Shown here piece by piece: positions 1 through 64,000 of a DNA stretch of 64,000 bases. A program made the translations under genes and the position numbers. The DNA lies in the NCBI GenBank assembly GCA_964484005.1, contig CAZADR010000001.1, positions 43,927-107,926 on the forward strand, read 5' to 3'. Every line of letters starts with the position of its first letter. Positions within the stretch are counted from its first letter, which is position 1. Below the pieces are notes generated by a model. It did no database searches. It saw nothing but the letters and a program-made list of their open reading frames with translations, and had not been told where the DNA came from. Source of the DNA: an uncultured Candidatus Saccharibacteria bacterium. Lineage in GTDB: Bacteria > Patescibacteriota > Minisyncoccia > Phycocordibacterales > UBA9973.

Positions 1-334
1 GCAACAAACTCTGAGTACACCAGTTGTAGATTTTGAAATAATATTTAAAAAATTAGGTGAAATTGTCAAAAAGTATGAGAGCTTGAAACAAGATTTAATG
101 TTTGAAGCAGAAGTATTTTATGTAAATAATGAAAATTTAGAAAAAAGTGTAAAAGAAATGTTCTTAAACCTTGAAGAGGAAAATATCAATGAAGAATTAA
201 GCAGAAAGATGCTTCAGTTGAAACAAACCTCTGATGAAGAACAAGGGAAAAATATTTTACAAGAAATAAATGAATTAAATAAAAAGAAAGAAGATATTAA
301 AAATGGTCGTTTAAGTAATAGCGCCGCGCTTTAA
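1..334 (+). CDS. C-terminal fragment of an upstream gene running off the window edge, most likely the DNA primase DnaG C-terminal helical domain
   Basis: The frame is open from the window edge to the stop at 332-334. The product is a helical, charged low-complexity tail. Position directly upstream of rpoD matches the conserved dnaG-rpoD synteny. There is no catalytic motif in view, so the identity is an inference. Confidence 0.35.
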   Translation, partial: QQTLSTPVVDFEIIFKKLGEIVKKYESLKQDLMFEAEVFYVNNENLEKSVKEMFLNLEEENINEELSRKMLQLKQTSDEEQGKNILQEINELNKKKEDIKNGRLSNSAAL

Positions 335-358
335 TGGACGATTGCGCGGCATGATTTC

Positions 359-1603
359 GTGAAATCAAAATATATGAAAAAGAAAACAAAAAACAAAAAA
401 ATAATAAAGAAAAACAAGGCTATTAAAAAAGTTAAGAAAGTTGTTAAAAAGATTAAAAAAGTTGTAAAGAAAGTAAAAAAAGTAGAGAAGAAAGTTGTTA
501 AAAAAGAAAAAATTAAAAAGTTGACCTCTACTGAAAAGAAGGCTGAATCTTTGGCTCATTTGGCAAATATTTTGATAGAAAAAGGCAGAAAGAGAGGTTT
601 TATAACTTATGATGAGATATTAAAAACTTTTCCAGACATAGAGAATAATATTTTATTTTTAGATGAACTTTATGATAAGTTTTCTGTTGCAGGGATAGAT
701 GTGCTCGAAGGCGGGAACTTGCTCAATTTGGATCTTGATGTTAATGATAAAGATTTAAACAAGGGTAGTATGCATGATTCTATTCAGATGTATTTGAAAG
801 AAATTGGGCAGTATCCTCTTATTCACGCAGGGGATGAAAAGGATCTAGCAAAGCGCATAGAACATGGAGACCTAGAAGCCAAGAATCTATTAGCTAGAGC
901 CAATTTGCGTTTGGTGGTTTCTATCGCTAAAAAATATGTAGGAAGAAGTGCAAATCTTACCTTACTTGATTTGATTCAAGAGGGAAATCTCGGTTTATTT
1001 AAAGCAGTTGAAAAGTTTGATTGGACCAAGGGATATAAGTTTTCTACTTATGCTACATGGTGGATTCGCCAATCTATCACTCGTGCACTCGCTGACCAAT
1101 CTAGAACGATTCGTATTCCAGTGCACATGGTAGAAACTATTTCAAAATATAAACAAACTCATCGTAGATTGAGCCAGGACCTAGGCAGGGAACCACTAGC
1201 AGAAGAAATTGCCACTGAGATGGGTATTCCAGTTGAAAAGATTCATGTTATTGAAAATATCAGTCAAGAAACTATTTCCCTAGAACAACCAGTAGGGGAT
1301 GATGATGATAAGTCAACTTTAGAAAACTTTATTCCAGATGATAAAATATTGCGCCCAGACCAAGAATCCTCTAGGAGAATTCTTTCTGATCAAATTCGTG
1401 AAGTTTTGGATGAATTAAATCCAAAAGAACGAAAGATTTTAGAGATGCGCTATGGACTACTAGATGGCATACAGCACACACTAGAGAGAGTAGGGGAAGA
1501 GTTTGGTGTGACCCGAGAACGTATTCGACAAATCGAAGCTAAGGTGCACGAAAAACTTCGCCAGCATGAAAAGATTTCAAGGTTGAAAAATTACTTTGAT
1601 TAA
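359..1603 (+). CDS. rpoD: RNA polymerase sigma-70 factor RpoD/SigA with a lysine-rich (KKVVKK)n N-terminal extension
   Basis: Region 2 core [11 protein letters not shown]...[13 protein letters not shown]...[16 protein letters not shown] is present. Region 4 EMRYGL...[20 protein letters not shown] is present. The N-terminus is a K-rich repeat tail. Confidence 0.95.
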
Positions 1604-1610
1604 ACAAAAA

Positions 1611-1640
1611 ATCCTCCGATAAAACGGAGGATTTTTATTA
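1611..1640. terminator. Bidirectional rho-independent terminator between rpoD (+) and the dsbA-like gene (-)
   Basis: Hairpin atcctccg-ataaaa-cggaggat followed by ttttatt on the plus strand. An A/T run lies on the other side too. Confidence 0.6.
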
Positions 1641-1651
1641 CTGAGAATTTT

Positions 1652-2383
1652 TTATTTTAATGCGGCGTCGAGTTTTTGTTTTACAGCAGAAGCAGGTTCA
1701 GCTCCTTCAATGGTATTTACTACTTTTCCATTCTTTAGAATAAAGCCTTTTGGAGTTCCAGTGACTCCTGCAGTGTTGGCTTCGTTTTTTGAATCCAATA
1801 CAGCTTGTTCATACTTGTTTTCATCTAAACATTTATCAAAGGACACTGTGTCTAGTCCTAGTGTTTTAGCGAAAGATTTTAGATTTACATCAGAAAAACC
1901 ACCTTCGTTTTCTCCATCTTGGTGAGCGTAAAGATAATCATGGTATTCCCAAAACTTCCCTTGGTCTTCAGCACATCTTGCCCCCTCAGATGCTTGAAAA
2001 GATTCTGGCCCTAGGAATGGAAAATCTCGATAAACAAATTGGACTGTACCATTGTTTACATATTCCATAACTGTAGGCATAAATGGGTCCCAGTTAGGAT
2101 CTCTTTGTTTTAGTGCTTGGATTAAAGAAGAATCAGCTCCCAGTTGTCCTGAGACTGCTCCACAGAAAGGACATTGAAAATCTTCATATAAAACAACAGT
2201 TACTTTTGCTTTTTCACTTCCCAAGGTTCTATCTTCTTTACTTACTGGAGATAGTGCCGTAATGGCGACCTTGTCACCGTTGTTTTGAGTAGGCGCAGAG
2301 CTACCTTTTAATAAAACTGCTCCAGCTATGAGTACTCCTGCTATTATGATTGCTCCTGCTATTGATTTTTGATCGTTTTGCAT
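1652..2383 (-). CDS. DsbA-family thiol-disulfide oxidoreductase (thioredoxin fold) with an N-terminal membrane anchor
   Basis: CPFC active-site motif within YEDFQCPFCGAV. There is an N-terminal transmembrane helix, and the length fits DsbA/BdbD-like proteins. Confidence 0.75.
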   Translation of the reverse strand: MQNDQKSIAGAIIIAGVLIAGAVLLKGSSAPTQNNGDKVAITALSPVSKEDRTLGSEKAKVTVVLYEDFQCPFCGAVSGQLGADSSLIQALKQRDPNWDPFMPTVMEYVNNGTVQFVYRDFPFLGPESFQASEGARCAEDQGKFWEYHDYLYAHQDGENEGGFSDVNLKSFAKTLGLDTVSFDKCLDENKYEQAVLDSKNEANTAGVTGTPKGFILKNGKVVNTIEGAEPASAVKQKLDAALK

Positions 2384-2509
2384 ATTATTTTTATATATTT
2401 TGTAATATGCTATTGTAGCATGTTTTTGAAATATGATATAATAAAGTTATTAAACAAAAGGTCTTTTATTAATTAATTTGCTTCGACTGAGGTTGGAGCT
2501 AAAAAAAAT

Positions 2510-2788
2510 ATGTGTAATGGAAAATGGGGAGGGTGTCTTTGTCACAAGATTTGTGCAGTTCTTTTGGTGGTTGGAGGATTAAACTGGGGTTTGGTAGGGT
2601 TGGGAATGTTGATTGGCAATGATTTAAATGTCGTAAACATGCTCCTTGGAGCTTGGCCTAAGATTGAAGCAATAGTTTACTTATTGGTAGGTGTTGCTGC
2701 AATCATGAATGTATTTCACTGCAAATGCAAGAAGTGCATGGAAACATGTGGTTCTTGTGGTGTTGAAAACATGGAAAATAAGATGTAA
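2510..2788 (+). CDS. DUF378-family small membrane protein with a Cys-rich C-terminal tail
   Basis: GLNWGLVG motif and two transmembrane segments are typical of DUF378. The C-terminus HCKCKKCMETCGSCG is a metal-binding-like cluster. Confidence 0.65.
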   Translation: MCNGKWGGCLCHKICAVLLVVGGLNWGLVGLGMLIGNDLNVVNMLLGAWPKIEAIVYLLVGVAAIMNVFHCKCKKCMETCGSCGVENMENKM

Positions 2789-2806
2789 TTATGTTTTTAA
2801 AATAAA

Positions 2807-2838
2807 AAGCCCCCACCAGCTGGTGGGGGCTTTTTATT
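2807..2838 (+). terminator. Rho-independent terminator
   Basis: Hairpin gcccccaccagctggtgggggc followed by tttttattt. Confidence 0.6.
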
Positions 2839-2877
2839 TACTTTTAGGGCTTAAAATGCTATAATAAAAGGGAGTTT

Positions 2878-4122
2878 ATGACATCAACTTTTGATTTTAT
2901 ATTATATATATTACTTTTTCTGTCTGTTTACGTGCAGGTCTTTTTTTTCGTTACTTTCTTGGAAAATAGGGGAAAAATAGTTATCAGAAAAGGAAAAATC
3001 AACTTGGGGTCTTATCCAGCAGTGACTATTACTGTACCTTGCTGGAATGAAGAAAAAACAGTTTTTAAGACAGTGCAGTCTATTTTGAGTCTAAATTACC
3101 CTAAAGATAAGTTGAATATATTTCTTATAGATGACGGCTCTACTGACAACACCTGGAATGAAATAAAAAAATTTGAAGGATATTCTAATATCAAAATTTT
3201 TCAAAAGAAAAACGGGGGAAAACACACTGCTCTTAATTTTGCCCTAGAAAATACTAAAACAGATTTCTTTGGTTGCTTGGATGCAGATTCTTTTGTGGAC
3301 CAAGAGGCCCTTGTCCGTTTGATGAGTTATTTTGAAAAAGATCCTTCTGTTATGGCTGTGGCTCCTTCTGTGACAGTAGATAGTCCTAAAAACATAGTCC
3401 AGATTGCGCAAAAAGCAGAATACAATATGGGTGTTTATTTTAAGAAAATGCTTGGTTTTTTGGGTGCTATAAATGTGACTCCAGGCCCGCTCACTATTTT
3501 TAGAAAAAAAGTTTTTGATGATTTGGGACCTTATCGTCACGGACACAATACCGAAGACATGGAAATAGCCTATAGGATGCAAAAAAATAATTACAAAATA
3601 GAGCACTGTAATGATGCATATGTTTATACTAATACACCCCTAACCATAGGTAAGCTTTACAAGCAAAGAGTGCGTTGGATTTACGGTTTTATAAACAATA
3701 CTTTTGATTATAGAAATGTTTTATTTAAAAAGGAATATGGCAATTTTGCTCTTTTTACCTTACCGATGGGATTTATTTCAATTGTTTCTGTGGGGTATCT
3801 TTTTGGTAGGGTAGCTTATAATTTAGCAGATTTCATTTATTCAAAATTTGTAGTTTTTAATACCGTTGGTTTTAGCTTTAATTTTAAAAAAATAAGCTTT
3901 GATCCATTTTTTATTAATACCCAAGCTGTATTTTTTCTAGTAATCGTTATTTACGCCCTGGTTTTCTTTGCTATAATTTTTGGTAGAAAAATGACTGAAG
4001 AAAAGAAGTCTTTTTCTTTAGATATTCTTTATTTTTTCCCTGTCTTTAGCCTGGTTGCGCCCTTTTGGCTTTTAAAAGCTGTTATAAATACTGTATTATC
4101 AAAAAAACCATCTTGGAGATAA
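2878..4122 (+). CDS. Processive family-2 glycosyltransferase, membrane-integrated (PgaC/IcaA/NodC/cellulose-synthase-like)
   Basis: Motifs present: VTITVPCWNEE, DDGSTDNT, DADSF, a TED-like segment, and Q(R)VRW (QRVRWIYG). There are multiple C-terminal transmembrane helices. Confidence 0.8.
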   Translation: MTSTFDFILYILLFLSVYVQVFFFVTFLENRGKIVIRKGKINLGSYPAVTITVPCWNEEKTVFKTVQSILSLNYPKDKLNIFLIDDGSTDNTWNEIKKFEGYSNIKIFQKKNGGKHTALNFALENTKTDFFGCLDADSFVDQEALVRLMSYFEKDPSVMAVAPSVTVDSPKNIVQIAQKAEYNMGVYFKKMLGFLGAINVTPGPLTIFRKKVFDDLGPYRHGHNTEDMEIAYRMQKNNYKIEHCNDAYVYTNTPLTIGKLYKQRVRWIYGFINNTFDYRNVLFKKEYGNFALFTLPMGFISIVSVGYLFGRVAYNLADFIYSKFVVFNTVGFSFNFKKISFDPFFINTQAVFFLVIVIYALVFFAIIFGRKMTEEKKSFSLDILYFFPVFSLVAPFWLLKAVINTVLSKKPSWR

Positions 4123-4125
4123 ATT

Positions 4126-4809
4126 ATGAATAATAATATTGATTGGAAAAAATATTTAATAGTGTTTCTGATTACAGTGGGACTATTTTTTACTGCGAGT
4201 TATTTAAGTGATTATTTTGTTAATAAAAAGATTAATCAGTTAAAAAATATTCAAGATCAGATAGCTATAGATATCCTCTCTTCAGAAACTCAATTTTCTT
4301 TACTTTCAGAACTTTCCTGTAAAAATATTTCTGATTCCGTTTATTCTCCAGAACTAGAAGAGCTCGGCAACAAGCTAGAATGGAGCCAGAACAACTTGAG
4401 TGTTACTGAAGAAATATCTAACTTAAAAAAGTATTATGCCTTGTTGCAGATTAAAGATTATTTAATGGCGAAAAAAATATCTGCTCGTTGTGGAACAAAA
4501 TCAGCTTTTATTCTTTATTTTTATACTACAGCAGAGAATTGCAGTTTGTGTGAAGAAGAGGGAATAGTATTGTCTTCTCTGAAGACTAAGTATCCAGAGC
4601 TTCGAGTATATTCTTTTGACTACAGTACCGATCTCTCTGCGGTAACCTCTATGCTTCAGATATATAAAATAAAAGATACTGCTCTTCCAGCTTTGGTGAT
4701 AGACGACAGTGTATTTTCTGGGTTTCAGACCTTGGAAAATCTCGAAGTTTATATAAAAGGAGCATTTAAATTAGAGGAAACAAACCCTGAAACTGAGCCT
4801 CAAAATTAA
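4126..4809 (+). CDS. Hypothetical membrane-anchored protein translationally coupled to the GT2 synthase
   Basis: The start lies 4 nt after the GT2 stop. There is an N-terminal transmembrane helix and a CxxC pair (ENCSLCEEEG). No recognised family. Confidence 0.45.
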   Translation: MNNNIDWKKYLIVFLITVGLFFTASYLSDYFVNKKINQLKNIQDQIAIDILSSETQFSLLSELSCKNISDSVYSPELEELGNKLEWSQNNLSVTEEISNLKKYYALLQIKDYLMAKKISARCGTKSAFILYFYTTAENCSLCEEEGIVLSSLKTKYPELRVYSFDYSTDLSAVTSMLQIYKIKDTALPALVIDDSVFSGFQTLENLEVYIKGAFKLEETNPETEPQN

Positions 4810-4823
4810 ATTAGTTTTTTATC

Positions 4824-4898
4824 TGAGCCGCCTCTCGGATTCGAACCGAGGACCTTCGCTTTACAAAAGCGTTGCTCTACCAACTGAGCTAAGGCGGC
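4824..4898 (-). tRNA. tRNA-Thr (anticodon UGU)
   Basis: The reverse complement reads GCCGCCTTAGCTCAGTTGGTAGAGCAACGCTTTTGTAAAGCG...GGTTCGAATCC...GGCGGCTCA. The cloverleaf is derivable and the anticodon loop is TTTGTAA. Confidence 0.85.
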
Positions 4899-4972
4899 AT
4901 TATTTATTTATCTAAACACAATACCATCTTTATTGCATTCTACCAAAACAGCTAAGGCGGCATTATTTATTT
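4888..4972. repeat. Two perfect 22-bp direct repeats (gctaaggcggcattatttattt) 63 bp apart; the first copy includes the 5' end of tRNA-Thr
   Basis: Exact duplication at 4888-4909 and 4951-4972. Confidence 0.7.
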
Positions 4973-4981
4973 TTTCAAAAA

Positions 4982-5392
4982 CTACAAATTTTCTTCTTCC
5001 TCTTCTTTTACCATCTCTTTTATTTTTTTTACTTTACTTTTGTATTCTGAAACCATTTTTAGAAACTTACTGACTTCTCTTTTTGTTTCATTTTCAACAA
5101 CATTCTTTTTATTGTATGTGTTCTTTATTTTAAACTTCAATTCTTCGTATTTATTCTTTAAGACATTGTTTATTCTGAAGTATATCCTTATTGATCCTAC
5201 TAAACCTGCATACCCGTATTTTTTAAAGTTCTTAACAGTTGAATGTTTCCATTCGTCAAAAAAATGATGGGGGATAAAGGTGTCCTCTGTTTGGTTTAAA
5301 ATTACCCCATTTTGGATTAAGAAGAACTTTCTTCCTATCATAAATGTGATTCCAGAGAGAGATACAAAAAATAAAATTAAAAGTATGTACAT
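4982..5392 (-). CDS. Hypothetical membrane protein with a K/E-rich C-terminus
   Basis: ORF with one N-terminal transmembrane helix. No motif recognised. Confidence 0.35.
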   Translation of the reverse strand: MYILLILFFVSLSGITFMIGRKFFLIQNGVILNQTEDTFIPHHFFDEWKHSTVKNFKKYGYAGLVGSIRIYFRINNVLKNKYEELKFKIKNTYNKKNVVENETKREVSKFLKMVSEYKSKVKKIKEMVKEEEEENL

Positions 5393-5425
5393 ATTTAGTC
5401 AAACCATATTCTCTATGGTTGATTG

Positions 5426-6205
5426 TTATATTGAATAACGCTTTACTTCCTTTATCTTTGCTCCATTTTTCTCCAACAACTTACCGACTGTCAACTCTCC
5501 GTCTTTTATGAAAACTTGATCCAAAAGGGTCTTTTCTTTGAAATAAGTATTCATTTTCCCGACAAGCATTTTTTCTTTTATATCTGCGGGTTTGTCTATT
5601 TCTGCTATTTCTTTTTCAAAGATTTCCTTCATTGTTTTCTTGGCCTCTTCACTTACTTCAGCCTCTGTGATGTATTCAGGCTTCATGGCTGCTACGTGCA
5701 TAGCAATATCTTTTGCTAGTTCAGCATTGCCTCCCTCTAAACTCACAATAATCCCAATTTTATTATTGTGTACATAATTTCCTAAAACATTGCCAGAAAC
5801 CTCAAAAGATTCACCGAGCTGTATATTTTCACCGGTTTTTTGGATTACTCCGTCAATCATTTCTTTTGCTTCTGTTTTCATTTTTTCTAGGCCGTCAGCA
5901 AAAGCTTTTTCTGTTAATTTTGATAGGAGATTGGTGAAGTCTTCATTTTTGGCGACAAAGTCAGTCTCGCAAAGTAGACCCACTAATAAAGTTTTGTTGT
6001 CTCCGTTTTTTATCATTAATGCACCGCTATTTAAAGATCTATCAGCTTTTTTAAGAGCGATATCTGAGCTTGTTTTCTTTAGGATTGCCAATGCTTTTTT
6101 CATGTCTCCTTCGGCTTCTTCTAGGGCACGCTTGCATTGCATCACAGAAATGCCGGTTGAATCGCGGAGCTCTTTTATTTGCTCTGTGGTGATTTGATTA
6201 GTCAT
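5426..6205 (-). CDS. tsf: Elongation factor Ts
   Basis: The N-terminal UBA-like segment ITTEQIKELRDSTGISVMQCKRALEEAEGDMKKAL is diagnostic. The gene is downstream of rpsB as in the conserved operon. Confidence 0.9.
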   Translation of the reverse strand: MTNQITTEQIKELRDSTGISVMQCKRALEEAEGDMKKALAILKKTSSDIALKKADRSLNSGALMIKNGDNKTLLVGLLCETDFVAKNEDFTNLLSKLTEKAFADGLEKMKTEAKEMIDGVIQKTGENIQLGESFEVSGNVLGNYVHNNKIGIIVSLEGGNAELAKDIAMHVAAMKPEYITEAEVSEEAKKTMKEIFEKEIAEIDKPADIKEKMLVGKMNTYFKEKTLLDQVFIKDGELTVGKLLEKNGAKIKEVKRYSI

Positions 6206-6211
6206 ATTGTT

Positions 6212-6937
6212 TTAAGACTTCTTTTCAGGTACGGACATTTGTCCTTCCTTATAAGAGGTTCCGATAGCTGTTGTAAAAAATTTAATTGAAGGAATTGCTC
6301 CATCATTTGCGACGATAGGGTAGTCGAGGCCTTTGATATTTGAGTCTGAGTTTACAAGAGCTATTACTGGTATGCCAGACTTTCTAGCCTCAGTAGCTGC
6401 TATGTGTTCGCTCTTTGCATCAATTATAAACAAAGCATCTGGAGCTTTTTTCAAACCAAGTAAACCAGTATAGTATCTGGCAAGTTTTTCCATTTTCTTT
6501 GCCATTACTACTCGCTCCTTTTTGGTATATTTGTTTAATCCTCCACCTACGCTATCTTTTTGATAGTTTTCTAGTTCAATAATTCTTTTTTTAATTTCGG
6601 TAAAATTGGAAAGAGTTCCTCCAATCCATCTTTCTGTTACATAAGGCATATTTAGAGATTCTGCGACATCTTTGACCGCTACCTTGGCCTCAGGCTTTGT
6701 GCCAACAAAAAGAACGGTTTTGTTTTGGGCTCCCAAATTTTTGATAAAAAGGGTAGCTTCATCTAAAAGAATGCTTGTTTTTTCAAGGTTTATGATGTCT
6801 CCCTTGTTCTTGGTGGTGTATATAAATGAAAAAACAGAAGGGTGTCTTCTGGTCTTGCTGTAGCCATAATGGGCCCCAGCCTTGAACATTTTTTCTACTA
6901 TTGTGCCCGCCTCTATCTTTAATTCAGCTTTTTGCAT
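6212..6937 (-). CDS. rpsB: 30S ribosomal protein S2 (start moved to an internal Met; the longest ORF would overlap the divergent proS start)
   Basis: S2 signature segments FKAGAHYGYSKTRRHP, LFVGTKPEA, ERWIGGTLSNF and ALFIIDAKSEHIA. Confidence 0.9.
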   Translation of the reverse strand: MQKAELKIEAGTIVEKMFKAGAHYGYSKTRRHPSVFSFIYTTKNKGDIINLEKTSILLDEATLFIKNLGAQNKTVLFVGTKPEAKVAVKDVAESLNMPYVTERWIGGTLSNFTEIKKRIIELENYQKDSVGGGLNKYTKKERVVMAKKMEKLARYYTGLLGLKKAPDALFIIDAKSEHIAATEARKSGIPVIALVNSDSNIKGLDYPIVANDGAIPSIKFFTTAIGTSYKEGQMSVPEKKS

Positions 6938-7012
6938 ATGCATCAATATAGCAGAAAGGGTATAGTTTTGCAACTTTGACCAAAGGGTTTTTTTCGGGTA
7001 AGATGGCAATAT

Positions 7013-8272
7013 ATGAGACAATCAAAACTTTTTACTAAAACAAGGAAAGAGATACCAGCAGACGAGACGTCCAAGAATGCAGAGTTCCTTATTCGAGCTG
7101 GTTTTATACACAAGGAGATGGCTGGGGTATATAGCTATTTGCCGTTGGGTTTGAGGGTCATAAAGAAAATCGAAAACATAATAAGGGAAGAAATGAATGC
7201 TATCGGAGGCATAGAAATGAAAACAGCAGCTTTTCAAAGTAAAGAAGTATGGGAAAAGTCTAATCGTTGGGATGATGAAGTGGTAGATGTATGGTTTAAA
7301 ACAAAATTAAAAAATGGCGGAGAGATAGGTTTGTCGTTTACCAACGAGGAAGCATATTCAAATATTTTAAAACAATATATAAGTTCTTATAAAGATTTAC
7401 CAATTTACCCATACGATTTTAAAGATATTTTTAGAAACGAGGCAAGGAGCAAATCTGGGATAATGAGAGGAAGAGAGTTTTATTGGAAAGCCATGTACTC
7501 TTTTTCTAAAGATGAAAATGAACACAATGATTTTTACGAAAAATCAAAAATAGCTTATAGTAATATTTTTAAGCGTGCAGGAATTGGTCATATAACTTAT
7601 ATTACTTTTGCTTCTGGTGGAAGTTTTTCAAAGTTTTCTCATGAATTTCAGACCATAACTTCAGTCGGAGAAGATACTATTTATTTAGATGAAAGTACGG
7701 GCTTAGCTATAAACAAAGAAGTTTTAAACGATGAAGTTTTAGAGTCATTAAATATTAAAAGAGAAAACTTAGTTGAGCAAAAAGCTGTGGAAGTAGGAAA
7801 CATCTTTTCGCTTGGAACAAAGTTTTCTGAGCCTTTTGATTTGAAATATAAAAATGAAAATGGTGAAGAAAAATTAGTGATAATGGGTAGCTATGGTATA
7901 GGCCTTAGTCGGCTCATGGGAACAATAGTAGAAGCTTTGTCTGACGACAAAGGAATCATTTGGCCAGAAACAGTCGCTCCTTTTAAAGTACACTTATTGG
8001 CTTTAGGAGATAGTGAAAAAGTAAAAGAAGAAGCCAAAAAAATGTATCTTGAGTTTGATAAAAAAAATATAGAAGTTCTTTTTGATGATAGGGTGGAAAT
8101 GTCGGCTGGAGAAAAATTTGCCGATGCTGATTTACTTGGAATGCCGTATCGAGTAGTCGTTTCTGAAAGAAGTATGAAAGAAGGTGGATTTGAAATAAAA
8201 AAAAGAAATGAAGAAAAAGGAAAAGTTGTCTCTCAGGATGAATTATTAACGATACTAAAACCGAAAGCATAA
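7013..8272 (+). CDS. proS: Prolyl-tRNA synthetase, short form lacking an editing insertion
   Basis: N-terminus KLFTKTRKEIPADETSKNAEFLIRAGFIHKEMAGVYSYLPLGLRV matches the ProRS motif-1 region. A C-terminal anticodon-binding-like domain is present. 419 aa. Confidence 0.8.
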   Translation: MRQSKLFTKTRKEIPADETSKNAEFLIRAGFIHKEMAGVYSYLPLGLRVIKKIENIIREEMNAIGGIEMKTAAFQSKEVWEKSNRWDDEVVDVWFKTKLKNGGEIGLSFTNEEAYSNILKQYISSYKDLPIYPYDFKDIFRNEARSKSGIMRGREFYWKAMYSFSKDENEHNDFYEKSKIAYSNIFKRAGIGHITYITFASGGSFSKFSHEFQTITSVGEDTIYLDESTGLAINKEVLNDEVLESLNIKRENLVEQKAVEVGNIFSLGTKFSEPFDLKYKNENGEEKLVIMGSYGIGLSRLMGTIVEALSDDKGIIWPETVAPFKVHLLALGDSEKVKEEAKKMYLEFDKKNIEVLFDDRVEMSAGEKFADADLLGMPYRVVVSERSMKEGGFEIKKRNEEKGKVVSQDELLTILKPKA

Positions 8273-8274
8273 TT

Positions 8275-9321
8275 ATGTTTGATAAATTTTACAAATTAAT
8301 TTCAAATGATATTGGCATAGACCTCGGTACTTCCAACACCTTGGTGTATTTAAAAGGGCATGGCATCGTCATCAACGAGCCTTCTGTGGTTGCAGTAAAC
8401 ATAAAAACAAATCAAGTCTTGGCAGTAGGAACACAGGCAAAAGAAATGCTCGGACGCACTCCAGGGCACATTAGAGCTATCCGTCCTCTTGTCGATGGGG
8501 TTATTTCTGACTTTGAAGTTACCGAAGAAATGCTTTCATATTTAATAAACAAAGCAGACAGAATATCAAAAAAAATAGCTAGACCAAGAGTTTTGATTGG
8601 GGTACCCTCTGGGACGACTAACGTAGAGACTCGGGCTGTCTATGATGCGGCAAGAAATGCAGGAGCTAGGGAAGTATTTTTAATAGAAGAACCAATGGCG
8701 GCTGCAATCGGTGTCAGGCTTCCCATAAAGGACCCAGTCGGTTCTATGATTATAGATATTGGAGGAGGCACCACTGACATTGCAGTTATTTCTTTGGGTG
8801 GAATTGTAAAATCTAAAAATCTAAAAATTGCTGGAGATAAATTGAACAATGACATCATCACTTATATGCGTGATGAATTCAAAATCCTGATCGGTGAGAG
8901 GACTGCAGAGATGGTAAAAATTGCTATTGGTTCTGTGTTGCCAGGAGATTATATGGAAACCGAAGTTCATGGCCGAGATCTTTTGACAGGATTGCCGAGA
9001 GAGGTAGTGGTCACAGACTCAGATATTCGTGAAGCTTTGGCCCTTTCCATAAAAGGTTTAGTGGAAGGAATAAAAGATATGCTGGAAACTACTCCTCCAG
9101 AGATATTGTCTGATATCATGCACAGAGGAATAACTTTGTCAGGAGGAGGGGCTCTCTTGCCAGGACTAGATCAACTTTTACAAAGTGTTCTAAAAATTTC
9201 GGTTTATGTAGTAGAAGATCCTCTTTCGGCTGTAGCTAGGGGGACTGGAGTTATTTTAGATGATTTACCACTTTATAAAGATGTTTTGATTGGGAATCAA
9301 GATGAGTTACCTCCTAGATAA
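8275..9321 (+). CDS. mreB: Rod-shape-determining protein MreB (actin-like ATPase)
   Basis: IGIDLGTSNTLVY phosphate-1 motif, and DIGGGTTDIAV. Confidence 0.92.
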   Translation: MFDKFYKLISNDIGIDLGTSNTLVYLKGHGIVINEPSVVAVNIKTNQVLAVGTQAKEMLGRTPGHIRAIRPLVDGVISDFEVTEEMLSYLINKADRISKKIARPRVLIGVPSGTTNVETRAVYDAARNAGAREVFLIEEPMAAAIGVRLPIKDPVGSMIIDIGGGTTDIAVISLGGIVKSKNLKIAGDKLNNDIITYMRDEFKILIGERTAEMVKIAIGSVLPGDYMETEVHGRDLLTGLPREVVVTDSDIREALALSIKGLVEGIKDMLETTPPEILSDIMHRGITLSGGGALLPGLDQLLQSVLKISVYVVEDPLSAVARGTGVILDDLPLYKDVLIGNQDELPPR

Positions 9322-10093
9322 AAAAATACAAAGAAATAAGTTTTTAAAAATCACAATTTGTGTTATTTTTTTATTTTTCTTGTTTTATTTTAGGTCTGGA
9401 GTTTTTCAATCTTTTTCTTATGTGAGTCAGATTATCTTTCGTCCAGTTTTTTCTTTGGGAAATACTATCAGCTCTAAGTTCAGTAACATTGGCTCTTATT
9501 TTAGTTTTAAAAATTCTCTATATCTTCGAAACGAAGACCTAAAGTCAAAATTAAATGAAAATGAATTGAGAATGGCGAATTATAATATTTTATTAGCAGA
9601 AAATGAAGTTTTAAAAGAAATTTTAGGTAGGAACATAGAAAATAAAAGTTTTTTACTTTCGGCTATTTTATCTAAACCAAATAAAAGTATTTATGACACA
9701 CTGGTTATAGACATAGGAATACTGCAAGGAGTAAGGATAGGTGATTTGGTTTTTGCTTTGGGAGATATACCAATTGGGCGTATTTCAGAAACTTTTCCTA
9801 ATTCTTCAAAAGTTGTTTTGTTTTCGAGCCCTAGAGAAAAAACCCAAGTAATTATAAATGATTCTTTTCTAGAAATTATAGGGAGGGGTGGTGGTAATTT
9901 TGAAATAATTTTACCCCGAGATTTTAAATTAGAAAAAGGAACTCCAGTGTTGATGCCTGGGCTTGGTTCGTATGTGCTCGCAATTGCTGAGACTATAATT
10001 TCTGATCCACGCAATCCTTTTACAGAAGCCCTACTAGTGAGTCCTGTAAATATTCAAGAGTTGAAGTTTGTGCAGATAGAAAATCAGAAGTAA
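9302..10093 (+). CDS. mreC: Rod-shape-determining protein MreC
   Basis: Immediately follows mreB. N-terminal transmembrane helix, a coiled-coil NEDLKSKLNENELRMANYNILLAENEVLKE, and a C-terminal beta domain. Confidence 0.75.
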   Translation: MSYLLDKKIQRNKFLKITICVIFLFFLFYFRSGVFQSFSYVSQIIFRPVFSLGNTISSKFSNIGSYFSFKNSLYLRNEDLKSKLNENELRMANYNILLAENEVLKEILGRNIENKSFLLSAILSKPNKSIYDTLVIDIGILQGVRIGDLVFALGDIPIGRISETFPNSSKVVLFSSPREKTQVIINDSFLEIIGRGGGNFEIILPRDFKLEKGTPVLMPGLGSYVLAIAETIISDPRNPFTEALLVSPVNIQELKFVQIENQK

Positions 10094-10101
10094 GTTTTAA
10101 A

Positions 10102-11376
10102 ATGCACTTCAAAATAGAAAAAAAATTAAAGAATAGCTTGGGTCGTGTTGGAGTGCTCACTACTCCTCATGGGGAAATTCATACTCCAGCTTTTGTGGCG
10201 GTGGGCACCAAGGCCACAGTAAAATCTTTGAACCCTGAGCAGGTAAAAGACGCGGGCACAGAAGTGGTGCTCGGAAATACTTATCATTTATATTTACAAC
10301 CTGGAGATGAGATAGTGCGAGACGCAGGGGGAATAGGTAAATTTATGAATTGGAAAGGTCCGACGATGACAGACTCTGGCGGTTTTCAGGTTTTCTCTCT
10401 CGGTGCGGCTTATGGAAAAGATATTTCAAAAGTCACAAAAATTACTGATCCTTCCCTCATGATTCCAGAGAGGTTTGATGACAGTGACGCTCCGAGATTG
10501 GCAAAGATAGGGCAAGACGGGGTTTCTTTTAAATCTCATCTTGATGGTTCTATACATTACATTACTCCAGAGAAATCAATTCAGATACAGCACAACCTCG
10601 GAGCAGATATAATCTTTGCTTTTGATGAATGCACTAGCCCAGCAGAAGACTTGCGGTATCAAGAAGAAGCCCTTGAGCGTACACATCGTTGGGCAGAGAG
10701 AAGTTTAGAAGAACACAAGAAACTAGCGCAGGCGAATGCTCTACGTCGTTCGCACTCTATCCTGAACACGCAAGAGCTTTTTGGTAGCAGCGAAGACTCC
10801 TACGAGCATTCGCCTGCGCTTTTTGGCATCGTGCAGGGAGGTAGGGAAGAGTCACTACGAAAAGAATCAGCAAATTTTTTGAAAAATTTGGATTTTGATG
10901 GTTTTGGCATTGGTGGAAGTTTTGCCAAAGAAGATATGTCCACAGCAGTAAAGTGGGTAAATGAAATTTTGCCAGAAGAAAAACCTCGGCACTTGCTCGG
11001 TATTGGTGAGCCCGAAGATTTGTTTATGGGCATAGAAAATGGTGTTGATTTATTTGATTGTGTTTTACCTACACGGCTCGGGAGAAACGGTACTCTCTAT
11101 ACCAAGAATGGAAAAATAATAATCATGAATACAAAATTCAGAACAGATTATTCTCCAATAGAAAAAGATTGTGAATGTTATACTTGTAAAAATTATACTC
11201 GTAGCTATGTGGCGCATCTTTTTCACGGCAAAGAAATGCTCGCAGGTACACTGTCTTCAATACATAACCTATATTTTATTGTTAATTTGGTAAAAAAAAT
11301 CAGACAGTCAATTTTAGACGACAATTTTTTCGAGTTTAAAGAAGAGTTTCTGAAGGGGTATTTATTAAAAAAATAA
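10102..11376 (+). CDS. tgt: Queuine tRNA-ribosyltransferase
   Basis: TPHGEIHTPAFVAVGTKA and VLGNTYHLYLQPG motifs. The zinc site CECYTCKNYTRSYVAHL is present. Confidence 0.9.
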   Translation: MHFKIEKKLKNSLGRVGVLTTPHGEIHTPAFVAVGTKATVKSLNPEQVKDAGTEVVLGNTYHLYLQPGDEIVRDAGGIGKFMNWKGPTMTDSGGFQVFSLGAAYGKDISKVTKITDPSLMIPERFDDSDAPRLAKIGQDGVSFKSHLDGSIHYITPEKSIQIQHNLGADIIFAFDECTSPAEDLRYQEEALERTHRWAERSLEEHKKLAQANALRRSHSILNTQELFGSSEDSYEHSPALFGIVQGGREESLRKESANFLKNLDFDGFGIGGSFAKEDMSTAVKWVNEILPEEKPRHLLGIGEPEDLFMGIENGVDLFDCVLPTRLGRNGTLYTKNGKIIIMNTKFRTDYSPIEKDCECYTCKNYTRSYVAHLFHGKEMLAGTLSSIHNLYFIVNLVKKIRQSILDDNFFEFKEEFLKGYLLKK

Positions 11377-11382
11377 TTCTTT

Positions 11383-11631
11383 TTATTTTAATTTAGATTC
11401 TAACTCGTCAACTCTTACTTTTAGTTTATTATGATCTTCATATTTGACTCGAGTTACAACAAAATCATCTATTCTTTTATTTGTACCTTCGAGTTGGTTT
11501 TTAACACCTTTTATTTCTTCTTTAACTTCATTAATTCTTGTATCAATTTTTTCTTCTACCTTAGAAAAACTTCTATTTATTGATTCAAGTAATTCTTTGT
11601 TTGTTATTTCCTTTTCTTTTTTATTAGTCAT
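11383..11631 (-). CDS. Small coiled-coil hypothetical protein
   Basis: ORF only, with charged heptad-like sequence. Confidence 0.3.
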   Translation of the reverse strand: MTNKKEKEITNKELLESINRSFSKVEEKIDTRINEVKEEIKGVKNQLEGTNKRIDDFVVTRVKYEDHNKLKVRVDELESKLK

Positions 11632-11858
11632 TTTATTTATTTTCTTGATTTAATAATTTATGTTTCTTTAAAAAATCCAGAATCGGTTTTCCGCATTTTG
11701 AACAAAAATCTTTATCCGCAAAAAGACCCATGCCAGCCTTTACGGGATCGCCTTCTAATTTCTTTTTGCAAATATCACATTTCCTAACATTAATCCCTAA
11801 AGTATATCACACTCTAAAAGTCTAGTTATCCCCACTTTTTCTCTACATTTCCCTTTGC

Positions 11859-11867
11859 GGGGGGGGG
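11859..11867. repeat. G9 homopolymer tract in the promoter region of the giant surface-fibre gene
   Basis: Nine consecutive G in a roughly 33% GC genome. It lies between a TTGCGG -35-like hexamer (11855-11860) and a TAAAAT -10-like hexamer (11876-11881), 38 nt before the ATG at 11905. Confidence 0.9.
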
Positions 11868-11904
11868 TTATATGTTAAAATATATAGGTTAGCGAAATAT
11901 TAAT

Positions 11905-14900
11905 ATGCTCAAGAAACCATTTATAAAAAGATTACTTTTTTCAAGCTTTTTTGGTTTGTCGTTTTTCTTTGTGTTTTTCTTTTCTGCCGTTAATCCTGTT
12001 TCTGCTTTTGATTTTAATTTTGATCTAAACTCTACTACAATCAAAGCTTCCACTTTGTCTGCCAATTTATCAGAAAATGCTTGGGATTTTTATGTTGTTA
12101 ATGTGGTAGAGCCAACTAATAATGTTTTACAAGAAGTAATTAATTTTTTTCTAGATTCAAATACTTACCAAGTTGTTTTGCCAGAAACTCCACTCCAAAC
12201 AGTTACTTCTTTTTTAAACAATACTTATAACTCTTATAACAATTACATCTTAAGACCAGGCGTAGCAGCTATTGAAAAATCAAATGTAACTTTTACAAAA
12301 ATAACTGACAATATTACAGTACCCAAAATTAGTGTTCCCAAGGTGGGCATGGTAGCAAATGTATCAAGTATTATTGATGGTGTAAACAATTTCAGTAACA
12401 CTCTCTTTTCTCTCTACGACGAATATGTCATTGATCCTTTGGCACAATTGTGGGGAGGGATATTTTTTAATATTTCAAATAATTTAAACAAAGTACCGCC
12501 AACATCGGTAGTAAAAATAGAAACTCCTCCAGCCAAAACAGAGATAGAGCCTAAGCCTCTATCTGGGTCTCCAATAGTTTACCTAAACAATAATCCTTCA
12601 ACCAATCGAGGTCTACAGGGTCCTCAAGGAATACAAGGACCAATGGGGCCACAAGGACCCACTGGCGAGAGAGGTTCATCTGGGAGTGACGGTAATACGA
12701 TAGACACCTCTTCCTTCGTCTCTGAAACTGATTTTGATAATCAAGTAAATGCCCTCTTAAATTCTATTGAAAATGGTCTGTCAGGTTTGTCTGAATCTAT
12801 CTCTGAAGAAGTCAATACAGATTTACTGACAGTAGCAGGCAATGCCACTATCGGTGGAGATTTGATGGTCAATGGGCAAGGAATATTTACCCGAGTTCCC
12901 ACTCTGGCTCATGCCTTCGCTCCTTCATGGCCACTCGGTGTTTCTAATGTTGCCGATGCCACTCTCTACATTAATCCTGCTTCTTCAGTAGCAAGTGGCA
13001 ACTTGATTGGCGCTGCCATAAACGGCACAGTAAAATTCATCGTTGATGCTGACGGAAATGTTTATGCCAATAATATGATCCTAAATGGGAGCGTCACTAG
13101 TGGCGCGACGACTGTTTCCAGTTTGTCGGTGTTGGACAATACTATCCTAGGAGATGCTGGCGTAGATACGATTACGGTAAATGGCAGAATTAATTCTGAT
13201 TTAACCTTTACGACTGACAACACCAATGATATCGGAGCAAGCGGTGTTAACAGAGCTAGGACTGGATATTTTGGTACTTCCATAATTTCTCCTGTAGTCA
13301 ATGCCACCACCGGCGTGCAAATTGCAGGTGCCGCCACGACCGGCACAATCCTGCGTGGCAACGGTACAAATTATGTGCCTACCACCGCCACTTTTGCTGA
13401 TACATACACAGCCAGCAATTTGCTCTATTCCAACGGCGCGAATACTGTTGCCGGTTTAGCGACGGCTAATAGCGGAGTCTTGGTTACTAATTCAACCGGA
13501 GTGCCATCTATTTTAGGTTCTATGACCAACGGTCAATTAGTGGTCGGCTCAACCGGCGCGACTCCTGTTTTGGCAACAATTACCGGTACCACCGATCAAA
13601 TCGTCGTTACTAATGGCGCGGGCACAATTACTCTTTCTATTCCGCAAAGCATTAATACCACTTCTACTCCACAATTTGCCAGATTGGGGGTCGGAGTCGC
13701 GGCGGACGCTACCAATATTCTGACCGCCACCTCCGCTTCCGCCACCGACCTTTCTAAAACTTTAAATATAACTCACACCGGAGCAATTACTGGTACAGGT
13801 TATGCCGGATACTTTACAAAAACTGGAGTATCTACAACAAATGTCGGCCTTTATGCTACTGCAACGGGAGCTACAAATAATTATGCGGCGATATTTGAGA
13901 ACGGCAACGTCGGCATCGGGACGACGAATCCGGGGGCGAAGTTGTCAATCAACACTGATTATTGGAATAACGCATATTTTCCCGCTGGTACGGTTATCGG
14001 TGCATATTTAGGTGCAGCGTATGCAGGATTTTTTGCTAGTGGTGCGGGCGATACTTCTAGAATAACATTAGGAAATGGAGGAACTGGGTATCAGAGTTAT
14101 ATAGAAAATTTAGCGGGAGGAGCTGGTAGTCTTAGTATTGTCAATAACAATGGCCCTGTTTTGTTTAGTGGAACCGGCAACGTCGGCATCGGGACGACGG
14201 CACCAGTTCAAAAACTTGATATGGTGGTTGGGGCGGGAGATGGTACTCAAAATGAAGCTGTTGGTATCCGCTTACGAAATACTTCTGTTGTTGGTAATAC
14301 AAACACTTTACAAATAGGTCTTAATTCTACATTTAATGCTGGTGCAGCACAGCCAGGCTATGGTTACCTTCAATCAGTTTATTGGGGAGGAAGTGTCAAT
14401 GCCCTGATTTTGAATCCTCAAGGTGGTCCAGTTACAGTTGGAACTGCTACTGATTTTAATCCAGGAGGATTTTTAGTAAAGGGAATTACTTTAGTTTCTT
14501 CTCCTACTCGTGCTGGAAATACTTTAATGGGAGGACTAGGTTTTACACATGGAGCAGGATATACACCTATTTCCGCTTCCATTTATGGAATCTATGATAA
14601 ATCTGTATGGTCTCAAGGTGCGGGTTTAGTATTTAATACAGTTTCAGGGGCAGATATTTCAGGTTCATCTGGTGTCGAGAGAATGAGAATTAGCTCAGAC
14701 GGCAACGTCGGCATCGGGACGACGGGGCCAGGGTCTCATCTTCAGATTGACGGTAATATTTCAGCAGCATCTTGGACTACCGATGGTATAGCTTTTGATT
14801 CTAACGCCGCCACTTTCACAGACACCAGTACAGCCGGAGCAGGAACTGTAGCCGTAAGAACCGCTAACAGTTTCGGAGCACCAACTTTCGCATCTACAAA

Positions 14901-15906
14901 CGCAATCACAGTAACTGACGCCTTCACTTTATATGTTCCCAAACCAATCGCTGGAACAAACACCACTATTACCAGAGCCAACTCTGCTTACTTTGAGGGG
15001 AATGTCGGGATTGGTCAAGTAGCACCAGCTTACGCCCTAGACGTCCTAGCCACCGGTACCGGAGTCATTGCTAGATTCAATAGTACCAATGCTACCGGTT
15101 GTACATTAGCTGATGGAGGAACCATCACCTGTACTTCAGATGTCAGAATGAAGAAAAACATAGAAGATATTACTTATGGTCTAGAAACCATCAAAGGTTT
15201 AAGACCCGTCTTATTCAATTGGAAATATGAAGATGATACTACTTCAAAAAACCTCGGTTTCATCGCTCAAGAAGTGGAAGCCCTAGTACCCAAACTCATC
15301 GCTACTGACGAAAACGGCATGAAGTCTTTAAATACCACCGCTATGATTCCTATTTTAACCAAAGCCATACAAGAAATGAATCTAAATCTTGAAGGAGTTG
15401 CAGGTACGATTACTCCGCTCGAAGCCTCTCCTAATGAATCTTTTGTCACTACTTTTTTTGATAATTTATTTAGCAAAGTTACCGTTTGGCTCGCTGATGC
15501 GGGGAATGGAATTGGTAAGATATTTACAACCGAAGTGGAAACCAAAAATCTCTGCGTCTCGGATGATAGCGGAGAAAAAACATGTATTACAAAATCACAG
15601 CTCGATGCCTTACTTTTAAATGCAACCGTCAGCCCTGCACCTGTGCCAGTACCCGAACCAATACCGGACCCTGTTCCAACTCCAACTCCAACTCCAACTC
15701 CTGATCCAACACCATTACCAGATCCTGTACCTGTAGTACCTCCGACATGTACTCTGCCTCAAGTCTTAGATACAACCACGAATACTTGCGTAGATCCCGC
15801 GCCAGTAATTCCGACTTGCACCCTGCCTCAAATTTTAGAAAATAATGTTTGTGTAGATCCTGTACCAACTCCACCTGCTGACACCACACCGCCAGTAACG
15901 CCATAA
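11905..15906 (+). CDS. Giant secreted tail-fibre-like surface protein with a collagen-like Gly-X-Y segment, repeated GNVGIGTT beta-structure units, a C-terminal peptidase_S74 intramolecular-chaperone autoprocessing domain, and a Pro/Thr-rich Cys-containing tail
   Basis: Signal peptide present. GLQGPQGIQGPMGPQGPTGERGSSGSDG is collagen-like. NVGIGTT(N/A/G)P recurs four times. SDVRMKKNIEDITYGLETIKGLRPVLFNW...GFIAQEVEALVP matches the endosialidase/tail-spike chaperone domain (S74). The C-terminus is PAPVPVPEPIPDPVPTPTPTPTPDP plus a TCTLPQ(V/I)L...C(V)DP motif twice. Confidence 0.85.
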   Translation: MLKKPFIKRLLFSSFFGLSFFFVFFFSAVNPVSAFDFNFDLNSTTIKASTLSANLSENAWDFYVVNVVEPTNNVLQEVINFFLDSNTYQVVLPETPLQTVTSFLNNTYNSYNNYILRPGVAAIEKSNVTFTKITDNITVPKISVPKVGMVANVSSIIDGVNNFSNTLFSLYDEYVIDPLAQLWGGIFFNISNNLNKVPPTSVVKIETPPAKTEIEPKPLSGSPIVYLNNNPSTNRGLQGPQGIQGPMGPQGPTGERGSSGSDGNTIDTSSFVSETDFDNQVNALLNSIENGLSGLSESISEEVNTDLLTVAGNATIGGDLMVNGQGIFTRVPTLAHAFAPSWPLGVSNVADATLYINPASSVASGNLIGAAINGTVKFIVDADGNVYANNMILNGSVTSGATTVSSLSVLDNTILGDAGVDTITVNGRINSDLTFTTDNTNDIGASGVNRARTGYFGTSIISPVVNATTGVQIAGAATTGTILRGNGTNYVPTTATFADTYTASNLLYSNGANTVAGLATANSGVLVTNSTGVPSILGSMTNGQLVVGSTGATPVLATITGTTDQIVVTNGAGTITLSIPQSINTTSTPQFARLGVGVAADATNILTATSASATDLSKTLNITHTGAITGTGYAGYFTKTGVSTTNVGLYATATGATNNYAAIFENGNVGIGTTNPGAKLSINTDYWNNAYFPAGTVIGAYLGAAYAGFFASGAGDTSRITLGNGGTGYQSYIENLAGGAGSLSIVNNNGPVLFSGTGNVGIGTTAPVQKLDMVVGAGDGTQNEAVGIRLRNTSVVGNTNTLQIGLNSTFNAGAAQPGYGYLQSVYWGGSVNALILNPQGGPVTVGTATDFNPGGFLVKGITLVSSPTRAGNTLMGGLGFTHGAGYTPISASIYGIYDKSVWSQGAGLVFNTVSGADISGSSGVERMRISSDGNVGIGTTGPGSHLQIDGNISAASWTTDGIAFDSNAATFTDTSTAGAGTVAVRTANSFGAPTFASTNAITVTDAFTLYVPKPIAGTNTTITRANSAYFEGNVGIGQVAPAYALDVLATGTGVIARFNSTNATGCTLADGGTITCTSDVRMKKNIEDITYGLETIKGLRPVLFNWKYEDDTTSKNLGFIAQEVEALVPKLIATDENGMKSLNTTAMIPILTKAIQEMNLNLEGVAGTITPLEASPNESFVTTFFDNLFSKVTVWLADAGNGIGKIFTTEVETKNLCVSDDSGEKTCITKSQLDALLLNATVSPAPVPVPEPIPDPVPTPTPTPTPDPTPLPDPVPVVPPTCTLPQVLDTTTNTCVDPAPVIPTCTLPQILENNVCVDPVPTPPADTTPPVTP

Positions 15907-16020
15907 AAAACATATTTTTGTATCACGAATAGCAGGTTGAACGTCCAAAAACACGGAAAGTAATGATATTTTAACCCCCGTGGGTCGTGATATGGTGCAA
16001 AACTGTGGTATAATATAAAA

Positions 16021-16380
16021 ATGGAAAAAGATGACGAAGTTGAATTACCTACGATTAATTGGCTTCCTCCTGATACCCCTCTGCAACAAACGATCGGAGA
16101 AAGTCGCATAGCGGACGCTTGTCAATATTGTAACTCTAAAAATTTCGTCAAGCGGGGCACTCGCCAGAATCAATATCAAAGTGTCCAGCTTTATTTGTGC
16201 AAAAATGAAGAATGTGGTCGCACTTTTACCGCACAAGACGTGAAAGGCAAACATTTTCCGTTGAATGTGGTGATTGAGGCTATGAGTTATTATAATCTTG
16301 GATTTTCATTAGAAGAAACTTGTAGGATTATAAAAAAGAAATTCAACGTAGCTCCGGATGCTGCGACTCTTGGAAGCTGA
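16021..16380 (+). CDS. Zinc-ribbon plus HTH protein with IS1 InsA-like architecture
   Basis: CQYC-x16-LYLCKNEEC zinc ribbon followed by a helix-turn-helix (VIEAMSYYNLGFSLEETCRII). GC content is about 45% against about 30% in the flanks. It ends at a TGA that is in frame with the next ORF. Confidence 0.55.
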   Translation: MEKDDEVELPTINWLPPDTPLQQTIGESRIADACQYCNSKNFVKRGTRQNQYQSVQLYLCKNEECGRTFTAQDVKGKHFPLNVVIEAMSYYNLGFSLEETCRIIKKKFNVAPDAATLGS

Positions 16381-16416
16381 GTAGACGAATACAAAGAACT
16401 TTGTCGCTATGAACGT

Positions 16417-17283
16417 TTGCGTCCATATGCAATAAAAATGTGCCAGCCAAAAGATACGATTGAAGTCGTCTCTATGGCGCATCGGCAACTTTACCGTTTT
16501 CGTTATCATCGTCCGAAAACCGCCCTAATGTTGACGGAATTTAAAAATCGCAACCTTCGTCGTTTGCAAGAATATTTGAACGCGGTTTCGAGTGAGACAC
16601 CGCACCAATATTTTCAGGACGGTGAGCGCATGAGCGATGTGCGGAGTAAGTTTAGCACCGCAGATATGATTGTAAAATCAAAAAATAATTATGCGAATCG
16701 ATTGGCAAAATTCGTCTTGCAGACGGTTTCTGAAAATAAGGCTCGCCATGAGGCGCTCCAGCGGTTTTTTATTGCGAATGATTCCTGTACGGTGGCGACG
16801 GAAGTGCCGGTGTATATCAGGAGAGAAGATGTGGAACATATGGAAAACGTGCTGAAGTTTAAGGTTGTCGGAGAGAGTGGACTTGAGTTTAAAGGGAAAA
16901 AAGAGGGACAGCTGCCAAAAGGCAATTCAACATCGGCAGCTCTACGCAGCCTACCTCGGCTGCTAACTGGACACATTGATCTTGTGCAGATAAGGAATGG
17001 TCAAGTTCACATTATGGATTACAAGCCGAATGCGGCTAAAGAGCGCCCCATCGAACAGCTCACATGGTATGCGTTAGCGCTTTCACGCCTCACCGGTCTG
17101 CGGCTTTTTGAATTCACTTGCGCCTGGTTTGATGAAAAAGATTATTACCAATTTTTTCCGTTGCATGTGGTAAAAAAATTGCAAACTAAAGCAATAAAAC
17201 CACGGAAGCGTATAATAAACTTTAAAGATGGCACTAAAGTCGAGGTACCGAGGGAAAATCCGGGGAAAGTCATAATTGTTTAA
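16417..17283 (+). CDS. RecB/Cas4-like PD-(D/E)xK nuclease-domain protein
   Basis: The C-terminal half carries GHIDLV (D), MDYK (D-x-K) and QLTWYALAL (QxxxY), in the order typical of RecB-family nuclease domains. It shares a frame with 16021-16380, separated by a single TGA. GC is elevated. Confidence 0.5.
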   Translation: MRPYAIKMCQPKDTIEVVSMAHRQLYRFRYHRPKTALMLTEFKNRNLRRLQEYLNAVSSETPHQYFQDGERMSDVRSKFSTADMIVKSKNNYANRLAKFVLQTVSENKARHEALQRFFIANDSCTVATEVPVYIRREDVEHMENVLKFKVVGESGLEFKGKKEGQLPKGNSTSAALRSLPRLLTGHIDLVQIRNGQVHIMDYKPNAAKERPIEQLTWYALALSRLTGLRLFEFTCAWFDEKDYYQFFPLHVVKKLQTKAIKPRKRIINFKDGTKVEVPRENPGKVIIV

Positions 17284-17818
17284 TTTTATGGATAAAAAAT
17301 GGGATAAAACAAAAAATGAATATGTAGGAGGGTATAAACCATCGGGTAGTTTTGGTAGCGGGAGTTACAAAAAATCGTTTACGCCAAAACGTCCAGTCAA
17401 AACTTTTCGCGATTTGGATGTCTACCAAGGAACCGTGGAATGTTCAGTTTTGATTACAAAAAATATTGCCCCCGCTCTCATCAAGTTGAAATATGCTTAC
17501 GGAGAGCGCTTGAGTGATTGTGCACTCGCCGTTCCGCTTTTCATTGCCGAATCGCACTCGCTCCGTTTTGCAGATTTTGCGCTCGGTGTCGGTTATTTGG
17601 AAAAAGCAATGTCGGCATCGAATAAAATGGTCGTGTATTTGGAACATGCCAAAGGAATTTACGGCGCCAAACTCGACCAAAACCTGATTGAAGATATTAT
17701 CGGGAGGTATGTGAGCTGTCGCATAAAAATGTTTCATTTGGAAAAATCTTGGAAGCGTTTTCGGACAGAATACGGCGACGAGAAAAAGGAAAAAGGAGCA
17801 GGCGGATTTAAATACTAG
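17276..17818 (+). CDS. Four-helix-bundle protein (23S rRNA intervening-sequence protein / Avd-like family) with a G/S/K-rich N-terminal extension
   Basis: FRDLDVYQ...AESHSLRFADFALGVGYLEKAM...YLEHAKGIYG fits the TIGR02436 pattern (FRDL-V-WQ). Confidence 0.55.
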   Translation: MFNFMDKKWDKTKNEYVGGYKPSGSFGSGSYKKSFTPKRPVKTFRDLDVYQGTVECSVLITKNIAPALIKLKYAYGERLSDCALAVPLFIAESHSLRFADFALGVGYLEKAMSASNKMVVYLEHAKGIYGAKLDQNLIEDIIGRYVSCRIKMFHLEKSWKRFRTEYGDEKKEKGAGGFKY

Positions 17819-17829
17819 TTGATTTATTT

Positions 17830-19305
17830 ATGAAGCAAAAATCAATTGTTTTTACCCCAACTTTGTTTTACGAATATGCGATTTGTCCACACTGGATTTG
17901 GCACGATCGTTTCAGCGATCCGAAAGAAAAAGGCGAAATGCCCGAGCTATCTTTGCGGTTGTTTGAACAAGGTGTACTGCACGAAAAAGATTATATAAAA
18001 GACCTGATATTTACTCAAGTTAAAGCAGTTAATTTGAAGGTGGCGTTTACACAGACTATGAGCTTAATGCAAGCAGGTGCAGAGCTCATATATCAAGGAG
18101 TTATCCAATTTGAACAAGATGGCATTTTATATCAAGGCCGTCCCGATTTACTTAAAAAAGTATCGGGAAAATCTAAATTTGGAGATTACTATTACCAACC
18201 GATAGATATTAAATCAACAAAAGAGATAAAAACTGAACATGAATATCAGTTAATTTTTTACGGATTAGTTTTAAAACATGTTCAAGGAATATTCCCCAAT
18301 GAAGCAGCTATTATTAATAAAGATAAAAAAACTGTTTTGTTTTCAATGAGTGAGGAAGAACAACGAAAAACAATAGGGCATATGAAAGAAATTATAGCTG
18401 TTTTAGAGGGTAATAAACCACTCTTGAAATTGGTTTCCAGTTGCAAAGACAGCCCTTGGTATAAAAAATGCGTGTCTGAAGCGGAAGCCAAGAATGACAT
18501 TGCTTTACTATATCATTTGGACTCTCGAGCTTATCCAACCTTACGCGCTTATGGCATTAACACGGTAGCGGAAGCAGCTAATATGGATATTGCCACGCTC
18601 CCTAAAATTCCGTATGCTAGTCGGGAAACCTTGGAGAGAGTCAAGTTGCAAGCAGAGAGCCTTTTGGAAAACAAACTTAAGTGGATAGCCAAACCAGTAT
18701 TATCTAACGCCAAGTTGAAAATCTTTTTTGATATTGAAGGCGATCCACTATTGCAGACTCAATATATGTTTGGTTTTTGGATTTCTGGCGATCCAGAGTT
18801 TAAATATGCTCAAATTGGTCACGTTCGGAAACATAAAGACGAAGGTAAATACTTTCTATACTTTTTAGCCGAAGACCCAAGCGAAGAAGAAATGATGTGG
18901 AAACAATTTTTACAATGGCTGGATATTTTACCTAATGATGATTACGCAATATTTCACTATGCCAAATATGAAAAAATATGGACCCAAAAACTGAAGGAAA
19001 AATATGGCGGGTCCAAAAAGTTCACAGAGTTTCATTCAAAACTATTTGACCTAGAAGATGCACGCAAAGAATCAGTTATCTTTCCTCTTTATTTTTATTC
19101 CATTAAAGACATCGCTAAGTCAAAATTTGTCAATTTTAAGTGGCGACATGAGAAAGCAGGTGGCGCTCAGAGCATCTTTTGGTATGAAAAGTGGTTGGAA
19201 GAAGTGAATTGTGATGTTCTTAATGATATAATTGATTACAATGAAGATGACGTCAGAGCGACCGAGTTTTTCTATCTTTGGTTAAAAAACTATTGCATTT
19301 TTTGA
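17830..19305 (+). CDS. RecB-family nuclease of the TM0106 type with a C-terminal RNase-H-like (YprB-like) domain
   Basis: N-terminal Cys motif YEYAICPHWIWHD. GRPDLL (D), IDIKS (D-x-K) and QLIFYGLVL (QxxxY). The C-terminal FFDIEGDP segment resembles an RNase-H-fold exonuclease motif. Confidence 0.6.
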   Translation: MKQKSIVFTPTLFYEYAICPHWIWHDRFSDPKEKGEMPELSLRLFEQGVLHEKDYIKDLIFTQVKAVNLKVAFTQTMSLMQAGAELIYQGVIQFEQDGILYQGRPDLLKKVSGKSKFGDYYYQPIDIKSTKEIKTEHEYQLIFYGLVLKHVQGIFPNEAAIINKDKKTVLFSMSEEEQRKTIGHMKEIIAVLEGNKPLLKLVSSCKDSPWYKKCVSEAEAKNDIALLYHLDSRAYPTLRAYGINTVAEAANMDIATLPKIPYASRETLERVKLQAESLLENKLKWIAKPVLSNAKLKIFFDIEGDPLLQTQYMFGFWISGDPEFKYAQIGHVRKHKDEGKYFLYFLAEDPSEEEMMWKQFLQWLDILPNDDYAIFHYAKYEKIWTQKLKEKYGGSKKFTEFHSKLFDLEDARKESVIFPLYFYSIKDIAKSKFVNFKWRHEKAGGAQSIFWYEKWLEEVNCDVLNDIIDYNEDDVRATEFFYLWLKNYCIF

Positions 19306-19356
19306 CTTTTAATAAGTGTGGGGGTATACTAAATCCTGTTTTTAATTTTTAACCCA

Positions 19357-20766
19357 ATGCCGAATAAAAAAATAAAAAACTCAAAGAGACCACAGAAGAA
19401 TTGGAAAAAGTTTTGGAAGCTAGGAGCTGATGAATTTAACACTCAGTATTTTGGAGTGAATAAAGACGGCGAGCTCACTGCGACTGAAGGTCATCACATT
19501 TATAATTTAAATGACATAGCTCATAAATTTGGTACACCTCTCCAAGTTATTTTTCCTTTTATTATAGAAGACAGACTCAAGGACTTGATTGGATATTTCC
19601 AAGCCTATATGAAGATTTATGGCTATAAAGGAAAGTTCTTTTATCACTATCCAATGAAGGTAAACCAAAATAAAGAATTTATCCTTCCGCTTCTTTCTGA
19701 AGGCGCAAACTTGGAAGTAACTTCTGCTAACGAGCTTTGGTTGGTAAAAAAGCTTTGGGAAGGAGAAAAATTTAATAGTAAGATTCGAGTACTATGTAAC
19801 GGTCCAAAGACACATCAATATTTAGATTTGATAGAAGAATTACGAGGGAAGGGAATGAACATTGTGCCTATTATAGAATCCAACGAAGAGATAGAGAGAA
19901 TATTAAAACATAAAGGAGATGTAGGGGTGCGAATAGATATGGACATCAAGGCGGACACACACTGGGACAAGAAATTTGACCGTTTTGGTCTTTCAGAAAA
20001 AGATGTTTTGGGTTTGGGTAAAATAAAAAATTTAAAAATACTTCATTATCACCTTGGTTCACAAATAAAAACACAAAAAAGTATTTTAGATGGAATCAAG
20101 CATGCTTTTAGTATTTATACACAACTTCAAAAGACTCATCCTACTTTAGACACTTTGGATATTGGTGGGGGATTTGGTATTCCTTATGAAAAGAAAAAGT
20201 TTTATACCGCTAAGGGTGTTTCTAGTAAAATAATTAAAGTATTAAAAAATTTGTCAGATAAGGCTGGTATTAGACATCCAAACCTAGCAGTAGAATGGGG
20301 ACAATATATAGTGGCTCCTGCACAGATAACGATCTACAAAGTTATTTCTAAAAAAATAATTCCAAAAGCCAACGCCAGAGCTTGGTACATTGTAGATGGA
20401 AGTTTCATGAATGATCTCAAGGATACTTGGGCGATACACCAGAAATGGCACATTATACCTGCAAACAATATGCATGGTGCACTGAAGACCGTGTGGCTCG
20501 CTGGGAGTACTTGTGACTCGGATGATAAATATACAGCTGGAGGAAATTATATTTTAATGCCAAAGCTTCATAATGAAAAAGAAGATCAGCTAGTGGCTAT
20601 CTTTGATACAGGCGCATACCAAGACGGACTCGCTTCTCATCACTGCCTACTCGCAGCACCTCTTAAGATAATAGCTCAGGACGGAATGATAAAAATTGCT
20701 CGTAAGCGTGAAAATGCTGAATCTATTGGTAAACTTTTTGGTTGGACTAATGGAGATCATAAATAA
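19357..20766 (+). CDS. speA: PLP-dependent Orn/DAP/Arg decarboxylase-family enzyme, most like a short biosynthetic arginine decarboxylase
   Basis: FGTPLQVIF, HYPMKVNQN, EVTSANEL, HYHLGSQI...LDIGGGFGIPY and GSTCDSDD motifs match the fold-III decarboxylase / SpeA pattern. Confidence 0.6.
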   Translation: MPNKKIKNSKRPQKNWKKFWKLGADEFNTQYFGVNKDGELTATEGHHIYNLNDIAHKFGTPLQVIFPFIIEDRLKDLIGYFQAYMKIYGYKGKFFYHYPMKVNQNKEFILPLLSEGANLEVTSANELWLVKKLWEGEKFNSKIRVLCNGPKTHQYLDLIEELRGKGMNIVPIIESNEEIERILKHKGDVGVRIDMDIKADTHWDKKFDRFGLSEKDVLGLGKIKNLKILHYHLGSQIKTQKSILDGIKHAFSIYTQLQKTHPTLDTLDIGGGFGIPYEKKKFYTAKGVSSKIIKVLKNLSDKAGIRHPNLAVEWGQYIVAPAQITIYKVISKKIIPKANARAWYIVDGSFMNDLKDTWAIHQKWHIIPANNMHGALKTVWLAGSTCDSDDKYTAGGNYILMPKLHNEKEDQLVAIFDTGAYQDGLASHHCLLAAPLKIIAQDGMIKIARKRENAESIGKLFGWTNGDHK

Positions 20767-20769
20767 AAT

Positions 20770-21243
20770 ATGAAAAATTTTAAACAGCTATTTTCTCACG
20801 ATTCGCGTTCTATCTTTTTTAAGATTTCCTTTTTTTTAGTTATTTTTTTATTTTTTATTTTTTATTTTTCTCAAAAATCTGGAGAGATTAAAATAGTAAA
20901 AATTGCAGGGCAGGAAATAAGGGTAGAATTAGCAAGAACACCAGAAGCTCAACAGCAAGGGTTGAGTGGCAGAGAAAGCTTAGAGGATAATACTGGAATG
21001 TTGTTTGTTTTTGAAAACCCAGGTATATATTATTTTTGGATGAAAGACATGAAATTTCCCATTGACATGATTTGGATTAATGAAGAACAAAAAGTGGTTC
21101 ATATAAAAAAGAATGCAAAACCAGAATCATTTCCTGAAAGTTTTGGAAATGATGAAAATGCAAAATATGTTTTAGAAATTCCTGCCGGTTTTTCTGATAC
21201 GAATAATCTAAAAGAAGGGGACAGTGTTATTTTTACATATTAG
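20770..21243 (+). CDS. DUF192 (COG1430) domain protein with an N-terminal membrane anchor
   Basis: ELARTPEAQQQGLSGRESLEDNTGMLFVF...FWMKDMKFPIDMIW matches the DUF192 signature. Confidence 0.7.
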   Translation: MKNFKQLFSHDSRSIFFKISFFLVIFLFFIFYFSQKSGEIKIVKIAGQEIRVELARTPEAQQQGLSGRESLEDNTGMLFVFENPGIYYFWMKDMKFPIDMIWINEEQKVVHIKKNAKPESFPESFGNDENAKYVLEIPAGFSDTNNLKEGDSVIFTY

Positions 21244-21257
21244 AAATTTAGCAAAAG

Positions 21258-21295
21258 AAAATCCCCCACTTTTGGTAGGGGATTTTCGTTTTTTA
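21258..21295 (+). terminator. Rho-independent terminator
   Basis: aatccccc-acttttggta-ggggatt followed by ttcgtttttt. Confidence 0.5.
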
Positions 21296-21297
21296 CA

Positions 21298-21709
21298 GGT
21301 ATCTATAAGCCGAATTTTGTATTTAATGCCAAAGCATTATAGATAGCAATTTATCTAGGCCTGAAATTGCTCTCAGGCTCAAGCGATTCTCCCCCACACC
21401 TTTCGGAATGATGCGCATTTGCGCGTTGCTTTTAGCAACTTCATTCTGAAAGGTGTGGGGGCACGATCTTGCACAGAGGTAAGGGTTTAGCCGTTTCACC
21501 CTTCGACTTCGCTCAGGGCAAGCCCTAAGTTTATATGAAGATTTATCCATTTCTGGATACCCTAACCCTTTCGAGTTAAGACGTCTCTGCTCGCACCTAT
21601 GTATCACTACATACGGGGGTTACCCGCTACCATTCCCATCTCTTTCGAGACTCGCTGTGTTCGGACTTTCCTCTATATAGCTTGCGCCATATAGTAGCTA
21701 TCCGATACC
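21298..21709 (-). ncRNA. rnpB: RNase P RNA, bacterial type A, with an extended perfect hairpin insertion
   Basis: The minus strand carries AGGAAAGTCCGAAC (P4 5' strand), AGCGGGTAACCCCCG, AAGGGTGAAACGGC, GCTTGAG and GCAATTTCAGGCCTAGATAAATTGC (the CCUAGAUGAAUG region), and ACAAAATTCGGCTTA (P4 3' strand). A P1 pairing ggtatc/gatacc joins the ends. Confidence 0.8.
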
Positions 21710-21816
21710 TGCAAGGGTATTATACAACGCTTGCTTTATTTATTCAAGTATGATATACTATGTTTGTGAGTGTGAGGTTGTTCTCACATTTTTAAATAGA
21801 CAACATAAGTGCCGCA

Positions 21817-21848
21817 AAAGACGCCCCTCGGGGCGTCTTTTGTTTTGT
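21817..21848. terminator. GC-rich hairpin with a U-tract between the rnpB 5' side and the next plus-strand gene
   Basis: aaagacgcccc-tcg-gggcgtcttt followed by tgttttg. Confidence 0.4.
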
Positions 21849-21893
21849 ATGGGCTTAACTTGCAGAACAGGGTGAGGGTGTTATAATTTAAGT

Positions 21894-22106
21894 ATGAAAA
21901 TAGAATCATCGAATTTAAACGAGAATATTAATTGGACCAAGACTTACAGGAAGCTAATAGAGGATTTGCGAACTAGAGCTAAACAGGAAGGAAGAAACCC
22001 AGATCAAGTGGTGAGAGAGCTTAGCGAAGAAGCTCAAAAAGACTTAGTTTCAAAGCAAGCACTCGAAGAAACATCTCTTAGTGTAGCGAAAGGGCTAAAT
22101 CATTAA
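21894..22106 (+). CDS. Small hypothetical protein (70 aa)
   Basis: ORF only, charged and helical. Confidence 0.3.
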   Translation: MKIESSNLNENINWTKTYRKLIEDLRTRAKQEGRNPDQVVRELSEEAQKDLVSKQALEETSLSVAKGLNH

Positions 22107-22134
22107 TATTTAAAAAATAAAGAATAAATACATC

Positions 22135-23727
22135 ATGTTGAAAAAAATAAATTTCTCTAGCACAGGTAAACTTCTTCTTTTTTTATTTATAATTTTACCT
22201 TTTCTTTTTCAAGGAAATACTCAAACTTTCGGACAAACTGTTTCGGGTTGTACTTCTTCTGGACCATATAACACGATTACAGGCGAACTTTGTAATACTG
22301 GAACTGCGAGTGGGTGTCTCCCTGGTTATTTATTTAGCTCAACGACAGGTAAGCTTTGTCCAGTTGTAACTTCTACCACTCCACCATCAACTCCTTCTGT
22401 GGGTTCTTTGGCAACCTTGAACTATGTAAAAGATTTATTGAGAATTAGATCTACATATCAATATCCTCAATTTATATATGGAGCTACTGTGGCAAATAAC
22501 AAATTTATATTTAGAGGGAAAGGTTGTTTGCAAAATATGGCAAATACGGGTACTGGTGGAGGTGTGTGGATTGCATCAGAAGATGGTTCCACTATTACTG
22601 AAAGAGATACTTGCATGGATGCTGGTGCGCCACAAAGAAATAGAGGTGCTTCTTTTCACGGACAGACTACTTCTGGTAATATCTTTTTAAACTGGAGTGG
22701 AGATGGATTTGTTAAGGAAAATATTTCTGCCGGTCCCGAAGAGGCAAATCACGCTGTGTATTATAGTAAAGCTGGAATTCCTAGATCATCTTCTCCTTTG
22801 CACCTTTATAATAATGATTTAATTGTTTTAAAAAATAGAATACTTGCACCCAATTCTCGTAGGGATTATTCTTCCCGTGATTTAATAAGCTTGCCCGACT
22901 GGAAACTTATTGGGACTGCCGCTGTTCCTTCCGGATTTGAAGGAAGAAGTTTTTCTGGTTTTGGTTTTGGTGATTTTATGGTTTATCCTGTTGATGGATC
23001 TCTTTTCTCAGTTTCCAAAACTGGTGAAATTAAAAAAATCAAAAATCTTCCAAGTGCTGAACATATTTATCGTATTGGAAATTCCTTAAGTTATGGTTTT
23101 GACTATTCCACGACACCAGCAAAGCTTGCTGTTATGGAGGTCAATAGATCATATGTTGTGGGTCAACAATTTGCTAATAATCGTAAAATATCCGTTTACA
23201 AGCTTTCTTTGGGTGGTGTAACTTTAGACAAAGTAATTAATCTTCCAGATGATGATGCTTTTCCATCAGTGAGAGGAGATTATGCTTTGAACAGTTTTGG
23301 AATTTGGGGTGATTATGTTGTAGTAGGAGCTCAGGATAGAAGTTATAAGTTCCACGAACTTCAACTTTGGAAGGGGGGTCAAAAAATACACACTCTTACA
23401 ATAAACAACGAAGCTGCTCCAGACCACATATTAATTTCTAAAAATGGATATGTGGCAACTTCAATGTGGTCAAGTACATTTAAAGTTCTTGGAGAATTAA
23501 ATGATGATGGACAACCTAAAACTGAAGGAGGAACAGCAGCCATTCTTTATAAAATTAAAGTACCTACCTCAAATACAATTCCAATTCCAGGGCCAGGAGG
23601 CATTCCGGTGGATGTAAATTGTGACAATGCTTCAGGTAGCTTGGCTGATCTTTGTAAGCAGTATAAAGAGATATTAAGAAAAACCTGTCTTGTGGCTCCA
23701 AATATTGCTATTTGTCAGAATCAGTAA
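22135..23727 (+). CDS. Secreted hypothetical protein (530 aa) with an N-terminal Cys-spaced repeat
   Basis: Signal peptide. Repeats CTSSGPYNTITGELC / CLPGYLFSSTTGKLC. No enzymatic motif recognised. Confidence 0.55.
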   Translation: MLKKINFSSTGKLLLFLFIILPFLFQGNTQTFGQTVSGCTSSGPYNTITGELCNTGTASGCLPGYLFSSTTGKLCPVVTSTTPPSTPSVGSLATLNYVKDLLRIRSTYQYPQFIYGATVANNKFIFRGKGCLQNMANTGTGGGVWIASEDGSTITERDTCMDAGAPQRNRGASFHGQTTSGNIFLNWSGDGFVKENISAGPEEANHAVYYSKAGIPRSSSPLHLYNNDLIVLKNRILAPNSRRDYSSRDLISLPDWKLIGTAAVPSGFEGRSFSGFGFGDFMVYPVDGSLFSVSKTGEIKKIKNLPSAEHIYRIGNSLSYGFDYSTTPAKLAVMEVNRSYVVGQQFANNRKISVYKLSLGGVTLDKVINLPDDDAFPSVRGDYALNSFGIWGDYVVVGAQDRSYKFHELQLWKGGQKIHTLTINNEAAPDHILISKNGYVATSMWSSTFKVLGELNDDGQPKTEGGTAAILYKIKVPTSNTIPIPGPGGIPVDVNCDNASGSLADLCKQYKEILRKTCLVAPNIAICQNQ

Positions 23728-23742
23728 AAGTTAACATAATTA

Positions 23743-23774
23743 AAAACACCCTGTTTAAACAGGGTGTTTTTAAT
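23743..23774. terminator. Bidirectional terminator between the 530-aa gene (+) and tRNA-Ala (-)
   Basis: aacaccctg-tttaaa-cagggtgtt flanked by T/A runs on both sides. Confidence 0.55.
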
Positions 23775-23776
23775 TA

Positions 23777-23852
23777 TGGTGGACCTGAGGAGACTCGAAC
23801 TCCTTACCCCCTCATTGCAAATGAGGTGCTCTACCAGATGAGCTACAGGCCC
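23777..23852 (-). tRNA. tRNA-Ala (anticodon UGC), CCA encoded
   Basis: The reverse complement reads GGGCCTGTAGCTCATCTGGTAGAGCACCTCATTTGCAATGAGG...GGAGTTCGAGTCTCCTCAGGTCCACCA. Confidence 0.9.
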
Positions 23853-23934
23853 TTAAGAACACAAAGATATTCTAACTTATTTTACCAATAATGCAAATCT
23901 TTTGGATATCTTTTTTATAGTGTACAATTGCGAA

Positions 23935-24969
23935 ATGCGTTATAAATTCTTTACTAATTCTGAAAAGGCCTGGCGAGCTATGTTTGATGTTATAAAAGAC
24001 GCAAAAAAGTCTGTCTATCTCGAGATGTATATTTTTGAAAATAACATGGTGCAATACGACTTTTTGATGTTATTAAAGAAAAAAGCTGAAAGTGGAACTC
24101 GGGTGAGGATAGTGTTAGATTCTTTTGGAAGTGCTGGATTAAATAAAATAGATATAGCTTCTTTGAAGGAAAGTGGTGCAGAGATTTTTTTCTTTAGTCA
24201 TTTTTTACACAGAATACACCGAAAGATTTTGGTGATTGATGAAAAGATTGCTTTTATAGGCGGAGTAAATTTTCACCAAATTTCTAGACGTTGGAATGAT
24301 TTGACGGTACAAGTAAAAGAGGGGAAACTCGTATTGTCTATTATTGGGTCTTTTGCGAAGGTGTACAGAGAGTGCGGAGGAAGGGATCCAATAATTCTTG
24401 CTCAAAACAAAAGTTTGGTTTTAGATAAGACACACACTTGGCTGATAGAACATTTTCCAATAAGAAACAAAGCAAGTTTGAAAAGGATTTATAAGAAAAA
24501 TATAAGAAAAGCGCAGATGAATATAATTTTAGCGACTCCTTATTTTATGCCTAGGCATTGGATGATAGCAGTTCTTCACCAAGCAGTCTTGCGAGGTGTA
24601 AGGGTGGAGGTTTTGGTACCCAGAATTACAAATCATTACTGGGTAAATCGTGTTAATTATTTTTTTATGTTTAAACTTTCGAAACTTGGAATTAATTTCT
24701 ATTTAGAACCAAAAATGAATCATGCCAAAGTTATGGTTGTTGATAATAAAGAAGGGATTATGGGTTCTCATAATTTAGATTTTCTTTCTTTTGAAATAAA
24801 CTCTGAAGTCGGGATATTTTTAAAAGATAAAGATGCAGTACAAAAGCTCGTGCAAATCATGACAGATTGGAAAAAAGATGCAGTTCTTTTTGATGCCCCA
24901 AATTATAAGCCTAAAATTATAGATTATATTTTGTCTCCAATAATTAGTCTTTTCTTGAAGATTTTCTAA
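23935..24969 (+). CDS. Phospholipase-D-family protein with two HKD motifs (cardiolipin-synthase / Nuc-like)
   Basis: HRKILVIDEKIAFIGGVNF and HAKVMVVDNKEGIMGSHNLD, i.e. two HxK(x)4D(x)6G motifs. Start moved to an internal Met. Confidence 0.75.
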   Translation: MRYKFFTNSEKAWRAMFDVIKDAKKSVYLEMYIFENNMVQYDFLMLLKKKAESGTRVRIVLDSFGSAGLNKIDIASLKESGAEIFFFSHFLHRIHRKILVIDEKIAFIGGVNFHQISRRWNDLTVQVKEGKLVLSIIGSFAKVYRECGGRDPIILAQNKSLVLDKTHTWLIEHFPIRNKASLKRIYKKNIRKAQMNIILATPYFMPRHWMIAVLHQAVLRGVRVEVLVPRITNHYWVNRVNYFFMFKLSKLGINFYLEPKMNHAKVMVVDNKEGIMGSHNLDFLSFEINSEVGIFLKDKDAVQKLVQIMTDWKKDAVLFDAPNYKPKIIDYILSPIISLFLKIF

Positions 24970-25022
24970 GACAATAATAATTGTTTGTTTTTTGTTAGAT
25001 TTCTGTTAATATGACTATATAT

Positions 25023-25096
25023 TCCGGGGTAGCTCAGCGGTAGAGCGGTCGCCTGTTAAGCGATTGGTCGTAGGTTCGATCCCTACCCCCGGAGCA
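25023..25096 (+). tRNA. tRNA-Asn (anticodon GUU); serves as an integration site
   Basis: TCCGGGGTAGCTCAGCGGTAGAGCGGTCGCCTGTTAAGCGAT...GTAGGTTCGATCCCTACCCCCGGAGCA. The last 14 nt overlap the 3' end of the serine recombinase ORF on the opposite strand. Confidence 0.9.
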
Positions 25097-26642
25097 ATGT
25101 TTTGTATTTAGTGCTATTTTCACTTTTTACCTTACTGGTATTAGGTTTTTTGAGTTCGAATTTATTTTGAGCGTCAATTCTCTCTTGAATCCTCTTTGAA
25201 ATCTTTTTTACTGAACTCTTTAAAACAGTATCAGCTTTCTTGTCTTTCAAGATTAGGTTCGCGAAAATGTGAGATAAGAGCAACCGGCGTTCTTCTGGGC
25301 TTCTCTTTTCGTATATTTCTCTGGCCCGGCGTGCGAGATCCAAGATGTTTATATACAACTCAAAATATTTTGTTTCCTCGTTCTTCAACTTGGTTATTTG
25401 ATTTTGGATTTCAGCTTGCTCGGTGTTTATCTCTTTCTGCTTCGCTTCCCACCTTTCTTGGGTTATTTTTTCGGACAATCTGTCATTGTAGAGTATATCC
25501 AGTTGCCTCTGTAAAGCGTTATAGCGAAGATCTAGGGCTTTAAGAGTATTTTCCTTGTATTCGGATTCTAGCTTATGATCTGCCTTAATTTTGTCCCTTA
25601 TGAGGTCTGCCTCTTTTTCAGTTATATTCTCAAAGAAACGGAATGCTCCTATCAAGGAAACATCCAGATCAGTTTCTTTAGTCATTCCTTTTTGGGAACA
25701 GGGCCGGTTGTGTTTGCAAGAATAATAAACAATTCCTTTTTGTATCTCACCACTTATTGAACCTCCACATTCTCCACACTCAATCATTTTACTGAACTGA
25801 AAGGTATGTCTTTTGTAATGCGGTGATTTACCTCGTGTAAGTGTAAATTGCACCTTATCAAAAAGCTCCTTCGATACCAACGGTTCGTGCTTTCCGTTAT
25901 GCACAAAATCGTTCCATCTTAATAATCCCATATAAAATGGGTCGCGTAGTATATCTTCCAATCTACTCTTTGAGAGCTTACTACCATTTCTAGTTCTTAA
26001 TCCATCCTCATATAATTTTTCCCGCAAACCAGTTAGAGAGTAATTTCTGGTTGCGTAATACTCAAATGCTTTCTTGATAAAGCGACTTTTATCTTCATCT
26101 ATGATATGAATTTTGTGTCCCTTTTCACCGATCGTTTTATATCCTATTGGAGGTTTTGCCGGTAGCCATCCCTGTGCAATTTTTTCTTTCTGACCCTTTT
26201 TAACTTCTTCCGAAAGATTAGAAATATACTTCTTCGCAAGGACTATTTCAATATCCCAACGAAACTTCTCGTCTGATTTGGCGTATCTGTGTATTACTAG
26301 ATTTTGTTTCACGAAATGTATCTGGTGTTTTTCGTCTGCCTCTATCCAATCATTCGCAGTTATTGCGTCCACAAAATTTCTTGTAAGACGATCCACCTTT
26401 TCACAAAGTAAAATAGGAACATCTTTCTTTTTTAGATATTCCATCATTTCCCCGAATATCTTTCTTTGCTTTGCGCCACTAGCAGATTCTGCCGGAGCGA
26501 ATGACCTAACTACCTCAAAACCTTTCCTGTTTGCATATTCTACAAGCAACTTCTCTTGGGAGGGCAAAGAATAACCAGTTTCTTCTTGTTCCTTTGAGGA
26601 TACTCTGCAATAAATTACGCATTTGATTCTAGTTAGATTCAT
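25083..26642 (-). CDS. Large serine recombinase (integrase), copy 1; C-terminus encoded within the tRNA-Asn 3' end
   Basis: VIYCRVSSKEQEETGYSLPSQ catalytic Ser region. DRLTRN. C-terminal zinc-ribbon and coiled-coil typical of large serine recombinases. The stop codon TAG lies at 25083-25085 inside the tRNA. Confidence 0.85.
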   Translation of the reverse strand: MNLTRIKCVIYCRVSSKEQEETGYSLPSQEKLLVEYANRKGFEVVRSFAPAESASGAKQRKIFGEMMEYLKKKDVPILLCEKVDRLTRNFVDAITANDWIEADEKHQIHFVKQNLVIHRYAKSDEKFRWDIEIVLAKKYISNLSEEVKKGQKEKIAQGWLPAKPPIGYKTIGEKGHKIHIIDEDKSRFIKKAFEYYATRNYSLTGLREKLYEDGLRTRNGSKLSKSRLEDILRDPFYMGLLRWNDFVHNGKHEPLVSKELFDKVQFTLTRGKSPHYKRHTFQFSKMIECGECGGSISGEIQKGIVYYSCKHNRPCSQKGMTKETDLDVSLIGAFRFFENITEKEADLIRDKIKADHKLESEYKENTLKALDLRYNALQRQLDILYNDRLSEKITQERWEAKQKEINTEQAEIQNQITKLKNEETKYFELYINILDLARRAREIYEKRSPEERRLLLSHIFANLILKDKKADTVLKSSVKKISKRIQERIDAQNKFELKKPNTSKVKSENSTKYKTLLRG

Positions 26643-26687
26643 ACATTTTTATTATACAATTAAAGTTGATAATCTCAAAAATAGTTT

Positions 26688-27245
26688 TTAACCACCAGCT
26701 AAAAATGTCATTTTATCTCTTATTTCTTTTTTTCTTTTATTTATCTCTTCTTGCTCTTCCAAATTGCTTCCAAAGCATATATCTCTGTTTGTTTTCTCTG
26801 GGGTATTCTCTGTATAGATAGTTTGCTTAAATTTACTAGCCAGTTTGCAGGATTCAGCAAACTGGTTTGCGGACACTGGCATATTTATAAAAGATTTTAG
26901 TATAGCGACAAGTTTATTTTTGTTTATGTGGAAGTACCTCTTTCTAGGAATACCACGAAGTTCTACTTCAAGCACATCGAGTTTCTTCCAAATTTTTATC
27001 GCCTTTTCTTGTTGGCTTCTAGTTAAACAGCTTTCTTGGTAAATTTCCCTTATTGTTTTATAAGTCCAATCTGGGTCTGAACCTTTGTTATCCCAATAGA
27101 GTAACTGTGATAGAAAAAGCCCAGCAGTTGCACTTTTAGCTAATCTGCCGAGTATTGGATTAAATGCGATAGGTTTTGCACCCAATATTTCAATAATAAG
27201 AGAGTTGTAGTTTGTATTAGCCCTGCCTTGATTTTTGTTTTTCAT
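26688..27245 (-). CDS. Winged-HTH protein resembling the replication-initiator RepA_N / DnaD-like N-terminal domain
   Basis: ATAGLFLSQLLYWDNKG...WTYKTIREIYQESCLTRSQQEKAIKIWKKLDVLEV resembles the RepA_N pattern. Low-confidence family call. Confidence 0.4.
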   Translation of the reverse strand: MKNKNQGRANTNYNSLIIEILGAKPIAFNPILGRLAKSATAGLFLSQLLYWDNKGSDPDWTYKTIREIYQESCLTRSQQEKAIKIWKKLDVLEVELRGIPRKRYFHINKNKLVAILKSFINMPVSANQFAESCKLASKFKQTIYTENTPEKTNRDICFGSNLEEQEEINKRKKEIRDKMTFLAGG

Positions 27246-27262
27246 ATCAGCTCTTTTATTTT

Positions 27263-27451
27263 TTAATGATCAGAACCTAAAACTGACCCACTAGGAGCTG
27301 ATACTAATGGGTCTGTTTTAAGCACCGATTTTTCTTTTTGTTTATCCTCGTAATCAAAACGTGCGAGCAAATCAAAAAAGGAAGACAGCTCGTCCAGCTC
27401 TTCTTTGTCTAAATGTTCTATTGAGGTGAGATTGTTATCTTCGCTATACAC
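27263..27451 (-). CDS. Small acidic hypothetical protein (62 aa)
   Basis: ORF only. Confidence 0.2.
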   Translation of the reverse strand: MYSEDNNLTSIEHLDKEELDELSSFFDLLARFDYEDKQKEKSVLKTDPLVSAPSGSVLGSDH

Positions 27452-27623
27452 TTGGGTCTTTTTTTGACCCCGTTTGTTTATTGCGACAAATAAAAAACGG
27501 ATTGTCCCGTAGCAGAATCCGTAGCAAGAGGTTTTGGATCTCTATCTCAAGAGATCGCCAATGTATTGAGTTACTCAGATTATAGCACTTCTTATAATAC
27601 CGGCAAATATGTTATCCACACTA

Positions 27624-30041
27624 TTATTTATCGTTATCTTTCTTCTTCTTTTCAGCTTTAGGTTTTTTAGATTTTTCGCGAGCTATTTTTTCTTCCATTT
27701 CCTTGCCAAATTTACTATCCACAATAAAAGAACCCCACACTTCAAAAATAAATTTATCTATATCATATTGTTCAACAACTTGATACATCATTGCTTCTGC
27801 ATCATCGCGGATGCTCAATGATCCGTTAATACTTTCTCTTTCGTAATCATCGCGCCACCTCCATAATTCTCGTTTTAATTGATCCTTATGAGGTAATCCC
27901 AAAACATTGTGGTCTTCAGGATCAACTCCGGCAGGCAAATTAGTAAGGTGTTTTGCAAAATACTTTGCTTCAAATTCTGTGATTTTTATTTTCAGATCAG
28001 CAAATATATCCATCCATCCCTTTTTTAGAGCAATAATGCCTAAATAACAGGCCTTTTCTAAAACTCTTGGTTCGTTGTATCCATATCCTCTTGTAGTTTT
28101 TTGCAAAGTATCTTTTGTTATTGAATAAAGACAATTTATACAATCTTGAACGAGCGCTTTGTCTTCCAATTTTTCTGCTACAATTATGCCTGTTTTTGCA
28201 ACACTATCTGTAAGGGTGTTGAAAGGATTTGAGCCACCATCAAACTTCTCGGCGTGGCTTACAAAAAAACTTGGCAGGTGGATGTTCCAAGCTAGACGGC
28301 TTTTTAATTCAGTCACATCTTTTTTAAAATCATCATCTTGTATTAGATCAACTATAAGATTATTTATATTGAACAGAAGACGACCTATACTATCAGTAAG
28401 AGTTGTGTCACAGCTTTTTACTGTTTCCGATAAAATCCGCAAACTCATATTTAATTCACGAAAGAACTCTATTAGATTTCTTTTATACCTATCCTTTTCT
28501 CTTGTATCTGTAATTTTAGAATAATGTTCCATTATTACCGCAAGGGTGGTGTAAAACTCATCATAACCCTTACTTAAACTGAAACGAGTTTGTATATCGT
28601 CAGGAAGCAAACCAGCTTTAATAAAATTATTGATGTGATTTGCGATGGTAGCAATGTTTTTTAAAGCGCCCTTGATATGTATCTGTCTATCAATATCAGG
28701 ACTAGTAAATACTGCGCTAATGATACGAAGAAATGTCGTGGAACAGAGATCCACAATAATGGTTTGTTTTTGAGATAGACCATAAATGGCTACACTCATT
28801 ATTTTATCTAGTAGTCCGTGAAGTGTTAAAGAAAGTCCTTTCTGTGAAGCTATAACTGCGATATCACGAAGCACTTGCAAACCTTTATAAACGACCTCTA
28901 TATTTTTTGCTCGTTGTCCGCTTTCAATGTAAAAGTTTAAATTTCCCAGTATTAGATCTAATATGGGGTTTTCGTTTCTCTGGCTTATGAAAGTGATTTC
29001 TTGTGCCTTGCCTGCCAATCCGCGATAAATATCAATTATATAGGTAGCAAGTTCGTCCTTGCCATCTTTGATAAACTTTTCTCCCGCCTTATTTAATCTT
29101 TCAAGATTTTTATTAACGAAAGTTTGGCTATCACTTTCTACTGCAAGAAATACTGTGCCAGATGGTAGTATGAGGGATGAGGTTTTTCGTGCTTCAAAAA
29201 ATCTAATCAGTATTCTATAAACTGCTGTGAACCCTCGCTTGGTAGTGCCTACCTCTTGCTTGTCGCTTAATTTTAATGAAATCTCTACAAGATTTTCTAT
29301 TTGCCTATCAAGGTTTATCATAAACGGCTGTAAAAATTGATTATATGCTTGGGCAAGTCCCATATCGTTAGTGATAGAGGGATTTCTGGTGTGAAGCAAA
29401 TCAGCTAACCGTTCTGCATCGGATTGCAATTTATTTAAAAATCTCACTCCCTCTTTTTCTAAAAAAGAAATTGCTTCTGACGGGTTTAGTTTTTGCCGGA
29501 CATTTTTATATTGCCAATCTATCAAAGCAAAAACGGCTCCAACTAATACAAGAGATAACAATACTATTCCCGAACTGATGTTATGTAAAATTGTTGTTAA
29601 ACTTCCAACATAAAGCCCACCGCCTAAAAATAAGAGTGTGATAATTATCACTACAAAATAAACAAACTTTTCTTTCCAGTCGTGTATAAAAACCTCAAAA
29701 TACTGGGATGAGTAAAGCTCTGCCGCACTCTGAATAAGGAAAATTGAAATAGTGAATACTATCGCAATAGTGCCTCCGGTCATTGCTCCGAGAGCGACTA
29801 GATAATTGCTTAAAATATCTTGCGTAAAGTTTAGTCCGCCAAAATAATTTACTATTAAGCCAATACCAAGACCGATTACTAAAAAAGATAGTCGTCTCAT
29901 CCAGCCAAAATGTTTTCCCAGAGATGATAAAAATCTTTTCCATCTTCCCAGATATAACCACATTGTCAGCTTGTAGCTATATTTTAGGTATTGAAGCCAT
30001 CCCTGTTTCCACTCTTTTATTTCTGCTAATAAAAGTTTCAT
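27624..30041 (-). CDS. 805-aa polytopic membrane protein of unknown function with a large helical cytoplasmic domain and a K-rich C-terminal tail (element cargo)
   Basis: About 5 N-terminal transmembrane helices, a long alpha-helical region and a KSKKPKAEKKKKDNDK tail. No recognised catalytic motif. Confidence 0.6.
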   Translation of the reverse strand: MKLLLAEIKEWKQGWLQYLKYSYKLTMWLYLGRWKRFLSSLGKHFGWMRRLSFLVIGLGIGLIVNYFGGLNFTQDILSNYLVALGAMTGGTIAIVFTISIFLIQSAAELYSSQYFEVFIHDWKEKFVYFVVIIITLLFLGGGLYVGSLTTILHNISSGIVLLSLVLVGAVFALIDWQYKNVRQKLNPSEAISFLEKEGVRFLNKLQSDAERLADLLHTRNPSITNDMGLAQAYNQFLQPFMINLDRQIENLVEISLKLSDKQEVGTTKRGFTAVYRILIRFFEARKTSSLILPSGTVFLAVESDSQTFVNKNLERLNKAGEKFIKDGKDELATYIIDIYRGLAGKAQEITFISQRNENPILDLILGNLNFYIESGQRAKNIEVVYKGLQVLRDIAVIASQKGLSLTLHGLLDKIMSVAIYGLSQKQTIIVDLCSTTFLRIISAVFTSPDIDRQIHIKGALKNIATIANHINNFIKAGLLPDDIQTRFSLSKGYDEFYTTLAVIMEHYSKITDTREKDRYKRNLIEFFRELNMSLRILSETVKSCDTTLTDSIGRLLFNINNLIVDLIQDDDFKKDVTELKSRLAWNIHLPSFFVSHAEKFDGGSNPFNTLTDSVAKTGIIVAEKLEDKALVQDCINCLYSITKDTLQKTTRGYGYNEPRVLEKACYLGIIALKKGWMDIFADLKIKITEFEAKYFAKHLTNLPAGVDPEDHNVLGLPHKDQLKRELWRWRDDYERESINGSLSIRDDAEAMMYQVVEQYDIDKFIFEVWGSFIVDSKFGKEMEEKIAREKSKKPKAEKKKKDNDK

Positions 30042-30201
30042 AATAAGCTGTATCTTAACATTTTGGGCTTAAAAAATATACTGAAATTGGGTTTCTGGCA
30101 AAATCTCAAAAAATTGCAATAAGACAAGAGTAATTATATAATTATTGGATAACTTAATAAGAAAGACCTAAACCCTGTGGATGGCCTTAAAACTATAGGA
30201 T

Positions 30202-30316
30202 ATGGTCGCAAAGTCGGATCACGCATAAAGAACCCATCGCAGGGTTGCGTGATCCGCCATATCGGGAAACCGGTATGAGAGGTTTCGGCCTCTACCTGTG
30301 GTGGGCTTTTTGTTTT
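30202..30316 (+). ncRNA. Candidate structured RNA element A (unknown family), ending in a U-tract 12 nt before the ATG at 30328
   Basis: Nested hairpins ggatcacgc/gcgtgatcc and aaccc/gggtt, a GAAA-tetraloop hairpin cgg-gaaa-ccg, and agagg/cctct, followed by gggctttttgtttt. It is homologous to element B at 37884-37999, with compensatory substitutions in each stem. Confidence 0.35.
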
Positions 30317-30327
30317 AGTAAAATTAT

Positions 30328-31344
30328 ATGAAAAAATTCTGGCAAATATCGAAAATAGCAATAGCAAGTATAGCAATATTTTCATTTCTCGTTCTTGTAT
30401 TTTTAGTTATTATTGTTTGGGATGATACTGACACAGAAACATCACAAAATGCGGATTTTTTAGCTAAACAACAAGAAGCACTTAATAAAGCAATAGATGA
30501 GATCGAAACAAAATCAAATCTAGAAACAGATGAATTAAAGAAAGAGATTGAAAATTTAAAAAGTAAAACCACCAAACAAACTCAAAACCAACAACAAGCT
30601 AATAATAACATTGCTGAATTAAAGAATGAGTTAAAATCCACTGATGCTTTAGTTAATGAAAATTATGACGAACAATCTGATGTTGTCTTAGATTCCATTG
30701 CTAAAGTTGCTTGTTTTTTAACTAAAAATAAGACCATTTTTGGTTCGGGTTCAGTATGGGGCGTAGGTGATGATTATTATTTAGTTACCAATAAACACGT
30801 TTTAGAAGAAGCAGATAGAGAAGATGAAAGTTGCGCTATATCGATTGCTAGAGATTGGAATGCAGTGGCTAATGATGTTGAAAAGGCCTATCAAGATGAT
30901 AACTTACTTATATATAGTTTAGACCTGAATTATACCTATTGGGAGATAGATGGGTTTGATTTTGCAATCACTAAAATAATTGAAGATAAGCAACCACTCT
31001 CTTTTCTCGATGATATTGCGATGGAAACAAATGAGACTGAGTGTAATGAGAATTTAGGGGTTGGAGAAAAAATAAAAATTATAGGATTTCCTTATACTAG
31101 TTCTGTTGCTCTACCCACTATTACAGAAGGAATTATTTCAAGTTTTGAGTATATTGGTGATAGTAGTTACTATATAACATCTGCAAAAATTGAACACGGA
31201 AATTCTGGCGGAATGGCGGTAACTAATAACTATCATTGTCTGATAGGTATACCCTCTGCTGTTGTTGTCGGTGATTCAGAGAGTTTAGGAAGGATTCTTG
31301 TTTTAACAGAGAAAGATTTAAAAACTCTTTTTGATCAGATTTAG
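30328..31344 (+). CDS. Membrane-anchored trypsin-like (S1 family) serine protease with an N-terminal transmembrane helix and coiled-coil
   Basis: LVTNKHV (His), a conserved Asp, and the GNSGG (HGNSGGMAV) Ser motif. Confidence 0.65.
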   Translation: MKKFWQISKIAIASIAIFSFLVLVFLVIIVWDDTDTETSQNADFLAKQQEALNKAIDEIETKSNLETDELKKEIENLKSKTTKQTQNQQQANNNIAELKNELKSTDALVNENYDEQSDVVLDSIAKVACFLTKNKTIFGSGSVWGVGDDYYLVTNKHVLEEADREDESCAISIARDWNAVANDVEKAYQDDNLLIYSLDLNYTYWEIDGFDFAITKIIEDKQPLSFLDDIAMETNETECNENLGVGEKIKIIGFPYTSSVALPTITEGIISSFEYIGDSSYYITSAKIEHGNSGGMAVTNNYHCLIGIPSAVVVGDSESLGRILVLTEKDLKTLFDQI

Positions 31345-31354
31345 TAGATAATTT

Positions 31355-31849
31355 ATGGAAAAAGAAAAACCTAGATCATTTAGATTAAGTCGAGAAACAA
31401 TGTTTGATAATACCATTTATGGAGATATGTCTAAAAAAGATTGGTGGAAGTTTAAAAAGGTAAGTTACAAAGTAAATTATAGAAATCTTGCTTTATTATT
31501 TATCTTTTTCTTATTTCTAATACCAACGTTATTCCCTGTTGGTAGCATTGCTCTCATTATTTGGATTATTTTATGGATAAAACATAAACTATCTCAACCA
31601 AGAGAGGTTGTTATTGCTTCAAAAACGCTTACTCCGGAAGATATTAAAAAATTTCTTGGAAATGGAGCAGATAACCTAACCAACGAAGAAGCCCAAAAAC
31701 TTTTTATGGAATTACCTGTAGAAAAACAAATGGAAGCTGTTTTTAGCAATTCTCCAAAGGAGTTAAAAAGAGAAAGAAACGTAAAAATAATTGTGAGCAT
31801 TATTGTTCTAGTTGGCCTAGCGGTATTGCCTTTTTTATTACTAAATTAA
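31355..31849 (+). CDS. Hypothetical membrane protein
   Basis: ORF with transmembrane helices. Confidence 0.4.
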   Translation: MEKEKPRSFRLSRETMFDNTIYGDMSKKDWWKFKKVSYKVNYRNLALLFIFFLFLIPTLFPVGSIALIIWIILWIKHKLSQPREVVIASKTLTPEDIKKFLGNGADNLTNEEAQKLFMELPVEKQMEAVFSNSPKELKRERNVKIIVSIIVLVGLAVLPFLLLN

Positions 31850-31894
31850 GCAGATAATAATTTATGAAAAAATTAAAAGTTAATAAAAAACAAA

Positions 31895-32188
31895 ATGAAT
31901 AATAGCTGGGGTGTTGGACTTCTGATTGGTGGAATTATTGGAATATCTATAGGCGCAACTTTTGGGCCTTCTAAAAAAGACTATGAACGAGCAAAAGGGC
32001 AATGTTATATCGTCCGAGATGATTATAGTTCTGCTCTTGAAGATGCCACTTCAAGTATTGAGGAAGCAAATAGCCAAATAGCTGATGGGCAAGGTTATGC
32101 TTGGTCTTCTTATAATGAAATGGGAGAGGCTTTAGAGAATTTATACGAAGTTGATGATGCTGACAATCCCGGAACTACTTGTTATTAG
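31895..32188 (+). CDS. Hypothetical small protein with an N-terminal transmembrane helix
   Basis: ORF only. Confidence 0.35.
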   Translation: MNNSWGVGLLIGGIIGISIGATFGPSKKDYERAKGQCYIVRDDYSSALEDATSSIEEANSQIADGQGYAWSSYNEMGEALENLYEVDDADNPGTTCY

Positions 32189-32357
32189 AAATTAGCTAAT
32201 GCAATGAAATACTACTTTAAAAAATTTCTATACTTTACCATAATGATCGCATTTTTCTATATGACTTTTTATATTCTCGGTGGATGGGCGTTATTTTTTT
32301 GGGTGCCTTTTATATTTTATCAATTAGAGTAATTAAGTATCTAGTTCTAAAAATTAT

Positions 32358-32711
32358 ATGGAAAACAATGATAAAAAAATGTGGGGTCTTGAATCAGATA
32401 CATATGATAAATTGGCAAGTAGTCATTCTAGGGCAAATATATTTTTATGGATTGTTGGGGGCTTAATATACAATTTTTTTAATGGCGATTTAATAAGTTT
32501 GTCATCTGTCTTAGTTGTTTTCCCCGGCATATTTATTGCTTCTTTTGCTTCAATTCCAACCTTCTGGGTTAATGTTAAAAAAATGCAGATACTCCAAAAA
32601 ACAAATAATATACTAGTGCTAATAGGATTCACTATTTGGTATGCGGTTGATCTTATTTTTCCAATTCTAATGAGTATTCTATTTATCAAGTTTATTAGTT
32701 TGTTTAATTAA
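32358..32711 (+). CDS. Hypothetical membrane protein
   Basis: ORF with multiple transmembrane segments. Confidence 0.35.
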   Translation: MENNDKKMWGLESDTYDKLASSHSRANIFLWIVGGLIYNFFNGDLISLSSVLVVFPGIFIASFASIPTFWVNVKKMQILQKTNNILVLIGFTIWYAVDLIFPILMSILFIKFISLFN

Positions 32712-33101
32712 ATTTTATAGAAGATTATATGGAAAAATTAAAACAATACAAATATATAATTTTAATAGTATTGCTAACTTTTGGGTTTGTTTTTTATTGG
32801 TATGAATGGAGACCACACGGAATATAACAAATCACGCAAGAAGAAGTAATTATTATTTAATGTTATAATATAACTATGAAAAACAAAACCCCAACAACAC
32901 GAGAATTAGTAGATAATACATATATTGATTCTGCGTTGCGTGGACTTAAACGTCTTTTAGATGACGACTTTAGGGATGGTAAAATTAGTGAAACTGAATA
33001 TAAAAAACGATCAGATAAATTTACAGAAGCTATAAACGCCCCAGAATAACCCTAGAAATAGGTTTTTTTGATGGGCTAGAATCTGTTGGAATTAAATATA
33101 A

Positions 33102-33653
33102 TTACTTCACCCATTTCTTCCCAGTTAATTTTTCCAGAAGCATCTCTCTCAACTGTTGATCAGAATATCCAGCAAACTTATTAATATGATGTTTGTCCGG
33201 AGAGTATAGACCCTTTAACTTATAAGCCATATCTAGTCCATCTATTATCGCCCTATTATTATCGACAGAATAGAAAGCTATTTTACCTTTTGCTGATTCT
33301 TGTATTACAACGACTTTTAATCTAGCATCCTCTAAACATTCTTTTATTTCTTTGTCTTTCATTTTTTTAGGAAAGCTAAAGTGTTTTATTTCTTTTGCTT
33401 CTAAAAGTTCTAAATGTTTATTCACTAAAAACTCATCATCTATAAAAGATTTCATTAAAACATCCCAGCTTTTAGTTTGTCTTAACTGTTGAGGATTGTC
33501 TGCATAGTTTTGAGAATATCCGGCTTCTTTAATTGAAGCTCCCAATGTCTTACCTTTTCCAAGATTTTCCAAGATTTTTCTATGTCGCTCTAATGGCTTT
33601 TTTTCTCTATTTACTTTTTTATTCATCACTTCTTTATTAAAATTACTTACCAA
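33102..33653 (-). CDS. HTH protein resembling a phage terminase small subunit (Terminase_2-like)
   Basis: ILENLGKGKTLGASIKEAGYSQNYADNPQQL resembles the ...AGYS...A... HTH of small terminase subunits. It sits immediately downstream of recombinase 2. Confidence 0.4.
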   Translation of the reverse strand: MVSNFNKEVMNKKVNREKKPLERHRKILENLGKGKTLGASIKEAGYSQNYADNPQQLRQTKSWDVLMKSFIDDEFLVNKHLELLEAKEIKHFSFPKKMKDKEIKECLEDARLKVVVIQESAKGKIAFYSVDNNRAIIDGLDMAYKLKGLYSPDKHHINKFAGYSDQQLREMLLEKLTGKKWVK

Positions 33654-33680
33654 ACTTTATTAAAATGATTCTCTGATAGT

Positions 33681-35345
33681 TTAATACGCTAAAAGTGACT
33701 TTATTTCAGCCAATGCTATACTAGGAAAAGGATATTCTTCGAGCCAATTTATAGTTCGAAAGTCGTCCACAATACCGAGCAATGTTTTGTATTTATAGTC
33801 AAAATCAGACTTTTGTATTGGAGATACAAGGCTTTTTTGTAGTTCGTAGACTTCATTTAGCTTAGGAATCCATTCAAGCAGATATTTGCATGCTAAATTG
33901 TAATTTGGCTTTATTTCATTTACGTTTTGTGCGAAGTTCGTAAATAATTGAGCAAACAATAACCTCTTTTCATCTGTAAGTGCTTGCTCGTAAATTTCTT
34001 TAGCCTTGAAAGCTAATTCGTGGATTATTAAACGCAACTCTTGGTAATCATCGCTTTGGCTAACAACTTTTTCAAGCGTAGATTCAAGGGCATCTTCTTC
34101 AGTTTTACATTCAGCAATCTTTCTTTCGCAATATTCAAGTGGTACTTCTTTGTTTATTGTTGCCTCAAAATATTTATCTTTCTGTTTTCTTATGCTTGTG
34201 AGTAGCCCATTCAGTCTTTGAATTTCAGTTTCCCTTAACTTCACATTCTCAGCATTTTCTTCCAAGATAATTCCTTCAATCCATTTTAGTACCGCTTCAT
34301 TCTTAGGGGCTATTTTAAAGAATACGGGGTCTACCTGCTTTTCTACTTCTTCCTCCTTGATATAGGTCTTTTTGGTGCAATGACGAGATTTTAAGTGGTT
34401 ATTACAATGTCCATAAAGAATACCTTTTTGTGTTTCCCAGCTCAATACTCCGCCACAACCATCACAAAAGATTTTTCCTTGAAATAAATAATTGTGCTTG
34501 GTGGTAATAACATTTTTACCTCTTCTTTTAAGAACACTTTGTGCTTTCTCAAATAAGTCTTTGGTAATTAAAGGCTTGTGTTTTGCTGGGTATATTTCAC
34601 CTTTCCATTTCATTTTGCCATAGTAGAATGGGTCTTGAAGTAATTCATAGATTCTACTTTGTAAAACTTTATTTCCATTTGTTGAACGAAGCCCCGTTTT
34701 ATACATTTCATCCTCAAGACTTTGTATAGAATAGTTTCCCGTAGCATATAGCTCAAACATTTTTCTAATATGCGGAGCAACCCCATCATCAATCACATGT
34801 ATTTTGTGTCCTTTGTCCCCAATAGTTTTATATCCAGTTGGTGGTTTGGTTGGCAACCATCCTTGTGCTATTTTTTCTTTCTGCCCCTTTTTCACTTCTT
34901 CGGAAAGGTTAGCTATATATTTCTTTGCAAGAACAATCTCAATATCCCAACGAAATTTTTCGTCCGATTTGGCATACTTGTGTATTACAAGGTTCTGCTT
35001 AACAAAGTGAAGCTGTCTTTCTTCATTAGCCTCAATCCAATCATTTGCTACGACTGCTTCCTTGAGGTTTCTGGTGAGTCGGTCAACTTTTTCACACAAA
35101 AGAATTTGAATATTATTTTTTCCCATATAGCCCATCATTTCAGCAAAGATTTTTCTTTGTTTTGTTCCACTTGCAGATTCTGCAACAGAAAAAGGTTTTG
35201 CCACTTCAAAACCTTTTCTATTTGCATATTCAATTAGTAATTTTTCTTGCGAGGGAAGCGAGTACCCCGTATCCTCTTGTTCTTTTGATGATACACGGCA
35301 ATAAATAACGGCTTTATTCTTTGTGTTTTTTATTTGAGTTTTCAT
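33681..35345 (-). CDS. Large serine recombinase (integrase), copy 2, full length
   Basis: VIYCRVSSKEQEDTGYSLPSQ...DRLTRN, roughly 60-70% identical to copy 1 over the catalytic domain. An internal site at 33777-33795 repeats the copy-1/tRNA junction sequence. Confidence 0.85.
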   Translation of the reverse strand: MKTQIKNTKNKAVIYCRVSSKEQEDTGYSLPSQEKLLIEYANRKGFEVAKPFSVAESASGTKQRKIFAEMMGYMGKNNIQILLCEKVDRLTRNLKEAVVANDWIEANEERQLHFVKQNLVIHKYAKSDEKFRWDIEIVLAKKYIANLSEEVKKGQKEKIAQGWLPTKPPTGYKTIGDKGHKIHVIDDGVAPHIRKMFELYATGNYSIQSLEDEMYKTGLRSTNGNKVLQSRIYELLQDPFYYGKMKWKGEIYPAKHKPLITKDLFEKAQSVLKRRGKNVITTKHNYLFQGKIFCDGCGGVLSWETQKGILYGHCNNHLKSRHCTKKTYIKEEEVEKQVDPVFFKIAPKNEAVLKWIEGIILEENAENVKLRETEIQRLNGLLTSIRKQKDKYFEATINKEVPLEYCERKIAECKTEEDALESTLEKVVSQSDDYQELRLIIHELAFKAKEIYEQALTDEKRLLFAQLFTNFAQNVNEIKPNYNLACKYLLEWIPKLNEVYELQKSLVSPIQKSDFDYKYKTLLGIVDDFRTINWLEEYPFPSIALAEIKSLLAY

Positions 35346-35521
35346 TTAGTTAGATTCTTGCCTACAAAGTTTTTAAAGGTTTTCTTGTCTATTCTGTATT
35401 CCTTGCCAAATTTATATGCTTTAAGTTTCCTTGCCCTTATATATCGGTAAATAGTTATTATATTTAGCTTCAGTATTTCCGCTAATTCTTCGGCTGTATA
35501 GAATTGCTCTTTTTTTCTCAT
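35342..35521 (-). CDS. Excisionase-family HTH protein (59 aa) overlapping the start of recombinase 2 by 4 nt (ATGA); not in the supplied ORF track
   Basis: Minus-strand translation MRKKEQFYTAEELAEILKLNIITIYRYIRARKLKAYKFGKEYRIDKKTFKNFVGKNLTK shows the Xis/MerR-like HTH_17 pattern (TxxEAAExLGVSxxTIYRxIxxGKLPAxRxGRxxRI). Confidence 0.5.
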   Translation of the reverse strand: MRKKEQFYTAEELAEILKLNIITIYRYIRARKLKAYKFGKEYRIDKKTFKNFVGKNLTK

Positions 35522-35580
35522 GTTCCAATTTTATCATACTGGACTTTTCTATACAACCAAAGTTATCCACATTTACCTTA

Positions 35581-35763
35581 TCACGCAGGCAAAGTATTTT
35601 TCTCCTCCTTCTTAAGGCGTTGATAGATACCAAACAGAGTTAAATAATAATTAGCCACTCCATTGGCAATTTCAGCCACTTCCTGTTCAGAATAATTCTC
35701 AAAATCAACATGGTCTTTGTGAATCTCCTTGAATTTATTTATTTGTTCCTGTCGCAGTTCCAT
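35581..35763 (-). CDS. Small hypothetical protein (60 aa)
   Basis: ORF only. Confidence 0.25.
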   Translation of the reverse strand: MELRQEQINKFKEIHKDHVDFENYSEQEVAEIANGVANYYLTLFGIYQRLKKEEKNTLPA

Positions 35764-35961
35764 GTTTAGTTTCTAATTTACTTTTGACGCCCCATTGGGG
35801 GAAACTGACCAGATAGTTTTATCTTTACATCACCACATAATATTATTTGGCTGAACAAGGGGATATATTCTCTGTCCAGAATATAAAATCTTTACAGGTT
35901 CATCTGTCCGAAGGATAGATGAATAATATCAATTATTATATGTGTATATTATTTGTGTATA

Positions 35962-36207
35962 CTATCTGGTATTGGTTGGCTGTTCTTCACTTAACGAGTT
36001 AATGGTTTCAACAAAGTCTTTGTCATTCTCTACAACGCTGAAAGCTTTTTCAGTAACGGTGTACCATTTTGTTTTGTCATATCCGTGTTTATTGAACCTT
36101 CCAGTGTCTATGTATGATTTCTTTTTGAGATTGTCTAAAATTCGTCTAATTGTTGCTATTGTCCAAAAAGAATATTGCTCTTTAAACTTAAGTACAGAAT
36201 TAAACAT
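35962..36207 (-). CDS. Small winged-HTH-like hypothetical protein (possibly RepA_N/DnaD-like)
   Basis: SFWTIATIRRILDNLKKKSYIDTGRFNKHGYDKTKWYTV. Weak resemblance only. Confidence 0.3.
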   Translation of the reverse strand: MFNSVLKFKEQYSFWTIATIRRILDNLKKKSYIDTGRFNKHGYDKTKWYTVTEKAFSVVENDKDFVETINSLSEEQPTNTR

Positions 36208-36478
36208 CCAATATTTACCTTGATAATAGTGATATTCACTCTTTTTTCTTTTGTTGAGATTAACCTAAAAATATATGTTGCTGAACATAATGGCTTCCTC
36301 AACGCCAACATCTTTTGCCACACTTTCACTAAAATAATATTTTTTTATATCATTGTTTTCCATATGTAATTAATGCTTTATGATGTAAACTATGCTTTTC
36401 TTTTTTCGTTTCTACATACACATCATTTAAGCTCATTTTTATTGCTTATAATAAAGAGGAGCTTCAAAAACAGGTACG

Positions 36479-36694
36479 CTACAACATGTCTTTTGTTAGG
36501 TCGTACAAATATTTTAATATTTGCCCCTTTTCGTCTTTTGCATACTCTTCCTTATCAACTAATTTGTTAAAATATCTTCTAATTCTATCTCTACTGAACT
36601 TTTTTCCACGTACTGTGTTGGCAAAACAAGTAAATGACGACCAGAAAGGGTTTTTCCTCTGAATATATTCAAATCTTCTTTTTATACTTCTCAT
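36479..36694 (-). CDS. Small basic hypothetical protein
   Basis: ORF only. Confidence 0.25.
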   Translation of the reverse strand: MRSIKRRFEYIQRKNPFWSSFTCFANTVRGKKFSRDRIRRYFNKLVDKEEYAKDEKGQILKYLYDLTKDML

Positions 36695-36843
36695 TATTTT
36701 ATTAGTTATTAATATTTCTCTTAACTAGACTGGGAAATCAGTCCAAGCAGTAGTTTTTGTTACGACATAATAAAATCACCACTTCTATGATTATAGAAAG
36801 TGGTATATATACAATTTACAATATTGTAAAAATAGGATGTGGA

Positions 36844-37578
36844 TTAATGCACATTAAACCTCCAACTTGAGCTTTTATAACTTCCATCAAGTTCTTCTCT
36901 CATAAAAACTTTATCAGAGTAAAGAGGCTTTTTTAGTTCTTTGTTTAAATCGGATATATATTGACGAAGCGTTTTCTCTCTTTGCTTTGATTGCATTCCT
37001 AATATATCGTAAATCTCTTCCTCTCCCACTGTTTCGTATTCTGCTTCAATGAAAATTTTACATAATTTCTTTAATCTTTTTGGTAAGGTAATGATTTCAT
37101 CATGAATTCTTATCGTATCATCATTATAAAGCTCCAAATCCCCAACACTTTTTTCCCTCATAGGTATTCGTAAAGATAAATCAATGCCACTCTTATATAA
37201 GATTTCATCTGTCTGTTTTAATGTTAAAACACTTTTAAAAGACTGTTTGTATTTTCTTAATTTCTTTAAATTTACATTTATATAGGTAATAACAAAATCA
37301 TCAGTTTCAATACGGCTTCCGTCTTCATTATATATTGACCCCTTAGAATAATCGGACATGGCTGGAATAGGTGTTCTTGAAGTCATTTTTAAGATTTTTT
37401 GTTCTTCTAAATTCAATAAAAATGAAATGCATTCTGAACTCGGTAATTTGAATTCCCAAGTCATTAATTCATAGCCCCCTCTAGGATTATTTTTTCTACT
37501 TTCTTTTGGATAAAGAAGAACTTGCTCCTCAATAAAAGATAAAATTCTTAAACACTCTACGAATTTCTTCTGCTCCAT
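36844..37578 (-). CDS. Hypothetical protein (244 aa), element cargo
   Basis: ORF only. No motif recognised. Confidence 0.4.
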   Translation of the reverse strand: MEQKKFVECLRILSFIEEQVLLYPKESRKNNPRGGYELMTWEFKLPSSECISFLLNLEEQKILKMTSRTPIPAMSDYSKGSIYNEDGSRIETDDFVITYINVNLKKLRKYKQSFKSVLTLKQTDEILYKSGIDLSLRIPMREKSVGDLELYNDDTIRIHDEIITLPKRLKKLCKIFIEAEYETVGEEEIYDILGMQSKQREKTLRQYISDLNKELKKPLYSDKVFMREELDGSYKSSSWRFNVH

Positions 37579-37883
37579 TTCTAGATTGTATTACAAAAAG
37601 TTCTAAAATCCCACCATTTTTCAGATGAGTATATTCGGTGTATCCTCTTTCATTTGGGTGTCCTCCCCCCGTACCCCTTATCAAATAAGAATATTACTAA
37701 TAGTAAATATTAAAATATAGATGTCGTAATGTAAGCTGTATTTGCTTATAGAAAGGCTATAACAACCTCTTTAATGGTCTATAAACACGCTATAAACCCT
37801 TATTGATGGTAAATTTATAGAAAGGTGCTATTATTGTTTTATAACTTAATATAAGAGTAGCCTAAACTTTTGTAGACAAAAGC

Positions 37884-37999
37884 ATGGTGAACGAAGTCAG
37901 GTAATGCATAAAAAACCCTTCATGGGGTCGCATTACCTGCCGTACAGGGAAACTTGTATGAGAGACTTAGGTCTCTACCCGTGAGGGGCTTTTTGTTTG
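37884..37999 (+). ncRNA. Candidate structured RNA element B, homolog of element A
   Basis: Same architecture as A with covarying stems: aggtaatgc/gcattacct, cagg-gaaa-cttg, agagac/gtctct, then gggctttttgtttg. Confidence 0.35.
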
Positions 38000-38040
38000 C
38001 CAATTACGGAAATTATTAATGATAAACAAAATACAAATAT

Positions 38041-38232
38041 ATGGAAAAGGAAACTTTTGGTCAATTCTTGGGTCGTAACTGGTGGCTGTTGCTTATTAGT
38101 TTTATTCACATGCTGAGGAATGGTGAAGATTTTACAGGAGGCGAGAAATTATTACTTTTTATCATTACTGGTGGAATAATAATATTTCTAATGTTTCTTT
38201 ATTGGTCTTATCAAAATAAGAAAAATAATTAA
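38041..38232 (+). CDS. Small membrane protein
   Basis: ORF with 2 transmembrane helices. Confidence 0.3.
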   Translation: MEKETFGQFLGRNWWLLLISFIHMLRNGEDFTGGEKLLLFIITGGIIIFLMFLYWSYQNKKNN

Positions 38233-38237
38233 TAATT

Positions 38238-38666
38238 ATGAAAAGAACACAAAGTATATTTTTAATTTTAATTGGAGTTGCTGTTTTAATTTTTACAATC
38301 TTTTATATCTCAAAAGAAGATACGAAAGATTTATTGGCAAAACAAGAGAGTTGCGTTAAGGCTTACGAAAAAATGAGTGCTGAAGCTCCAAAATCAAGTT
38401 TAGACAACGAAGGAATGATGACTGTTTCAAACCATGCCTTGTATAGTCAAACACAAAAAAGCTGTGTTGAAACTTTATATGTAAGCACTCTTTCTTTTAA
38501 AGACAAAAAACCTGAAGCAAAAGGTTATTTTTCAATAAAAGATATTTATACGGGAGAAGTTTATTTCGTTAAATTATTTACAAATGATACTGAAAGTAAA
38601 GATGTGGAAGCTTGGTATAAGTCAAAACTGAACGAATTAAAAACGTTTGGTAGTGATGAAAAATAA
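38238..38666 (+). CDS. Small secreted / lipoprotein-like hypothetical protein
   Basis: Signal peptide. ORF only. Confidence 0.4.
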   Translation: MKRTQSIFLILIGVAVLIFTIFYISKEDTKDLLAKQESCVKAYEKMSAEAPKSSLDNEGMMTVSNHALYSQTQKSCVETLYVSTLSFKDKKPEAKGYFSIKDIYTGEVYFVKLFTNDTESKDVEAWYKSKLNELKTFGSDEK

Positions 38667-38706
38667 GAAACTTATTAGATTTATATTATTAGTTAAAAAA
38701 ATAATT

Positions 38707-39066
38707 ATGAATAAATATATATTAAGCATGTTTGTATTAGTCGGTTTATTGGTTAGCGTAAACAACATCTACGCAAAAACTGTGCCTAGTAATCAAGTAA
38801 ATGCAATTGTAAAGATATTAAAAACTCTAGGTATAGAAAGTGGAAAAATAAGCGAGATAAAAAAGATATTGGAGGACGACAACATTACTACCCCCGTTAA
38901 AAACTACAGTCCAAACACAGGAAAAGAAATTATTCCTGAACCCAAAATAGAGGCTACTGGTTGTGAAAATAACTACAAGTTTAATATAAAAACTGGTCAA
39001 CCATGTTCAAGTTATAAAGCACCAACACCTCAGAAATGTTCTGGTTGGTGTCCCGCAAGTGCATAA
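38707..39066 (+). CDS. Small secreted Cys-containing hypothetical protein
   Basis: Signal peptide MNKYILSMFVLVGLLVSVNNIYA. C-terminal Cys pairs. Confidence 0.4.
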   Translation: MNKYILSMFVLVGLLVSVNNIYAKTVPSNQVNAIVKILKTLGIESGKISEIKKILEDDNITTPVKNYSPNTGKEIIPEPKIEATGCENNYKFNIKTGQPCSSYKAPTPQKCSGWCPASA

Positions 39067-39131
39067 ATAAAGATTGATTTTCCTAGTAAAAGTTGTAATA
39101 TCAAAATATTAGTAATAATCTCTAATATTAC

Positions 39132-39626
39132 ATGGAAAATACACCAAAGGATGACTGGTTTAAAAAGGCAATAGCTATAGCAATTCTACTCATAGGAGCC
39201 TCTGTGTTTTATTATTTTATTATTTTTCTTCCCTCAGAAAAAAGGGCTGAAAAAGATAAAGAAGCACAAAAAGAACAAGCTCTTGAAGCAAAAATAGCAG
39301 AAGAAAATTTAAAAGAAGAAGAGAGAAAACAAAATCTCCAAATATGTTTAGAAGAAAGCGAATACCAAACAACCTCTTCTCATTTATGGCTTTGTTCAAG
39401 CATAGGGAGAACTGAAAAATCTTGTGGGGAAGTTTTTGCTTCATCAAAAAATGTTTTTGATTCCTTAGCAAACTATAGGAGAATTTTCGGGGTTGAAAAA
39501 ACTGTTGATGACTTTGATGGGTTTTCAGAAAAATGTAATTGCGGGTTAGAAAAATACAGGAGAGATGAGTTTGCAGTAGAAAAAAAAGAAAGAGACGATA
39601 TTTGTTTTAAAACTTACGGAAATTAG
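39132..39626 (+). CDS. Membrane-anchored coiled-coil protein with a Cys-rich C-terminal domain
   Basis: Transmembrane helix, a K/E coiled-coil, and 6 Cys in the C-terminal half. Confidence 0.4.
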   Translation: MENTPKDDWFKKAIAIAILLIGASVFYYFIIFLPSEKRAEKDKEAQKEQALEAKIAEENLKEEERKQNLQICLEESEYQTTSSHLWLCSSIGRTEKSCGEVFASSKNVFDSLANYRRIFGVEKTVDDFDGFSEKCNCGLEKYRRDEFAVEKKERDDICFKTYGN

Positions 39627-39627
39627 T

Positions 39628-39858
39628 ATGAAAAAAATAAAAGAAATTTTAATAAAACTAAACGATTGGAAGTTTATTATTCTGATAATATTTATCCTTG
39701 GTAGTGCTTTTTATTGGTATGAGTTGAGACCAATACAAGAAAAAAAGGATTGTTTTGAAATGGCGAAAGAGTACGTTGTGGAAACAAAGGATTCTGGTAA
39801 TATAGAAGCCAGATTTAATAATGTTTTTGATTTATGTTTAAAGAAGAAAGGGTTATAG
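39628..39858 (+). CDS. Small membrane protein
   Basis: ORF with one transmembrane helix. Confidence 0.3.
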   Translation: MKKIKEILIKLNDWKFIILIIFILGSAFYWYELRPIQEKKDCFEMAKEYVVETKDSGNIEARFNNVFDLCLKKKGL

Positions 39859-39866
39859 TAAAATAT

Positions 39867-40220
39867 ATGAAAAAGATAATCCTCACGTTAATAATCCTAG
39901 CTCTAACTATCCCTGTTATTTCTTTTGCTCATTCTGGTAGGACTGATTCTTCGGGCTGTCATACTTGCCGTACAAATTGCCCTAATTGGGGTCTAGATTA
40001 TGGAGAATATCATTGTCATAGGTCAAAAGGCGTTGCTCAGCCTCTAGAGCCAGTTAGAAGCATTAGAAATGAAGGTGGTGTGGGACAAACTGTTCCAGCC
40101 CCTGAATATAAAATTCCAGCCAATACTGTAAATACGCCAGCAATAAATACAACTCCAACGCCCTCAACCCAAACAGAAAAAAAGAGCTGGATTGTAAGAT
40201 TTTTTAGCTGGTTGTTTTAA
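39867..40220 (+). CDS. Small secreted His/Cys-rich protein
   Basis: Signal peptide. HSGRTDSSGCHTCRTNCPNWGLDYGEYHCH is a metal-binding-like motif. Confidence 0.4.
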   Translation: MKKIILTLIILALTIPVISFAHSGRTDSSGCHTCRTNCPNWGLDYGEYHCHRSKGVAQPLEPVRSIRNEGGVGQTVPAPEYKIPANTVNTPAINTTPTPSTQTEKKSWIVRFFSWLF

Positions 40221-40230
40221 GTAAAATTTT

Positions 40231-40638
40231 ATGAAAAAAATTTTAAAATATTTTGGATTCATTATTTTGGTTCTTATTGGATTGTTTTTATTTGTTGCTA
40301 ATTTTTCTTCTATCAAATCAAATTTTCAATGCTCTGGTAAAATAACCTATCAAGAGACAACAGAATCAAAAACTATTTATATTATATTAGAAGAATATAG
40401 ATGGTGGGTAGGTCTTTGGGGTGATTCAGATGGTAATATGAAACTAGAAATTCCTAATGAGGATTTTGATTATTTTGATTCCATATTAGAAAATGGTAAT
40501 CTGCTTTCTATCTTTAAAACTTCTTATAATCCAAACCCAGAAAAAAAACTAGTTGGAAATTTTTCAACACTAAGTAAAACGTTAGATTTAGATACATCCT
40601 TTGGTGTTTTTAGTGGTTCTTGTAATATTATTAATTAG
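40231..40638 (+). CDS. Small secreted / membrane-anchored hypothetical protein
   Basis: N-terminal transmembrane helix or signal peptide. Confidence 0.4.
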   Translation: MKKILKYFGFIILVLIGLFLFVANFSSIKSNFQCSGKITYQETTESKTIYIILEEYRWWVGLWGDSDGNMKLEIPNEDFDYFDSILENGNLLSIFKTSYNPNPEKKLVGNFSTLSKTLDLDTSFGVFSGSCNIIN

Positions 40639-40646
40639 ATAAATTT

Positions 40647-40895
40647 ATGAAAAATAAAAAATTAATTATTATAATTCTGATTCTTTTAGTAGTAGGCGGA
40701 ACATTTTTTTATCTGACCAAGACATGCAATCCGCCATTTATTAAAGGGAATATTAATAGTGAGGGTGAAAAAATTTATCACATACCAAGCGGACAATTCT
40801 ATGACAAAACCATAATAGATAGAAGTGCGGGCGAAAGGTGTTTTATCTCAGAAAAAAGAGCTATCTATTCTGGCTGGAGGGCTTCATCAAAATAG
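40647..40895 (+). CDS. Small secreted hypothetical protein
   Basis: N-terminal transmembrane helix or signal peptide. Confidence 0.35.
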   Translation: MKNKKLIIIILILLVVGGTFFYLTKTCNPPFIKGNINSEGEKIYHIPSGQFYDKTIIDRSAGERCFISEKRAIYSGWRASSK

Positions 40896-40942
40896 AGATA
40901 ATTATATTTAACATACATAGGACAATGTGATAAAGTTCGTAG

Positions 40943-42502
40943 ATGCCACCGAATAAAGACCAAAAGGTAAAACTAACTTTTTCAGACTATTTTAATATCC
41001 CAAAAGAAACTTTAAAACAAGAGGGCTATTTTGATATTTCCCTCGCATCAGATTTACCAGTTTTTATTGACCCTTTTCACCTTTTTTATAGCAAAAAATT
41101 GGCTTATAAAAAACTTCACGAAGATATAATTAAATATCTAATTTTTCTCAAAGAAACTTCAAAAAATAATGGAAATAAACTATCAAACGGAATGATTGAG
41201 GAATACTATAGTTTTCATGAAGTAGAACAGACATGGTTAGGTTTTAGTGTTAAAGACAATAAGGGGCATGGGCTAGGAAAAAAGTTTGCTAAAGCACTTA
41301 ACGCAAATTTTAATGCCATGTTTGATGATTTTGGTGTTGGCATTAGTTCCCATCATCTTGAAAAGCTTACTCTTGTTTCAGATAATGTTGGCAAGGATAC
41401 TATCAGTGATTTTACTACGAATTTAATTTTAGGATACCTTGCTAAAGAAACAGAAAAATTTACCTTAAAACATATTGAAGAAAAACAAAGACAAAAATTT
41501 GCAGTTGAAAAAGCCGAATTTGACTACGAAGATAAAACTTGGACATCAAAAGTATTTACTTTACCAATATTCAATCAAGATTTTGTTTTGTTAACACCAA
41601 TAGATTTATTAACTAAAGATGAAACATGGATAAATAAAAATGAACTGCTTGATAAGTTTTCAGAAATCCCTTACTCTATTTCTAACCAAGCCCTAAGAGA
41701 AAAACTTTCTAGGTATTTTCAATCAAGAATTATTACTAATTCACCAAGCAAGATAGATAAAAAAACTGGCAAGGAGGTTATAAACATAACTCAAAAATCA
41801 AAGAGAATTTCAGCAAAAGAAACCATAACAGAATTCCCAGAGGCTATAGATTACTATATTAAAAAGAAAGAAGAAAATGGAGAACAAGCAATTAAGGGTG
41901 GGCTTGAAAAAGTTGCAGAAACCCGACAATTTGTTGAAGAGCAGTTTAGAGATTTTGCCACACTAGTTGAAAGCCATGGTGGTTTAAGCACAAAAAGACC
42001 CTCTTCTTTTGAAGAATCTCTAAAAGCAAGTCTTTACTTTAAGGAATGTGTTGAACTGCACGATGGATATAAAAATTTATATTACAAAGATTCTGTTTCG
42101 GGTCTAATTCCTCATGATGAACCCTCAATACAAAGATTGTATTGGTTTGTTTGGAACGGAAATTCAAGTGATTTAAACAAAGAAGTTTCAAATGGCTTGG
42201 GAACTGTTGACTACACAGCCTCTAATGGCAAAAAGGATAAAACACTTATTGAATTTAAGCTTGCTAGTAGTGGCTCTCTGAAAGATAATTTAAAAAATCA
42301 GCTAGAAAAGTATAAAGAAGTAAACAAAACAAAAAAAGGAATATGGATAATAATATTTTTTACTGCTGACGAAGAATTTAAATTAAAAACAATTCTTAGG
42401 GAACTTGAAATGGATAAAGTGGAAGGTATTATTCTTGTGGACGCAAGGTTAGATAACAAAATTACTGCGTCAAAAATCAAATCTTTAAAATCCAATGAGT
42501 AA
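40943..42502 (+). CDS. Hypothetical 519-aa protein, first gene of a two-gene operon with an Mrr-cat-like nuclease
   Basis: No recognised domain. The C-terminal segment GTVDYTASNGKKDKTLIEFKLA could be a PD-(D/E)xK-like motif. It overlaps the next gene by 8 nt. Confidence 0.45.
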   Translation: MPPNKDQKVKLTFSDYFNIPKETLKQEGYFDISLASDLPVFIDPFHLFYSKKLAYKKLHEDIIKYLIFLKETSKNNGNKLSNGMIEEYYSFHEVEQTWLGFSVKDNKGHGLGKKFAKALNANFNAMFDDFGVGISSHHLEKLTLVSDNVGKDTISDFTTNLILGYLAKETEKFTLKHIEEKQRQKFAVEKAEFDYEDKTWTSKVFTLPIFNQDFVLLTPIDLLTKDETWINKNELLDKFSEIPYSISNQALREKLSRYFQSRIITNSPSKIDKKTGKEVINITQKSKRISAKETITEFPEAIDYYIKKKEENGEQAIKGGLEKVAETRQFVEEQFRDFATLVESHGGLSTKRPSSFEESLKASLYFKECVELHDGYKNLYYKDSVSGLIPHDEPSIQRLYWFVWNGNSSDLNKEVSNGLGTVDYTASNGKKDKTLIEFKLASSGSLKDNLKNQLEKYKEVNKTKKGIWIIIFFTADEEFKLKTILRELEMDKVEGIILVDARLDNKITASKIKSLKSNE

Positions 42503-43337
42503 AAAAACAAAAGAAGAAGAGGTAGATGAAATAAAACAAAAAAGTGGGCATGGGCTTCATCTTAAAGTTGCCAACTATCTTGAATCTAAGGGTTGGGAAG
42601 TTGTTATTGGTCAATATTATATTGATATTGCAACTGGTTTATCTCGTGATTTAGATATACTTGCGACAAAGTATTTTCCAATAGCTGATAGCGGTACAAA
42701 CCTAAGAATTCGCTTTTTTATTGAATGCAAATATGTAGAAAATATAAATGTTGTTTGGTTCACACCAAAAGATTTAAAAAAGTCGCAGGCTCTTATTGCG
42801 GATACTGGTTTAATGAGAGGAAGTGAAGAACATGAAATGCGTATTGCAAATCCAGCAAGTTATATGCCTCTTTATCATCATTATATGGAAAATTCTCCTG
42901 TGGCTAAATTAACTGATAAAAAAGGTCAACAAGACATATTCTATCAAGGTGTTAATAGCTCTGTTCATGGAATGATTGCATTAAGAAACACTAACTACGA
43001 AAGGTTCAGTTTTGATTATCCAGTAATAGTTTTTGATTCTTTTGAGAAAATATTCCGTGCGACTGAAGACAATAAAAATATAGAAATTACTGAAAATTTT
43101 CAACGAGCCATTGATTACTCATATAAGCAAGAAGACCAGCTCAAAAGTAAGTATTTTATAATTGACATTGTGTCTTTTGAGTTAATAGACTCATTTTTAG
43201 AAAACATAGAAAAAGCGGATGTAGAGATTATGAAAAGTAAGGCATTCTCTCAGATTAAGGAAGAAAGATTTCAAGAAAGAATGCATAATATAAATAGGTA
43301 TTCTAATGATGACCCCTTTAATGATTACGGTATTTAA
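42495..43337 (+). CDS. Restriction-endonuclease-fold (Mrr catalytic-domain-like PD-(D/E)xK) protein
   Basis: GHGLHLKVANYLESKGWEV ... RDLDILA ... FIECKY matches the Mrr_cat pattern (G.G..E..L...G..V ... D.DI.A ... (Q/E)CK). Confidence 0.5.
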   Translation: MSKKTKEEEVDEIKQKSGHGLHLKVANYLESKGWEVVIGQYYIDIATGLSRDLDILATKYFPIADSGTNLRIRFFIECKYVENINVVWFTPKDLKKSQALIADTGLMRGSEEHEMRIANPASYMPLYHHYMENSPVAKLTDKKGQQDIFYQGVNSSVHGMIALRNTNYERFSFDYPVIVFDSFEKIFRATEDNKNIEITENFQRAIDYSYKQEDQLKSKYFIIDIVSFELIDSFLENIEKADVEIMKSKAFSQIKEERFQERMHNINRYSNDDPFNDYGI

Positions 43338-43436
43338 CTTTTTGTGGATTAAGTAATATATTATTAATGGGTGTGGGGTAATACTATTTAACAATAGAAA
43401 GTAATTTGTGTATTTGTTGTAAAGAAACAGAGGGGA

Positions 43437-44045
43437 ATGGGAAAACCTCTTCCCATTTTATCGTTCGTAAGCTATACTTCCAAGCGAGCAGAGAGAAAAT
43501 ATCTAAATAAATACTTAATTTTACAAAAGTGGTATAATTTTTCTATGGCAATAGAAAATAAAGCTTTTCTTTTATATGTTCGGAATTTTATTTTTGGGGC
43601 AGAAGATAGTCTGGTATCTACTGTTGGTCTGTTGGCTGGGGTGGTTTCGGCTGGGATGGCTCAAAGTGAAATATTGATTTCAGGTATAGTTTTAATTTGC
43701 GTAGAAGCATTTTCTATGTCGGTGGGAAGTTTTTTATCTGAGAGGACGACCGAAGAGTCTTGTATTGGGTACGAGGAGAAAAATAGTAATTCTTTACTAG
43801 CCTCTATAATTATGTTTTTTTCTTATTTTGTATGCGGGATGATTCCTTTATTTCCTTACTTTTTTATTTCAATTAATCTTGCTTTTTGGTGGTCTATATC
43901 TTTGAGTCTTGTTTCTTTGTTTGTTTTAGGTTTTATAAGTGCAAAGATTTTAAAAACTAAAATACTAAAAAGTGCTATCAGGATGATGCTTATTGGTGGA
44001 CTAGCGATAGGGCTGGGAGTCTTGGTGGGTATGATTATGAAATAA
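43437..44045 (+). CDS. VIT1/CCC1-family (DUF125) membrane protein; true start possibly the internal Met near 43542
   Basis: GAEDSLVSTVGLLAGV...EAFSMSVGSFLSE and a C-terminal transmembrane bundle, typical of VIT-family iron/manganese transporters. Confidence 0.55.
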   Translation: MGKPLPILSFVSYTSKRAERKYLNKYLILQKWYNFSMAIENKAFLLYVRNFIFGAEDSLVSTVGLLAGVVSAGMAQSEILISGIVLICVEAFSMSVGSFLSERTTEESCIGYEEKNSNSLLASIIMFFSYFVCGMIPLFPYFFISINLAFWWSISLSLVSLFVLGFISAKILKTKILKSAIRMMLIGGLAIGLGVLVGMIMK

Positions 44046-44097
44046 AATTGTATTTATTAATTTGCATGTACTTCTAATTTTTTGATATAATAAACTT

Positions 44098-44634
44098 ATG
44101 GAGAATTTTAAATTTATTCTTGGATCAATGATAGTTTTAGCTGTGATTGGATTGGGGGGCTATTGGGCTATAACCTCAATGCAGACTGGTAATGAATATG
44201 TAAGTACTCAAAAGATAGAAGATTTAGAAGACAAAAATGAAGAGCTAGAAAAAGAAGTTCGAAGACTTAAAAATGAGCTTAGTGCTTTGCAGCCAGAAGT
44301 GGTAGCAGAAGAAGAGAAAGAGCCACAAAAAGAAGAACCAACTCCAAAACCAGTGGAGACAGCTTACAAGCATCAGGTATTAATTGGTGAGTTGCAAGAG
44401 TTGATAGATGACAATATATTTCTAAAATTAAAATCAGCTGGTACCAGAGTCGGAACTGTGCAGAATTTTCTAAATATATATAATAAGACTTCAAATAGGG
44501 TAGATAATGATTACGGCGCAAGTACCAAGACTGCAGTAGCCGCTTTTCAAAAAGCACAGGGCTTGACCGCGGACGGGGAAGCAGGACCTGGGACATTTAA
44601 AAAGATGATTGAGTGGCTTAAAAAACAAGGCTAA
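44098..44634 (+). CDS. Membrane-anchored coiled-coil protein with a C-terminal peptidoglycan-binding domain (PG_binding_1)
   Basis: TVQNFLNIYNK...DNDYGASTKTAVAAFQKAQGLTADGEAGPGT. Confidence 0.65.
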   Translation: MENFKFILGSMIVLAVIGLGGYWAITSMQTGNEYVSTQKIEDLEDKNEELEKEVRRLKNELSALQPEVVAEEEKEPQKEEPTPKPVETAYKHQVLIGELQELIDDNIFLKLKSAGTRVGTVQNFLNIYNKTSNRVDNDYGASTKTAVAAFQKAQGLTADGEAGPGTFKKMIEWLKKQG

Positions 44635-44638
44635 ATTT

Positions 44639-45040
44639 ATGTTAAAAGATTTTAAGCAATTTTTACTTAGAGGAAATGTGGTTGATCTGGCTGTCGGTGT
44701 GGTCATCGGTGCTGCTTTTGGTACTGTGGTCTCTGCTTTGGTTTCCGACCTACTTACTCCTTTAATATCAGCTATTGCAAAAGTACCTGACTTTTCAGGA
44801 TTTTTTGTGACTATTAATGATAGTAAGTTTATGATTGGGCATTTTATTAATGCTTTGATTTCTTTTGTATTAGTTGCAGCGGCTGTATTCTTCTTTGTAG
44901 TAAAGCCGATGAATCTATTAGTTGAACATTCTCGCAAAGGACCACCAGCTGATCCAACTACTAAAAAATGTAAAGAATGTCTAAGTGAGATTCCGATTGA
45001 AGCCAAGAGATGTTCACATTGCACTCAATTAGTTTCTTAA
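44639..45040 (+). CDS. mscL: Large-conductance mechanosensitive channel MscL with a C-terminal CxxC...CxxC zinc-ribbon extension
   Basis: MLKDFKQFLLRGNVVDLAVGVVIGAAFG is the MscL N-terminal signature. The C-terminus is KKCKECLSEIPIEAKRCSHC. Confidence 0.85.
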   Translation: MLKDFKQFLLRGNVVDLAVGVVIGAAFGTVVSALVSDLLTPLISAIAKVPDFSGFFVTINDSKFMIGHFINALISFVLVAAAVFFFVVKPMNLLVEHSRKGPPADPTTKKCKECLSEIPIEAKRCSHCTQLVS

Positions 45041-45078
45041 TTTTATAAACAAAAACAGGGATGAGGTGGACAAAAGTC

Positions 45079-45837
45079 CTACCTCATCCCTGTGCATTGA
45101 TTTGGAAAATAAACTTCTTTTGGTGCTTGTATCTCCCAGAAAAGAGGAGGTTGTTCGCATATTTCTATGCGGTAAACTGATACTGTCCGTCCGTCTTTGT
45201 TCTCCTCATATTTGTGATGGAAAACAGACAAACCTTTTGGTTTTTTTACACGAATACAGTTTTGTTTCTGTTTCTGAAGTTTTGGTAATTTCTCCAGCCA
45301 GCTTTGCAAGAGCTCTTGCTGTTCTTCGTTTGGCGGAGGGCCCAGCTTGCTCTTGAATCTAGAATTGGGACCTTGCAGGGTAAAGCTCACTGATTCCGCA
45401 AAATCGCCAGCTCCGGTGCTGAAATCGGTGTGCCTAGATTCTGGGTACCAGGGTGTGTACGGAGACAGGTTCCTAACAGAGAGCCACTTTGCTCTTAGTT
45501 CTGGAGTCAGGTACGTGTAGTCGAAGGCATGCGCCAATTCATGCACCATAGTGGCTGCGACCTGAGAAGGAGAGTGTTCTGGACGAATCCAAATTGTAAT
45601 ACTCTTTGCTTCTCCGGGGTTAGTCATCCCCAGGTAACCCTTCCTACCAGGAGCAAAAATTACTTCCTTCCATCCTTCCGGGCGCCAAACGAGACGTACC
45701 TCTTTTGTGGCCAGGTTTCCAAGTTCCTGGTGAGCATGTGTCTTTCCTTTTGAATCTTTCCAGGGTTCAGCCGGAGAGGAAGATAGAGCAAACAGCAATA
45801 GAATAGTTGTCAAAGTACCAAGGATTGCTCGTCGCAT
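45079..45837 (-). CDS. Secreted HExxH zinc-metallopeptidase-like protein, GC-elevated (about 48%)
   Basis: Signal peptide. MVHELAHAFDY is the HExxH motif. Confidence 0.5.
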   Translation of the reverse strand: MRRAILGTLTTILLLFALSSSPAEPWKDSKGKTHAHQELGNLATKEVRLVWRPEGWKEVIFAPGRKGYLGMTNPGEAKSITIWIRPEHSPSQVAATMVHELAHAFDYTYLTPELRAKWLSVRNLSPYTPWYPESRHTDFSTGAGDFAESVSFTLQGPNSRFKSKLGPPPNEEQQELLQSWLEKLPKLQKQKQNCIRVKKPKGLSVFHHKYEENKDGRTVSVYRIEICEQPPLFWEIQAPKEVYFPNQCTGMR

Positions 45838-45930
45838 TTGCTTCCTCCTTTTTTGTTAGTCTATTCCAAATATCACAAGAGCACAATAGCTTAAAAAAGA
45901 AGAAAAAAGTGTTATAATTTTATCTATAAT

Positions 45931-46317
45931 ATGAAAAAAGTAATCTTTATCTTTTTTATTGCGTTTATTTTAAATTTAATTTGGGAAAATTTACATTCAG
46001 TTTTGTATGTTAATTATAAAGGAGGAGAAATAACTCAGTTTATACTTCTTCGCGCCACTCTATCCGATGCTATTTATATTGTCTTTATGGTTTTTCCTTT
46101 TATTGTTTTTCCAACTCTAAAAAATAAAGATTGGTTGGTAGTTATTTTGGGATTTATTATTTCCATCAGCATAGAATATTATGCACTTTCTACTGGAAGA
46201 TGGGCTTATAATTCTATGATGCCGATCATTCCATTTCTGGGGGTGGGCCTGACACCGACTATCCAACTCGGTATTCTCGGGTATATTTCGATTAGATTGG
46301 AAGAAAAATTCTCCTAA
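45931..46317 (+). CDS. Hypothetical polytopic membrane protein
   Basis: ORF with 3-4 transmembrane helices. Confidence 0.4.
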   Translation: MKKVIFIFFIAFILNLIWENLHSVLYVNYKGGEITQFILLRATLSDAIYIVFMVFPFIVFPTLKNKDWLVVILGFIISISIEYYALSTGRWAYNSMMPIIPFLGVGLTPTIQLGILGYISIRLEEKFS

Positions 46318-46349
46318 CGAGGACGGTTCTCACTACTTTTATCCATAAA

Positions 46350-46380
46350 AAAAGAGGCATTCTTTCGAATGCCTCTTTTG
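46350..46380. terminator. Bidirectional terminator
   Basis: aaagaggcattc-tttc-gaatgcctcttt. Confidence 0.5.
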
Positions 46381-46400
46381 CCGTAGGATACCGCTACAGT

Positions 46401-47012
46401 TCAGTAAGAGCCGAATCCCGGACGAGACGGGCTCTTGTAGAGGACGCCGTGGTCGCCGGTGCCGGAGTCGTTGTAGACTTCCAGCAATACGACGAACTCA
46501 CCCCAGATGGCGGGACCGATGACGACGCCGTCGGCACCGACCCAGTTGCCGCTGATCAGAGTTGCGTCGGCCGGGGCTGCGACGATCTTGACGAAGTAGT
46601 TCCACTTCGCCGTCTTGCCGTCGGTATCTTCGTACTCGCCTTTCGTGTGGTTCGTGAGCCAGGCGCCGGAGCCGATGTACGAAGGATAACCGTAATGCCG
46701 GTCTAGCTTGTTGTCGCTGTCACAGTCCTTGTTGGACAGCCACGCGCTATTCCACTTCATCACCAGGTTGTCGTTCGCGTATGCTTGGCACCAGGCGGCG
46801 TTGCGATAGGCGTCACAGTAAGTGCCGTTGAACATCATGGCCTGGTAGTTGTATCCCCACTGGTCGTAACCAGTGGTGATGACGTTACCGGCGCCGTCGA
46901 GGATGATGTCATCCTGGATGGTGGCACATGTCTGTGCCGACGCCGTGGTCGCAGTGTTGAACACCAACAACACGAATAACGATAAGACAAAGAACTTCAA
47001 GAACTTTTTCAT
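46401..47012 (-). CDS. Secreted protein of unknown function encoded by a strongly GC-rich gene (about 60% GC) with an AT-rich signal-peptide segment; uses a TGA stop
   Basis: Signal peptide MKKFLKFFVLSLFVLLVFNTATTASA. The mature part is rich in G/Y/W/N/D. No family recognised. Composition is sharply different from the host. Confidence 0.55.
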   Translation of the reverse strand: MKKFLKFFVLSLFVLLVFNTATTASAQTCATIQDDIILDGAGNVITTGYDQWGYNYQAMMFNGTYCDAYRNAAWCQAYANDNLVMKWNSAWLSNKDCDSDNKLDRHYGYPSYIGSGAWLTNHTKGEYEDTDGKTAKWNYFVKIVAAPADATLISGNWVGADGVVIGPAIWGEFVVLLEVYNDSGTGDHGVLYKSPSRPGFGSY

Positions 47013-47175
47013 TTATAATCTCCTATGACTAAGTAATCTCTTAAGTTCAGAGACACTTGACACATTGAAGCATTATATCTATTAATATTAAATAGTCAAG
47101 AATAGGAAAGGGAATAGGAAATTTAAATAAATTATAGTATAATACAATTTATATTATTAAATAACATATCAATTT

Positions 47176-47301
47176 ATGGCAAAAAGAGGAACCACACTTA
47201 GCCCAAAAAAGAAATCAAGACGATCTCACAAAACCAAGAAGAGACTCGAGATAAAGAGAACGATGCTCGCTAAAAAGTCTAAAAACAAGAAACGCGGATA
47301 A
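47176..47301 (+). CDS. 41-aa highly basic small protein (ribosomal-protein-like); not in the supplied ORF track
   Basis: MAKRGTTLSPKKKSRRSHKTKKRLEIKRTMLAKKSKNKKRG, followed by a clean terminator at 47331-47362. Identity uncertain. Confidence 0.3.
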   Translation: MAKRGTTLSPKKKSRRSHKTKKRLEIKRTMLAKKSKNKKRG

Positions 47302-47330
47302 AATTAAGAAAAAACCTTGATATTGTCTAG

Positions 47331-47362
47331 CAAAATACCCCTATTTTAGGGGTATTTTTTGT
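47331..47362 (+). terminator. Rho-independent terminator
   Basis: aaatacccct-atttt-aggggtattt followed by tttt. Confidence 0.55.
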
Positions 47363-47425
47363 GCACCTCTTATGCACCCATTGTGCACTATTTAGCTTGA
47401 CGCTAGGTGTATCAGGGAGTAGATT
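47361..47425 (+). promoter_or_regulatory. Three (G/A)TGCAC direct repeats at 11-bp phasing upstream of a TTGACG-N17-TAGATT promoter-like element for the beta-helix protein gene
   Basis: GTGCAC at 47361, ATGCAC at 47372 and GTGCAC at 47383. TTGACG at 47397-47402 and TAGATT at 47420-47425. Confidence 0.3.
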
Positions 47426-47493
47426 TAGAAAAATGTTCAAATTCTATTAGGTTTTGTTTTTAAAGGTTTAATTATTAGTTTAATAAAAAATAT

Positions 47494-49788
47494 ATGAAAA
47501 AATATTTCTTATCTAGTTTAGGTTTTATGGTTTTAGGTTCTCTCTTGGTCGGACAAAGTGCATTAGCAGCGACAAATCCTGTCACGGGAAGCGTTGGTAG
47601 TATTACGCAAACTGATGCTATTTTGAATGGTACAAATGGAGACACTGATGCTATTGGGCATTCTTTCTGGGTATCTGATTCAACTTTTGCAACAGATTCT
47701 CCAACAATACCTCCAGGAGTTTATTCCACAGTTGATATGGGTGCGATAGCAGCTGGAGCTTCTTTTTCTGCTTCACTAACAAGTGACTTTACTGGATTTC
47801 CAGGAGCTACTGCAAATACTCCCTATTACTTTGCTGCATGGTCAAATGTAAGCGGTACTTGGTATCCAGGTGAAGTTTTAAGTTTTACGACACTTCCTGG
47901 CCCTGTTTTTATTGACACAAACTCAAATTCAGTATTTGATGAAGGAGAATTAGATTTTGACACCATAGAAGCCGCGGTAAGTGCCTCTGTTCCTGGTGAT
48001 ATTATTATTGTAACTGAAGGCCCTTTTGTATTAAATAGCACAATAAATTTAAACAAAGATATTACCTTAAAAGGGATGGGGAATCCACTTATTCAAGTAT
48101 CTGGTTCTAATATTCTTTTTAACGTTTCGGCAACAGGGGTTACAATTCAAGGATTTCAAATTCAGAAGACAGATAAATTGAGTCAAACCTTAATTCACAT
48201 AGCTTCTAGTGATACCACAATAGAAAGTAATGAAATTTTTGGTGATTATGTAGTTGGAGAGGGTGATGTAGCTCGAGCAATGGTTTTACAGGGAGGTCTT
48301 ACTGGTATAAATATTGCAAATAATACTATTCACGATTTACGCCAACCTGCATATGTTAGTGGAGTTACCACAGGAACTGTTTCTAATAATTATGTGTATA
48401 AGACTAAGGGGTGGGTTATAGAACAAGGAGATCTAACTTTTACAGATAACACTTGGGGGGAAGGGGCGAATGCAAACGTATACGACATTGCTATTCTTGC
48501 GACGGTTGGGGCTTCTTATTATACAAATATTCCAGCAATGTCTGCCGCAAACAATGATGCTTCTATAGAAGATCAACGTGGAGTTTCTGCCACTCTTTCT
48601 CTGGTATATGTTGATGGATCAGTGGAGGTGAGTGGAACCGGGACACAAAATAGCCCAAAGAAAACTCTTACAGAAGGGGTGATGCGTGTTGTGGAAGGCG
48701 GAAAGATTGTTCTTCTCTCTAATCTTTCTACTGCTTCAACCGTAGAAATAAATAAATCTTTAACACTCGAAGGTGGAGACAGTACTCTTACTGCTTCTGC
48801 GGGTTTGACGGGTACTGTTCTACTAATTACTTCAAATGATGTGACAGTAAAAAATCTTACTGTGGATGGAGGGGGGCTACCAGTACAAGGGATTCAGGCT
48901 TACAAAGTTACCGGTATCCTTTTGGATAATATAACTGCTCAAAATACTGGAAAGTCTGGCATTATGGTAAACGGCTCTACTTTGACTGTAAATAATGTAG
49001 AAACTCTTAACAATAACTGGCACGGAATAAACGTAGATCAAGGTTCAGGAGTTACTACTCTTGCAGAACTTACAGTAAATGGCACAAGTGTCCATACTGA
49101 AGTAGGCCCAGATATATTCGTAGATAACAATACAAAAGGATCTGTTGTGGATAATAATGACCAATATAGTACTGTTCCGGTGGGTCTTGGGACGGCTTAC
49201 TACCTTTTTACTAAATTTACTCTTACCTATATTGCAGGTGCTAATGGCTCAATAACAGGAAACTTGTCTCAAGACGTGATTGAAGGACAAGACGGAACAA
49301 CCGTTACTGCGGTTGCTAATGACGGATATCATTTTGATAGTTGGAGTGACGGACTTACTACAGCTGCTAGAACTGATACGAATGTAACTGGAGCACTTTC
49401 ATTTACTGCGAATTTTGCAATAGATCAATCTTCTGGTGGTAATAGTGGAAGCAGGAGAGCCACTCCTGCTACTCCTGCAACCCCAGCTGTTCCTGGAGTA
49501 AGTCCCGCAACACCAGCAACACCTGCTACCCCCGGTCAGGTTCTCGGTGCGGAGAAGTTTATCTTTACACTTTTCTTGAAAAAAGGTCCACCCTATAATG
49601 TAGGTACACAGGGGAATGAAGTCATGGAACTTCAGAAATTCTTGAATGCAGCAGGTTTTGGTATATTGGCAGTTGATGGGAAATTTGGACCATTAACCGA
49701 AGCGGCTGTTATCAAATTCCAATTAGCAAATGGACTCGTAGGAGATGGAATAGTAGGACCTCTCACTAGAGCAGTGTTGAATAAATAA
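47494..49788 (+). CDS. Secreted right-handed beta-helix (pectate-lyase-fold-like) protein with a PT-rich linker and a C-terminal peptidoglycan-binding domain
   Basis: Signal peptide. Repeated NNTIHD / SNNYVY / TDNTWG beta-helix rungs. ATPATPATPAVPGVSPATPATPATPG linker. C-terminal GNEVMELQKFLNAAGF...DGKFGPLTEAAVIKFQ (PG_binding_1). Confidence 0.7.
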   Translation: MKKYFLSSLGFMVLGSLLVGQSALAATNPVTGSVGSITQTDAILNGTNGDTDAIGHSFWVSDSTFATDSPTIPPGVYSTVDMGAIAAGASFSASLTSDFTGFPGATANTPYYFAAWSNVSGTWYPGEVLSFTTLPGPVFIDTNSNSVFDEGELDFDTIEAAVSASVPGDIIIVTEGPFVLNSTINLNKDITLKGMGNPLIQVSGSNILFNVSATGVTIQGFQIQKTDKLSQTLIHIASSDTTIESNEIFGDYVVGEGDVARAMVLQGGLTGINIANNTIHDLRQPAYVSGVTTGTVSNNYVYKTKGWVIEQGDLTFTDNTWGEGANANVYDIAILATVGASYYTNIPAMSAANNDASIEDQRGVSATLSLVYVDGSVEVSGTGTQNSPKKTLTEGVMRVVEGGKIVLLSNLSTASTVEINKSLTLEGGDSTLTASAGLTGTVLLITSNDVTVKNLTVDGGGLPVQGIQAYKVTGILLDNITAQNTGKSGIMVNGSTLTVNNVETLNNNWHGINVDQGSGVTTLAELTVNGTSVHTEVGPDIFVDNNTKGSVVDNNDQYSTVPVGLGTAYYLFTKFTLTYIAGANGSITGNLSQDVIEGQDGTTVTAVANDGYHFDSWSDGLTTAARTDTNVTGALSFTANFAIDQSSGGNSGSRRATPATPATPAVPGVSPATPATPATPGQVLGAEKFIFTLFLKKGPPYNVGTQGNEVMELQKFLNAAGFGILAVDGKFGPLTEAAVIKFQLANGLVGDGIVGPLTRAVLNK

Positions 49789-49804
49789 AAAAGAAATTCT
49801 TTTT

Positions 49805-49840
49805 CAAAACCCCATCTTTACAGATGGGGTTTTGTTTGTT
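49805..49840 (+). terminator. Rho-independent terminator
   Basis: aaaaccccatct-ttaca-gatggggtttt followed by gtttgtt. Confidence 0.55.
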
Positions 49841-49851
49841 ATAATAGTCCA

Positions 49852-50820
49852 ATGTTTCATTGGTTTAAAAAGCATTTTATACCGCACGAAGACAATAACC
49901 ATCGTCCGCATCTGTTGCGAGAGTCCAGTATTAAAAATATTATTGTGATTGTTCTTTTTTTGGAAATAATTACTTTTTTAATACCAACTCTGTCTCACAT
50001 AAACATCACCGGAGGAATGGCGGCAGTGTTGCCAGCGATATTGTCTGACCTTACAAATAGTGAAAGACAAACACAAAATTTAAAAACTCTTACAGTAAGT
50101 CCAGTTTTAAATAAAGCGGCAGAAATGAAAGCTTTGGATATGGCTACAAATAGTTACTTTGCTCATACTAGCCCTGAAGGAAAAACTCCATGGTATTGGC
50201 TTGAAAAAGTTGGATATAAATATCAGTATGCCGGAGAAAACCTGGCTGTTAATTTTAGTGATTCCAAGGATGTGACAAATGCTTGGATGAAAAGTCCTAC
50301 TCATAAAGCAAATATTATAAAAGGGAATTATACAGAAGTCGGTACCGGGATTGCAAATGGTTTATACCAAGGAGTGGAGACGGTGTTTGTCGTGCAAGTG
50401 TATGCAAACCCTCTTTTGAGTGTAAAAATAATAGAACCAACAAATACAGAAGCTAAAACAATTAAAGAAGTATCAAAAATTGAACCTCCTAAAGAAGAGA
50501 TAAATATTCTCGGGGCAGAAGTTGTGGCTGATACAGAAAATATCACAAGTACACAAATTCAAAATTCAACATTTTGGCAAAAAATACTTGCTTCACCTCG
50601 CAACACCATGAATATAATTTTATTTGCCGTTTTGATGATTATTGCTTTTGCCTTGGCTCTATATATGTTTATAAAAATTAAACATTATCATTTTGATTTG
50701 ATTACTAATGGATTAATTGTTCTCGCTATTTTGGGAGTTATTTTTGTTGGAAATTATTACTGGAGCAATAGTCAAATGGTTGTTTCAAAAAGTTTCGATT
50801 ATTCGGTTGAAAACAAATAA
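49852..50820 (+). CDS. CAP / SCP (cysteine-rich secretory protein) domain protein flanked by N- and C-terminal transmembrane helices
   Basis: NSYFAHTSPEGKTPWYWL...YAGENLAV...AWMKSPTHKANII matches the CAP-domain signatures. Confidence 0.7.
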   Translation: MFHWFKKHFIPHEDNNHRPHLLRESSIKNIIVIVLFLEIITFLIPTLSHINITGGMAAVLPAILSDLTNSERQTQNLKTLTVSPVLNKAAEMKALDMATNSYFAHTSPEGKTPWYWLEKVGYKYQYAGENLAVNFSDSKDVTNAWMKSPTHKANIIKGNYTEVGTGIANGLYQGVETVFVVQVYANPLLSVKIIEPTNTEAKTIKEVSKIEPPKEEINILGAEVVADTENITSTQIQNSTFWQKILASPRNTMNIILFAVLMIIAFALALYMFIKIKHYHFDLITNGLIVLAILGVIFVGNYYWSNSQMVVSKSFDYSVENK

Positions 50821-50844
50821 TTCTTTTTTAATTTTTAATTTCTA

Positions 50845-52014
50845 ATGCAAAATAAATCGTTTAAAATTCATCCTGATGTTCTCAAGTTGGGTACGGTGAG
50901 TTTTTTGACTGACATTAGTTCAGAGGCTATATTTTCAGTATTTTCTGTGTTTTTCACAGTTATTGTGGGTGCTCCTGCTTCTTTGCTTGGATTAATAGAA
51001 GGTATCGCAGATTTTTCTGCCTCATCTCTGGATTATTTTGCGGGCTGGCTTTCTGATAAATCAGGAAAAAGAAAACAGCTCACTTTGTTTGGCTATGGTT
51101 TTTCAACCATAGCGAAATTGATGCTTTTGGTGGGTACTTCAGTCACTGCCCTTGCTTCATTTAGAATAATAGAACGTATTGGTAAAAGTTTTCGTGGTCC
51201 ACCTAGGGATGCTTGGCTCTCTGCTGTGGCCGAAGAATCCACTAGGGGATACACTTTTGCTGTTCACAAAGCTATGGATAAAGCAGGAGCGGTGTTGGGA
51301 CCACTGGTAGCTTATTTTCTTCTTTTGTATTTGGGGCAGAGTTTGAATACTTTTCGTATTATTTTTATTGTTTCTCTTTTTACTGCAGTCGCTGCGGTAG
51401 TAGTCCTCGCTTTGATGAAAGATAGGCCAGGGATTCCACACGAAAGAGAAAATATTTTCAAAGCTTGGGGAACATTGAGTCCGAAGTTTAAAAGTTACCT
51501 TATACCGGCAGGGATTTTTTCTTTGGCTTATTTTAGTTTTGGGTTTTTATTATTGAGAGCCTATGATATTGGTTTTGCTATCAAAGATGTAGTGCTTTTA
51601 TATGCTCTTTTTAATGTTTCTTTTGTATTTATTTCTATACCGATAGGCAAACTGGGTGATTATATTGGGCGTCGATATATCATCGTTCTCGGATATCTAA
51701 TTTATATAATTATGAATTTAGGTTTTATCTTTGCGACAAAAAAATGGGAAGTTGTCGTTTTGTTTTTGTTGTTTGGTATTTTTTATAGTATAGATGAAGC
51801 CCAAGGTAAGGCATTTATAACAGATATAGAAAAAGACAGGAGGGCTACTGCGATAGGGGCTTACAACTTTGTCGTTGGTCTCATATACCTACTCGCTTCT
51901 GTAATCGCAGGCTTACTTTGGGTCATAAACCCTATTTTTGCCTTTATTTTTGCTGTAATAATAACCGTTATCGCAATGTTTGTCTTTATGTCTATTTTTT
52001 GGCGAAAAGTTTAA
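50845..52014 (+). CDS. Major-facilitator-superfamily transporter
   Basis: 12 predicted transmembrane helices. MFS-like GxxxDKxGKR (LSDKSGKRK) loop motif. Confidence 0.7.
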   Translation: MQNKSFKIHPDVLKLGTVSFLTDISSEAIFSVFSVFFTVIVGAPASLLGLIEGIADFSASSLDYFAGWLSDKSGKRKQLTLFGYGFSTIAKLMLLVGTSVTALASFRIIERIGKSFRGPPRDAWLSAVAEESTRGYTFAVHKAMDKAGAVLGPLVAYFLLLYLGQSLNTFRIIFIVSLFTAVAAVVVLALMKDRPGIPHERENIFKAWGTLSPKFKSYLIPAGIFSLAYFSFGFLLLRAYDIGFAIKDVVLLYALFNVSFVFISIPIGKLGDYIGRRYIIVLGYLIYIIMNLGFIFATKKWEVVVLFLLFGIFYSIDEAQGKAFITDIEKDRRATAIGAYNFVVGLIYLLASVIAGLLWVINPIFAFIFAVIITVIAMFVFMSIFWRKV

Positions 52015-52050
52015 CTTTTTTTAAAGAAGTTTTTGTGATAAAATAGGGTT

Positions 52051-52725
52051 ATGGAAAACTTAAAAAATAACAGTGTTTGGATTATTAGCTCGGTGTTGTT
52101 GGTTTTTTCTATAATTTTCTTTTTCTCTGCTCAAGCTTTTTCTGATCAAGGCTCATTTGTCGAGGTAAAAGGATTGTCTGAAAGGATAGTCAAAGCAGAT
52201 GTCGCAATTTGGTCAATCAATTTTGAAGTAAAATCAAACAACATAGATACTCTTTATGCAGATATTGAAAAAAATATAAATAGTATAAAAGAATTTCTTT
52301 TAGAAAAAGACTTTGAAGATTCAGAGATAAGTATTGCCCCAGTAAATATTTATCAAGACACATATAAAGAAGCTTTGTTTAGATACAATTCCACTACCCA
52401 GCTTTCTGTTTACACTAAAAAAGTTGATAAAGTTAGGTCTGCCTCCAAAGACACACTGCTTTTGGTAAAGAAGGGAGTGACCCTAAATCAAAATTATATA
52501 ACTTTTGAATTTTCAGACATCAACAGCATTAAGCCAGAGATGCTCGCTGAGGCAATCAAAAATGCCAGAGCTTCCGCGGAACAATTTGCCACTGAATCAG
52601 GCTCTCGCCTTGGCTCTATTTCTCGTGGAAATCAGGGAGTATTTGATATTTCTGATAAAGATCCAGGTTCTCCTGAGTACAAGAAAATTCGAGTGGTTTC
52701 TAGTTTGAGATTTTTACTTAAATAA
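52051..52725 (+). CDS. SIMPL-domain (DUF541) protein
   Basis: N-terminal transmembrane helix. VKGLSERIVKADVAIWSINFEVKS... is typical of SIMPL/BP26-like proteins. Confidence 0.6.
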   Translation: MENLKNNSVWIISSVLLVFSIIFFFSAQAFSDQGSFVEVKGLSERIVKADVAIWSINFEVKSNNIDTLYADIEKNINSIKEFLLEKDFEDSEISIAPVNIYQDTYKEALFRYNSTTQLSVYTKKVDKVRSASKDTLLLVKKGVTLNQNYITFEFSDINSIKPEMLAEAIKNARASAEQFATESGSRLGSISRGNQGVFDISDKDPGSPEYKKIRVVSSLRFLLK

Positions 52726-52743
52726 AAATATTTTACTATAGTT

Positions 52744-53247
52744 ATGAAAAAGAAGACTCCTATAAAAAAATCTAAGAAAGTCATAATGGTAAGCGGGGGG
52801 TTTGATCCAGTACATGTTGGTCATTTAGACATGTTTAAAGAAGCAAAAGAGCTCGGAGATGAACTCGTTGTGGTTGTAAATAACGATAATTGGAAAAAAG
52901 CAAAAAGGCGTTATGTTTTTATGCCGGACCAAGATCGCAGGGAAATAATAGAAGCCCTAAAGTTTGTTGATAGGGTAGTACTTACCGAACACGAAGATCC
53001 TAAAACCCCGAAAGACATGAGTGTAATAAATGAATTAAAAAAAATTAGGCCACACATTTTTGCCAATGGCGGGGATAGAAACGAAGAAGATGCAAAAGAT
53101 CCCGAATCCTCATTGTTTTACGAAGTAGAGCTTTGTAAAAACTTGGGGATTGAAATGGTTTTTGGTATAGGGAAGAAAGGAAAAATAAGAAGTTCATCAG
53201 ATTTGGTGAAAGAAGCTGCAAAAAAACATAAAAATAAGAAAAAATAA
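52744..53247 (+). CDS. Cytidylyltransferase-family nucleotidyltransferase (TagD / RfaE-domain-II-like)
   Basis: VSGGFDPVHVGHLDMF is the H-x-G-H nucleotidyltransferase motif. Short, about 167 aa. Confidence 0.65.
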   Translation: MKKKTPIKKSKKVIMVSGGFDPVHVGHLDMFKEAKELGDELVVVVNNDNWKKAKRRYVFMPDQDRREIIEALKFVDRVVLTEHEDPKTPKDMSVINELKKIRPHIFANGGDRNEEDAKDPESSLFYEVELCKNLGIEMVFGIGKKGKIRSSSDLVKEAAKKHKNKKK

Positions 53248-53248
53248 A

Positions 53249-54016
53249 ATGCTACCAGATAAAAAAATTTTTGCTTTTGACGTGGATGGAACACTTACCG
53301 TGAGTAAAACTTTGATTACAGAGAGTATGGCGCACTTGATAAAAGAGTTGGTAAAACAAAGAATGGTTCTCGCCATTGCGGGAGGCAGTTTTCATCAGCT
53401 TGAGACGCAGTTTCTCCCTCCATTTTTAAATGATGATTCCATGATGCCCTATATTCGCAACTTTACACTTTTGCCGACAAGTGGAAGTCAAAGATATGAA
53501 TATGATGAGGTAAAAAAAGAATGGCTGATGACCGACAAAGAGCCACTTGATGCAAGGGTAAAAGAGAGAGCTATGAAGCTTTTGCAAGAAGTAATAGATA
53601 ATCCTATTTATGAAATACCCTCAAATCCGATAGGAAATATTATAGAGGACAGAGATACCCAGATTACCTTTACTCCAAATGGACAACAAGCTCCGGTAGA
53701 AATAAAGATGAAGTTTGATCCAGATAAAAAGAAAAGAGAACGCATAAAAGCCATGCTCGAGCCAGAGTTACCAGAAGTTAGTATTTTAATTAATGGAACT
53801 TCTAGTATTGATATACTTCCAAAGGGATTTAATAAGGCGGTAGGGTTAAATAGATATCTGAAAAAAGCAGGTCTTGATAAGTCAGATGTGCTCTTTATAG
53901 GTGATGGTATTTTCCCTGGAGGCAATGATTATTCTGTAATGGAGGCTGGTTTTGACACAATAGCCGTTAAAAACCCTCTTGAGACTGAGGCGATTATAAA
54001 AGGTTGGATTAGCTAA
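53249..54016 (+). CDS. HAD-IIB hydrolase, eukaryotic-type phosphomannomutase-like
   Basis: FAFDVDGTLT is the DxDGT motif. IAGGSFHQLETQF parallels the PMM VGGSD..K..EQLG region. FIGDG near the C-terminus. Confidence 0.6.
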   Translation: MLPDKKIFAFDVDGTLTVSKTLITESMAHLIKELVKQRMVLAIAGGSFHQLETQFLPPFLNDDSMMPYIRNFTLLPTSGSQRYEYDEVKKEWLMTDKEPLDARVKERAMKLLQEVIDNPIYEIPSNPIGNIIEDRDTQITFTPNGQQAPVEIKMKFDPDKKKRERIKAMLEPELPEVSILINGTSSIDILPKGFNKAVGLNRYLKKAGLDKSDVLFIGDGIFPGGNDYSVMEAGFDTIAVKNPLETEAIIKGWIS

Positions 54017-54047
54017 AAAATTATTTAGTTATATAATATAAACATAT

Positions 54048-54398
54048 ATGGCAGAATTTGATATTTATCAAGAAGAAAGGCCCTGGGGAAACTTTCGACA
54101 ATTTACCCACAACTCTCCCTCAACTGTAAAAATCCTTTCTATAAAACCGAATACTTCTTTAAGTTTACAATACCACAACAATAGGGAAGAGTTTTGGAAG
54201 GTGCTTTCTGGGCAACCCGTTGTGACTATTGGTGAGCAAAAAATCAAAGCAAAAGCTGGAGATGAATTTAAAATAGAAAAACTTCAACCACATAGGCTCG
54301 AAGCAGGAGAGGAGGACGTTCAGGTCTTGGAAATAGCTTATGGAAATTTTGAGGAAAGTGATATTATAAGGCTAGAAGATAAATATGGCCGTATCTAA
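54048..54398 (+). CDS. Cupin-domain protein (mannose-6-phosphate-isomerase type-II C-terminal cupin-like)
   Basis: EERPWGNF...LSLQYHNNREEFWKVLSG is a cupin motif. Confidence 0.6.
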   Translation: MAEFDIYQEERPWGNFRQFTHNSPSTVKILSIKPNTSLSLQYHNNREEFWKVLSGQPVVTIGEQKIKAKAGDEFKIEKLQPHRLEAGEEDVQVLEIAYGNFEESDIIRLEDKYGRI

Positions 54399-55635
54399 AA
54401 AGAAAAAAATAAAAAAAGTTTTAACAAAAAAGAAAGTAAAGAAAGTAGTTAAAAAAAATATTAAGAAAACTGTTAAGAAAAAAGCAGCTAAGGTTGTTCG
54501 TCGTGTTAAAAAAGTAGTTAAAAAAACTACTAAAAAAGTTTCAGTAAAAAAGAAAATTCTGAAGAAAAAAATAACAAAAATAATAAAAAAAAGTGTAAAG
54601 AAAGTTGTAAAAAAGAAAATACCAGCACTTCACCTAGAAAGATCCAACAGGAATCCAATCATTATTCCAGAAGAAAATCTATATTGGGAGTCTAAGGCTT
54701 CTTTTAATCCGAGTGCTTTGTACCACGACGGAAAAGTGCACATCATTTACAGAGCGATTGGGGATAGTGACATTTCTGTTTTAGGATATGCGGAAAGTAA
54801 AGATGGTTTGTTTTTTAATAAAGATTTAAAAAAATTAGCTTATTTTAGTAAGAGTAGGCAAGCAGAGAAAAGAGATCCTGCCGATAAGCTAGTAAACTAT
54901 AGCTCTGGTGGAGGGTGGGGCGGAGGATGTGAGGATCCACGCCTTACTTTGATTGGTGATAGAGTATATATGATATATACATTGTTTGACGGTTGGGGTT
55001 CTCTTCGATTGGCGCTCACTTCTATAAGTCTAGATGATTTCTTGGCCAAGCGTTTTTATTGGAAAGAGCCAGTTTTAATTTCTCCACCTAACGAAATAAA
55101 TAAAAACTGGGTTTTGTTTCCTGAAAAAATAAAAGGCAAGTATGCCATTTTACATAGTTTTGCACCCAAAATATTGATTGAATATTTTGATGATTTAAAA
55201 GAATTAAACGGTAGAAGATTTATAAAGAGTAATAACACCAGGCCCGTAGACAAAACTCGAACTTGGGACAGCTGGTTTCGGGGAGTAGGACCATCTCCAA
55301 TAAAAACAAAATATGGCTGGCTTATTATTTACCACGCCATGGATCACAAAAATCCAGATAGATATAGGATAGGAGCGATGATATTGGATACTAAAGATCC
55401 TACAAAAGTTCTTTATCGCTCCAAAGATCCAATTTTGGAACCTGAAGAGTGGTATGAGAATGAGGGCTATAAAAGAGGAGTTATTTATTCCTGTGGCGCT
55501 ATCGTAAAAGATAAAAAACTTTTTATCTACTATGGGGGTGCAGACAAGGTGTCGTGTGTCGCTACAGCTGATTTGGAAAAGTTCTTGAACGAACTCACTC
55601 ATTTTAAAGTACCAAAATTAAAAACTAAAAAATAA
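54385..55635 (+). CDS. GH130-family (DUF377, beta-mannoside phosphorylase-like) glycosidase with a lysine-rich (KKVxKK)n N-terminal extension
   Basis: NPIIIPEENLYWESKASFNPSALYHDGKVHIIYRAIGDSDISVLGYAESKDGLFF is the GH130 N-terminal signature. The first 75 aa are K-rich repeats resembling the rpoD N-terminus. Confidence 0.75.
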   Translation: MAVSKKKKIKKVLTKKKVKKVVKKNIKKTVKKKAAKVVRRVKKVVKKTTKKVSVKKKILKKKITKIIKKSVKKVVKKKIPALHLERSNRNPIIIPEENLYWESKASFNPSALYHDGKVHIIYRAIGDSDISVLGYAESKDGLFFNKDLKKLAYFSKSRQAEKRDPADKLVNYSSGGGWGGGCEDPRLTLIGDRVYMIYTLFDGWGSLRLALTSISLDDFLAKRFYWKEPVLISPPNEINKNWVLFPEKIKGKYAILHSFAPKILIEYFDDLKELNGRRFIKSNNTRPVDKTRTWDSWFRGVGPSPIKTKYGWLIIYHAMDHKNPDRYRIGAMILDTKDPTKVLYRSKDPILEPEEWYENEGYKRGVIYSCGAIVKDKKLFIYYGGADKVSCVATADLEKFLNELTHFKVPKLKTKK

Positions 55636-55649
55636 AAGTTAATTTATTT

Positions 55650-57578
55650 ATGTATGTAGTAAAAAGATCTCACCATAACCCAATTTTGAAACCCAATAAA
55701 GATAATTATTGGGAAGCATTTGCTTCTTTCAACATGAGTGTCATAAAAAAAGGTAAATCTTTTTATGGTGTTTATCGTGCTATTTCTGCTGAAGATAAAT
55801 TTATTACTCCACACCAGATCTCTGTGATAGGCATTGGTAAGTCCAAAGATGGGAGACATTTTGAGGAACGCAAGCCCTTTATCACTCCACAGGAAGAATG
55901 GGAAAAGTATGGATGTGAAGACCCCCGTATCACTTTTTTTGAAGGGAAATATTATACTTTTTATACTGCTCTTTCCAAGTATCCATTTGAGGCCAGTGGT
56001 ATAAAAGTCGCAGTTGCTATATCTAAAGATTTAAAAAAAGTTGATGAACGGCATTTGGTGACTCCATTTAACGCCAAAGCGATGACACTTTTTCCAGAAC
56101 GAGTTAATGGGAAGATTACAGTGATAGTAACCGTAAATACAGATATGCCACCTTCTAAGATTGCTATAGCTCAGGTTAAAAAAATGGAAGATCTGTGGGA
56201 CCAAAATTTTTGGAATAAATGGTATGAAAAAATAGATGAACACACTATTGATTTAAGAAGGGTAGAGACAGACCATACAGAGGTGGGTGCTACTCCTATC
56301 AAGACTTCTCGTGGTTGGCTTCTTTTGTATTCTCACATTCAACATTATTTTGGAGGTGGGGACCGTGTTTTTGGAATAGAGGGTGCTTTACTTGATTTGG
56401 ATAATCCGCTCAAGATTATTGGGCATACTCGTGGGCCGCTTTTGGTTCCAAGAGAGCCCTATGAGCTCTTGGGGCATGTCTCAGATATTGTATTTCCCAG
56501 CGGGGCAGTCTTGGAAAAAGATATGCTTTATATATATTATGGAGCAGCAGACACGACCGCCTGTATGGCACATGTAAATATAATTGACCTTGTGTCTACC
56601 ATGAGAAAAGAGACAGCCTCCAATTGGCATTTTCTTCGCTCTTTAAACAATCCTATTATTACTCCAGATAGAAATCATCCATGGGAATCTAAGGCAACTT
56701 TTAACCCAGCAACTTTGCGTATACGAAACACAACTCATATTTTGTATCGTGCTTTGTCCGATGATAATACTTCTTCTATTGGTTATGCATCAACTAAAGA
56801 TGGTTTTTTTATAGATAAAAGAGAGGAGACCCCTGCTTATGTCCCTAGAGAGGATTTTGAATTAAAAAAAGTGGCAGGAGGCAATTCTGGCTGTGAAGAT
56901 CCTCGTTTAACTAAAATTGGAAAGACTATCTATATGTGTTATACCGCTTTTGATGGCATAGGCCCACCTAGGGTGGCTGTCACTTCTATCTCAGAGAAAA
57001 ATTTTTTAGAGAAAAATTGGAAATGGGAAAAACCAGTCCTTGTTACTCCGGCTGGTTTTGACGATAAGGATACCTGTATTTTTCCTGAAAAAACTAATGG
57101 TAAATATTTTATTTTACACAGAGTTGGAGATGAGATGTGTGGTGATTATTTAAAATCACTTAGTTTTAAAACAGAAACAGTCAAGAAATGTATCAGAATC
57201 ATGGGACCAAGAGCAAACTCTTGGGATAGCGCAAAAGTCGGAATTTCGGCTCCACCAATAAAAACAAAACATGGTTGGTTGCTCTTATATCATGGAGTTT
57301 CCAAAACTAGTTCTACTTATCGTATTGGAGCAGTGCTTCTAGATATAAATGATCCAGCAATTGTGTTGGCTCGAACCACTGACCCTATATTTGAACCAGA
57401 AGAACCATACGAAAAGAATGGCATAGTAAATAATGTCGTATTTCCATGTGGAATGATTGAAAAAAATGGCTTTTTATATATATATTATGGGGGTGCAGAT
57501 ACTGTTGTCGGAGTTGCCACTATTGATATGGATATCGTGATAAGAGCGTTGACCAGAAATCTAAAAAACAAGAAGTAA
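55650..57578 (+). CDS. Protein with two tandem GH130-family domains
   Basis: NPILKPNKDNYWEAFASFN...YRAI...IGIGKSKDGRHF, and again NPIITPDRNHPWESKATFNPATL...YRALSDDNTSSIGYASTKDGFF. Confidence 0.75.
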   Translation: MYVVKRSHHNPILKPNKDNYWEAFASFNMSVIKKGKSFYGVYRAISAEDKFITPHQISVIGIGKSKDGRHFEERKPFITPQEEWEKYGCEDPRITFFEGKYYTFYTALSKYPFEASGIKVAVAISKDLKKVDERHLVTPFNAKAMTLFPERVNGKITVIVTVNTDMPPSKIAIAQVKKMEDLWDQNFWNKWYEKIDEHTIDLRRVETDHTEVGATPIKTSRGWLLLYSHIQHYFGGGDRVFGIEGALLDLDNPLKIIGHTRGPLLVPREPYELLGHVSDIVFPSGAVLEKDMLYIYYGAADTTACMAHVNIIDLVSTMRKETASNWHFLRSLNNPIITPDRNHPWESKATFNPATLRIRNTTHILYRALSDDNTSSIGYASTKDGFFIDKREETPAYVPREDFELKKVAGGNSGCEDPRLTKIGKTIYMCYTAFDGIGPPRVAVTSISEKNFLEKNWKWEKPVLVTPAGFDDKDTCIFPEKTNGKYFILHRVGDEMCGDYLKSLSFKTETVKKCIRIMGPRANSWDSAKVGISAPPIKTKHGWLLLYHGVSKTSSTYRIGAVLLDINDPAIVLARTTDPIFEPEEPYEKNGIVNNVVFPCGMIEKNGFLYIYYGGADTVVGVATIDMDIVIRALTRNLKNKK

Positions 57579-57591
57579 TTATCTTTGTTTT

Positions 57592-58866
57592 TTAGATTTG
57601 AGAAATATCTCTGGGTGAAAAAAGATTGATGGTCCAATCTAGGGCTACTCTTATTTTCTTTCTCCACGAAAGAAGCTTGAAAAGATAAATAGTTCTCCAG
57701 AGCCACCAGGTAATGTGTCCAGAAAAAGTGAAATTTGATATTTCTCCGATAGCCATCCAGCGTCCAATAGATAAAAGATTCCCTGAATTTTTATAAATAA
57801 ATCTTTCTGGTCTTTGGTTTTTTATTAAGAGCTCAATATTTTTGACTACAGCCTTGGCTTCTTTTTCAGCTACTTGGGCGAGGGCGGGTAGGGGTCTTTT
57901 GTTTTGTTCAAAAAAAGCCACATCTCCAATAGCAAAGACTTCTTTTTGGTCTTCTAATTGTAAATATTCATTTACTATAAGTCTGCCGTCTGGAGATTTT
58001 AAGACTTCCTGATTAAATTTTAATTCTCTTGGTTTTACACCAGCTACCCAAATAACAGTATTGGTAAATATTTTTTTACCTGCCCCGTAGGGAGTAATCT
58101 TTCCTTTGGGGTTTTCTCCTACCATAATATAAGAATCTGCTACTTCTATGACTTCGTTATTTAGCATCACCTCAATCCCTTTTTTCTGAAGTACTTCTAG
58201 GCTTTTCTTTTGTGCCTTTTCTCCAAAAGAGGGAATTAGTTCTCCTGTTTTTTGTATTAAGACAATTGAGATATCTTCCATAACTTCTTTTGTGTAATAA
58301 TGAGAAAAACTTTCTTTAATTAGTTCTTCCAGCTCGGCCGCTAGCTCTACTCCCGTAGGCCCACCTCCGACAATCACAAACTTTAACATTCTTTTTCTTT
58401 CTTCTCTGTCTTTAATCTGTGAAGCTTTTTCAACTTGTTTGATGCAGTGGTGTTTTATTTTTATTGCATCTTCTATATTTTTTAGCGTAAAAGAATATTC
58501 TTCTGCGCCTTTTGTGTCGTAAAAATTGGTTTCGGCTCCGGGTGCCAAGATTAGGTAATCATAATTTACTGTCGTATCGTTTACTTTGACTGTATGGTTT
58601 TCAAAGTTTATAAACTCCGCCTTACCTAAATAAAAATTCTTTAGACAACAGCCTAAAACTTTTCGAATAGGTTCTATTATATTTACGGGGTTTATCCCGC
58701 CAGTAGCTACCTCGTGTAAAAGCGGAGTAAACAGAAAATGGTCTTTTTCTCCTACCATTGAGAGTTCTATTTGTTTATTTTTGTCGAATAGTTTATGTAG
58801 ATTTCTAAGGGTATATACACCACCAAAACCATTACCGATTATGAGTATTTTTATGGGTTTTACCAT
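57592..58866 (-). CDS. ndh: Type II NADH dehydrogenase (NDH-2), FAD-dependent pyridine-nucleotide-disulfide oxidoreductase
   Basis: ILIIGNGFGGVY (GxGxxG), a second VIVGGGPTGVE Rossmann motif, and a C-terminal membrane-anchoring region. Confidence 0.8.
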   Translation of the reverse strand: MVKPIKILIIGNGFGGVYTLRNLHKLFDKNKQIELSMVGEKDHFLFTPLLHEVATGGINPVNIIEPIRKVLGCCLKNFYLGKAEFINFENHTVKVNDTTVNYDYLILAPGAETNFYDTKGAEEYSFTLKNIEDAIKIKHHCIKQVEKASQIKDREERKRMLKFVIVGGGPTGVELAAELEELIKESFSHYYTKEVMEDISIVLIQKTGELIPSFGEKAQKKSLEVLQKKGIEVMLNNEVIEVADSYIMVGENPKGKITPYGAGKKIFTNTVIWVAGVKPRELKFNQEVLKSPDGRLIVNEYLQLEDQKEVFAIGDVAFFEQNKRPLPALAQVAEKEAKAVVKNIELLIKNQRPERFIYKNSGNLLSIGRWMAIGEISNFTFSGHITWWLWRTIYLFKLLSWRKKIRVALDWTINLFSPRDISQI

Positions 58867-58925
58867 GGGTTTATTATATCAAAAAATGGGTTTTTGTTGC
58901 TAAAAAAACATGTTATAATGTAGGT

Positions 58926-59321
58926 ATGCAAATAAATTTACAGGGTAAGAATTTTGAATTAACAGATGCTATCAAGGATTATGTTTTAAAAAGAGTAACC
59001 AATCTAGAAAAATTACTTTCAAGCATAGAGGAAAAAGGCGGAGAAGTGTTGGTAAACTTTGAGGTTGGTAAAAGCACCAATCACCATAAATCAGGAGATG
59101 TTTTTCATGCAGATTGTTTGATTAATATAAATGGTGAGAAGTTTTATTCTAGTTCAGACCAAGAAGATATTTATCCAGCTATCGATGAGATTAAAGAGAC
59201 TCTCTTTAATGAAATTAGAAAAAACAAAGATCGCAAACAAACTTTGTTTAAGCGCGGAGCAGCGAGTGTAAAGAAAATGTTAAAAGGTCTTTCTGGTAGA
59301 AACCCTTTTACTTCTAAATAG
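58926..59321 (+). CDS. hpf: Ribosome hibernation promoting factor / RaiA family
   Basis: MQINLQGKNFELTDAIKDYVLKRV is the HPF N-terminal signature. Confidence 0.85.
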   Translation: MQINLQGKNFELTDAIKDYVLKRVTNLEKLLSSIEEKGGEVLVNFEVGKSTNHHKSGDVFHADCLININGEKFYSSSDQEDIYPAIDEIKETLFNEIRKNKDRKQTLFKRGAASVKKMLKGLSGRNPFTSK

Positions 59322-60195
59322 TATTCTTTAGAAAATCTTCGTATTTTTTTTCTTTTTTACCCTCAGGGAGAACTTTTTTGATTATAAATTGCTCGTTTTT
59401 CAATACTGCATCAGTAATGATTATTCTTTTGTCATTTACAAAAAAGAATGTTCGGGGCCAGGTGGAGTAAGCTCTGAACTTATTATAGTTTAATTTTGCA
59501 TCAGCGTTTAAGTCTATCAAGCCGTCTTCTTTTTTTATTTTTTTACAAAAAGTAGCCCGTGTCTCGTCTTGGGCAACAGGTACAATTTTTCCATTTATAA
59601 AGTCTGGTAAAATCCTTAGCAACAATTCTCCGCCAATCTTTATCAATCTTTCGCGGAACTCGGAAGCTTTTTCTTCTGGGAAAATATCTACTTCTTCTGT
59701 TCCAATAATTGGCCCAGAGTCCATCTTATATTCCATCTTTTGGATAGTGATTCCTGTCTCTGTGTCGCCGTTTAGAATTGCAGACTCTACTGGGGATGCT
59801 CCGCGGTATCTAGGGAGAAGGGAATAGTGGATGTTTATAGAGCCGAGCTTGGGCATATTTATTATTTCTTCAGGTATTATTTTTCCGTAAGCGACGACCA
59901 AGAAGAAATCTATGTTTCCCCCAAAGAAGGACTTCGGGGAGTTTCCCCGAAGTCCTTCTTTGGGGATGTGATCTTTTAATGTTTCTGGCTGAATGTAGGG
60001 AATGTTGTTTTCTTGTGCCCAGACTTTGACAGGAGGGGGAGTTAGGAGCATCTTACGGCCCTGGGGCTTGTCTGGTGAAGTAATAATGAGTGATGGCATA
60101 TATCCATTTTCTTTTAGAATATCTAGGGTTTTAGAGGCCACATCTGGAGTACCCCAAAACACAAAATTTAATTTTTTAGTTGTTTTATCCATCAT
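59314..60195 (-). CDS. fmt: Methionyl-tRNA formyltransferase
   Basis: FVFWGTPDVASKTLDIL, a SLLPRYRGASP-like motif, and position downstream of def. Confidence 0.9.
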   Translation of the reverse strand: MMDKTTKKLNFVFWGTPDVASKTLDILKENGYMPSLIITSPDKPQGRKMLLTPPPVKVWAQENNIPYIQPETLKDHIPKEGLRGNSPKSFFGGNIDFFLVVAYGKIIPEEIINMPKLGSINIHYSLLPRYRGASPVESAILNGDTETGITIQKMEYKMDSGPIIGTEEVDIFPEEKASEFRERLIKIGGELLLRILPDFINGKIVPVAQDETRATFCKKIKKEDGLIDLNADAKLNYNKFRAYSTWPRTFFFVNDKRIIITDAVLKNEQFIIKKVLPEGKKEKKYEDFLKNTI

Positions 60196-60198
60196 AAA

Positions 60199-60759
60199 TT
60201 ATTTTACTTGAGGTAATTCTTCCCGTATATCTTTTGCGTGGTCTGTAAATAAGACACCGTCCAGGTGATCAGTTTCGTGTTGAAAGATTTGTGCTAAAAG
60301 CCCAGAAGCTCCTCTGGTAAACTTTTTACCAGTTTCATCATAAGCAGACACTGTGGCTTTTTTTGATCTATGTGTTTTACCATAGAGCCACCTTACAGAG
60401 AGACAGCCCTCTGGCACCCATTCTTTGTCTCTGGAGAGTTTGGAAATCTTCGGATTGATAAAAACCATATCTTTTATTTCCTCTTTCTTTTCTTTTTCAG
60501 TTATATTATTTTCATTCAACGATATTTCTTCTCTATTTTTACCAAAGTTTTTATCAAATATTTTTCCTGAGACAACAAAAATACGAAGGGCATAGCCTAT
60601 CTGTGGAGCTGCGATAGCTACTCCATCATCTTGGCTTTTTAAAGCATCTGACATTTCTTTTAAAATTGTTTTTATTTTTTTTGTTTTAATATCAGAAACA
60701 AGCACCTCTTCCGCTATTTGGTGTAATACTTTTTCTTTTTGTTGAAGAATTTTCTTCAT
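60199..60759 (-). CDS. def: Peptide deformylase (with an internal K/E-rich insertion)
   Basis: GIAAPQIG, EGCLSV and HETDHLDG motifs. Confidence 0.9.
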   Translation of the reverse strand: MKKILQQKEKVLHQIAEEVLVSDIKTKKIKTILKEMSDALKSQDDGVAIAAPQIGYALRIFVVSGKIFDKNFGKNREEISLNENNITEKEKKEEIKDMVFINPKISKLSRDKEWVPEGCLSVRWLYGKTHRSKKATVSAYDETGKKFTRGASGLLAQIFQHETDHLDGVLFTDHAKDIREELPQVK

Positions 60760-60765
60760 TGTTTT

Positions 60766-62079
60766 TTATTTAAGCTCTTTTAAATATTCCAAAAGCTTGT
60801 TTAGTTTTACTGTGTCTTGAGATCTATTGGACATATCTCTCACTATTACTGCATTATCAATTGCTTCTTTTACTCCAAAGATAATAGCATAGGGGATAGC
60901 GAGCTTTTCTGCAATGGCTAATTGTGAGCCGAGGCTGTCTTTAGAAAGAGATTGGGCTATGGGGATATGTGCCTTGCGTAATATTTCTATTATATTTAAG
61001 CTTTTTAGTTTAGCTTCGGAGCCAAGTTGAATAAAATATATTTTAGGTTTCTTTAATATGCGTGGTGAAAGTTTTTTATACCAGTTTGATTCTACTATTC
61101 TATCTACTCCCATGGAAAAGCCAACAGCAGGTACATCTTTTTTACCTCCTACTTGTTTGGCTAGGTAGTCGTATCTTCCACCAGAGGCGATCTGAGTAGG
61201 CAAGCCTCCATCTTCTCCGCTTCCGTTGTCTGTGTAAACTTCAAAAACAGTACGAGTGTAATAAGAGAGTCCTCTCACTAAGTTTTTATTGATGTTGTAA
61301 TTTATACCCATTTCTTCTAAATATTCCAATACTTCCTTGAAATGTTTTTTACAAGAAGCACACAAGAAAGAAATTGCATCTGGTGCATTTTCGTTTATTT
61401 CTTTTGTCTTTTCTTCTTTGGAGTCTAGGATGCGAAGGGGATTGGTCTTGAGCCTTTCTCGGTCTATGGCTGGTAAGCTGCTAAGGTGTTTTCTGTAGTA
61501 ACCAGTAAGTTCTTTTATGTATCCACCTCTGCATTCTTTGTCTCCTATTGAGTTTATGTCTATGGTGAGGTTAGTAGCTCCTGCTTCCTCTAAGATACTC
61601 ATACCTGCTTTTATAACCAACGCATCCATTATACTTTTGTCGTTTCCGAGAACATCTAAATCAAATTGCCAAAACTGTCGGTATCGTCCTCGTTGAGGCT
61701 TGTCATGTCTAAAAACAGGACCGTATTGGTAAAACATTACAGGTTGCGGCATAGTTTGCATGCCGTGTTCAATATAGGCACGCATAAGAGGTGCGGTGTG
61801 TTCTGGTCTGAGAGCTAGGTGATCTCCACCCTTAGTTTTTAGAGTGTACATTTCTTTATCTACAATATCTGTTCCTGCACCAATACTTCCCGTTAGGATT
61901 TCTTCATTTTCTAATATAGGAGTTTCGATGGGTTTAAATCCATAGTAAACGGCTACTTCTTGCGCTTTTTCAAAAAATCCTTGGAAAGCATAGTATTGTT
62001 CGTTCATTAAGTCCCTCATCCCTTTTGGTGATGCTACTTCTGCTCCCTTATTTTTATTTGAATGCGTTGTTTTTTTCAT
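60766..62079 (-). CDS. hisS: Histidyl-tRNA synthetase
   Basis: PKGMRDL, KEMYTLKTKGGDHLALRPEHTAP, GGRYD and GFSMGVDR motifs. Confidence 0.9.
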   Translation of the reverse strand: MKKTTHSNKNKGAEVASPKGMRDLMNEQYYAFQGFFEKAQEVAVYYGFKPIETPILENEEILTGSIGAGTDIVDKEMYTLKTKGGDHLALRPEHTAPLMRAYIEHGMQTMPQPVMFYQYGPVFRHDKPQRGRYRQFWQFDLDVLGNDKSIMDALVIKAGMSILEEAGATNLTIDINSIGDKECRGGYIKELTGYYRKHLSSLPAIDRERLKTNPLRILDSKEEKTKEINENAPDAISFLCASCKKHFKEVLEYLEEMGINYNINKNLVRGLSYYTRTVFEVYTDNGSGEDGGLPTQIASGGRYDYLAKQVGGKKDVPAVGFSMGVDRIVESNWYKKLSPRILKKPKIYFIQLGSEAKLKSLNIIEILRKAHIPIAQSLSKDSLGSQLAIAEKLAIPYAIIFGVKEAIDNAVIVRDMSNRSQDTVKLNKLLEYLKELK

Positions 62080-62087
62080 TTTTTATT

Positions 62088-62636
62088 TTATTGTTTATAA
62101 TCTCCAGGCAAAACATCTATATTACTGATAGGCAATAAACGTAAGAATGCTTTTCCTGAAATAAGGTTCATTTTTACTGCTCCCCAATATCTGGAATCTG
62201 AGCTGGCACTTCGGTTGTCTCCCATTACAAAAAATTCATCTTCTTTTAAAACAAAATGTGTATCGTTGTTGCCTATATTTTTAACATAAGGTTCTGTGAG
62301 AACAAAACCTTCTTTTTGATCGGCATTAGTGATGGTCACCATGTTGCCCTTGATATCTATGGTTTCATTTGGTAAGCCGATTATTCTTTTTATAAAGAAT
62401 TTGGTTGTGTCACCAGGATACCTAAATACCACAACATCATCTCTTTTTGGATCAGTTAATTTGTAAGATATTTTATCTACTATCAAATAATCACCGTTTT
62501 CAAACGTTGGTACCATTGAAGAACCTGAGACCACAAATGGCTCAGCTACCAAAACACGAATAGGTATGACGATAATAAGCGCGATTATAGCAAAACGCAC
62601 GAGTTCCCAAAACGATTGTCCTTTTGTTTGTTCCAT
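62088..62636 (-). CDS. lepB: Signal peptidase I
   Basis: SGSSMVPT (Ser box), KRIIGLPNE (Lys box) and GDNRSASSDSRYWG. Confidence 0.85.
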   Translation of the reverse strand: MEQTKGQSFWELVRFAIIALIIVIPIRVLVAEPFVVSGSSMVPTFENGDYLIVDKISYKLTDPKRDDVVVFRYPGDTTKFFIKRIIGLPNETIDIKGNMVTITNADQKEGFVLTEPYVKNIGNNDTHFVLKEDEFFVMGDNRSASSDSRYWGAVKMNLISGKAFLRLLPISNIDVLPGDYKQ

Positions 62637-62698
62637 GCTTATAATATAACATAAAAAACTCTTGACAGCATGTCACAGATTGTTTTGTAATAAATAAC

Positions 62699-62744
62699 CC
62701 CCCGCACCAGGTGAAGGGGAATTCCCCTTCACCTGGTGCGGGGG
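62699..62744. repeat. Perfect 46-bp GC-rich palindrome (23-bp arms) centred on GAATTC, in the divergent lepB/pth intergenic region
   Basis: cccccgcaccaggtgaaggggaa | ttccccttcacctggtgcggggg. No mismatches across the arms. Confidence 0.9.
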
Positions 62745-62770
62745 AGCGTCTGTGTGTTATTATTCATTCT

Positions 62771-63310
62771 ATGAAATTAGTTGTTGGATTAGGAAATCCT
62801 GGAGAAGAATATGAAAACACAAGGCACAATACGGGGCGTATTTTAGTTGATTTAGTGGAGAAAAAAATAGAACAAAACAACAGTAAGCTTAAAATAAAAT
62901 TTCTAAAACCAGATACTTTTATGAATCATTCTGGTAAAGCTGTGGCTCCTTTTATAAAAACAAAAAAAGATTTAGAAAATCTGGTTGTGATTTATGATGA
63001 CATAGATTTACCACTTGGAAAAATAAAGATTTCCTTCAATCGTTCTTCGGGTGGACACAACGGACTTGGCTCTATAATCAAGGCTTTGAAAAGCGAAGAA
63101 TTTTTGCGTATTAGAGTCGGTATTGCACCTGCGACTCCGTCTGGAAAACTAAAAAAGCCATCAGGTGAGAAAGCTGTATTAAATTTCTTATTGGGTGAAT
63201 TCAAAAAACCAGAATTAGAAACAATTAAGAAACTTTCCAAAACAGTTGCTCTTGCTGTAGAAACTATTTTTTCTGAGAGCAAAGAGAAAGCGATGTCACT
63301 TTATAATTAG
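62771..63310 (+). CDS. pth: Peptidyl-tRNA hydrolase (start moved to MKLVVGLGNPG; the longer ORF reads through the palindrome)
   Basis: MKLVVGLGNPGEEYENTRHNTG and FMNHSGKAV are Pth signatures. Confidence 0.9.
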   Translation: MKLVVGLGNPGEEYENTRHNTGRILVDLVEKKIEQNNSKLKIKFLKPDTFMNHSGKAVAPFIKTKKDLENLVVIYDDIDLPLGKIKISFNRSSGGHNGLGSIIKALKSEEFLRIRVGIAPATPSGKLKKPSGEKAVLNFLLGEFKKPELETIKKLSKTVALAVETIFSESKEKAMSLYN

Positions 63311-63315
63311 ATTTC

Positions 63316-63789
63316 ATGAAAGATCCCCAAAAGACACTTAATTGGATTGTTGATATTTTTAAGAAAAATAATATACCTTTTGTTATTACTGGTGGTCTCG
63401 CGGCAAAAAGCTATGGATCACCAAGAGAATTAAATGATATTGATATAGATATTCATGATAAAGATTTGTATTTAATTTCTGAACAGGTTAAACCTTATAT
63501 TGTTTTTGGTCCAAAAAAATACAAAGATGAACGATGGGACTTATTGCTTTTGATGTTAAATCATGAAGGACAAGATATAGATATTAGTGGTGGAGATACT
63601 TTAAAAATATGTGATGCGAGATCTGGGGAATGGGAAGTTGATACAACTGATTTTTCTGATGTTGAAAAAAGAGACATTTTTGGAATTCAAGTTCCAGTAA
63701 TATCCAAAAAAAGACTTATTGATTACAAATCTATGTTAGTTGGAGAACACCAAAAAATAGATATTAAAGCGATAGGTGAATGTAAATAA
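63316..63789 (+). CDS. Nucleotidyltransferase-fold protein (ANT(2'')-like / MJ1651-like), uncharacterised
   Basis: ITGGLAAKSYGSPRELNDIDIDI resembles the GG.A....G..R...D.D nucleotidyltransferase motif. Confidence 0.45.
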   Translation: MKDPQKTLNWIVDIFKKNNIPFVITGGLAAKSYGSPRELNDIDIDIHDKDLYLISEQVKPYIVFGPKKYKDERWDLLLLMLNHEGQDIDISGGDTLKICDARSGEWEVDTTDFSDVEKRDIFGIQVPVISKKRLIDYKSMLVGEHQKIDIKAIGECK

Positions 63790-64000
63790 TTAGATTTCCT
63801 TGATGGCTTCGATGATGATGCTTTTTTCGCCGTTTTTGTTGGAGATTTTTCCTGAAAAAGCGATGCACTTTTCAGGTACCAATATGTCTATGCTTTCTTT
63901 GAAGATGGAAGGGAAGGCGACAGCTTCGATGGAGTCGGTGAGGTCGGCTATTTTAAGAAATGCCATGCGTTCGTTGTTTTTGGTGACTACTTGCCTAGAG
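63790..64000 (-). CDS. dnaE: 3' fragment of the DNA polymerase III alpha subunit (C-terminal OB-fold region); the gene continues beyond the window
   Basis: The minus-strand frame open to the window edge translates ...VVTKNNERMAFLKIADLTDSIEAVAFPSIFKESIDILVPEKCIAFSGKISNKNGEKSIIIEAIKEI*. This matches the DnaE C-terminal RMAF..LED..G.iE.vvFP pattern. Confidence 0.55.
   Translation of the reverse strand, partial: SRQVVTKNNERMAFLKIADLTDSIEAVAFPSIFKESIDILVPEKCIAFSGKISNKNGEKSIIIEAIKEI

Follow-up and report, generated by a model that had tools for sequence, protein, structure and literature searches.

In T. pallidum, the promoters of the tpr paralogues, tprL, and tp0126 have poly-G tracts whose length alters transcription; at tprL, G9 predominates and lengths from G7 to G11 are found in a minority of molecules (PMC7864442). 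This family is the closest overall analogue of the locus described here, where a run of nine G precedes a gene for a predicted secreted fibre. Both systems have poly-G runs of about 7–11 residues in the promoters of genes for putative surface proteins (tprE/G/J, tprL, and tp0126 in T. pallidum), both occur in uncultivable organisms with reduced genomes, and in both each paralogue has one tract of its own; the two fibre paralogues reported below have G9 and G8 at the same position. However, measurements in T. pallidum cover both the heterogeneity in length and the dependence of promoter activity on it, whereas the tract lengths in the fibre promoters are known from consensus sequences. Furthermore, the Tpr porins and the S74 collagen-like fibre are unrelated proteins, and a pathogen is compared here with environmental Patescibacteria.

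A similar arrangement is found in N. meningitidis, where a homopolymer lies between, or overlaps, the −35 and −10 elements of the surface-protein genes porA (poly-G), opc, and fetA (poly-C). Tract length alters the transcription of porA and opc, and it sets the transcription level of all three genes (PMC2791445, PMC7864442). The fibre promoter differs from these examples in that its −35 element is doubtful (3/6 matches, not conserved), the promoter is of the extended −10 type, and the 17-nt spacer state was never seen among the homologues. A third comparison is offered by the fim genes of Bordetella, where the homopolymer is situated between an upstream regulator site and the −10 element, so that slippage alters the spacing of the two. 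The C-stretch in the fim2/fim3/fimX promoters of Bordetella pertussis was reportedly described by Willems et al. in EMBO J in 1990. Like the fim genes, the fibre genes are paralogues, here for probable surface filaments, and they share a conserved box, G run, and −10 element in the same layout, but the distance from the box to the −10 element varies in the fibre family (27–43 nt).

At the protein level, the nearest described systems are phage tail fibres and tailspikes. A Peptidase_S74 domain combined with a collagen-like stretch is typical of trimeric phage fibres of the endosialidase type, in which S74 is a self-cleaving chaperone. The fibre described here has a C-terminal S74 domain (E = 2.7e-14) and a collagen-like stretch as well. 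Unlike a phage fibre, it is encoded on the chromosome between tgt and a decarboxylase gene with no adjacent phage genes, and it has a predicted signal peptide at its N-terminus and a Pro/Cys-rich tail after S74. Patescibacteria (also known as the Candidate Phyla Radiation, CPR) are ultra-small bacteria with reduced genomes, which are mostly uncultured and thought to live attached to hosts. To our knowledge, essentially nothing is known about how they regulate their surface structures. A full-text search of a paper collection retrieved no paper in which phase variation or a homopolymeric switch is described for Patescibacteria themselves; co-occurrences of the terms were in passing or concerned other organisms.

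The fibre gene and its chromosomal setting

The window, that is, the whole stretch of 64 kb that was analyzed, contains the following features of the fibre locus.

11377–19356, no strand: accessory island of about 8 kb, flanked by tgt and the Orn/Arg decarboxylase gene
11824–11835, plus strand: upstream box AGTTATCCCCAC, which resembles a DnaA box; 41 nt from its TTATCCCCA core to the −10 hexamer
11855–11860, plus strand: −35-like hexamer TTGCGG, read directly; 15 nt to the −10 hexamer
11859–11867, plus strand: G9 homopolymer, read directly; spans roughly −29 to −21 relative to the predicted start site
11868–11886, plus strand: conserved block TTATATGTTAAAATATATA, containing the TG of an extended −10 element (11873–11874) and TAAAAT (11876–11881)
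11888, plus strand: predicted transcription start, placed at the seventh base past the −10 hexamer; 5'UTR of about 17 nt
11905–15906, plus strand: fibre gene, an ORF of 1333 aa and the longest ORF in the window
11905–12006, plus strand: predicted signal peptide (aa 1–34, ending ...NPVSA before FD), with a hydrophobic N-terminus and an AxA-like site read from the translation
12610–12693, plus strand: collagen-like G-X-Y stretch (aa 236–263; 9 triplets); Pfam Collagen, E = 3.5e-4, 20.7 bits, below the cut-off of 27.2 bits, with the triplets visible in the translation
15136–15297, plus strand: Peptidase_S74 intramolecular chaperone (aa 1078–1131); PF13884, E = 2.7e-14, 53.6 bits, above the gathering cut-off of 22 bits

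Besides these domains, the fibre has a long region rich in Thr, Gly, and Ala, in which the motif GNVGIGTT is repeated. Its start codon at 11905 is supported by an N-terminus conserved with that of a fibre from another genome (58% identity over residues 1–103; locus L012, see below). Past S74, the chain goes on with a segment rich in Pro and with two repeats that contain Cys (PTCTLPQ(V/I)L...C VDP; 15600–15903, aa ~1235–1333). Normally, S74 domains are C-terminal or nearly so and are removed by cleavage, which makes this Pro/Cys-rich tail unusual. No solved structure matched the fibre by sequence. The predicted signal peptide, the collagen-like stretch, and S74 suggest that the protein is secreted and probably located at the cell surface. 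The signal-peptide-like N-terminus, the G-X-Y triplets, S74, and the location in an accessory island together point to a gene for a surface or interaction product. It is not the only giant surface fibre of this organism, as the preliminary description had assumed, because a paralogue of 1377 aa (P0002) is encoded elsewhere on the same contig, outside the window; it is 51% identical over the C-terminal 400 aa.

The fibre gene resides in a chromosomal setting with genes for a ProRS-like tRNA synthetase (assigned by synteny), MreB, MreC, and TGT upstream, and for the Orn/Arg decarboxylase, a DUF192 protein, and RNase P RNA downstream; the window also has three tRNAs and two LOOT RNAs. In the nearest relatives according to TGT (87–91% identity; L072, L074, and L077), the decarboxylase and DUF192 genes, which in the window are found at 19357–21243, come immediately after tgt, and the fibre gene is absent. 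The region 11377–19356 thus is an accessory island. In addition to the fibre gene, it contains two small ORFs on the minus strand and nuclease-like genes, among them those for a PD-(D/E)XK nuclease and a Cas4-like/RNase_H_2 protein, as well as several ORFs without a family match. At locus L012 the fibre gene alone is inserted at the tgt site. Homologues carry the names Paceibacterota, Nomurabacteria, or Patescibacteria. A look-up of a neighboring 82-aa ORF returned the same contigs again and nothing further, and mutS or mutL were not found among the window ORFs scanned. Elsewhere in the window, LOOT RNA (Rfam RF03000, 74–76 bits) occurs twice on the plus strand (30165–30293 and 37859–37976), flanking 7.5 kb with a gene for a large serine recombinase (33681–35345, minus strand); this stretch may be a mobile element with the RNA genes as its boundaries. 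The 3' end of tRNA-Asn (25023–25095) shares 13 nt with another gene for a large serine recombinase (25083–26642, minus strand), which suggests an element integrated at this tRNA gene.

Architecture of the fibre promoter and its homologues

The G9 homopolymer at 11859–11867, already reported in the preliminary description, is read directly from the sequence. It is embedded in CCCTTTGC-GGGGGGGGG-TTATATGTTAAAATATATAGG, and the longer reading up to the fibre start is ...CATTTCCCTTTGC-GGGGGGGGG-TTATATGTTAAAATATATAGGTTAGCGAAATATTAAT-ATG. No other run of more than six G or C exists in the 64-kb window, where the next-longest are five G6 (23373, 44154, 48455, 48871, and 52795) and two C6 runs. The GC content of the window is 35.6% instead of the value near 33% given initially, and 0.016 runs of at least nine G are expected in 64 kb from the base composition. 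This low expectation and the recurrence of the run at the same promoter position in homologues led us to reject chance as its origin. With nine residues, the tract has the length associated with slipped-strand mispairing (about 7–8 or more G/C). All five assemblies that cover the tract contain G9 (the window, ENA ERZ27247817 and ERZ27247828, Logan ERR3094292 and ERR3094302); they are consensus sequences of a single clone and 99.99–100% identical over 5–7.5 kb. The tract of the paralogue is G8 in three of three assemblies, again consensus sequences of this clone. Uniform lengths in consensus assemblies of one clone are a weak test of switching and say little either way. As the modal G9 of T. 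pallidum coexists with minority lengths, a uniform consensus is no argument against switching. Some contigs break at the fibre genes. The per-run assemblies L002 and L003 end inside the window gene, around 13927–13931 in the repetitive Thr/Gly-rich region, and the paralogue contig L008 begins 28 nt before the ATG, with its break 19 nt past the G8 tract. These breaks could stem from coverage, from repeats, or from heterogeneity of the tract.

The core promoter geometry was described correctly in the first place, with TTGCGG at 11855–11860, TAAAAT at 11876–11881, a 15-nt spacer between them (11861–11875), and the ATG at 11905. However, the −10 element had been taken for a plain TAAAAT. The TG at 11873–11874 had been overlooked, and TGTTAAAAT at 11873–11881 is an extended −10 element (TGtTAAAAT), which begins a few bases after the tract; G9 ends 8 nt before the hexamer. 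TTGCGG agrees with TTGACA at three of six positions. A scan for consensus promoters, which demands a spacer of 16–18 nt, left the fibre promoter uncalled, as the hexamer score and the 15-nt spacer fell outside its limits. In the window, 6.1 kb of intergenic DNA contain the motif TGNTANAAT 18 times, as compared to 11 times in 57.9 kb of coding DNA, which is an approximately 15-fold intergenic enrichment, and seven extended −10 sites are located exactly 6 nt ahead of a start codon. Thus, the extended −10 element is the dominant promoter signal here, and the seven sites calibrate the distance from the −10 element to the transcription start. These observations support the earlier proposal that the tract belongs to a promoter: it appears to be part of a real one, directly 5' of a conserved extended −10 element and upstream of a predicted start site. 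No consistent −35 element (TTG at 16–18 nt) emerged from a comparison of the 29 extended −10 sites in the window. A few window promoters do have TTGCAx or TTTACx 16–18 nt from the −10 element. In sigma-70 promoters, an extended −10 element normally relaxes the need for a −35 element and can work without one.

The sites of the leaderless type (TGnTAnAAT) are situated at 16006–16014, 21879–21887, 44083–44091, 49837–49845, 52036–52044, 58911–58919, and, on the minus strand, 58873–58881. This pattern would imply that leaderless mRNAs are widespread in the organism. The fibre-family genes are leadered, with 15–33 nt between the −10 element and the ATG. Near the fibre promoter, a small ORF for a zinc-ribbon protein (CxxC...CxxC, about 53 aa; 11633–11794, minus strand) begins 6 nt past a minus-strand extended −10 element, TGATATACT, at 11801–11809 (plus-strand coordinates). 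The codon at the leaderless position of this ORF is ATT, not ATG, and the first in-frame ATG would drop the first CxxC. A role of the complementary C9 in this divergent promoter was considered and rejected, because the tract lies about 50 nt upstream of TGATATACT and a divergent gene is missing in the other family members.

The pattern Gn-(T/A)(T/A)ATATGTTAAAATATA is common to four homologous fibre promoters, with n = 9, 8, 5, and 10.

Window: G9; 8 nt to the −10 hexamer; TTGCGG; spacer of 15 nt
Paralogue, locus L005: G8; 8 nt to the −10 hexamer; TTGCGG; spacer of 14 nt
Orthologue, locus L012: G5 after T9; 8 nt to the −10 hexamer; no −35-like hexamer, no spacer
Distant homologue, locus L079: G10; 7 nt to the −10 hexamer; TTGGCG; spacer of 16 nt

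The upstream region of the paralogue reads cTTGC-G8-TTATATGTTAAAATATAaAGG. The orthologue, which has 1402 aa, is encoded in a GTDB genome (CAZKJE010000001.1) in the syntenic arrangement MreB-MreC-TGT-fibre, and its promoter reads T9-G5-TTATATGTTAAAATATAT without TTGC. The T9 before G5 (positions 3950–3963 of L012) is an unusual homopolymer for a locus of 44% GC and could be an alternative slippery tract. The distant homologue (P0015, 813 aa) stems from Logan run ERR1762286 and a locus of 50% GC; its promoter is TTATCCCCAC-N13-G10-AATATGTTAAAATATAT. The first 17 nt of the conserved block (TTATATGTTAAAATATA) are identical in the window, the paralogue, and the orthologue, and the distant homologue differs at the first two bases (AA for TT). 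Around this block, the 5'UTR and the upstream DNA of the window have diverged from those of the paralogue and the orthologue to the point that they are not alignable, and the fibre proteins behind the G-run promoters are about 40–60% identical over partial lengths. Three further promoters of the family (L024, L031, and L032) share the upstream box and a TG(T/G)TAAAATATA block but have no G run, which indicates that the run is an add-on and not a core recognition element.

The G run is a heritable feature of one subfamily of fibre promoters. A G or C run of at least seven upstream of the fibre gene was found at none of 53 GTDB loci with fibre homologues, among which only L012 shares the conserved block; the same holds for the roughly 45 such loci other than the promoters compared here. 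These loci give no support to linking poly-G with S74 fibres in Patescibacteria at large. Scans of JGI metagenomes and IMG/VR for GGGTTATATGTTAAAATATA returned unrelated G3 contexts only, the G5+ pattern had no match in IMG/VR, and a search with the N-terminal protein sequence was swamped by phage collagen-like proteins and retrieved no orthologues. Within the subfamily, G5, G8, G9, and G10 are found, and not the uniform G9 that the preliminary description had named as evidence against a switch. The run has been kept long (8–10) at three strongly diverged loci while its length changed repeatedly. A neutral run of G8–G10 should have decayed over the divergence seen in the proteins, so the run appears to be retained by selection. 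A tract that is retained, variable in length, and dispensable fits the pattern of a contingency tract.

The box upstream of the tract has the consensus AGTTATCC(A/C)CA(C)TTTT and resembles the DnaA box (TTATNCACA). In the form AGTTATCC(A/C)CA it is present upstream in seven of seven fibre-family promoters, in inverted orientation in the paralogue and the orthologue. Reverse-oriented boxes cluster 27–29 nt from the −10 element (in the paralogue, the orthologue, and two unrelated promoters of the window), and forward-oriented boxes are found at 19 to 43 nt. In both the paralogue and the orthologue, 27 nt separate the TGNGNATAA core from the −10 element although the intervening sequence differs (TTGCG8 as opposed to T9G5). 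This equal spacing hints at a constraint rather than free slippage. The inverted orientation relative to the paralogue raised the question of an invertible promoter, which was rejected: counting both strands, the window has a single TTATCCCCA, so there are no flanking inverted repeats. More generally, the box precedes extended −10 promoters at many loci of Patescibacteria (L005, L009, L010, L012, L013, L017, L022, L024, L028, L031, L032, L048, L049, L055, L057, and L079; in the window at 11824–11835, 27612–27620, and 35563–35571), and the density of TTATNCACA in intergenic DNA is about 3.5 times that in coding DNA. The window and L017 have 21 identical bases in common (AGTTATCCCCACTTTTTCTCT). 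No literature on this box motif was found.

Possible roles of the G tract

We propose that G9 modulates fibre transcription by slippage, and consider the chances of this being its function to be even. In this scenario, a slippage-prone homopolymer would lie inside the promoter of a gene for a secreted fibre of the trimeric type. The extended −10 element TGtTAAAAT would be the main driver of this promoter, and the G run would separate it from the weak −35-like TTGC and from the DnaA-box-like AGTTATCCCCAC. Gain or loss of one G by replication slippage would then shift and rotate these upstream elements relative to the −10 element, and fibre transcription would be altered in a heritable and reversible manner. 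As the paralogue has its own G8 copy, the two fibres could vary independently. Both high-frequency slippage at this site and an effect of tract length on transcription are what we infer from the comparisons above. A surface-type fibre in a variable island belongs to a gene class that is typically under contingency control. Because an extended −10 element can work without a −35 element, volume control is likelier than a clean on/off switch, and graded rather than all-or-none control should be expected. On the other hand, TTGCGG matches the consensus at half of its positions and is not kept in the orthologue, and as the extended −10 promoters of this genome lack a consistent −35 element, a change in tract length might have little effect. 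A more elaborate form of the proposal would be a conserved composite promoter of Patescibacteria, consisting of box, poly-G, and extended −10 element, which drives accessory fibre genes for host contact and in which a contingency tract re-phases a box-bound regulator, possibly DnaA, against the −10 element, so that the fibre paralogues switch stochastically and independently; we regard this version as distinctly unlikely. Were it true, phase variation would be described for the first time in the Candidate Phyla Radiation, and the display of a fibre would be tied to a conserved and previously undescribed promoter element.

Alternatively, the G run could be static, for example a stretch of rigid spacer DNA or a G-rich site with a fixed structural or regulator-binding role, and the lengths 5, 8, 9, and 10 would reflect slow evolution. 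This explanation is possible, albeit on the unlikely side. Each of the four G-run promoters has at least five G abutting the conserved block, the paralogue and the orthologue maintain the same distance from box to −10 element despite their unlike sequences, and the consensus length is the same in all assemblies of the clone. However, a fixed recognition element would be expected to have a fixed length, and three promoters of the family with the same box and the same −10 element do without the run, which thus is dispensable. Moreover, runs of G8–G10 are intrinsically unstable in all bacteria tested (PMC7864442).

The preliminary description had pointed to a stricter model, which has a precedent in porA (PMC7864442). 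In this model, TTGCGG is the −35 element, G9 imposes a non-permissive spacer of 15 nt, and two additional G (G11) would restore the optimal 17 nt and turn the gene on. The geometry is as described, three of the four G-run promoters have TTGC or TTGGC ahead of the run, and some promoters of this genome do combine TTGCAx or TTTACx with a spacing of 16–18 nt. Still, this model is doubtful and appears unlikely to us. The hexamer matches at 3/6 positions, was not called by the scan, and is missing from the orthologue; the 29 extended −10 sites of the window have no consistent −35 element; and the spacers seen are 14, 15, and 16 nt but never 17 nt. An extended −10 element normally relaxes the need for a −35 element in any case. 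The broader proposal, according to which slippage re-spaces whatever acts upstream of the −10 element, is better supported than the −35/−10 model. Of the original idea of a stochastic switch in front of the fibre gene, the location in a promoter, the predicted secretion of the fibre, and the differences in tract length hold up, whereas a mechanism based on the TTGCGG spacer is weak.

The tract might also be a slippage-prone leftover that changes in length with no consequence for expression. Tolerance of extended −10 promoters to upstream changes would be in line with such neutrality, but G8–G10 have been kept at the same promoter position at three loci whose proteins and flanks have strongly diverged, and we consider this explanation improbable. 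Far less probable still is a role of the run as one arm of a terminator or attenuator hairpin, or as part of a structured RNA or 5'UTR element. A scan did return four overlapping terminator-like matches at 11847–11868, made of CCC/GGG and G-T pairs. However, the four homologous regions fold no better than shuffled sequences (z = +1.07, +0.51, −0.93, and +0.30), the paralogue and the orthologue lack the C-rich partner or have it inverted, there was no Rfam match even at E ≤ 1, and the tract lies upstream of the conserved −10 element and so probably is not transcribed; the fold scores, the unconserved partner, and the lack of Rfam matches effectively refute this reading. Finally, the chance of a sequencing or assembly artefact, such as the poly-G of two-colour chemistry, is negligible, since nothing more than the general tendency of some sequencing platforms to emit poly-G speaks for it, and the tract is contig-internal with identical flanks in five assemblies from two assembly pipelines and has homologous G runs in unrelated datasets (L012 and L079).

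Implications for Patescibacteria

The proposed modulation of fibre transcription by slippage belongs to a classical class of mechanisms that would be new for this phylum, and the tract is a credible but unproven candidate for a slippage switch. If reads proved to be uniform in tract length, the run would be a conserved promoter feature of modest interest. As it stands, a poly-G tract of 8–10 residues in front of paralogous genes for predicted secreted fibres provides a concrete and testable hypothesis. Confirmation would extend contingency loci to a phylum of environmental episymbionts, would explain part of the heterogeneity of fibre genes and strains in CPR populations, and would provide a marker for bet-hedging at the population level.

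What the first reader, a model, noticed from the sequence alone, without database searches (positions are those of the whole stretch)
11905..15906. Giant tail-fibre-like surface protein with a collagen-like stretch and a self-cleaving S74 chaperone domain, sitting among core genes
A 1333-aa secreted protein combines four modules. It has a collagen Gly-X-Y run of about 10 triplets. It has four copies of an NVGIGTT(N/A/G)P blade motif of the kind seen in phage tail fibres and spikes. It has a C-terminal peptidase_S74 intramolecular-chaperone domain, SDVRMKKNIEDITYGLETIKGLRPVLFNW...GFIAQEVEALVP, which in endosialidases and T5 L-shaped fibres cleaves itself off after trimerisation. It then has a PT-rich tail carrying two TCTLPQ(V/I)L-CxDP repeats. 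No phage structural genes flank it; the neighbours are tgt on one side and a GC-shifted nuclease cassette on the other. This looks like a cellular fibre or adhesin that has taken over phage tail-fibre folding machinery, which would be relevant to host attachment in an episymbiotic CPR lineage. The released PT/Cys tail is an unexplained extra module.
Basis: partly seen in the sequence, partly recalled or inferred. Interest (0 to 1): 0.75.

Follow-up and report, generated by a model that had tools for sequence, protein, structure and literature searches.

The report
Tail-fibre-like surface protein in CPR bacterium
A tiny, probably host-dependent (CPR/Patescibacteria) bacterium encodes in its own chromosome a long fibre protein that most likely folds like a virus tail fibre; it resembles the prey-grabbing fibres of the predator Bdellovibrio and is a plausible but untested host-attachment device.

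Summary
ORF 11905..15906 (+) encodes 1333 aa. It has an N-terminal Sec-type signal or anchor, 10 Gly-X-Y triplets and four NVGIG blade motifs. Its Peptidase_S74 domain scores 53.6 bits against a cutoff of 22, with an SDxxxK dyad (S1078/K1083) invariant in 40 relatives. A Pro/Thr tail carries two Cys-loop repeats.

It is a resident cellular gene, not a prophage fibre:
- GC3 (0.316) matches its neighbours.
- mreB-mreC-tgt-[fibre]-argDC synteny recurs in related Paceibacteria/Nomurabacteria genomes.
- No capsid, portal, terminase or tail-tube family ranks among the families shown for 132 neighbour ORFs of 50 related loci.
- Phage similarity is limited to aa ~896-1181.

The closest characterised system is the Bdellovibrio MAT (mosaic adhesive trimer) fibres. 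The only PDB hit to the shaft is Bd2133, aligned on the blade motif.

New points:
- The "extra module" is a conserved ~65-aa post-S74 domain with no Pfam match. It has 2,132 cluster representatives, 79% preceded by S74, and was not found in the phage collections searched.
- The gene is mosaic with a paralog from the same samples.
- A G9 tract, the only one in the 64-kb window, sits in the putative promoter. The paralog has G8, which hints at phase variation.

Trimerisation, cleavage, surface display and adhesion are inferred. Verdict: new variant of a known kind; interest 0.55.

The parts
11859..11867 (+). G9 homopolymer in the putative promoter, 38 nt upstream of the ATG; candidate slipped-strand (phase-variation) tract
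   Evidence: It is the only G/C run of 8 or more in the 64-kb window, where 0.04 are expected. The paralog has the same 35-nt core with G8. G7-G9 tracts lie upstream of three other family genes.
11873..11881 (+). TGTTAAAAT, an extended -10-like element directly downstream of the G tract
   Evidence: Read directly from the sequence. The element is conserved in the paralog promoter. The consensus promoter scan itself was not informative.
11905..15906 (+). Fibre gene, 1333 codons plus stop
   Evidence: ORF listing. The identical protein is present on three independent assemblies.
11905..12006 (+). aa 1-34: Sec-type signal peptide or signal anchor (MLKKPFIKR, 20-residue hydrophobic core, NPVSA|F)
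   Evidence: Sequence inspection. Relatives have either similar signal peptides with an A-x-A-like site, or HTH_17 domain(s) followed by a transmembrane helix, at the same end.
12007..12609 (+). aa 35-235: Asn/Val/Ser/Thr-rich N-terminal region with almost no detectable relatives
   Evidence: aa 36-160 has no hit in 55 related loci or 166 family proteins, and aa 161-235 hits only P0015. The database search returned nothing, but it also failed to return the protein itself, so this negative is weak.
12610..12699 (+). aa 236-265: collagen-like run, 10 G-X-Y triplets
   Evidence: Direct count and chance expectation of about 3e-7. Runs of 5-9 triplets occur at the equivalent position in P0002-5, P0009, L014, L017, L022, L023, L031, L036 and L041. 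Pfam Collagen scores 20.7 bits, below its cutoff.
12700..12834 (+). aa 266-310: amphipathic 'neck' (FDNQVNALLNSIENGLSGLSESISEEV), probable coiled coil
   Evidence: It holds the highest helical hydrophobic moment in the protein. It is 75% identical at the DNA level to the paralog and 46-73% identical at the protein level in 7 loci.
12826..13314 (+). aa 308-470: strongly conserved shaft module (…TRVPTLAHAFAPSWP…DATLYINPAS…)
   Evidence: It is 57-73% identical in otherwise different proteins: P0003, P0005, P0008, P0011, P0012, P0013.
13315..15099 (+). aa 471-1065: Gly/Thr/Ala/Asn-rich shaft, a mosaic of modules, predicted beta-helical
   Evidence: Composition. Modules at aa 466-577, 617-685 and 931-1049 recur at 65-87% identity in different proteins. 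The only PDB hit is the Bd2133 MAT fibre.
13906..13944 (+). Blade / capping-loop motif 1: NVGIGTTNPGAKL
14179..14217 (+). Blade / capping-loop motif 2: NVGIGTTAPVQKL
14704..14742 (+). Blade / capping-loop motif 3: NVGIGTTGPGSHL, preceded by ERMRISSDG
   Evidence: Aligned to Bd2133 (8ond) SERMRIDTSGNLGLGTAAPTSALHV, E=2.1e-4.
15001..15039 (+). Blade / capping-loop motif 4 (variant): NVGIGQVAPAYAL
15100..15135 (+). aa 1066-1077: C-x9-C loop (CTLADGGTITCT) ending at the predicted cleavage site; it would be the distal tip of the mature fibre
   Evidence: Cys positions. Similar C-x(9-12)-C loops sit just before the SD motif in P0002, P0004/5 and P0019.
15136..15402 (+). aa 1078-1166: S74 intramolecular chaperone / autoprotease (Pfam part aa 1078-1131) plus its C-terminal helix; predicted cleavage T1077|S1078, dyad S1078/K1083
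   Evidence: Pfam 53.6 bits. A family profile hits 8jov, 6f45, 7dc3 and 3gud, and the 3gud chain starts at the aligned Ser. S and K are invariant in 40 sequences. The AF2 model has pLDDT 90-97 over this core. Its top PDB match is the MyRF ICA domain, prob 1.00. There are 312 viral chaperone matches.
15430..15624 (+). aa 1176-1240: conserved post-S74 module (helix FFxNxxxxxxxWLADAxNGIxxIF, Cys-Cys beta-hairpin LCVxDxSGxxTCI, helix TKxQLDALL); no Pfam match
   Evidence: Profile A1 finds 2,132 representatives at E<=1e-3 and 734 at E<=1e-10. Of 115 with enough upstream sequence, 91 follow an S74 domain. AF2 secondary structure. No hit in 50,697 phage records or in IMG/VR. Viral chaperone structures do not cover it.
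15625..15903 (+). aa 1241-1333: Pro/Thr-rich low-complexity tail
   Evidence: Composition. Pro/Thr/Glu/Ser-rich tails follow the module in nearly all relatives, with a median of 95 aa to the C-terminus.
15745..15798 (+). Cys-loop repeat 1: TCTLPQVLDTTTNTCVDP
   Evidence: Three copies occur in P0002 and P0003. It is 79% identical at the DNA level to the paralog.
15814..15861 (+). Cys-loop repeat 2: TCTLPQILENNVCVDP

Best explanation
This is a chromosomal gene of a Paceibacteria/Nomurabacteria-type (CPR, Patescibacteria) bacterium. It encodes a Sec-exported, homotrimeric, tail-fibre-like surface fibre of the same kind as the Bdellovibrio MAT (mosaic adhesive trimer) S74 fibres.

Proposed sequence of events:
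1. The N-terminal signal or anchor takes the chain across the membrane (inferred from sequence).
2. Outside the cell, three C-terminal S74 chaperone domains associate. They template the registration of the upstream beta-helical shaft (capped by the four GNVGIGTxxPxxxL loops), the coiled-coil neck and the short collagen-like triple helix. This is inferred from how S74 domains work in endosialidase, T5 pb1, MyRF and Bd3182.
3. The Ser1078/Lys1083 dyad cuts between T1077 and S1078. The residues are shown; the cleavage is inferred.
4. Cleavage releases a 256-aa C-terminal fragment (S74 + conserved post-S74 module + Pro/Thr tail with two Cys loops). It leaves a mature fibre of about 1043 aa whose distal tip is the C1066-C1076 loop.

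The post-S74 module is most likely a lineage-specific extension of the discarded pro-domain, helping trimer nucleation or assembly outside the cell (speculative).

The fibre most likely mediates contact with another cell or surface. For an organism of this lifestyle that would be host attachment (inferred by analogy with MAT fibres and phage receptor-binding proteins).

The repertoire diversifies by module exchange between paralogs. Expression may be switched by slippage of a promoter poly-G tract (suggested, not shown).
For: Domain identity:
- Pfam S74 scores 53.6 bits against a cutoff of 22.
- PHROG tail-fibre families match only aa 950-1180.
- A family profile hits the solved S74 chaperones 8jov, 6f45, 7dc3 and 3gud. 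The released GA-1 chaperone chain begins at the Ser aligned to S1078.
- S and K of SDxxxK are invariant in 40 relatives.
- The AF2 model has mean pLDDT 85, and 90-97 over the S74 core. It matches the MyRF ICA domain (prob 1.00, 119 columns) and 312 viral chaperone models.

Link to MAT fibres:
- The only PDB hit to shaft aa 600-1077 is Bd2133, E=2.1e-4, aligned on ERMRIxxxGNVGIGTxxPxxxL.
- PMC10769870 describes 21 MAT fibres. Thirteen carry S74 with SDxxxK, all have a signal peptide, and they share the capping-loop motif V-G-G/N-pi-x-x-P-x-x-x-L. Cleavage at S782 of Bd3182 was demonstrated and surface localisation shown.

Cellular rather than viral:
- GC3 is 0.316 against 0.235-0.344 for the flanking core genes.
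- mreB-mreC-tgt-[fibre]-argDC-DUF192 synteny occurs in L014, L018, L019, L023, L031, L043 and L044.
- Among 132 nearest-neighbour ORFs of 50 loci, the top families are arginine decarboxylase, LepA/EF, TGT, GatB and MurJ. No capsid, portal, terminase or tube families appear among those shown.
- Five individually inspected contexts are housekeeping.
- Phage tblastn hits cover at most 21% of the protein, at about 30% identity.
- An N-terminal export signal is incompatible with cytoplasmic virion assembly (established knowledge).

Family behaviour:
- 50 loci are almost all labelled Patescibacteria, with 2-3 copies per genome in several.
- The paralog P0002 comes from the same samples. It shares 84% DNA identity over the S74 region, with diverged shafts.
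- Individual modules recur at 65-87% identity in different proteins.

Poly-G tract.
Against: - No experiment or multimer model supports trimerisation, cleavage, surface display or binding for this protein. Only monomer predictions were possible.
- If the signal peptide is cleaved, as the VSA|F site suggests, the mature fibre has no recognisable anchor. Its N-terminal ~200 aa has almost no relatives. MAT fibres, by contrast, have a conserved N-terminal surface-binding domain.
- Variability is not where a tip-swapping adhesin model predicts. The two paralogs share nearly the same distal tip and chaperone, and differ in the shaft and N-terminus.
- The strong conservation of the post-S74 module in 2,132 clusters argues that the 'discarded' fragment does something more specific than act as a spacer.
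- No tract-length variation was seen. All three assemblies of this gene have G9, and all three of the paralog have G8.
- The episymbiotic lifestyle of this particular organism is assumed from its lineage, not shown.
Confidence: 0.6

Rival explanations
1. It is a phage tail fibre: part of a prophage, a cryptic prophage remnant, or a recently captured phage gene with no cellular role.
For: PHROG tail-fibre families match it, best phrog_5668 at E=3.8e-21. There are 194 phage records with tblastn hits. NCBI names a relative 'tail fiber domain-containing protein'. Serine recombinases and a phage-like replication initiator lie 10-20 kb downstream in the window.
Against: - Phage similarity is confined to aa ~896-1181 at about 30% identity.
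- No virion genes lie next to it or next to relatives in 55 contexts.
- The chromosomal position between tgt and argDC is conserved across genomes.
- GC3 is host-like.
- It has an N-terminal export signal.
- The post-S74 module was not found in the phage and IMG/VR collections.
- The mobile-element region is separated from it by argDC, RNase P RNA, tRNA-Ala and a PLD gene.
Confidence: 0.04
2. It is an exported trimeric tailspike-like enzyme (glycan or cell-wall depolymerase) rather than a passive adhesin. In this reading the beta-helical shaft carries a catalytic groove used to digest host capsule or envelope, and the protein may be released rather than retained.
For: S74 domains were first described on endosialidases and occur on tailspike depolymerases (established knowledge; the family name). 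One phage hit is annotated as an endo-N-acetylneuraminidase (H2). After signal-peptide and S74 cleavage no anchor is recognisable. The conserved module at aa 308-470 is more constrained than expected for a mere spacer.
Against: No catalytic domain or enzyme family is detected anywhere in the protein by Pfam, NCBIfam or PDB sequence search. The collagen-like stalk and coiled-coil neck are typical of fibres rather than compact spikes.
Confidence: 0.15
3. It is a structural envelope component of the CPR cell itself: a fibrous coat, spacer or protective layer, possibly a phase-variable antigen or phage decoy. It would have no role in recognising a host.
For: There are several copies per genome. 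Composition is rich in Gly/Thr/Asn and Pro/Thr, as in coat proteins. A promoter poly-G tract is typical of variable surface antigens. Other wall or surface proteins lie nearby in the window: a PG_binding_1/Flg_new_2 protein at 47494..49788 and a Cys-loop secreted protein at 22135..23727.
Against: The closest characterised relatives, MAT fibres and phage fibres, are recognition devices. Mosaic module exchange is the pattern seen in receptor-binding proteins. Nothing here separates adhesion from coat function directly.
Confidence: 0.15
4. The S74 domain folds the trimer but the C-terminal fragment is not discarded. It stays attached, covalently or not. The conserved post-S74 module plus the Pro/Thr tail with Cys loops would then be the functional distal end, or a wall-spanning tether.
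For: The post-S74 module is very widespread and highly conserved: 2,132 clusters with near-invariant W, ADA, NGI, C…C and QLDxLL. It also occurs without S74 in 24 of 115 representatives. The Cys-loop repeats recur in P0002 and P0003. All 8 Cys residues form short-range pairs, as expected for extracellular disulfide loops.
Against: The catalytic Ser and Lys are invariant. In every tested S74 protein the domain is released: endoNF, T5 pb1, GA-1 and Bd3182 (PMC10769870; 3gud chain start). The C-terminus has no LPXTG motif, transmembrane segment or known wall-binding motif.
Confidence: 0.1

Closest known systems
Bdellovibrio bacteriovorus MAT (mosaic adhesive trimer) fibres, S74 subgroup, e.g. Bd3182; also Bd2133 (Caulton et al., Nat Microbiol 2024, PMC10769870)
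   Same: - Both are cellular, chromosomally encoded, about 1000-aa exported fibres.
- Both end in a C-terminal S74 domain with the SDxxxK motif.
- Both have beta-helical shafts with a recurring capping-loop motif. Bd2133 (8ond) aligns to ERMRIssdGNVGIGTtgPgshL at E=2.1e-4.
- Both form multi-paralog, mosaic families in bacteria that live on other bacteria.
   Different: - MAT fibres share a conserved ~130-aa N-terminal domain, with variable C-terminal tips. Here the N-terminal ~200 aa has almost no relatives and the C-terminal end is the conserved part.
- The loop motif has one extra residue between V-G and P.
- This family adds a collagen-like run, a conserved post-S74 module and a Pro/Thr tail. 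Some members have cytoplasmic HTH_17 domains plus a transmembrane anchor.
- The lineage is a CPR monoderm-type cell rather than a Gram-negative predator.
- The paper's table of MAT relatives lists no Patescibacteria.
Phage tail fibres and tailspikes with a C-terminal intramolecular chaperone domain (K1F endosialidase 3gw6, T5 pb1 4uw8, GA-1 neck appendage 3gud, S16/T4-like distal fibre 6f45, 8jov)
   Same: The S74 domain, catalytic dyad and position after a beta-rich trimeric shaft are the same. Short collagen-like runs also occur in phage fibres, seen in the PHROG collagen-like tail hits.
   Different: It has an N-terminal export signal and no virion genes nearby. It sits at a conserved chromosomal locus with host-like codon GC3. 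Only aa ~896-1181 resemble phage proteins. The post-S74 module was not found in the phage collections.
Eukaryotic MyRF ICA domain (7dc3)
   Same: It is the best structural match to the predicted C-terminal domain (prob 1.00, target-normalised TM 0.55-0.60). The family profile also matches it, E=6.9e-11. Both have a trimerising, self-cleaving S74 fold preceded by a beta-helical stalk.
   Different: MyRF is a membrane-tethered transcription factor, and its cleavage releases a cytoplasmic DNA-binding trimer. Here cleavage would be extracellular and would release the chaperone itself.
Bacterial collagen-like surface fibres (streptococcal Scl1/Scl2, Bacillus BclA)
   Same: Both are exported proteins with a G-X-Y stalk between an N-terminal region and a distal part. 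NCBIfam gives weak hits to SclA/SclB over aa 234-264.
   Different: The scores are far below the cutoffs (19.9 against 325 bits). There are only 10 triplets, no LPXTG anchor, and a different trimerisation device (S74).
Phase-variable surface proteins controlled by homopolymeric promoter tracts (e.g. Neisseria Opc/PorA, Haemophilus fimbriae; recalled from established knowledge, not tested here)
   Same: A G9 tract lies immediately upstream of a -10-like element of a surface-protein gene. The tract length differs (G8) in the paralogous promoter, and similar tracts occur in three other family genes.
   Different: No tract-length heterogeneity was observed in the available assemblies. CPR promoter architecture is not characterised.

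Membership tests
Peptidase_S74 / C-terminal intramolecular chaperone domain (Pfam PF13884) | Profile match above the curated gathering score | tested here: met
   53.6 bits against a cutoff of 22, E=2.7e-14, aa 1078-1131, profile positions 1-56 of 58.
Peptidase_S74 / C-terminal intramolecular chaperone domain (Pfam PF13884) | Catalytic Ser-Lys dyad in an S-D-x-x-x-K motif at the start of the domain | tested here: met
   S1078-D-V-R-M-K1083. Both residues are invariant in the 9- and 40-sequence family alignments. They align with the SDERLK/SDRRIK motifs of solved chaperones.
Peptidase_S74 / C-terminal intramolecular chaperone domain (Pfam PF13884) | Fold of the chaperone domain | tested here: met
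   The AF2 monomer model has pLDDT 90-97 over the core. Foldseek matches MyRF ICA 7dc3 at prob 1.00 and 312 viral chaperone models at E<=1e-3. This is a monomer model only.
Peptidase_S74 / C-terminal intramolecular chaperone domain (Pfam PF13884) | Trimerisation-dependent autoproteolysis releasing the domain | not testable with these tools
   This needs expression with and without S1078A, or mass spectrometry. No multimer prediction was available.
Collagen triple-helix repeat (Pfam PF01391) | Profile match above the gathering score | tested here: not met
   20.7 bits against a cutoff of 27.2.
Collagen triple-helix repeat (Pfam PF01391) | Uninterrupted G-X-Y triplets, more than chance | tested here: met
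   10 triplets at aa 236-265, with about 3e-7 expected. Runs of 5-9 triplets occur at the equivalent position in at least 11 relatives.
Bdellovibrio-type MAT fibre superfamily (PMC10769870) | Exported protein (signal peptide) | tested here: inconclusive
   The N-terminus has a basic n-region, a 20-residue hydrophobic core and a VSA|F site, judged by inspection. No signal-peptide predictor was available. Some relatives have an uncleaved HTH + transmembrane anchor instead.
Bdellovibrio-type MAT fibre superfamily (PMC10769870) | Conserved beta-rich ~130-aa N-terminal domain after the signal peptide | tested here: inconclusive
   No MAT N-terminal sequence or structure was available for comparison. 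Within the CPR family, aa 36-160 has no relative and aa 161-235 only one. A shared N-terminal domain therefore looks unlikely.
Bdellovibrio-type MAT fibre superfamily (PMC10769870) | Beta-helix shaft with capping-loop motif V-G-G/N-pi-x-x-P-x-x-x-L | tested here: met
   There are four copies of V-G-I-G-x-x-x-P-x-x-x-L, with one extra residue before the Pro. phmmer aligns two such loops of Bd2133 (8ond) to the query, E=2.1e-4.
Bdellovibrio-type MAT fibre superfamily (PMC10769870) | C-terminal S74 (S74 subgroup) and a multi-copy mosaic family in one genome | tested here: met
   S74 as above. Paralog P0002 comes from the same samples and its longest contig has the same 218,504-bp length. Other genomes carry 2-3 copies. 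The module mosaic is shown.
Bdellovibrio-type MAT fibre superfamily (PMC10769870) | Display on the cell surface and binding of target-cell glycans | not testable with these tools
   This needs microscopy and binding assays.
Phage virion tail fibre | Encoded within a phage or prophage structural module | tested here: not met
   Window neighbours, five homolog contexts, and 132 neighbour ORFs of 50 loci.
Phage virion tail fibre | Full-length similarity to phage fibre proteins | tested here: not met
   No phage record covers 80% or more of the query. The best cover 20-21% (aa ~896-1181) at about 30% identity.

The most novel reading that the evidence does not exclude
Paceibacteria-type CPR bacteria may carry their own large, recombining and possibly phase-variable repertoire of tail-fibre-like receptor-binding proteins that determines which hosts they can attach to. 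These fibres would be assembled outside a wall-bearing cell by a lineage-specific pro-domain (S74 + the conserved post-S74 helix/Cys-hairpin module + Pro/Thr tail). That pro-domain would be a new kind of extracellular trimer-assembly or sorting device with a function of its own, rather than a passive appendage.
Probability: 0.25. Interest if true: 0.8.

Novelty: new variant of a known kind. Interest (0 to 1): 0.55.

Why it matters
How CPR/Patescibacteria recognise and hold on to their hosts is largely unknown. Two papers read here say so explicitly. [quoted passage not shown] PMC10936435 calls for high-resolution imaging of Paceibacteria attachment structures. Type IV pili are the only well-supported device.

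This gene points to a second candidate class with a clear experimental precedent (Bdellovibrio MAT fibres), and it is directly testable:
- a defined cleavage site, T1077|S1078;
- a defined catalytic dyad to mutate;
- a conserved chromosomal locus (tgt/argDC) at which to compare repertoires across genomes;
- a promoter poly-G tract whose length can be read from raw sequencing data.

The conserved post-S74 module also defines a family with no Pfam match here: 2,132 cluster representatives, mostly on giant proteins. It could serve as a marker for finding such fibres in metagenomes.

Tried and rejected
- First AF2 run on the C-terminal region used a 9-sequence alignment. It gave mean pLDDT 55.9 and only marginal PDB matches. 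It was replaced by a 40-sequence alignment, mean pLDDT 85.
- The word-indexed homolog search with the 62-column module profile returned only 3 fragments. The exhaustive representative search was needed.
- Alignment A2 was too diverse for the locus scan. A 3-sequence alignment was used instead.
- Because the locus scan depends on two peptide patterns, its taxonomic restriction is partly by construction.
- The afdb50 fold library was unavailable.
- The promoter/terminator consensus scan found 18 sites against 11.9 expected, which is not informative.
- A metagenome scan for the promoter core with variable G-tract length found nothing, so tract polymorphism could not be assessed.
- The database search with N-terminal aa 35-235 returned nothing, not even the protein itself. 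It is therefore only a weak negative.
- The GC-shift argument for horizontal origin of the fibre gene was rejected. Only codon positions 1 and 2 are GC-rich.
- A defence-system reading of the downstream cassette was not supported. PADLOC gave only Cas4-like nuclease similarity.
- Similarity between the upstream 82-aa coiled-coil ORF and the small MerR/HTH_17 genes upstream of homologs was not found.
- Literature searches combining S74 or intramolecular chaperone with CPR names gave only irrelevant hits.

Full report
**1. What is there**

The ORF at 11905..15906 (+) is real and encodes 1333 aa. The identical protein occurs on three independent assemblies, one of them a 218.5-kb contig.

- Ten uninterrupted G-X-Y triplets at aa 236-265. 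Chance expectation is about 3e-7.
- Four NVGIG motifs at aa 668, 759, 934 and 1033. Three are NVGIGTT(N/A/G)P and the fourth is NVGIGQVAP.
- SDVRMKK at aa 1078.
- A tail with 32% Pro and 18% Thr, carrying TCTLPQVLDTTTNTCVDP and TCTLPQILENNVCVDP.

Pfam gives Peptidase_S74 at aa 1078-1131 with 53.6 bits against a cutoff of 22. Pfam Collagen scores only 20.7 bits against a cutoff of 27.2. All eight Cys residues lie in the last 270 aa and form four short-range pairs (1066/1076, 1217/1227, 1282/1295, 1305/1316), as expected for extracellular disulfide loops. The N-terminus has a basic stretch, a 20-residue hydrophobic core and NPVSA|F. By inspection it looks like a Sec signal peptide or signal anchor.

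**2. The S74 domain is a full, apparently active member of its family**

- A profile of nine family C-termini hits four solved S74 chaperones: 8jov at 2e-16, 6f45 at 2e-12, MyRF ICA 7dc3 at 7e-11, and GA-1 3gud at 2e-5.
- The crystallised, already released GA-1 chaperone chain begins exactly at the Ser aligned to S1078.
- S1078 and K1083 are invariant in the 9- and 40-sequence alignments.
- A first AF2 model from a shallow alignment was poor, with pLDDT 56.
- With 40 sequences the model reached mean pLDDT 85, and 90-97 over the S74 core.
- Its best PDB match is the MyRF ICA domain (prob 1.00, 119 columns). It also matches 312 viral chaperone models at E<=1e-3.
- Cleavage between T1077 and S1078 is therefore well motivated but not shown.

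**3. It is a cellular gene, not a prophage fibre**

- Immediate neighbours are ProRS, MreB, MreC and TGT upstream. Arginine decarboxylase lies downstream, after a four-gene nuclease cassette.
- The raised GC of the fibre gene is an amino-acid effect. GC2 is 0.49, but GC3 is 0.316, inside the 0.235-0.344 range of the core neighbours.
- The PD-(D/E)XK gene and the 180-aa ORF are the compositionally foreign genes, with GC3 0.44 and 0.41.
- Phage tblastn hits (194 records) never cover more than about 21% of the protein. They are confined to aa ~896-1181 at about 30% identity. PHROG tail-fibre hits cover the same stretch.
Five homolog contexts are housekeeping: the dcw cluster, LeuRS, RF, CTP synthase, LepA and MurJ.
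- Among 132 nearest-neighbour ORFs of 50 related loci, the commonest families are arginine decarboxylase (6), EF/LepA (5), TGT (3), GatB (3) and MurJ (3). No capsid, portal, terminase or tail-tube family appears in the lists.
- mreB-mreC-tgt-[fibre]-argDC-DUF192 synteny recurs in L014, L018, L019, L023, L031, L043 and L044.
- In L023 the fibre gene lies directly between tgt and argDC, without the nuclease cassette. The cassette is therefore an insertion.
- The fibre genes at this conserved position differ widely in length (1092-2929 aa) and in N-terminal type.

**4. Lineage**

A scan of species-representative genomes with the S74 + post-S74 alignment returned 50 loci. Almost all are labelled Paceibacterota, Paceibacteria, Nomurabacteria, Parcubacteria, Minisyncoccia or 'Saccharibacteria'. 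Several genomes carry 2-3 copies. The syntenic loci carry MreB at 90-97% and TGT at 75-84% identity to the window, so the window comes from a Paceibacteria/Nomurabacteria-type CPR genome. The scan relies on two peptide patterns, so its taxonomic restriction is partly by construction.

**5. Closest known system**

The only PDB sequence hit to shaft aa 600-1077 is Bd2133 (8ond), E=2.1e-4. It aligns on 'ERMRIssdGNVGIGTtgPgshL' against 'ERMRIDTSGNLGLGTAAPTSAL' and 'ISQAGNVGIGATAPTAKL'. Bd2133 is one of the 21 Bdellovibrio MAT (mosaic adhesive trimer) fibres (PMC10769870). The paper reports the following:

- Thirteen of the 21 end in S74 with SDxxxK.
- All have a signal peptide and a conserved N-terminal domain.
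- Bd3182 was shown to cleave at its catalytic Ser.
- The fibres are on the predator surface.
- The authors defined a beta-helix capping-loop motif, V-G-G/N-pi-x-x-P-x-x-x-L, also seen in MyRF.

The paper's table of MAT relatives lists Oligoflexia, PVC, Alpha- and Deltaproteobacteria, FCB and OP3, but no Patescibacteria. Literature searches combining S74 or intramolecular chaperone with CPR names found nothing relevant.

**6. The 'extra module'**

After the S74 helix comes a conserved ~65-aa unit at aa 1176-1240. It consists of a helix (FFxNxxxxxxxWLADAxNGIxxIF), a Cys-Cys beta-hairpin (LCVxDxSGxxTCI) and a helix (TKxQLDALL). AF2 pLDDT there is about 60-87. A low-complexity Pro/Thr tail follows. 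The whole-protein Pfam scan found nothing over this stretch.

- An exhaustive HMMER search over 1.84 billion cluster representatives found 2,132 proteins at E<=1e-3 and 734 at E<=1e-10. The module always lies near the C-terminus (median 95 aa from the end) of proteins up to 5,201 aa.
- Of 115 representatives with enough upstream sequence, 91 (79%) have S74 directly before it, with a median gap of 21 aa.
- The other 24 lack S74. One of them shows weak Peptidase_G2 similarity, a different autoproteolytic chaperone.
- The module has no tblastn hit in 50,697 phage records.
- It has no hit in IMG/VR with the patterns that found 50 cellular loci.
- Viral chaperone structures align to only about 96-115 of the model's 181 residues.

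It therefore appears to be a lineage-specific elaboration of the pro-domain. Its function is unknown. I favour a role in extracellular trimer nucleation or assembly, but its conservation leaves room for something more specific.

**7. Mosaicism**

A paralog (P0002, 1377 aa) comes from the same samples, and its longest contig has the same 218,504-bp length. It sits after the dcw cluster, outside the window. At the DNA level the two genes compare as follows:

- 84% identity over the last blade + S74;
- 75% over the neck;
- 79% over a Cys-loop repeat;
- elsewhere only short scattered matches of 27-62 nt.

Individual modules (aa 324-426, 466-577, 617-685, 931-1049) recur at 65-87% identity in otherwise different proteins. 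Unlike MAT fibres, the conserved end is the C-terminus. The N-terminal region has almost no detectable relatives: aa 36-160 has none and aa 161-235 only P0015. The database search also returned nothing, but it failed to return the query protein itself, so that negative is weak. Some relatives replace the signal peptide with one or two cytoplasmic HTH_17 domains and a transmembrane helix. That places the N-terminus at the membrane and the C-terminus distal.

**8. A promoter poly-G tract**

The only G/C homopolymer of 8 or more bases in the 64-kb window (0.04 expected) is a G9 at 11859-11867, 38 nt upstream of the ATG. It is followed directly by TTATATGTTAAAATATA, which contains an extended -10-like TGTTAAAAT.

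- The paralog has the same 35-nt core with G8, while its flanks have diverged.
- G7-G9 tracts next to -10-like elements also precede three other family genes.
- One of these, L022, has a second G9 inside its signal-peptide codons.
- In total, 5 of 34 family genes have such a tract within 100 nt upstream. The background of 2.9 runs per 100 kb predicts about 0.1.

This is the pattern of slipped-strand phase variation of surface proteins. No tract-length heterogeneity is visible in the consensus assemblies, and a metagenome scan found no further copies.

**9. Mechanism and confidence**

Shown:
- the domain content;
- the intact catalytic dyad;
- the cellular genomic context;
- family size, mosaic structure and lineage;
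- the sequence link to MAT fibres.

Inferred:
- export, trimerisation, cleavage at T1077|S1078 and release of a 256-aa fragment;
- surface display and adhesion;
- phase variation.

Weak points:
- No anchor is recognisable if the signal peptide is cleaved.
- The two paralogs share the same distal tip.
- The conserved pro-domain extension is unexplained.

I put 0.6 on the MAT-like, S74-matured exported fibre reading. Adhesion is the leading but unproven function. The rivals are a prophage fibre (0.04), a tailspike-like enzyme (0.15), a coat or antigen without a host-recognition role (0.15), and a retained functional C-terminal fragment (0.10).

**10. Verdict**

It is a new variant of a known kind: cellular S74/MAT-type fibres, here in Patescibacteria, with a new conserved pro-domain module and a possible phase-variation switch. 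Interest is 0.55. It is not categorically new, but it is a concrete and testable candidate for the poorly understood host-attachment machinery of Paceibacteria.

Noticed in passing
window 11859-11867 (and L003 9946-9953; L011 4375; L022 946 and 996; L031 3505): The window's only G/C homopolymer of 8 or more bases is a G9 tract in the putative promoter of the fibre gene. The paralog promoter has the same core with G8. Three other family genes have G7-G9 tracts beside -10-like elements, and L022 has a second G9 inside its signal-peptide codons. This suggests slipped-strand phase variation. No length heterogeneity was seen in the assemblies.
   Followed up: partly
window 16021-19305; L056 2633-4253; L023 10801-10930: The downstream 'nuclease cassette' looks like a mobile insertion. 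It begins with a protein carrying an IS1/IS1595-type zinc-binding domain (30.6 bits against a cutoff of 28). Next come a PD-(D/E)XK nuclease and a 180-aa ORF, both with shifted GC3 (0.44 and 0.41), then a TM0106-family RecB/Cas4-like nuclease (TIGR03491, 5e-87). The first three genes recur at 80-83% identity right after a different fibre gene in L056. They are absent in L023, where tgt, the fibre gene and argDC are contiguous.
   Followed up: partly
window 25023-43337: This is a probable integrated mobile element, or two. tRNA-Asn abuts a large serine recombinase (25083..26642, -). It is followed by a replication-initiator O-like protein (26688..27245, -) and an 805-aa multi-pass membrane orphan (27624..30041, -). 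Further along are a second serine recombinase (33681..35345, -), two copies of LOOT RNA (30165-30293 and 37859-37976) and a 519-aa protein matching phrog_30194 (7.5e-30). No capsid, portal or terminase hits were seen among the ORFs tested.
   Followed up: partly
L006/L007 9316-16708; L008 9383-15100; L009 382-12295; L014, L017, L035, L050, L054, L059: Many family members start with one or two cytoplasmic HTH_17 (MerR/excisionase-like) domains followed by a transmembrane helix, instead of a signal peptide. Three inspected loci also have a small divergently transcribed MerR/HTH_17 gene immediately upstream. In L009 two S74 fibre genes lie in tandem, separated by a signal peptidase I gene. A DNA-binding-type domain on the cytoplasmic end of a giant surface fibre is unexplained.
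   Followed up: no
proteins P0007, P0028 and 22 others: The post-S74 module also occurs at the C-terminus of large proteins with no detectable S74 domain. P0028 shows weak Peptidase_G2 (IMC autoproteolytic domain) similarity. The module may therefore partner with more than one type of intramolecular chaperone.
   Followed up: partly
window 22135-23727 (+): A 530-aa secreted protein with no Pfam or PHROG hit. Its N-terminus carries two Cys loops (GCTSSGPYNTITGELC and GCLPGYLFSSTTGKLC) that resemble the C-x-x-P-x-x-L…T-T…C loops of the fibre's tail. It may be a shared small disulfide-loop motif of this organism's surface proteins.
   Followed up: no
window 47494-49788 (+): A 764-aa protein with a Flg_new_2 (InlB B-repeat-like) domain and a C-terminal PG_binding_1 domain. 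It is another probable wall-associated surface protein. A GC peak (0.42-0.49) lies just upstream at 45-47 kb.
   Followed up: no
window 11383-11631 (-): An 82-aa highly charged coiled-coil ORF is transcribed divergently from the fibre gene, at the position where homolog loci carry a small MerR/HTH_17 gene. It has no HTH, only sub-threshold hits (a phage scaffold-like match at 21.7 bits against a cutoff of 35), and no counterpart in the related loci.
   Followed up: partly
(tool behaviour): The database homolog search with aa 35-235 of the fibre returned no hit at all, not even the full-length protein P0001, which is known to be in the collection. Negatives from the word-indexed search on low-complexity or Asn-rich queries should therefore be treated cautiously.
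   Followed up: no

Follow-up and report, generated by a model that had tools for sequence, protein, structure and literature searches.

Positions 15919-17818 of the window (the whole 64,000-nt stretch of DNA that was analysed) constituted one cassette composed of an ~80-nt leader, gene A, and gene B. A-B was a two-gene unit, not described before, from CPR bacteria of the Parcubacteria type, with a family spanning Parcubacteria/Paceibacteria; scans of family and domain databases gave no curated family for the unit beyond generic domains, and a literature search found no publication on it, in line with the view of a first-pass annotation of this DNA that the combination was unlike any described system. 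We put it at about an even chance that A-B is an ancient homing-endonuclease-type cassette, possibly domesticated, and neither a defence island nor a transposon.

Gene A and its in-frame stop codon

Gene A (16021-17283, + strand; 420 codons) encoded a zinc ribbon, an HTH, a middle domain, and a Cas4/RecB-like PD-(D/E)xK nuclease. It comprised ORF1 (16021-16380) and ORF2 (16417-17283), which shared one frame with only a TGA (16378-16380, + strand) between them; in the alignment with gene A homologues, of which the single-ORF ones had 400-470 aa, this TGA replaced the codon (TGG) of the invariant Trp120. ORF1 and ORF2 were one gene A with a nonsense codon, and the flagged stretch therefore held three genes rather than the four separate ones that had been claimed; the in-frame stop had escaped the first-pass annotation. 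TGA reassignment was not the case here: long table-11 ORFs carried TGG Trp codons, and the stop codons used in this genome were 42 TAA, 11 TAG, and 3 TGA. The identical TGA allele was present on at least 10 contigs from six read sets, with 100% identity across 3.4 kb, and a nonsense allele in six samples meant that cells can do without gene A, for a short time at least. With this TGG-to-TGA change, translation of gene A would stop after the DNA-binding part, leaving a 119-aa fragment with the Zn-ribbon and HTH as the only predicted product apart from whatever read-through or re-initiation might yield.

The zinc ribbon of IS1/IS1595 type (CxxC...CxxC; 16120-16233, + strand; residues 34-71 of A) matched NF050000 (IS1/IS1595-type Zn-binding; E 3.6e-7, 30.6 bits, cut-off 28), a match that bore out the InsA-like Zn-ribbon/HTH layout read earlier in ORF1; C34, C37, C60, and C65 were invariant in the gene A alignment, and the HTH matched the DNA-binding domains of Tc3, mariner, and Mu. 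The nuclease active-site block GHID...DYK...QLTWY (16969-17070, + strand; residues 317-350) was legible in the sequence, and ORF2 matched PF12705 (PD-(D/E)xK; E 5.7e-6), both of which upheld the RecB/Cas4-type triad assigned to its C-terminus. H318, D320, D333, K335, Q346, and Y350 were invariant in 24 sequences, their equivalents were invariant in 111, and the active-site residues were retained even in homologues at 30-44% identity. The nearest structural neighbours of A were Cas4, SSO0001, AddA, and NucS; Cas4, AddA, and NucS were processing nucleases, and none was a characterised homing endonuclease. An A-alone subfamily had Replic_Relax, HerA/TrwB-like ATPase, and large serine recombinase genes as neighbours.

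Gene B

Gene B (17288-17818, + strand) encoded 176 aa from the ATG at 17288, the form called in public assemblies; the ORF list gave an alternative start at TTG 17276. The window's B protein had no match in the Pfam scan, while 212 homologues were found for it and PF05635 was matched by 27 of 53 members of the B family. The AF2 model had a core pLDDT >90 with helices at 45-166, its Foldseek top PDB matches were 2rld, 2gsc, and DGR Avd 8ub7/8ub8 (TM 0.82-0.85), and FRDL.VYQ, the N-terminal signature of the PF05635 family, was present. From the model and the sequence, gene B has the predicted four-helix-bundle fold of the Avd/23S-rRNA-IVS family, as had been proposed for ORF3, and the G/S/K-rich N-terminal extension described there corresponded to the disordered, Lys/Gly/Ser-rich N-terminus of B.

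Leader and upstream fibre gene

Alignments of leader instances delimited a conserved non-coding leader of ~80 nt (15919-15997, + strand), which the first-pass annotation had not noticed. It contained three boxes on the + strand, namely box 1 TATCACGAATAGC (15921-15933), box 2 GTAATGATAT (15960-15969), and box 3 TCGTGATATG (15985-15994), of which boxes 2 and 3 were inverted-repeat partners of box 1. There were 41 distinct leader instances on the + strand, and each one checked lay 3' of the stop of the upstream ORF. The stem was complementary in 95% of cells, its covariation was tested and was not significant, and an Rfam search with the leader gave no match. The terminal ATG of the leader (15992) opened only an 8-codon ORF in the window and was the gene A start codon in seven other loci. 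A promoter-like site (GTGATA, 16 nt, TG-TATAAT; 15987-16014, + strand), a consensus match only, overlapped box 3. The three CGTGA(T/G)AT boxes may serve as an operator, or they may form a hairpin that sequesters the start codon; either would limit expression.

Upstream lay gene S (11905-15906, + strand), also overlooked previously, which encoded a 1333-aa giant surface/tail-fibre-like protein and was intein-free here. S displayed an N-terminal hydrophobic segment, a collagen-like G-x-y run (with a Collagen match), GNVGIGTT repeats, a Peptidase_S74 chaperone domain (aa 1078-1131; PF13884, 2.7e-14), and a Pro/Thr/Cys-rich tail terminating in ..VTP*. A 21-nt word, GGCAACGTCGGCATCGGGACG, encoding GNVGIGT, was present in three exact + strand copies inside S (13903-13923, 14176-14196, and 14701-14721) versus 0 expected, and its codon choice was constant whatever the host GC; position 14701 was the exact end of two independent Logan contigs of the same strain. 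Of the 52 loci with enough sequence, at least 43 had an S-like gene 5' of A; a gene of this type was the constant neighbour directly before A-B.

Composition, boundaries, and the TM0106 neighbour

The flanks had been described as ~30% GC; the window mean was 0.356, the cassette had 0.40-0.44, and the left flank (12400-16000) was measured at 0.43-0.52. A GC2 of 0.49 lay behind the high GC of gene S, whose GC3 was only 0.316. GC3 was 0.34, 0.44, and 0.41 in ORF1, ORF2, and ORF3, respectively, and ~0.15-0.38 (mostly 0.20-0.34) in other host genes; on these values, the reservation that the GC shift might reflect amino-acid composition held in part. A repeat search of the flanks, which the first-pass annotation had proposed, found no inverted repeats bounding the cassette; a right-end repeat matching the leader was not found, and no target-site duplications were seen. 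The reported absence of a reverse transcriptase, DDE transposase, or recombinase agreed with our scan of the ORFs in 7013-24969.

The downstream gene (17830-19305, + strand) encoded a TM0106-family protein with a Cas4-like nuclease, an HhH, and an RNase-H-like domain. It matched TIGR03491 (292.7 bits, cut-off 97.45) as well as PF13482 and PF01930, and its GC3 (0.329) was host-like, so its earlier description as TM0106-type and of host composition stood. TM0106 or DUF2779 genes adjoined A-B in 6 of 86 loci: (i) TM0106 beside A only in the window, L031, and L066 and (ii) DUF2779 beside B in L040, L048, and L067. In the closest relative (L006), B was followed directly by an arginine decarboxylase gene, without TM0106. 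TM0106 was a separate gene outside the conserved unit, which consisted of A and B only, and the notion of two RecB nucleases flanking an Avd-like protein as one module was not supported.

Linkage, conservation, and inheritance

In the neighbourhood survey, gene B came next after A in 71 of the 75 representative loci; the co-occurrence that the first-pass annotation had suggested checking was constant for A plus B and did not extend to the four-gene set. The gene order was constant, with S first, then any small cargo genes, then A and finally B, all on the same strand, and it recurred in metagenome loci, and PemK/MazF-like, RelE-like, and NYN genes gathered in the slot before A. The identity of A equalled that of GAPDH, RpoB, and RpoC in the same loci and correlated with that of flanking genes (r 0.5-0.99 for most families, three being lower); the GC3 of A tracked host GC3 (r = 0.82; 82 loci), and dN/dS was 0.05-0.10 (~0.06 against the nearest relative, with saturated dS). 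The flanks of A-B were syntenic among relatives, most loci without an intein carried an intact A-B, and the A family was almost missing from IMG/VR viral contigs. A-B was inherited vertically under strong purifying selection; host-tracking GC3, flank-correlated identity, saturated dS, and syntenic flanks did not support the idea of a recently acquired GC-shifted island.

Split intein in related loci

In 25 of 85 related loci (HMM scans recognised the two intein halves in 22 and a single half in three that were cut by contig ends), A-B lay between Int-N and Int-C of a split intein breaking the fibre gene, a fractured-gene context that had gone unnoticed. The upstream ORF terminated in intein blocks A and B (Q|CVTGDT...TxNHP), and the ORF after B opened with blocks F and G (...VYDIEVEGTHNF..IFAHN|T) in all nine loci tested, followed by S74 or Ig-like domains. 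In at least 22 loci the cassette sat exactly where inteins canonically carry their endonuclease, Int-N and A formed one ORF in five (L019, L023, L028, L029, and L043), and the nested loci were scattered over at least five clades of the A tree, beside un-nested sister loci. Other nucleases shared this slot: GIY-YIG lay between Int-N and A in L017, and free NYN genes occupied it in other loci; in L032, NYN was in frame within a contiguous intein and A-B came after the stop of the fibre gene. Extein junctions varied and were not one invariant site. The remaining 60 of 85 loci, the window included, had no intein, and the HMM scan matched neither Int-N nor Int-C in any frame of the window.

Comparison with known systems

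The published fractured genes, chiefly phage-borne, likewise had a host gene split into two adjacent co-oriented ORFs (22-25 A-B loci), with intein blocks A and B ending the first ORF, blocks F and G (HN|T) opening the second, the nuclease between them, and the stop of the upstream ORF and the start of the downstream ORF at the cassette edges (PMC2677866). Hairpins lay upstream of their free-standing endonuclease genes, and the inverted repeat of the A-B leader was likewise just 5' of the nuclease gene (PMC2677866). A-B differed from them as follows: (i) the host gene encoded a CPR giant surface/fibre protein, not a phage DNA-synthesis/repair enzyme; (ii) A was a 400-470-aa Zn-ribbon/HTH/Cas4-like protein, not Vsr-like (EDxHD), HNH, or GIY-YIG; (iii) a second gene (Avd-like B) and often extra cargo genes were added; and (iv) A-B was vertical at RpoB-like conservation and was also found intein-free, as in the window.

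A had the same core as the Cas4/RecB nuclease domain (PF12705, PF01930), with the motifs D...D-x-K...Q-x3-Y; unlike Cas4, it had no nearby cas genes, and its nuclease was fused to an IS1-type DNA-binding module. PD-(D/E)xK homing endonucleases (I-Ssp6803I) and the EDxHD/Vsr-like family (I-Bth0305I) have a restriction-endonuclease-like fold and occur in intervening sequences. A resembled them in this fold and as a putative endonuclease resident in an intervening sequence, but it also carried a lengthy Zn-ribbon/HTH region at its N-terminus and, in the middle, a conserved domain, and domain and family scans gave no sequence or family match between A and either family. IS1 InsA, a Zn-finger plus HTH DNA-binding repressor, corresponded to the A N-terminus (CxxC..CxxC plus HTH), and the predicted 119-aa product was InsA-like in layout; unlike IS1, A-B had neither an InsB/DDE part nor IS1 inverted repeats. 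B shared the fold of Avd (DGR) and 23S-IVS proteins (PF05635), with TM 0.82-0.85 to 2rld and 8ub8 chain C; unlike DGR Avd, its locus lacked a reverse transcriptase as well as a template/variable repeat pair, and its partner was a nuclease. B formed a subfamily of its own, tightly conserved and with tails rich in K/G/S. Yeast HO, an intein-type homing endonuclease, has been domesticated and binds DNA through a zinc-finger domain. By analogy only, HO, like A, was an intein-linked, host-selected endonuclease with an added Zn-dependent DNA-binding module; HO is LAGLIDADG, whereas A has the PD-(D/E)xK fold, and HO-like switching was not indicated for A.

Interpretation

As a homing-type cassette, A would be a site-specific DNA endonuclease whose Zn-ribbon and HTH would read a putative DNA site and whose D...D-x-K...Q-x3-Y centre would cut DNA, and B would be an oligomeric accessory binding A and/or nucleic acid. 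The Int-N-A fusions, the GIY-YIG and NYN nucleases in the same slot, the scattered nesting, the inverted-repeat leader just before the nuclease gene, and the A-alone relatives in mobile contexts argued for homing; the core-gene-like behaviour of A, the 60 of 85 intein-free loci, the varied extein junctions, the leader stem without significant covariation, a fold nearest to processing nucleases, and the rarity of A in viral contigs argued against it. Selfish homing endonucleases usually decay once fixed, and we know of no Avd-like partner for any homing endonuclease. It is rather unlikely that A-B is instead a domesticated cellular factor unrelated to homing, such as a sequence-specific nuclease or a regulator acting in fibre-locus expression, repair, recombination, or general DNA/RNA processing, with the split-intein nesting as a secondary accident in which an operon partner was captured in the endonuclease slot. 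Such a factor would fit the RpoB/GAPDH-level conservation, vertical inheritance, host-like GC3, and low dN/dS, the intact A-B of most intein-free loci, the near-absence from viral contigs, and L032, where the fibre gene had its own contiguous intein and A-B lay past its stop; it fits poorly with in-frame Int-N-A fusions, a canonical intein slot in at least 22 loci and at least five clades, other nucleases in that slot, distant relatives in integrative-element-like contexts, and a nonsense allele tolerated at least in the short term.

A toxin-immunity/addiction or abortive-infection pair, with A as a DNase toxin and B as its four-helix-bundle inhibitor, retained because loss of B would be lethal (compare colicin DNase immunity proteins), appears improbable. 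The overlapping or adjacent ORFs of the tightly coupled A and B, the toxin-like and NYN genes before A, and weak PADLOC matches to Argonaute-associated Cas4-like nucleases point that way, and the disruption of A with B intact here fits toxin loss without proving it. Addiction modules have a patchy distribution and move horizontally, whereas A-B was vertical at RpoB-like conservation across a class; PADLOC found no system, B had no PADLOC match at all, and addiction does not account for the fixed position behind fibre genes or within an intein. The earlier proposal of a mobile or defence module was supported as to mobile-element ancestry, while its defence part, with generic Cas4-like PADLOC matches only, was not. 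We also give little credence to A as a PD-(D/E)xK transposase or recombination-promoting nuclease (TnsA-like/Rpn-like) moving leader-A-B as a small transposon: the InsA-like Zn-ribbon, the HTH matches, the discrete cassette whose left end bears a conserved element of repeated 8-9-nt boxes, and the presence of two copies in some genomes were set against the lack of a right-end repeat, terminal inverted repeats, and visible target-site duplications, a location of essentially one fixed type whose flanks are syntenic, a phylogeny that points to vertical descent, and an IS1 transposase score of 20.1 bits (cut-off 100). Least credible was a recently acquired four-gene defence/mobile module in which ORF2 and TM0106 cooperate around the Avd-like protein. 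Its genes were co-oriented, A, B, and TM0106 were separated by gaps of at most 12 nt in the window, and the 6 of 86 TM0106/DUF2779 neighbours exceeded the ~0.25% expected by chance (a rough estimate); TM0106 was nevertheless absent from 80 of 86 loci, the nearest relative among them, and had host composition, ORF1 and ORF2 were one gene, and GC3 and dS gave no support to recent acquisition. The neighbourhood survey largely refuted this module.

For the homing-type cassette, purifying selection on A-B, also in intein-free loci, implies that the unit is probably useful to the cell or is kept via continuing homing within populations.

Gene content of the window and the nonsense allele of A

ORF calling placed every gene from 11905 to 21243 on the + strand. 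The giant surface/tail-fibre-like protein gene S (11905-15906, +; 1333 aa) formed one complete ORF, S74 domain and tail included, and it was followed by ORF1 (16021-16380, +) with an IS1/IS1595-type zinc-binding domain (NF050000, E 3.6e-7), ORF2 (16417-17283, +) with a PD-(D/E)xK nuclease domain (PF12705, E 5.7e-6), ORF3 (hereafter B; 17276/17288-17818, +, alternative starts), and the gene of a TM0106-family RecB/RNase-H-like nuclease (17830-19305, +; 491 aa). Genes for an arginine/ornithine decarboxylase-type enzyme and then a DUF192 protein (Pfam) lay 3′ of the TM0106 gene on the same strand, before 21243. The ORF at 17830-19305 belonged to TIGR03491 by a full-length match above the curated cut-off (292.7 bits vs 97.45; model positions 7-462 of 462), and the domain calls of the first-pass annotation were borne out for all three proteins (NF050000 in ORF1, PF12705 in ORF2, and TIGR03491 over the full length). 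The other ORFs scanned within 7013-24969 encoded a class II tRNA synthetase, MreB, MreC, TGT, a protein of unknown function, and PLD.

ORF1 and ORF2, previously read as two proteins, constituted one gene A (16021-17283, +): they shared one frame and were separated solely by a TGA at 16378-16380 (...AATLGS*VDEYKEL...), which fell on an invariant Trp (W120 in the alignment of 24 A homologues). The joined A, with Trp at the stop, matched 1868 proteins in the protein homology search; the 120 homologues listed were all single ORFs, mostly of 390-480 aa, with 65-88% identity and 92-100% query coverage. Searching by exact match for ORF2 with TTG 16417 as its start returned no record, because other starts were chosen by gene callers.

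Six read sets yielded at least 10 contigs that encode the same truncated 119-aa product of A, and these contigs were 100% identical to the window across 3.4 kb, TGAGTA included; the stop was thus a genuine allele of one clonal population rather than an assembly error. Two other origins were excluded: (i) sequencing error, by the six independent read sets and (ii) code reassignment (TGA as Trp or Gly), since ORFs were long under table 11. Reading the terminal TGA of the TM0106 gene as sense under table 4 extended it by 9 residues only, and TGA was an ordinary rare stop in the genome (3/56 called ORFs). Broken copies of A occurred sporadically elsewhere (L042, L253, L224, L243, L244, and L247).

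Conserved linkage of A–B with the fibre-like gene

A total of 85 related loci (80 from GTDB species representatives and 5 from two look-ups) were compared, with their ORFs called, clustered, and labelled with the window proteins. The order was nearly constant and confined to one strand: a large fibre-like gene, none to a few small genes, A, and B. B lay 3′ of A in 71 of the 75 GTDB loci that offered 600 nt or more, and the fibre-like gene, usually truncated by the contig end, lay 5′ of A in at least 43 of 52 loci; the genes downstream of A–B were housekeeping genes, partly syntenic. The fibre–A–B arrangement, with or without intein halves, recurred in metagenome contigs. Homologues of IS200-like Y1 transposases were seen near 22 loci.

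The locus nearest to the window was L006 (A 89.7%, B 88.1%, and decarboxylase 87.9% identity), which had the order S, NYN, A, B, decarboxylase, and DUF192. The first-pass annotation had grouped the nuclease, the Avd-like protein B, and TM0106 into one module, which did not hold: TM0106 was absent from L006, adjoined A–B only in the window, L031, and L066, and was not a core component. A DUF2779 relative was located 3′ of B in L040, L048, and L067, so that TM0106 or DUF2779 stood next to A–B in 6/86 loci from distant lineages (L038 is listed alongside them). The TM0106 copies were 72% identical, vs 60-67% for A. By our own rough estimate, the adjacency of TM0106/DUF2779 exceeds chance, and a loose functional link with A–B, e.g. 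in break processing, is possible.

Split inteins in the related loci

In some of the related loci the fibre-like gene was split around A–B by the two halves of an intein (example loci: L003, L049, L063, L081, and L084). The upstream fibre ORF ended with ...Q|CVTGDTRLRRRR...GDEI.SL...VYEL.T.SGR.IRTT.NHPYL and a stop (intein blocks A and B), relatives having the motif Q|CVTGDT...TxNHP at the end of the N-part, while the ORF after B started with the C-terminal part of an intein splicing domain followed by S74 or Ig-like surface domains (Pfam; 9/9 loci tested), with the pattern ...W.KVS.L..G.EIAVP...WDEI.SI..VG.E.VYDIEVEGTHNF.GN.IFAHN|TY... (blocks F and G, Thr nucleophile). HMMs of the N-terminal half (Int-N) and the C-terminal half (Int-C), built from related loci, were run on six-frame translations: both halves were present in 22/85 loci, and one half was present in 3 further loci ended by the contig end. 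Neither HMM matched in the six frames of the entire 64-kb window.

Int-N and A were fused in a single ORF in L019, L023, L028, L029, and L043. Inteins inside A had at first been inferred from the Hint and GIY-YIG tags on the homologous proteins P0087 and P0054; these tags came from an upstream Int-N or GIY-YIG domain fused to A. One such ORF, L017:2-1798, joined the Int-N end to A by way of a GIY-YIG domain. L032 (L032:1025-2299) carried a contiguous 425-aa intein in the fibre gene; its endonuclease insertion point was occupied, in frame, by an NYN (PIN-like) domain, apparently an unusual nuclease domain for an intein to carry; A–B of L032 was located after the stop of the fibre gene. The intein-less junctions were of the types ...KLHVEGQ|TYINGNVGIGTT and ...PG.E.Q|TY.L(K/R)A.

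The nested relatives had the same layout as fractured genes (Dassa et al. 2009, PMC2677866), but they differed by the host gene, the nuclease, and an extra gene. In the window, the host gene was not split into adjacent co-oriented ORFs, no fibre fragment lay 3′ of B, and neither blocks A/B on an N-part nor blocks F/G with the +1 nucleophile on a C-part were present. As for the control element, the endonucleases of fractured genes are preceded by an RNA hairpin masking the start codon (PMC2677866); the window carried the leader–A–B cassette of its relatives, though not between intein halves. Since it contained no intein halves, the window locus was a relative of fractured-gene loci and not a member.

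The leader element

A match between the window and L013 revealed the leader, a non-coding element of ~80 nt at 15919-15997 (+), which, not counting the window copy, recurred in 41 distinct sequences of other loci, all on the + strand (alignment A7). In every locus checked, it lay 3′ of the fibre or Int-N stop and 5′ of the cargo genes and A. It contained three boxes, TATCACGAATAGC, GT(C/A)(G/A)TGA(G/T)AT, and TCGTGATATG, composed of one inverted and two direct copies of CGTGA(T/G)AT in 8-13-nt boxes. The alignment of the 160 nt 5′ of A looked unconserved because the leader lay at a variable distance from A.

In seven loci, A started at the terminal ATG of the leader; in the window that ATG opened an 8-codon ORF, and box 3 overlapped the −35 of a predicted TG-extended promoter. 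Box 1 was complementary to box 3 in 95% of cells, with covariation that was not significant (49/500 shuffles) because the boxes scarcely varied, and the fold was unremarkable (z = −0.69). Rfam gave nothing in or next to the cassette, either on the window at the gathering threshold or on 15800-16100 at E<=1. By analogy with fractured genes, the leader may form an RNA hairpin that masks a start codon; it may equally serve an InsA-like DNA binder as a DNA operator with three sites.

The leader marked the left edge of the cargo–A–B block. The small genes ahead of A encoded PemK/MazF-like, NYN, RelE-like, Bro-N, and ordinary PF05635 proteins, and the slot between the leader and A held PemK/MazF-like genes without visible antitoxin (21 loci), Bro-N (10), ordinary PF05635 (17), NYN and RelE-like genes, and a 165-aa family of no assigned function (e.g. 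L006:1736-2236, L059:1057-1479, and L052:9003-9848). Intein-free fibre ORFs very often ended in ..T-P-stop (TAA) within a Pro/Thr-rich linker, 7-150 nt before box 1 (window 15898-15906; also L006, L008, L010, L014, L015, L035, L069, L080, and others), and the cassette may have supplied the fibre stop codon on insertion.

The 21-nt word of the fibre repeats

A single DNA word, GGCAACGTCGGCATCGGGACG, encoded the peptide GNVGIGT(T) of the fibre repeats, almost irrespective of the GC content of the host. S contained three exact copies on the + strand (13903-13923, 14176-14196, and 14701-14721), vs 0 expected, and 408 near-matches were counted in 0.97 Mb of related loci. In loci with <40% GC, each of the seven word codons was GC-ending in 77-94% of cases, vs a background of 13-24%; the constraint acted at the DNA level, not at the protein level. 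The word was not supported as a single intein homing site, because the intein junctions lay in at least two contexts and the word adjacent to them was degenerate. The exact word was also present in >120 IMG/VR viral contigs, and a tie between the word and the presence of A found no support, A and B being absent from all 80 word-bearing viral contigs fetched.

Word variants occurred in every reading frame and on either strand; they lay in variable loops of A, B, intein halves, and unrelated proteins, giving peptides such as GN.G.GT, RP.AD., A.SA.GR, RQSRHGD, and VPVP.LP (also given as GN(I/V)G(S/T)GT, RP.A(D/E)(I/V), and A(I/T)SA.GR). They were inserted in frame in poorly conserved loops across L003-L085 (e.g. 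L012:1808-1900, L014:2948-4279, and L080:8940-8960), one of them within a 1104-aa c35-family (RpoB-size) protein of L080, and look like a small mobile or templated insert. In several independent assemblies, contigs broke exactly at the word: two Logan contigs of the window strain ended at 14701, and the GTDB contigs L005, L023, and L061 started at word base 1-2. Repeated k-mers could account for such breaks, or else a mosaic of strains joined at the word.

Inheritance and base composition

Among locus pairs sharing housekeeping genes, A was as conserved as GAPDH (identity 69% vs 66%) and as RpoB or RpoC (67% vs 69% and 66%). A exceeded most neighbours in conservation, and its identity correlated with that of flanking families (r 0.5-0.99 for most and 0.18-0.46 for three). 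Between the window and L006, dS was saturated (1.0-1.8) and dN/dS was 0.063 for A and 0.075 for B, with both halves of A constrained. The housekeeping-like identity, the correlated flanks, and the low dN/dS together placed A and B under vertical descent with strong purifying selection, and the nonsense mutation in A must be young relative to the split from L006.

The mean GC of the window was 0.356, compared with 0.40-0.44 for A and 0.41 for B. The left flank, formerly described as AT-rich (~30% GC), was occupied by S with a GC of 0.43-0.52; this high GC reflected amino-acid composition through the second codon position (GC2 0.49, GC3 0.316). GC3 was 0.34 and 0.44 for the two parts of A and 0.41 for B, vs 0.15-0.38 (mostly 0.20-0.34) for the other genes. 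Across 82 loci, GC3 of A tracked that of its neighbours over a range of 0.18-0.75 (r = 0.82), and total GC of A was less variable than that of the host; the GC shift was thus imprinted mainly by an inflexible protein sequence set in an AT-rich genome, with a small excess of GC3 on top. Recent horizontal transfer, the origin suggested by the view of this region as a GC-shifted island, was excluded by the tracking of host GC3, the correlation with flank identity, and the saturated dS.

Families and folds of A and B

A profile search among 1.84 billion representatives returned 2272 clusters for the family, including full-length relatives of 30-44% identity with every motif kept; no curated family or solved structure corresponded to it, and no paper was found in the literature searched. 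In PHROGs, PADLOC, and NCBIfam, A gave generic domain matches only and B gave none; the PDB sequence search with family profiles gave none for A and chance Cro matches only for B.

The B family comprised 212 matches and was highly conserved in alignment. B of the window had no Pfam match on its own, and PF05635 was matched by 27/53 aligned B homologues (best 6.2e-6). In the AF2 model of B, a disordered N-terminus rich in K/G/S preceded a four-helix core modelled with confidence (residues 45-166, pLDDT > 90). The solved structures closest to the model were 2rld and 2gsc, both of PF05635, together with Avd subunits of the DGR complex. Despite the lack of a Pfam match in the window, the homologue matches and the fold search on the predicted model assign B, at the superfamily level, to the PF05635/23S-rRNA-IVS/Avd four-helix bundles as a divergent subfamily.

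A GC-rich soil subfamily of A (P0266 type, GC ~0.54; L216-L247, e.g. L219:75-5965 and L239:8001-12747) was accompanied by neither B nor a fibre gene, and it adjoined a Replic_Relax protein, a HerA/TrwB-like ATPase, and a large serine recombinase, a set like that of integrative mobilisable elements. IMG/VR yielded one weak A relative only. Given these element-like neighbours and the single viral relative, the A family as a whole resided in cellular genomes, in contexts that are mobile or once were, rather than in phages.

Other features of the window

A large serine recombinase gene (25083-26642, −; Resolvase, Recombinase, and Zn_ribbon_recom) abutted tRNA-Asn (25023-25095) and was followed by two ORFs with no Pfam match (26688-27245 and 27624-30041); this may be an integrated element. 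Two further ORFs on the − strand had a foreign composition and lacked a Pfam match: 46401-47012 (GC 0.57, GC3 0.80, ending in TGA) and 45079-45837 (GC 0.47). Two LOOT RNA motifs (RF03000, 74-76 bits) were located at 30165-30293 and 37859-37976. The bacterial class A RNase P RNA (21290-21713, minus strand, 116.8 bits) accounted for the GC peak at 21250-21700.

Discussion

The gene model, the two folds, the A–B–fibre linkage, the nesting between intein halves in relatives, the leader, the vertical constrained evolution, and the nonsense allele were established here, and a joint reading of function is set beside them at roughly even odds: A would cut DNA site-specifically, as a homing-type endonuclease, B would be an accessory of A, and A–B would be retained for cellular benefit or through ongoing homing. 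The main rival, given perhaps one chance in five or slightly better, holds that A–B has a purely cellular role and was captured secondarily by the intein. In the NJ tree of A, nested loci were distributed over at least five clades beside un-nested sister loci, and the clade of the window was wholly un-nested.

The remaining weight is spread over addiction or defence, a transposase, and a four-gene module. For defence, PADLOC-DB v2 returned no defined system: A matched the Aga_Cas4-like_Nuc domain at 6.3e-5 only, ORF1 and B matched nothing, and TM0106 gave generic Cas4 matches. The fold similarity of A to Cas4 was real, but its PADLOC Cas4 matches were weak (E 0.018), TIGR00372 did not match, and no cas genes were found among the neighbours; for addiction, the cargo slot held toxin-like genes in some loci. 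For a transposase of the IS1 kind, the Zn domain of A alone passed its cut-off and transpos_IS1 scored 20.1 bits vs 100; no DDE domain was found, and neither terminal inverted nor direct repeats around the cassette exceeded chance. The four-gene module would include TM0106, with its three adjacencies. DGRs share with this locus the Avd accessory, through the Avd/PF05635 fold of B, which alone does not make it a DGR; no reverse transcriptase domain occurred among the ORFs scanned in 7013-24969, and the repeats in 11000-20500 were GNVGIGTT word copies and short chance matches only, with no template/variable repeat pair.

A more specific proposal, which we consider rather improbable, is that a domesticated, HO-like A–B acts on the fibre locus: the near-invariant Zn-ribbon/HTH of A would read either GGCAACGTCGGCATCGGGACG, an equally invariant word that recurs along the giant fibre genes, or the leader boxes, and breaks would drive gene conversion or module shuffling among fibre cassettes. 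The locus would then be, at the same long odds, a nuclease-based, reverse-transcriptase-free diversity generator with a recruited Avd-like partner, and if so, the A-null strain would be a natural loss-of-function control.

Fractured-gene layouts have so far concerned DNA-metabolism enzymes, mainly of phages, and they now extend to cellular genomes, a structural surface protein, and a new nuclease family; an Avd-type protein is linked for the first time to a nuclease instead of a reverse transcriptase. The split inteins and the probably very specific nuclease may serve as tools. Several stages stand side by side in this family: (i) a contiguous intein with an in-frame nuclease domain, (ii) an Int-N–nuclease fusion, (iii) a free-standing cassette in a split intein, and (iv) a cassette with no intein, which makes the long-standing problem of the origin of split inteins and domesticated homing endonucleases directly testable. 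For the organisms themselves, a protein pair of no assigned function equals RNA polymerase subunits in its conservation throughout a large CPR class, and it is tied to giant surface fibres that episymbiotic CPR cells probably use for host contact.
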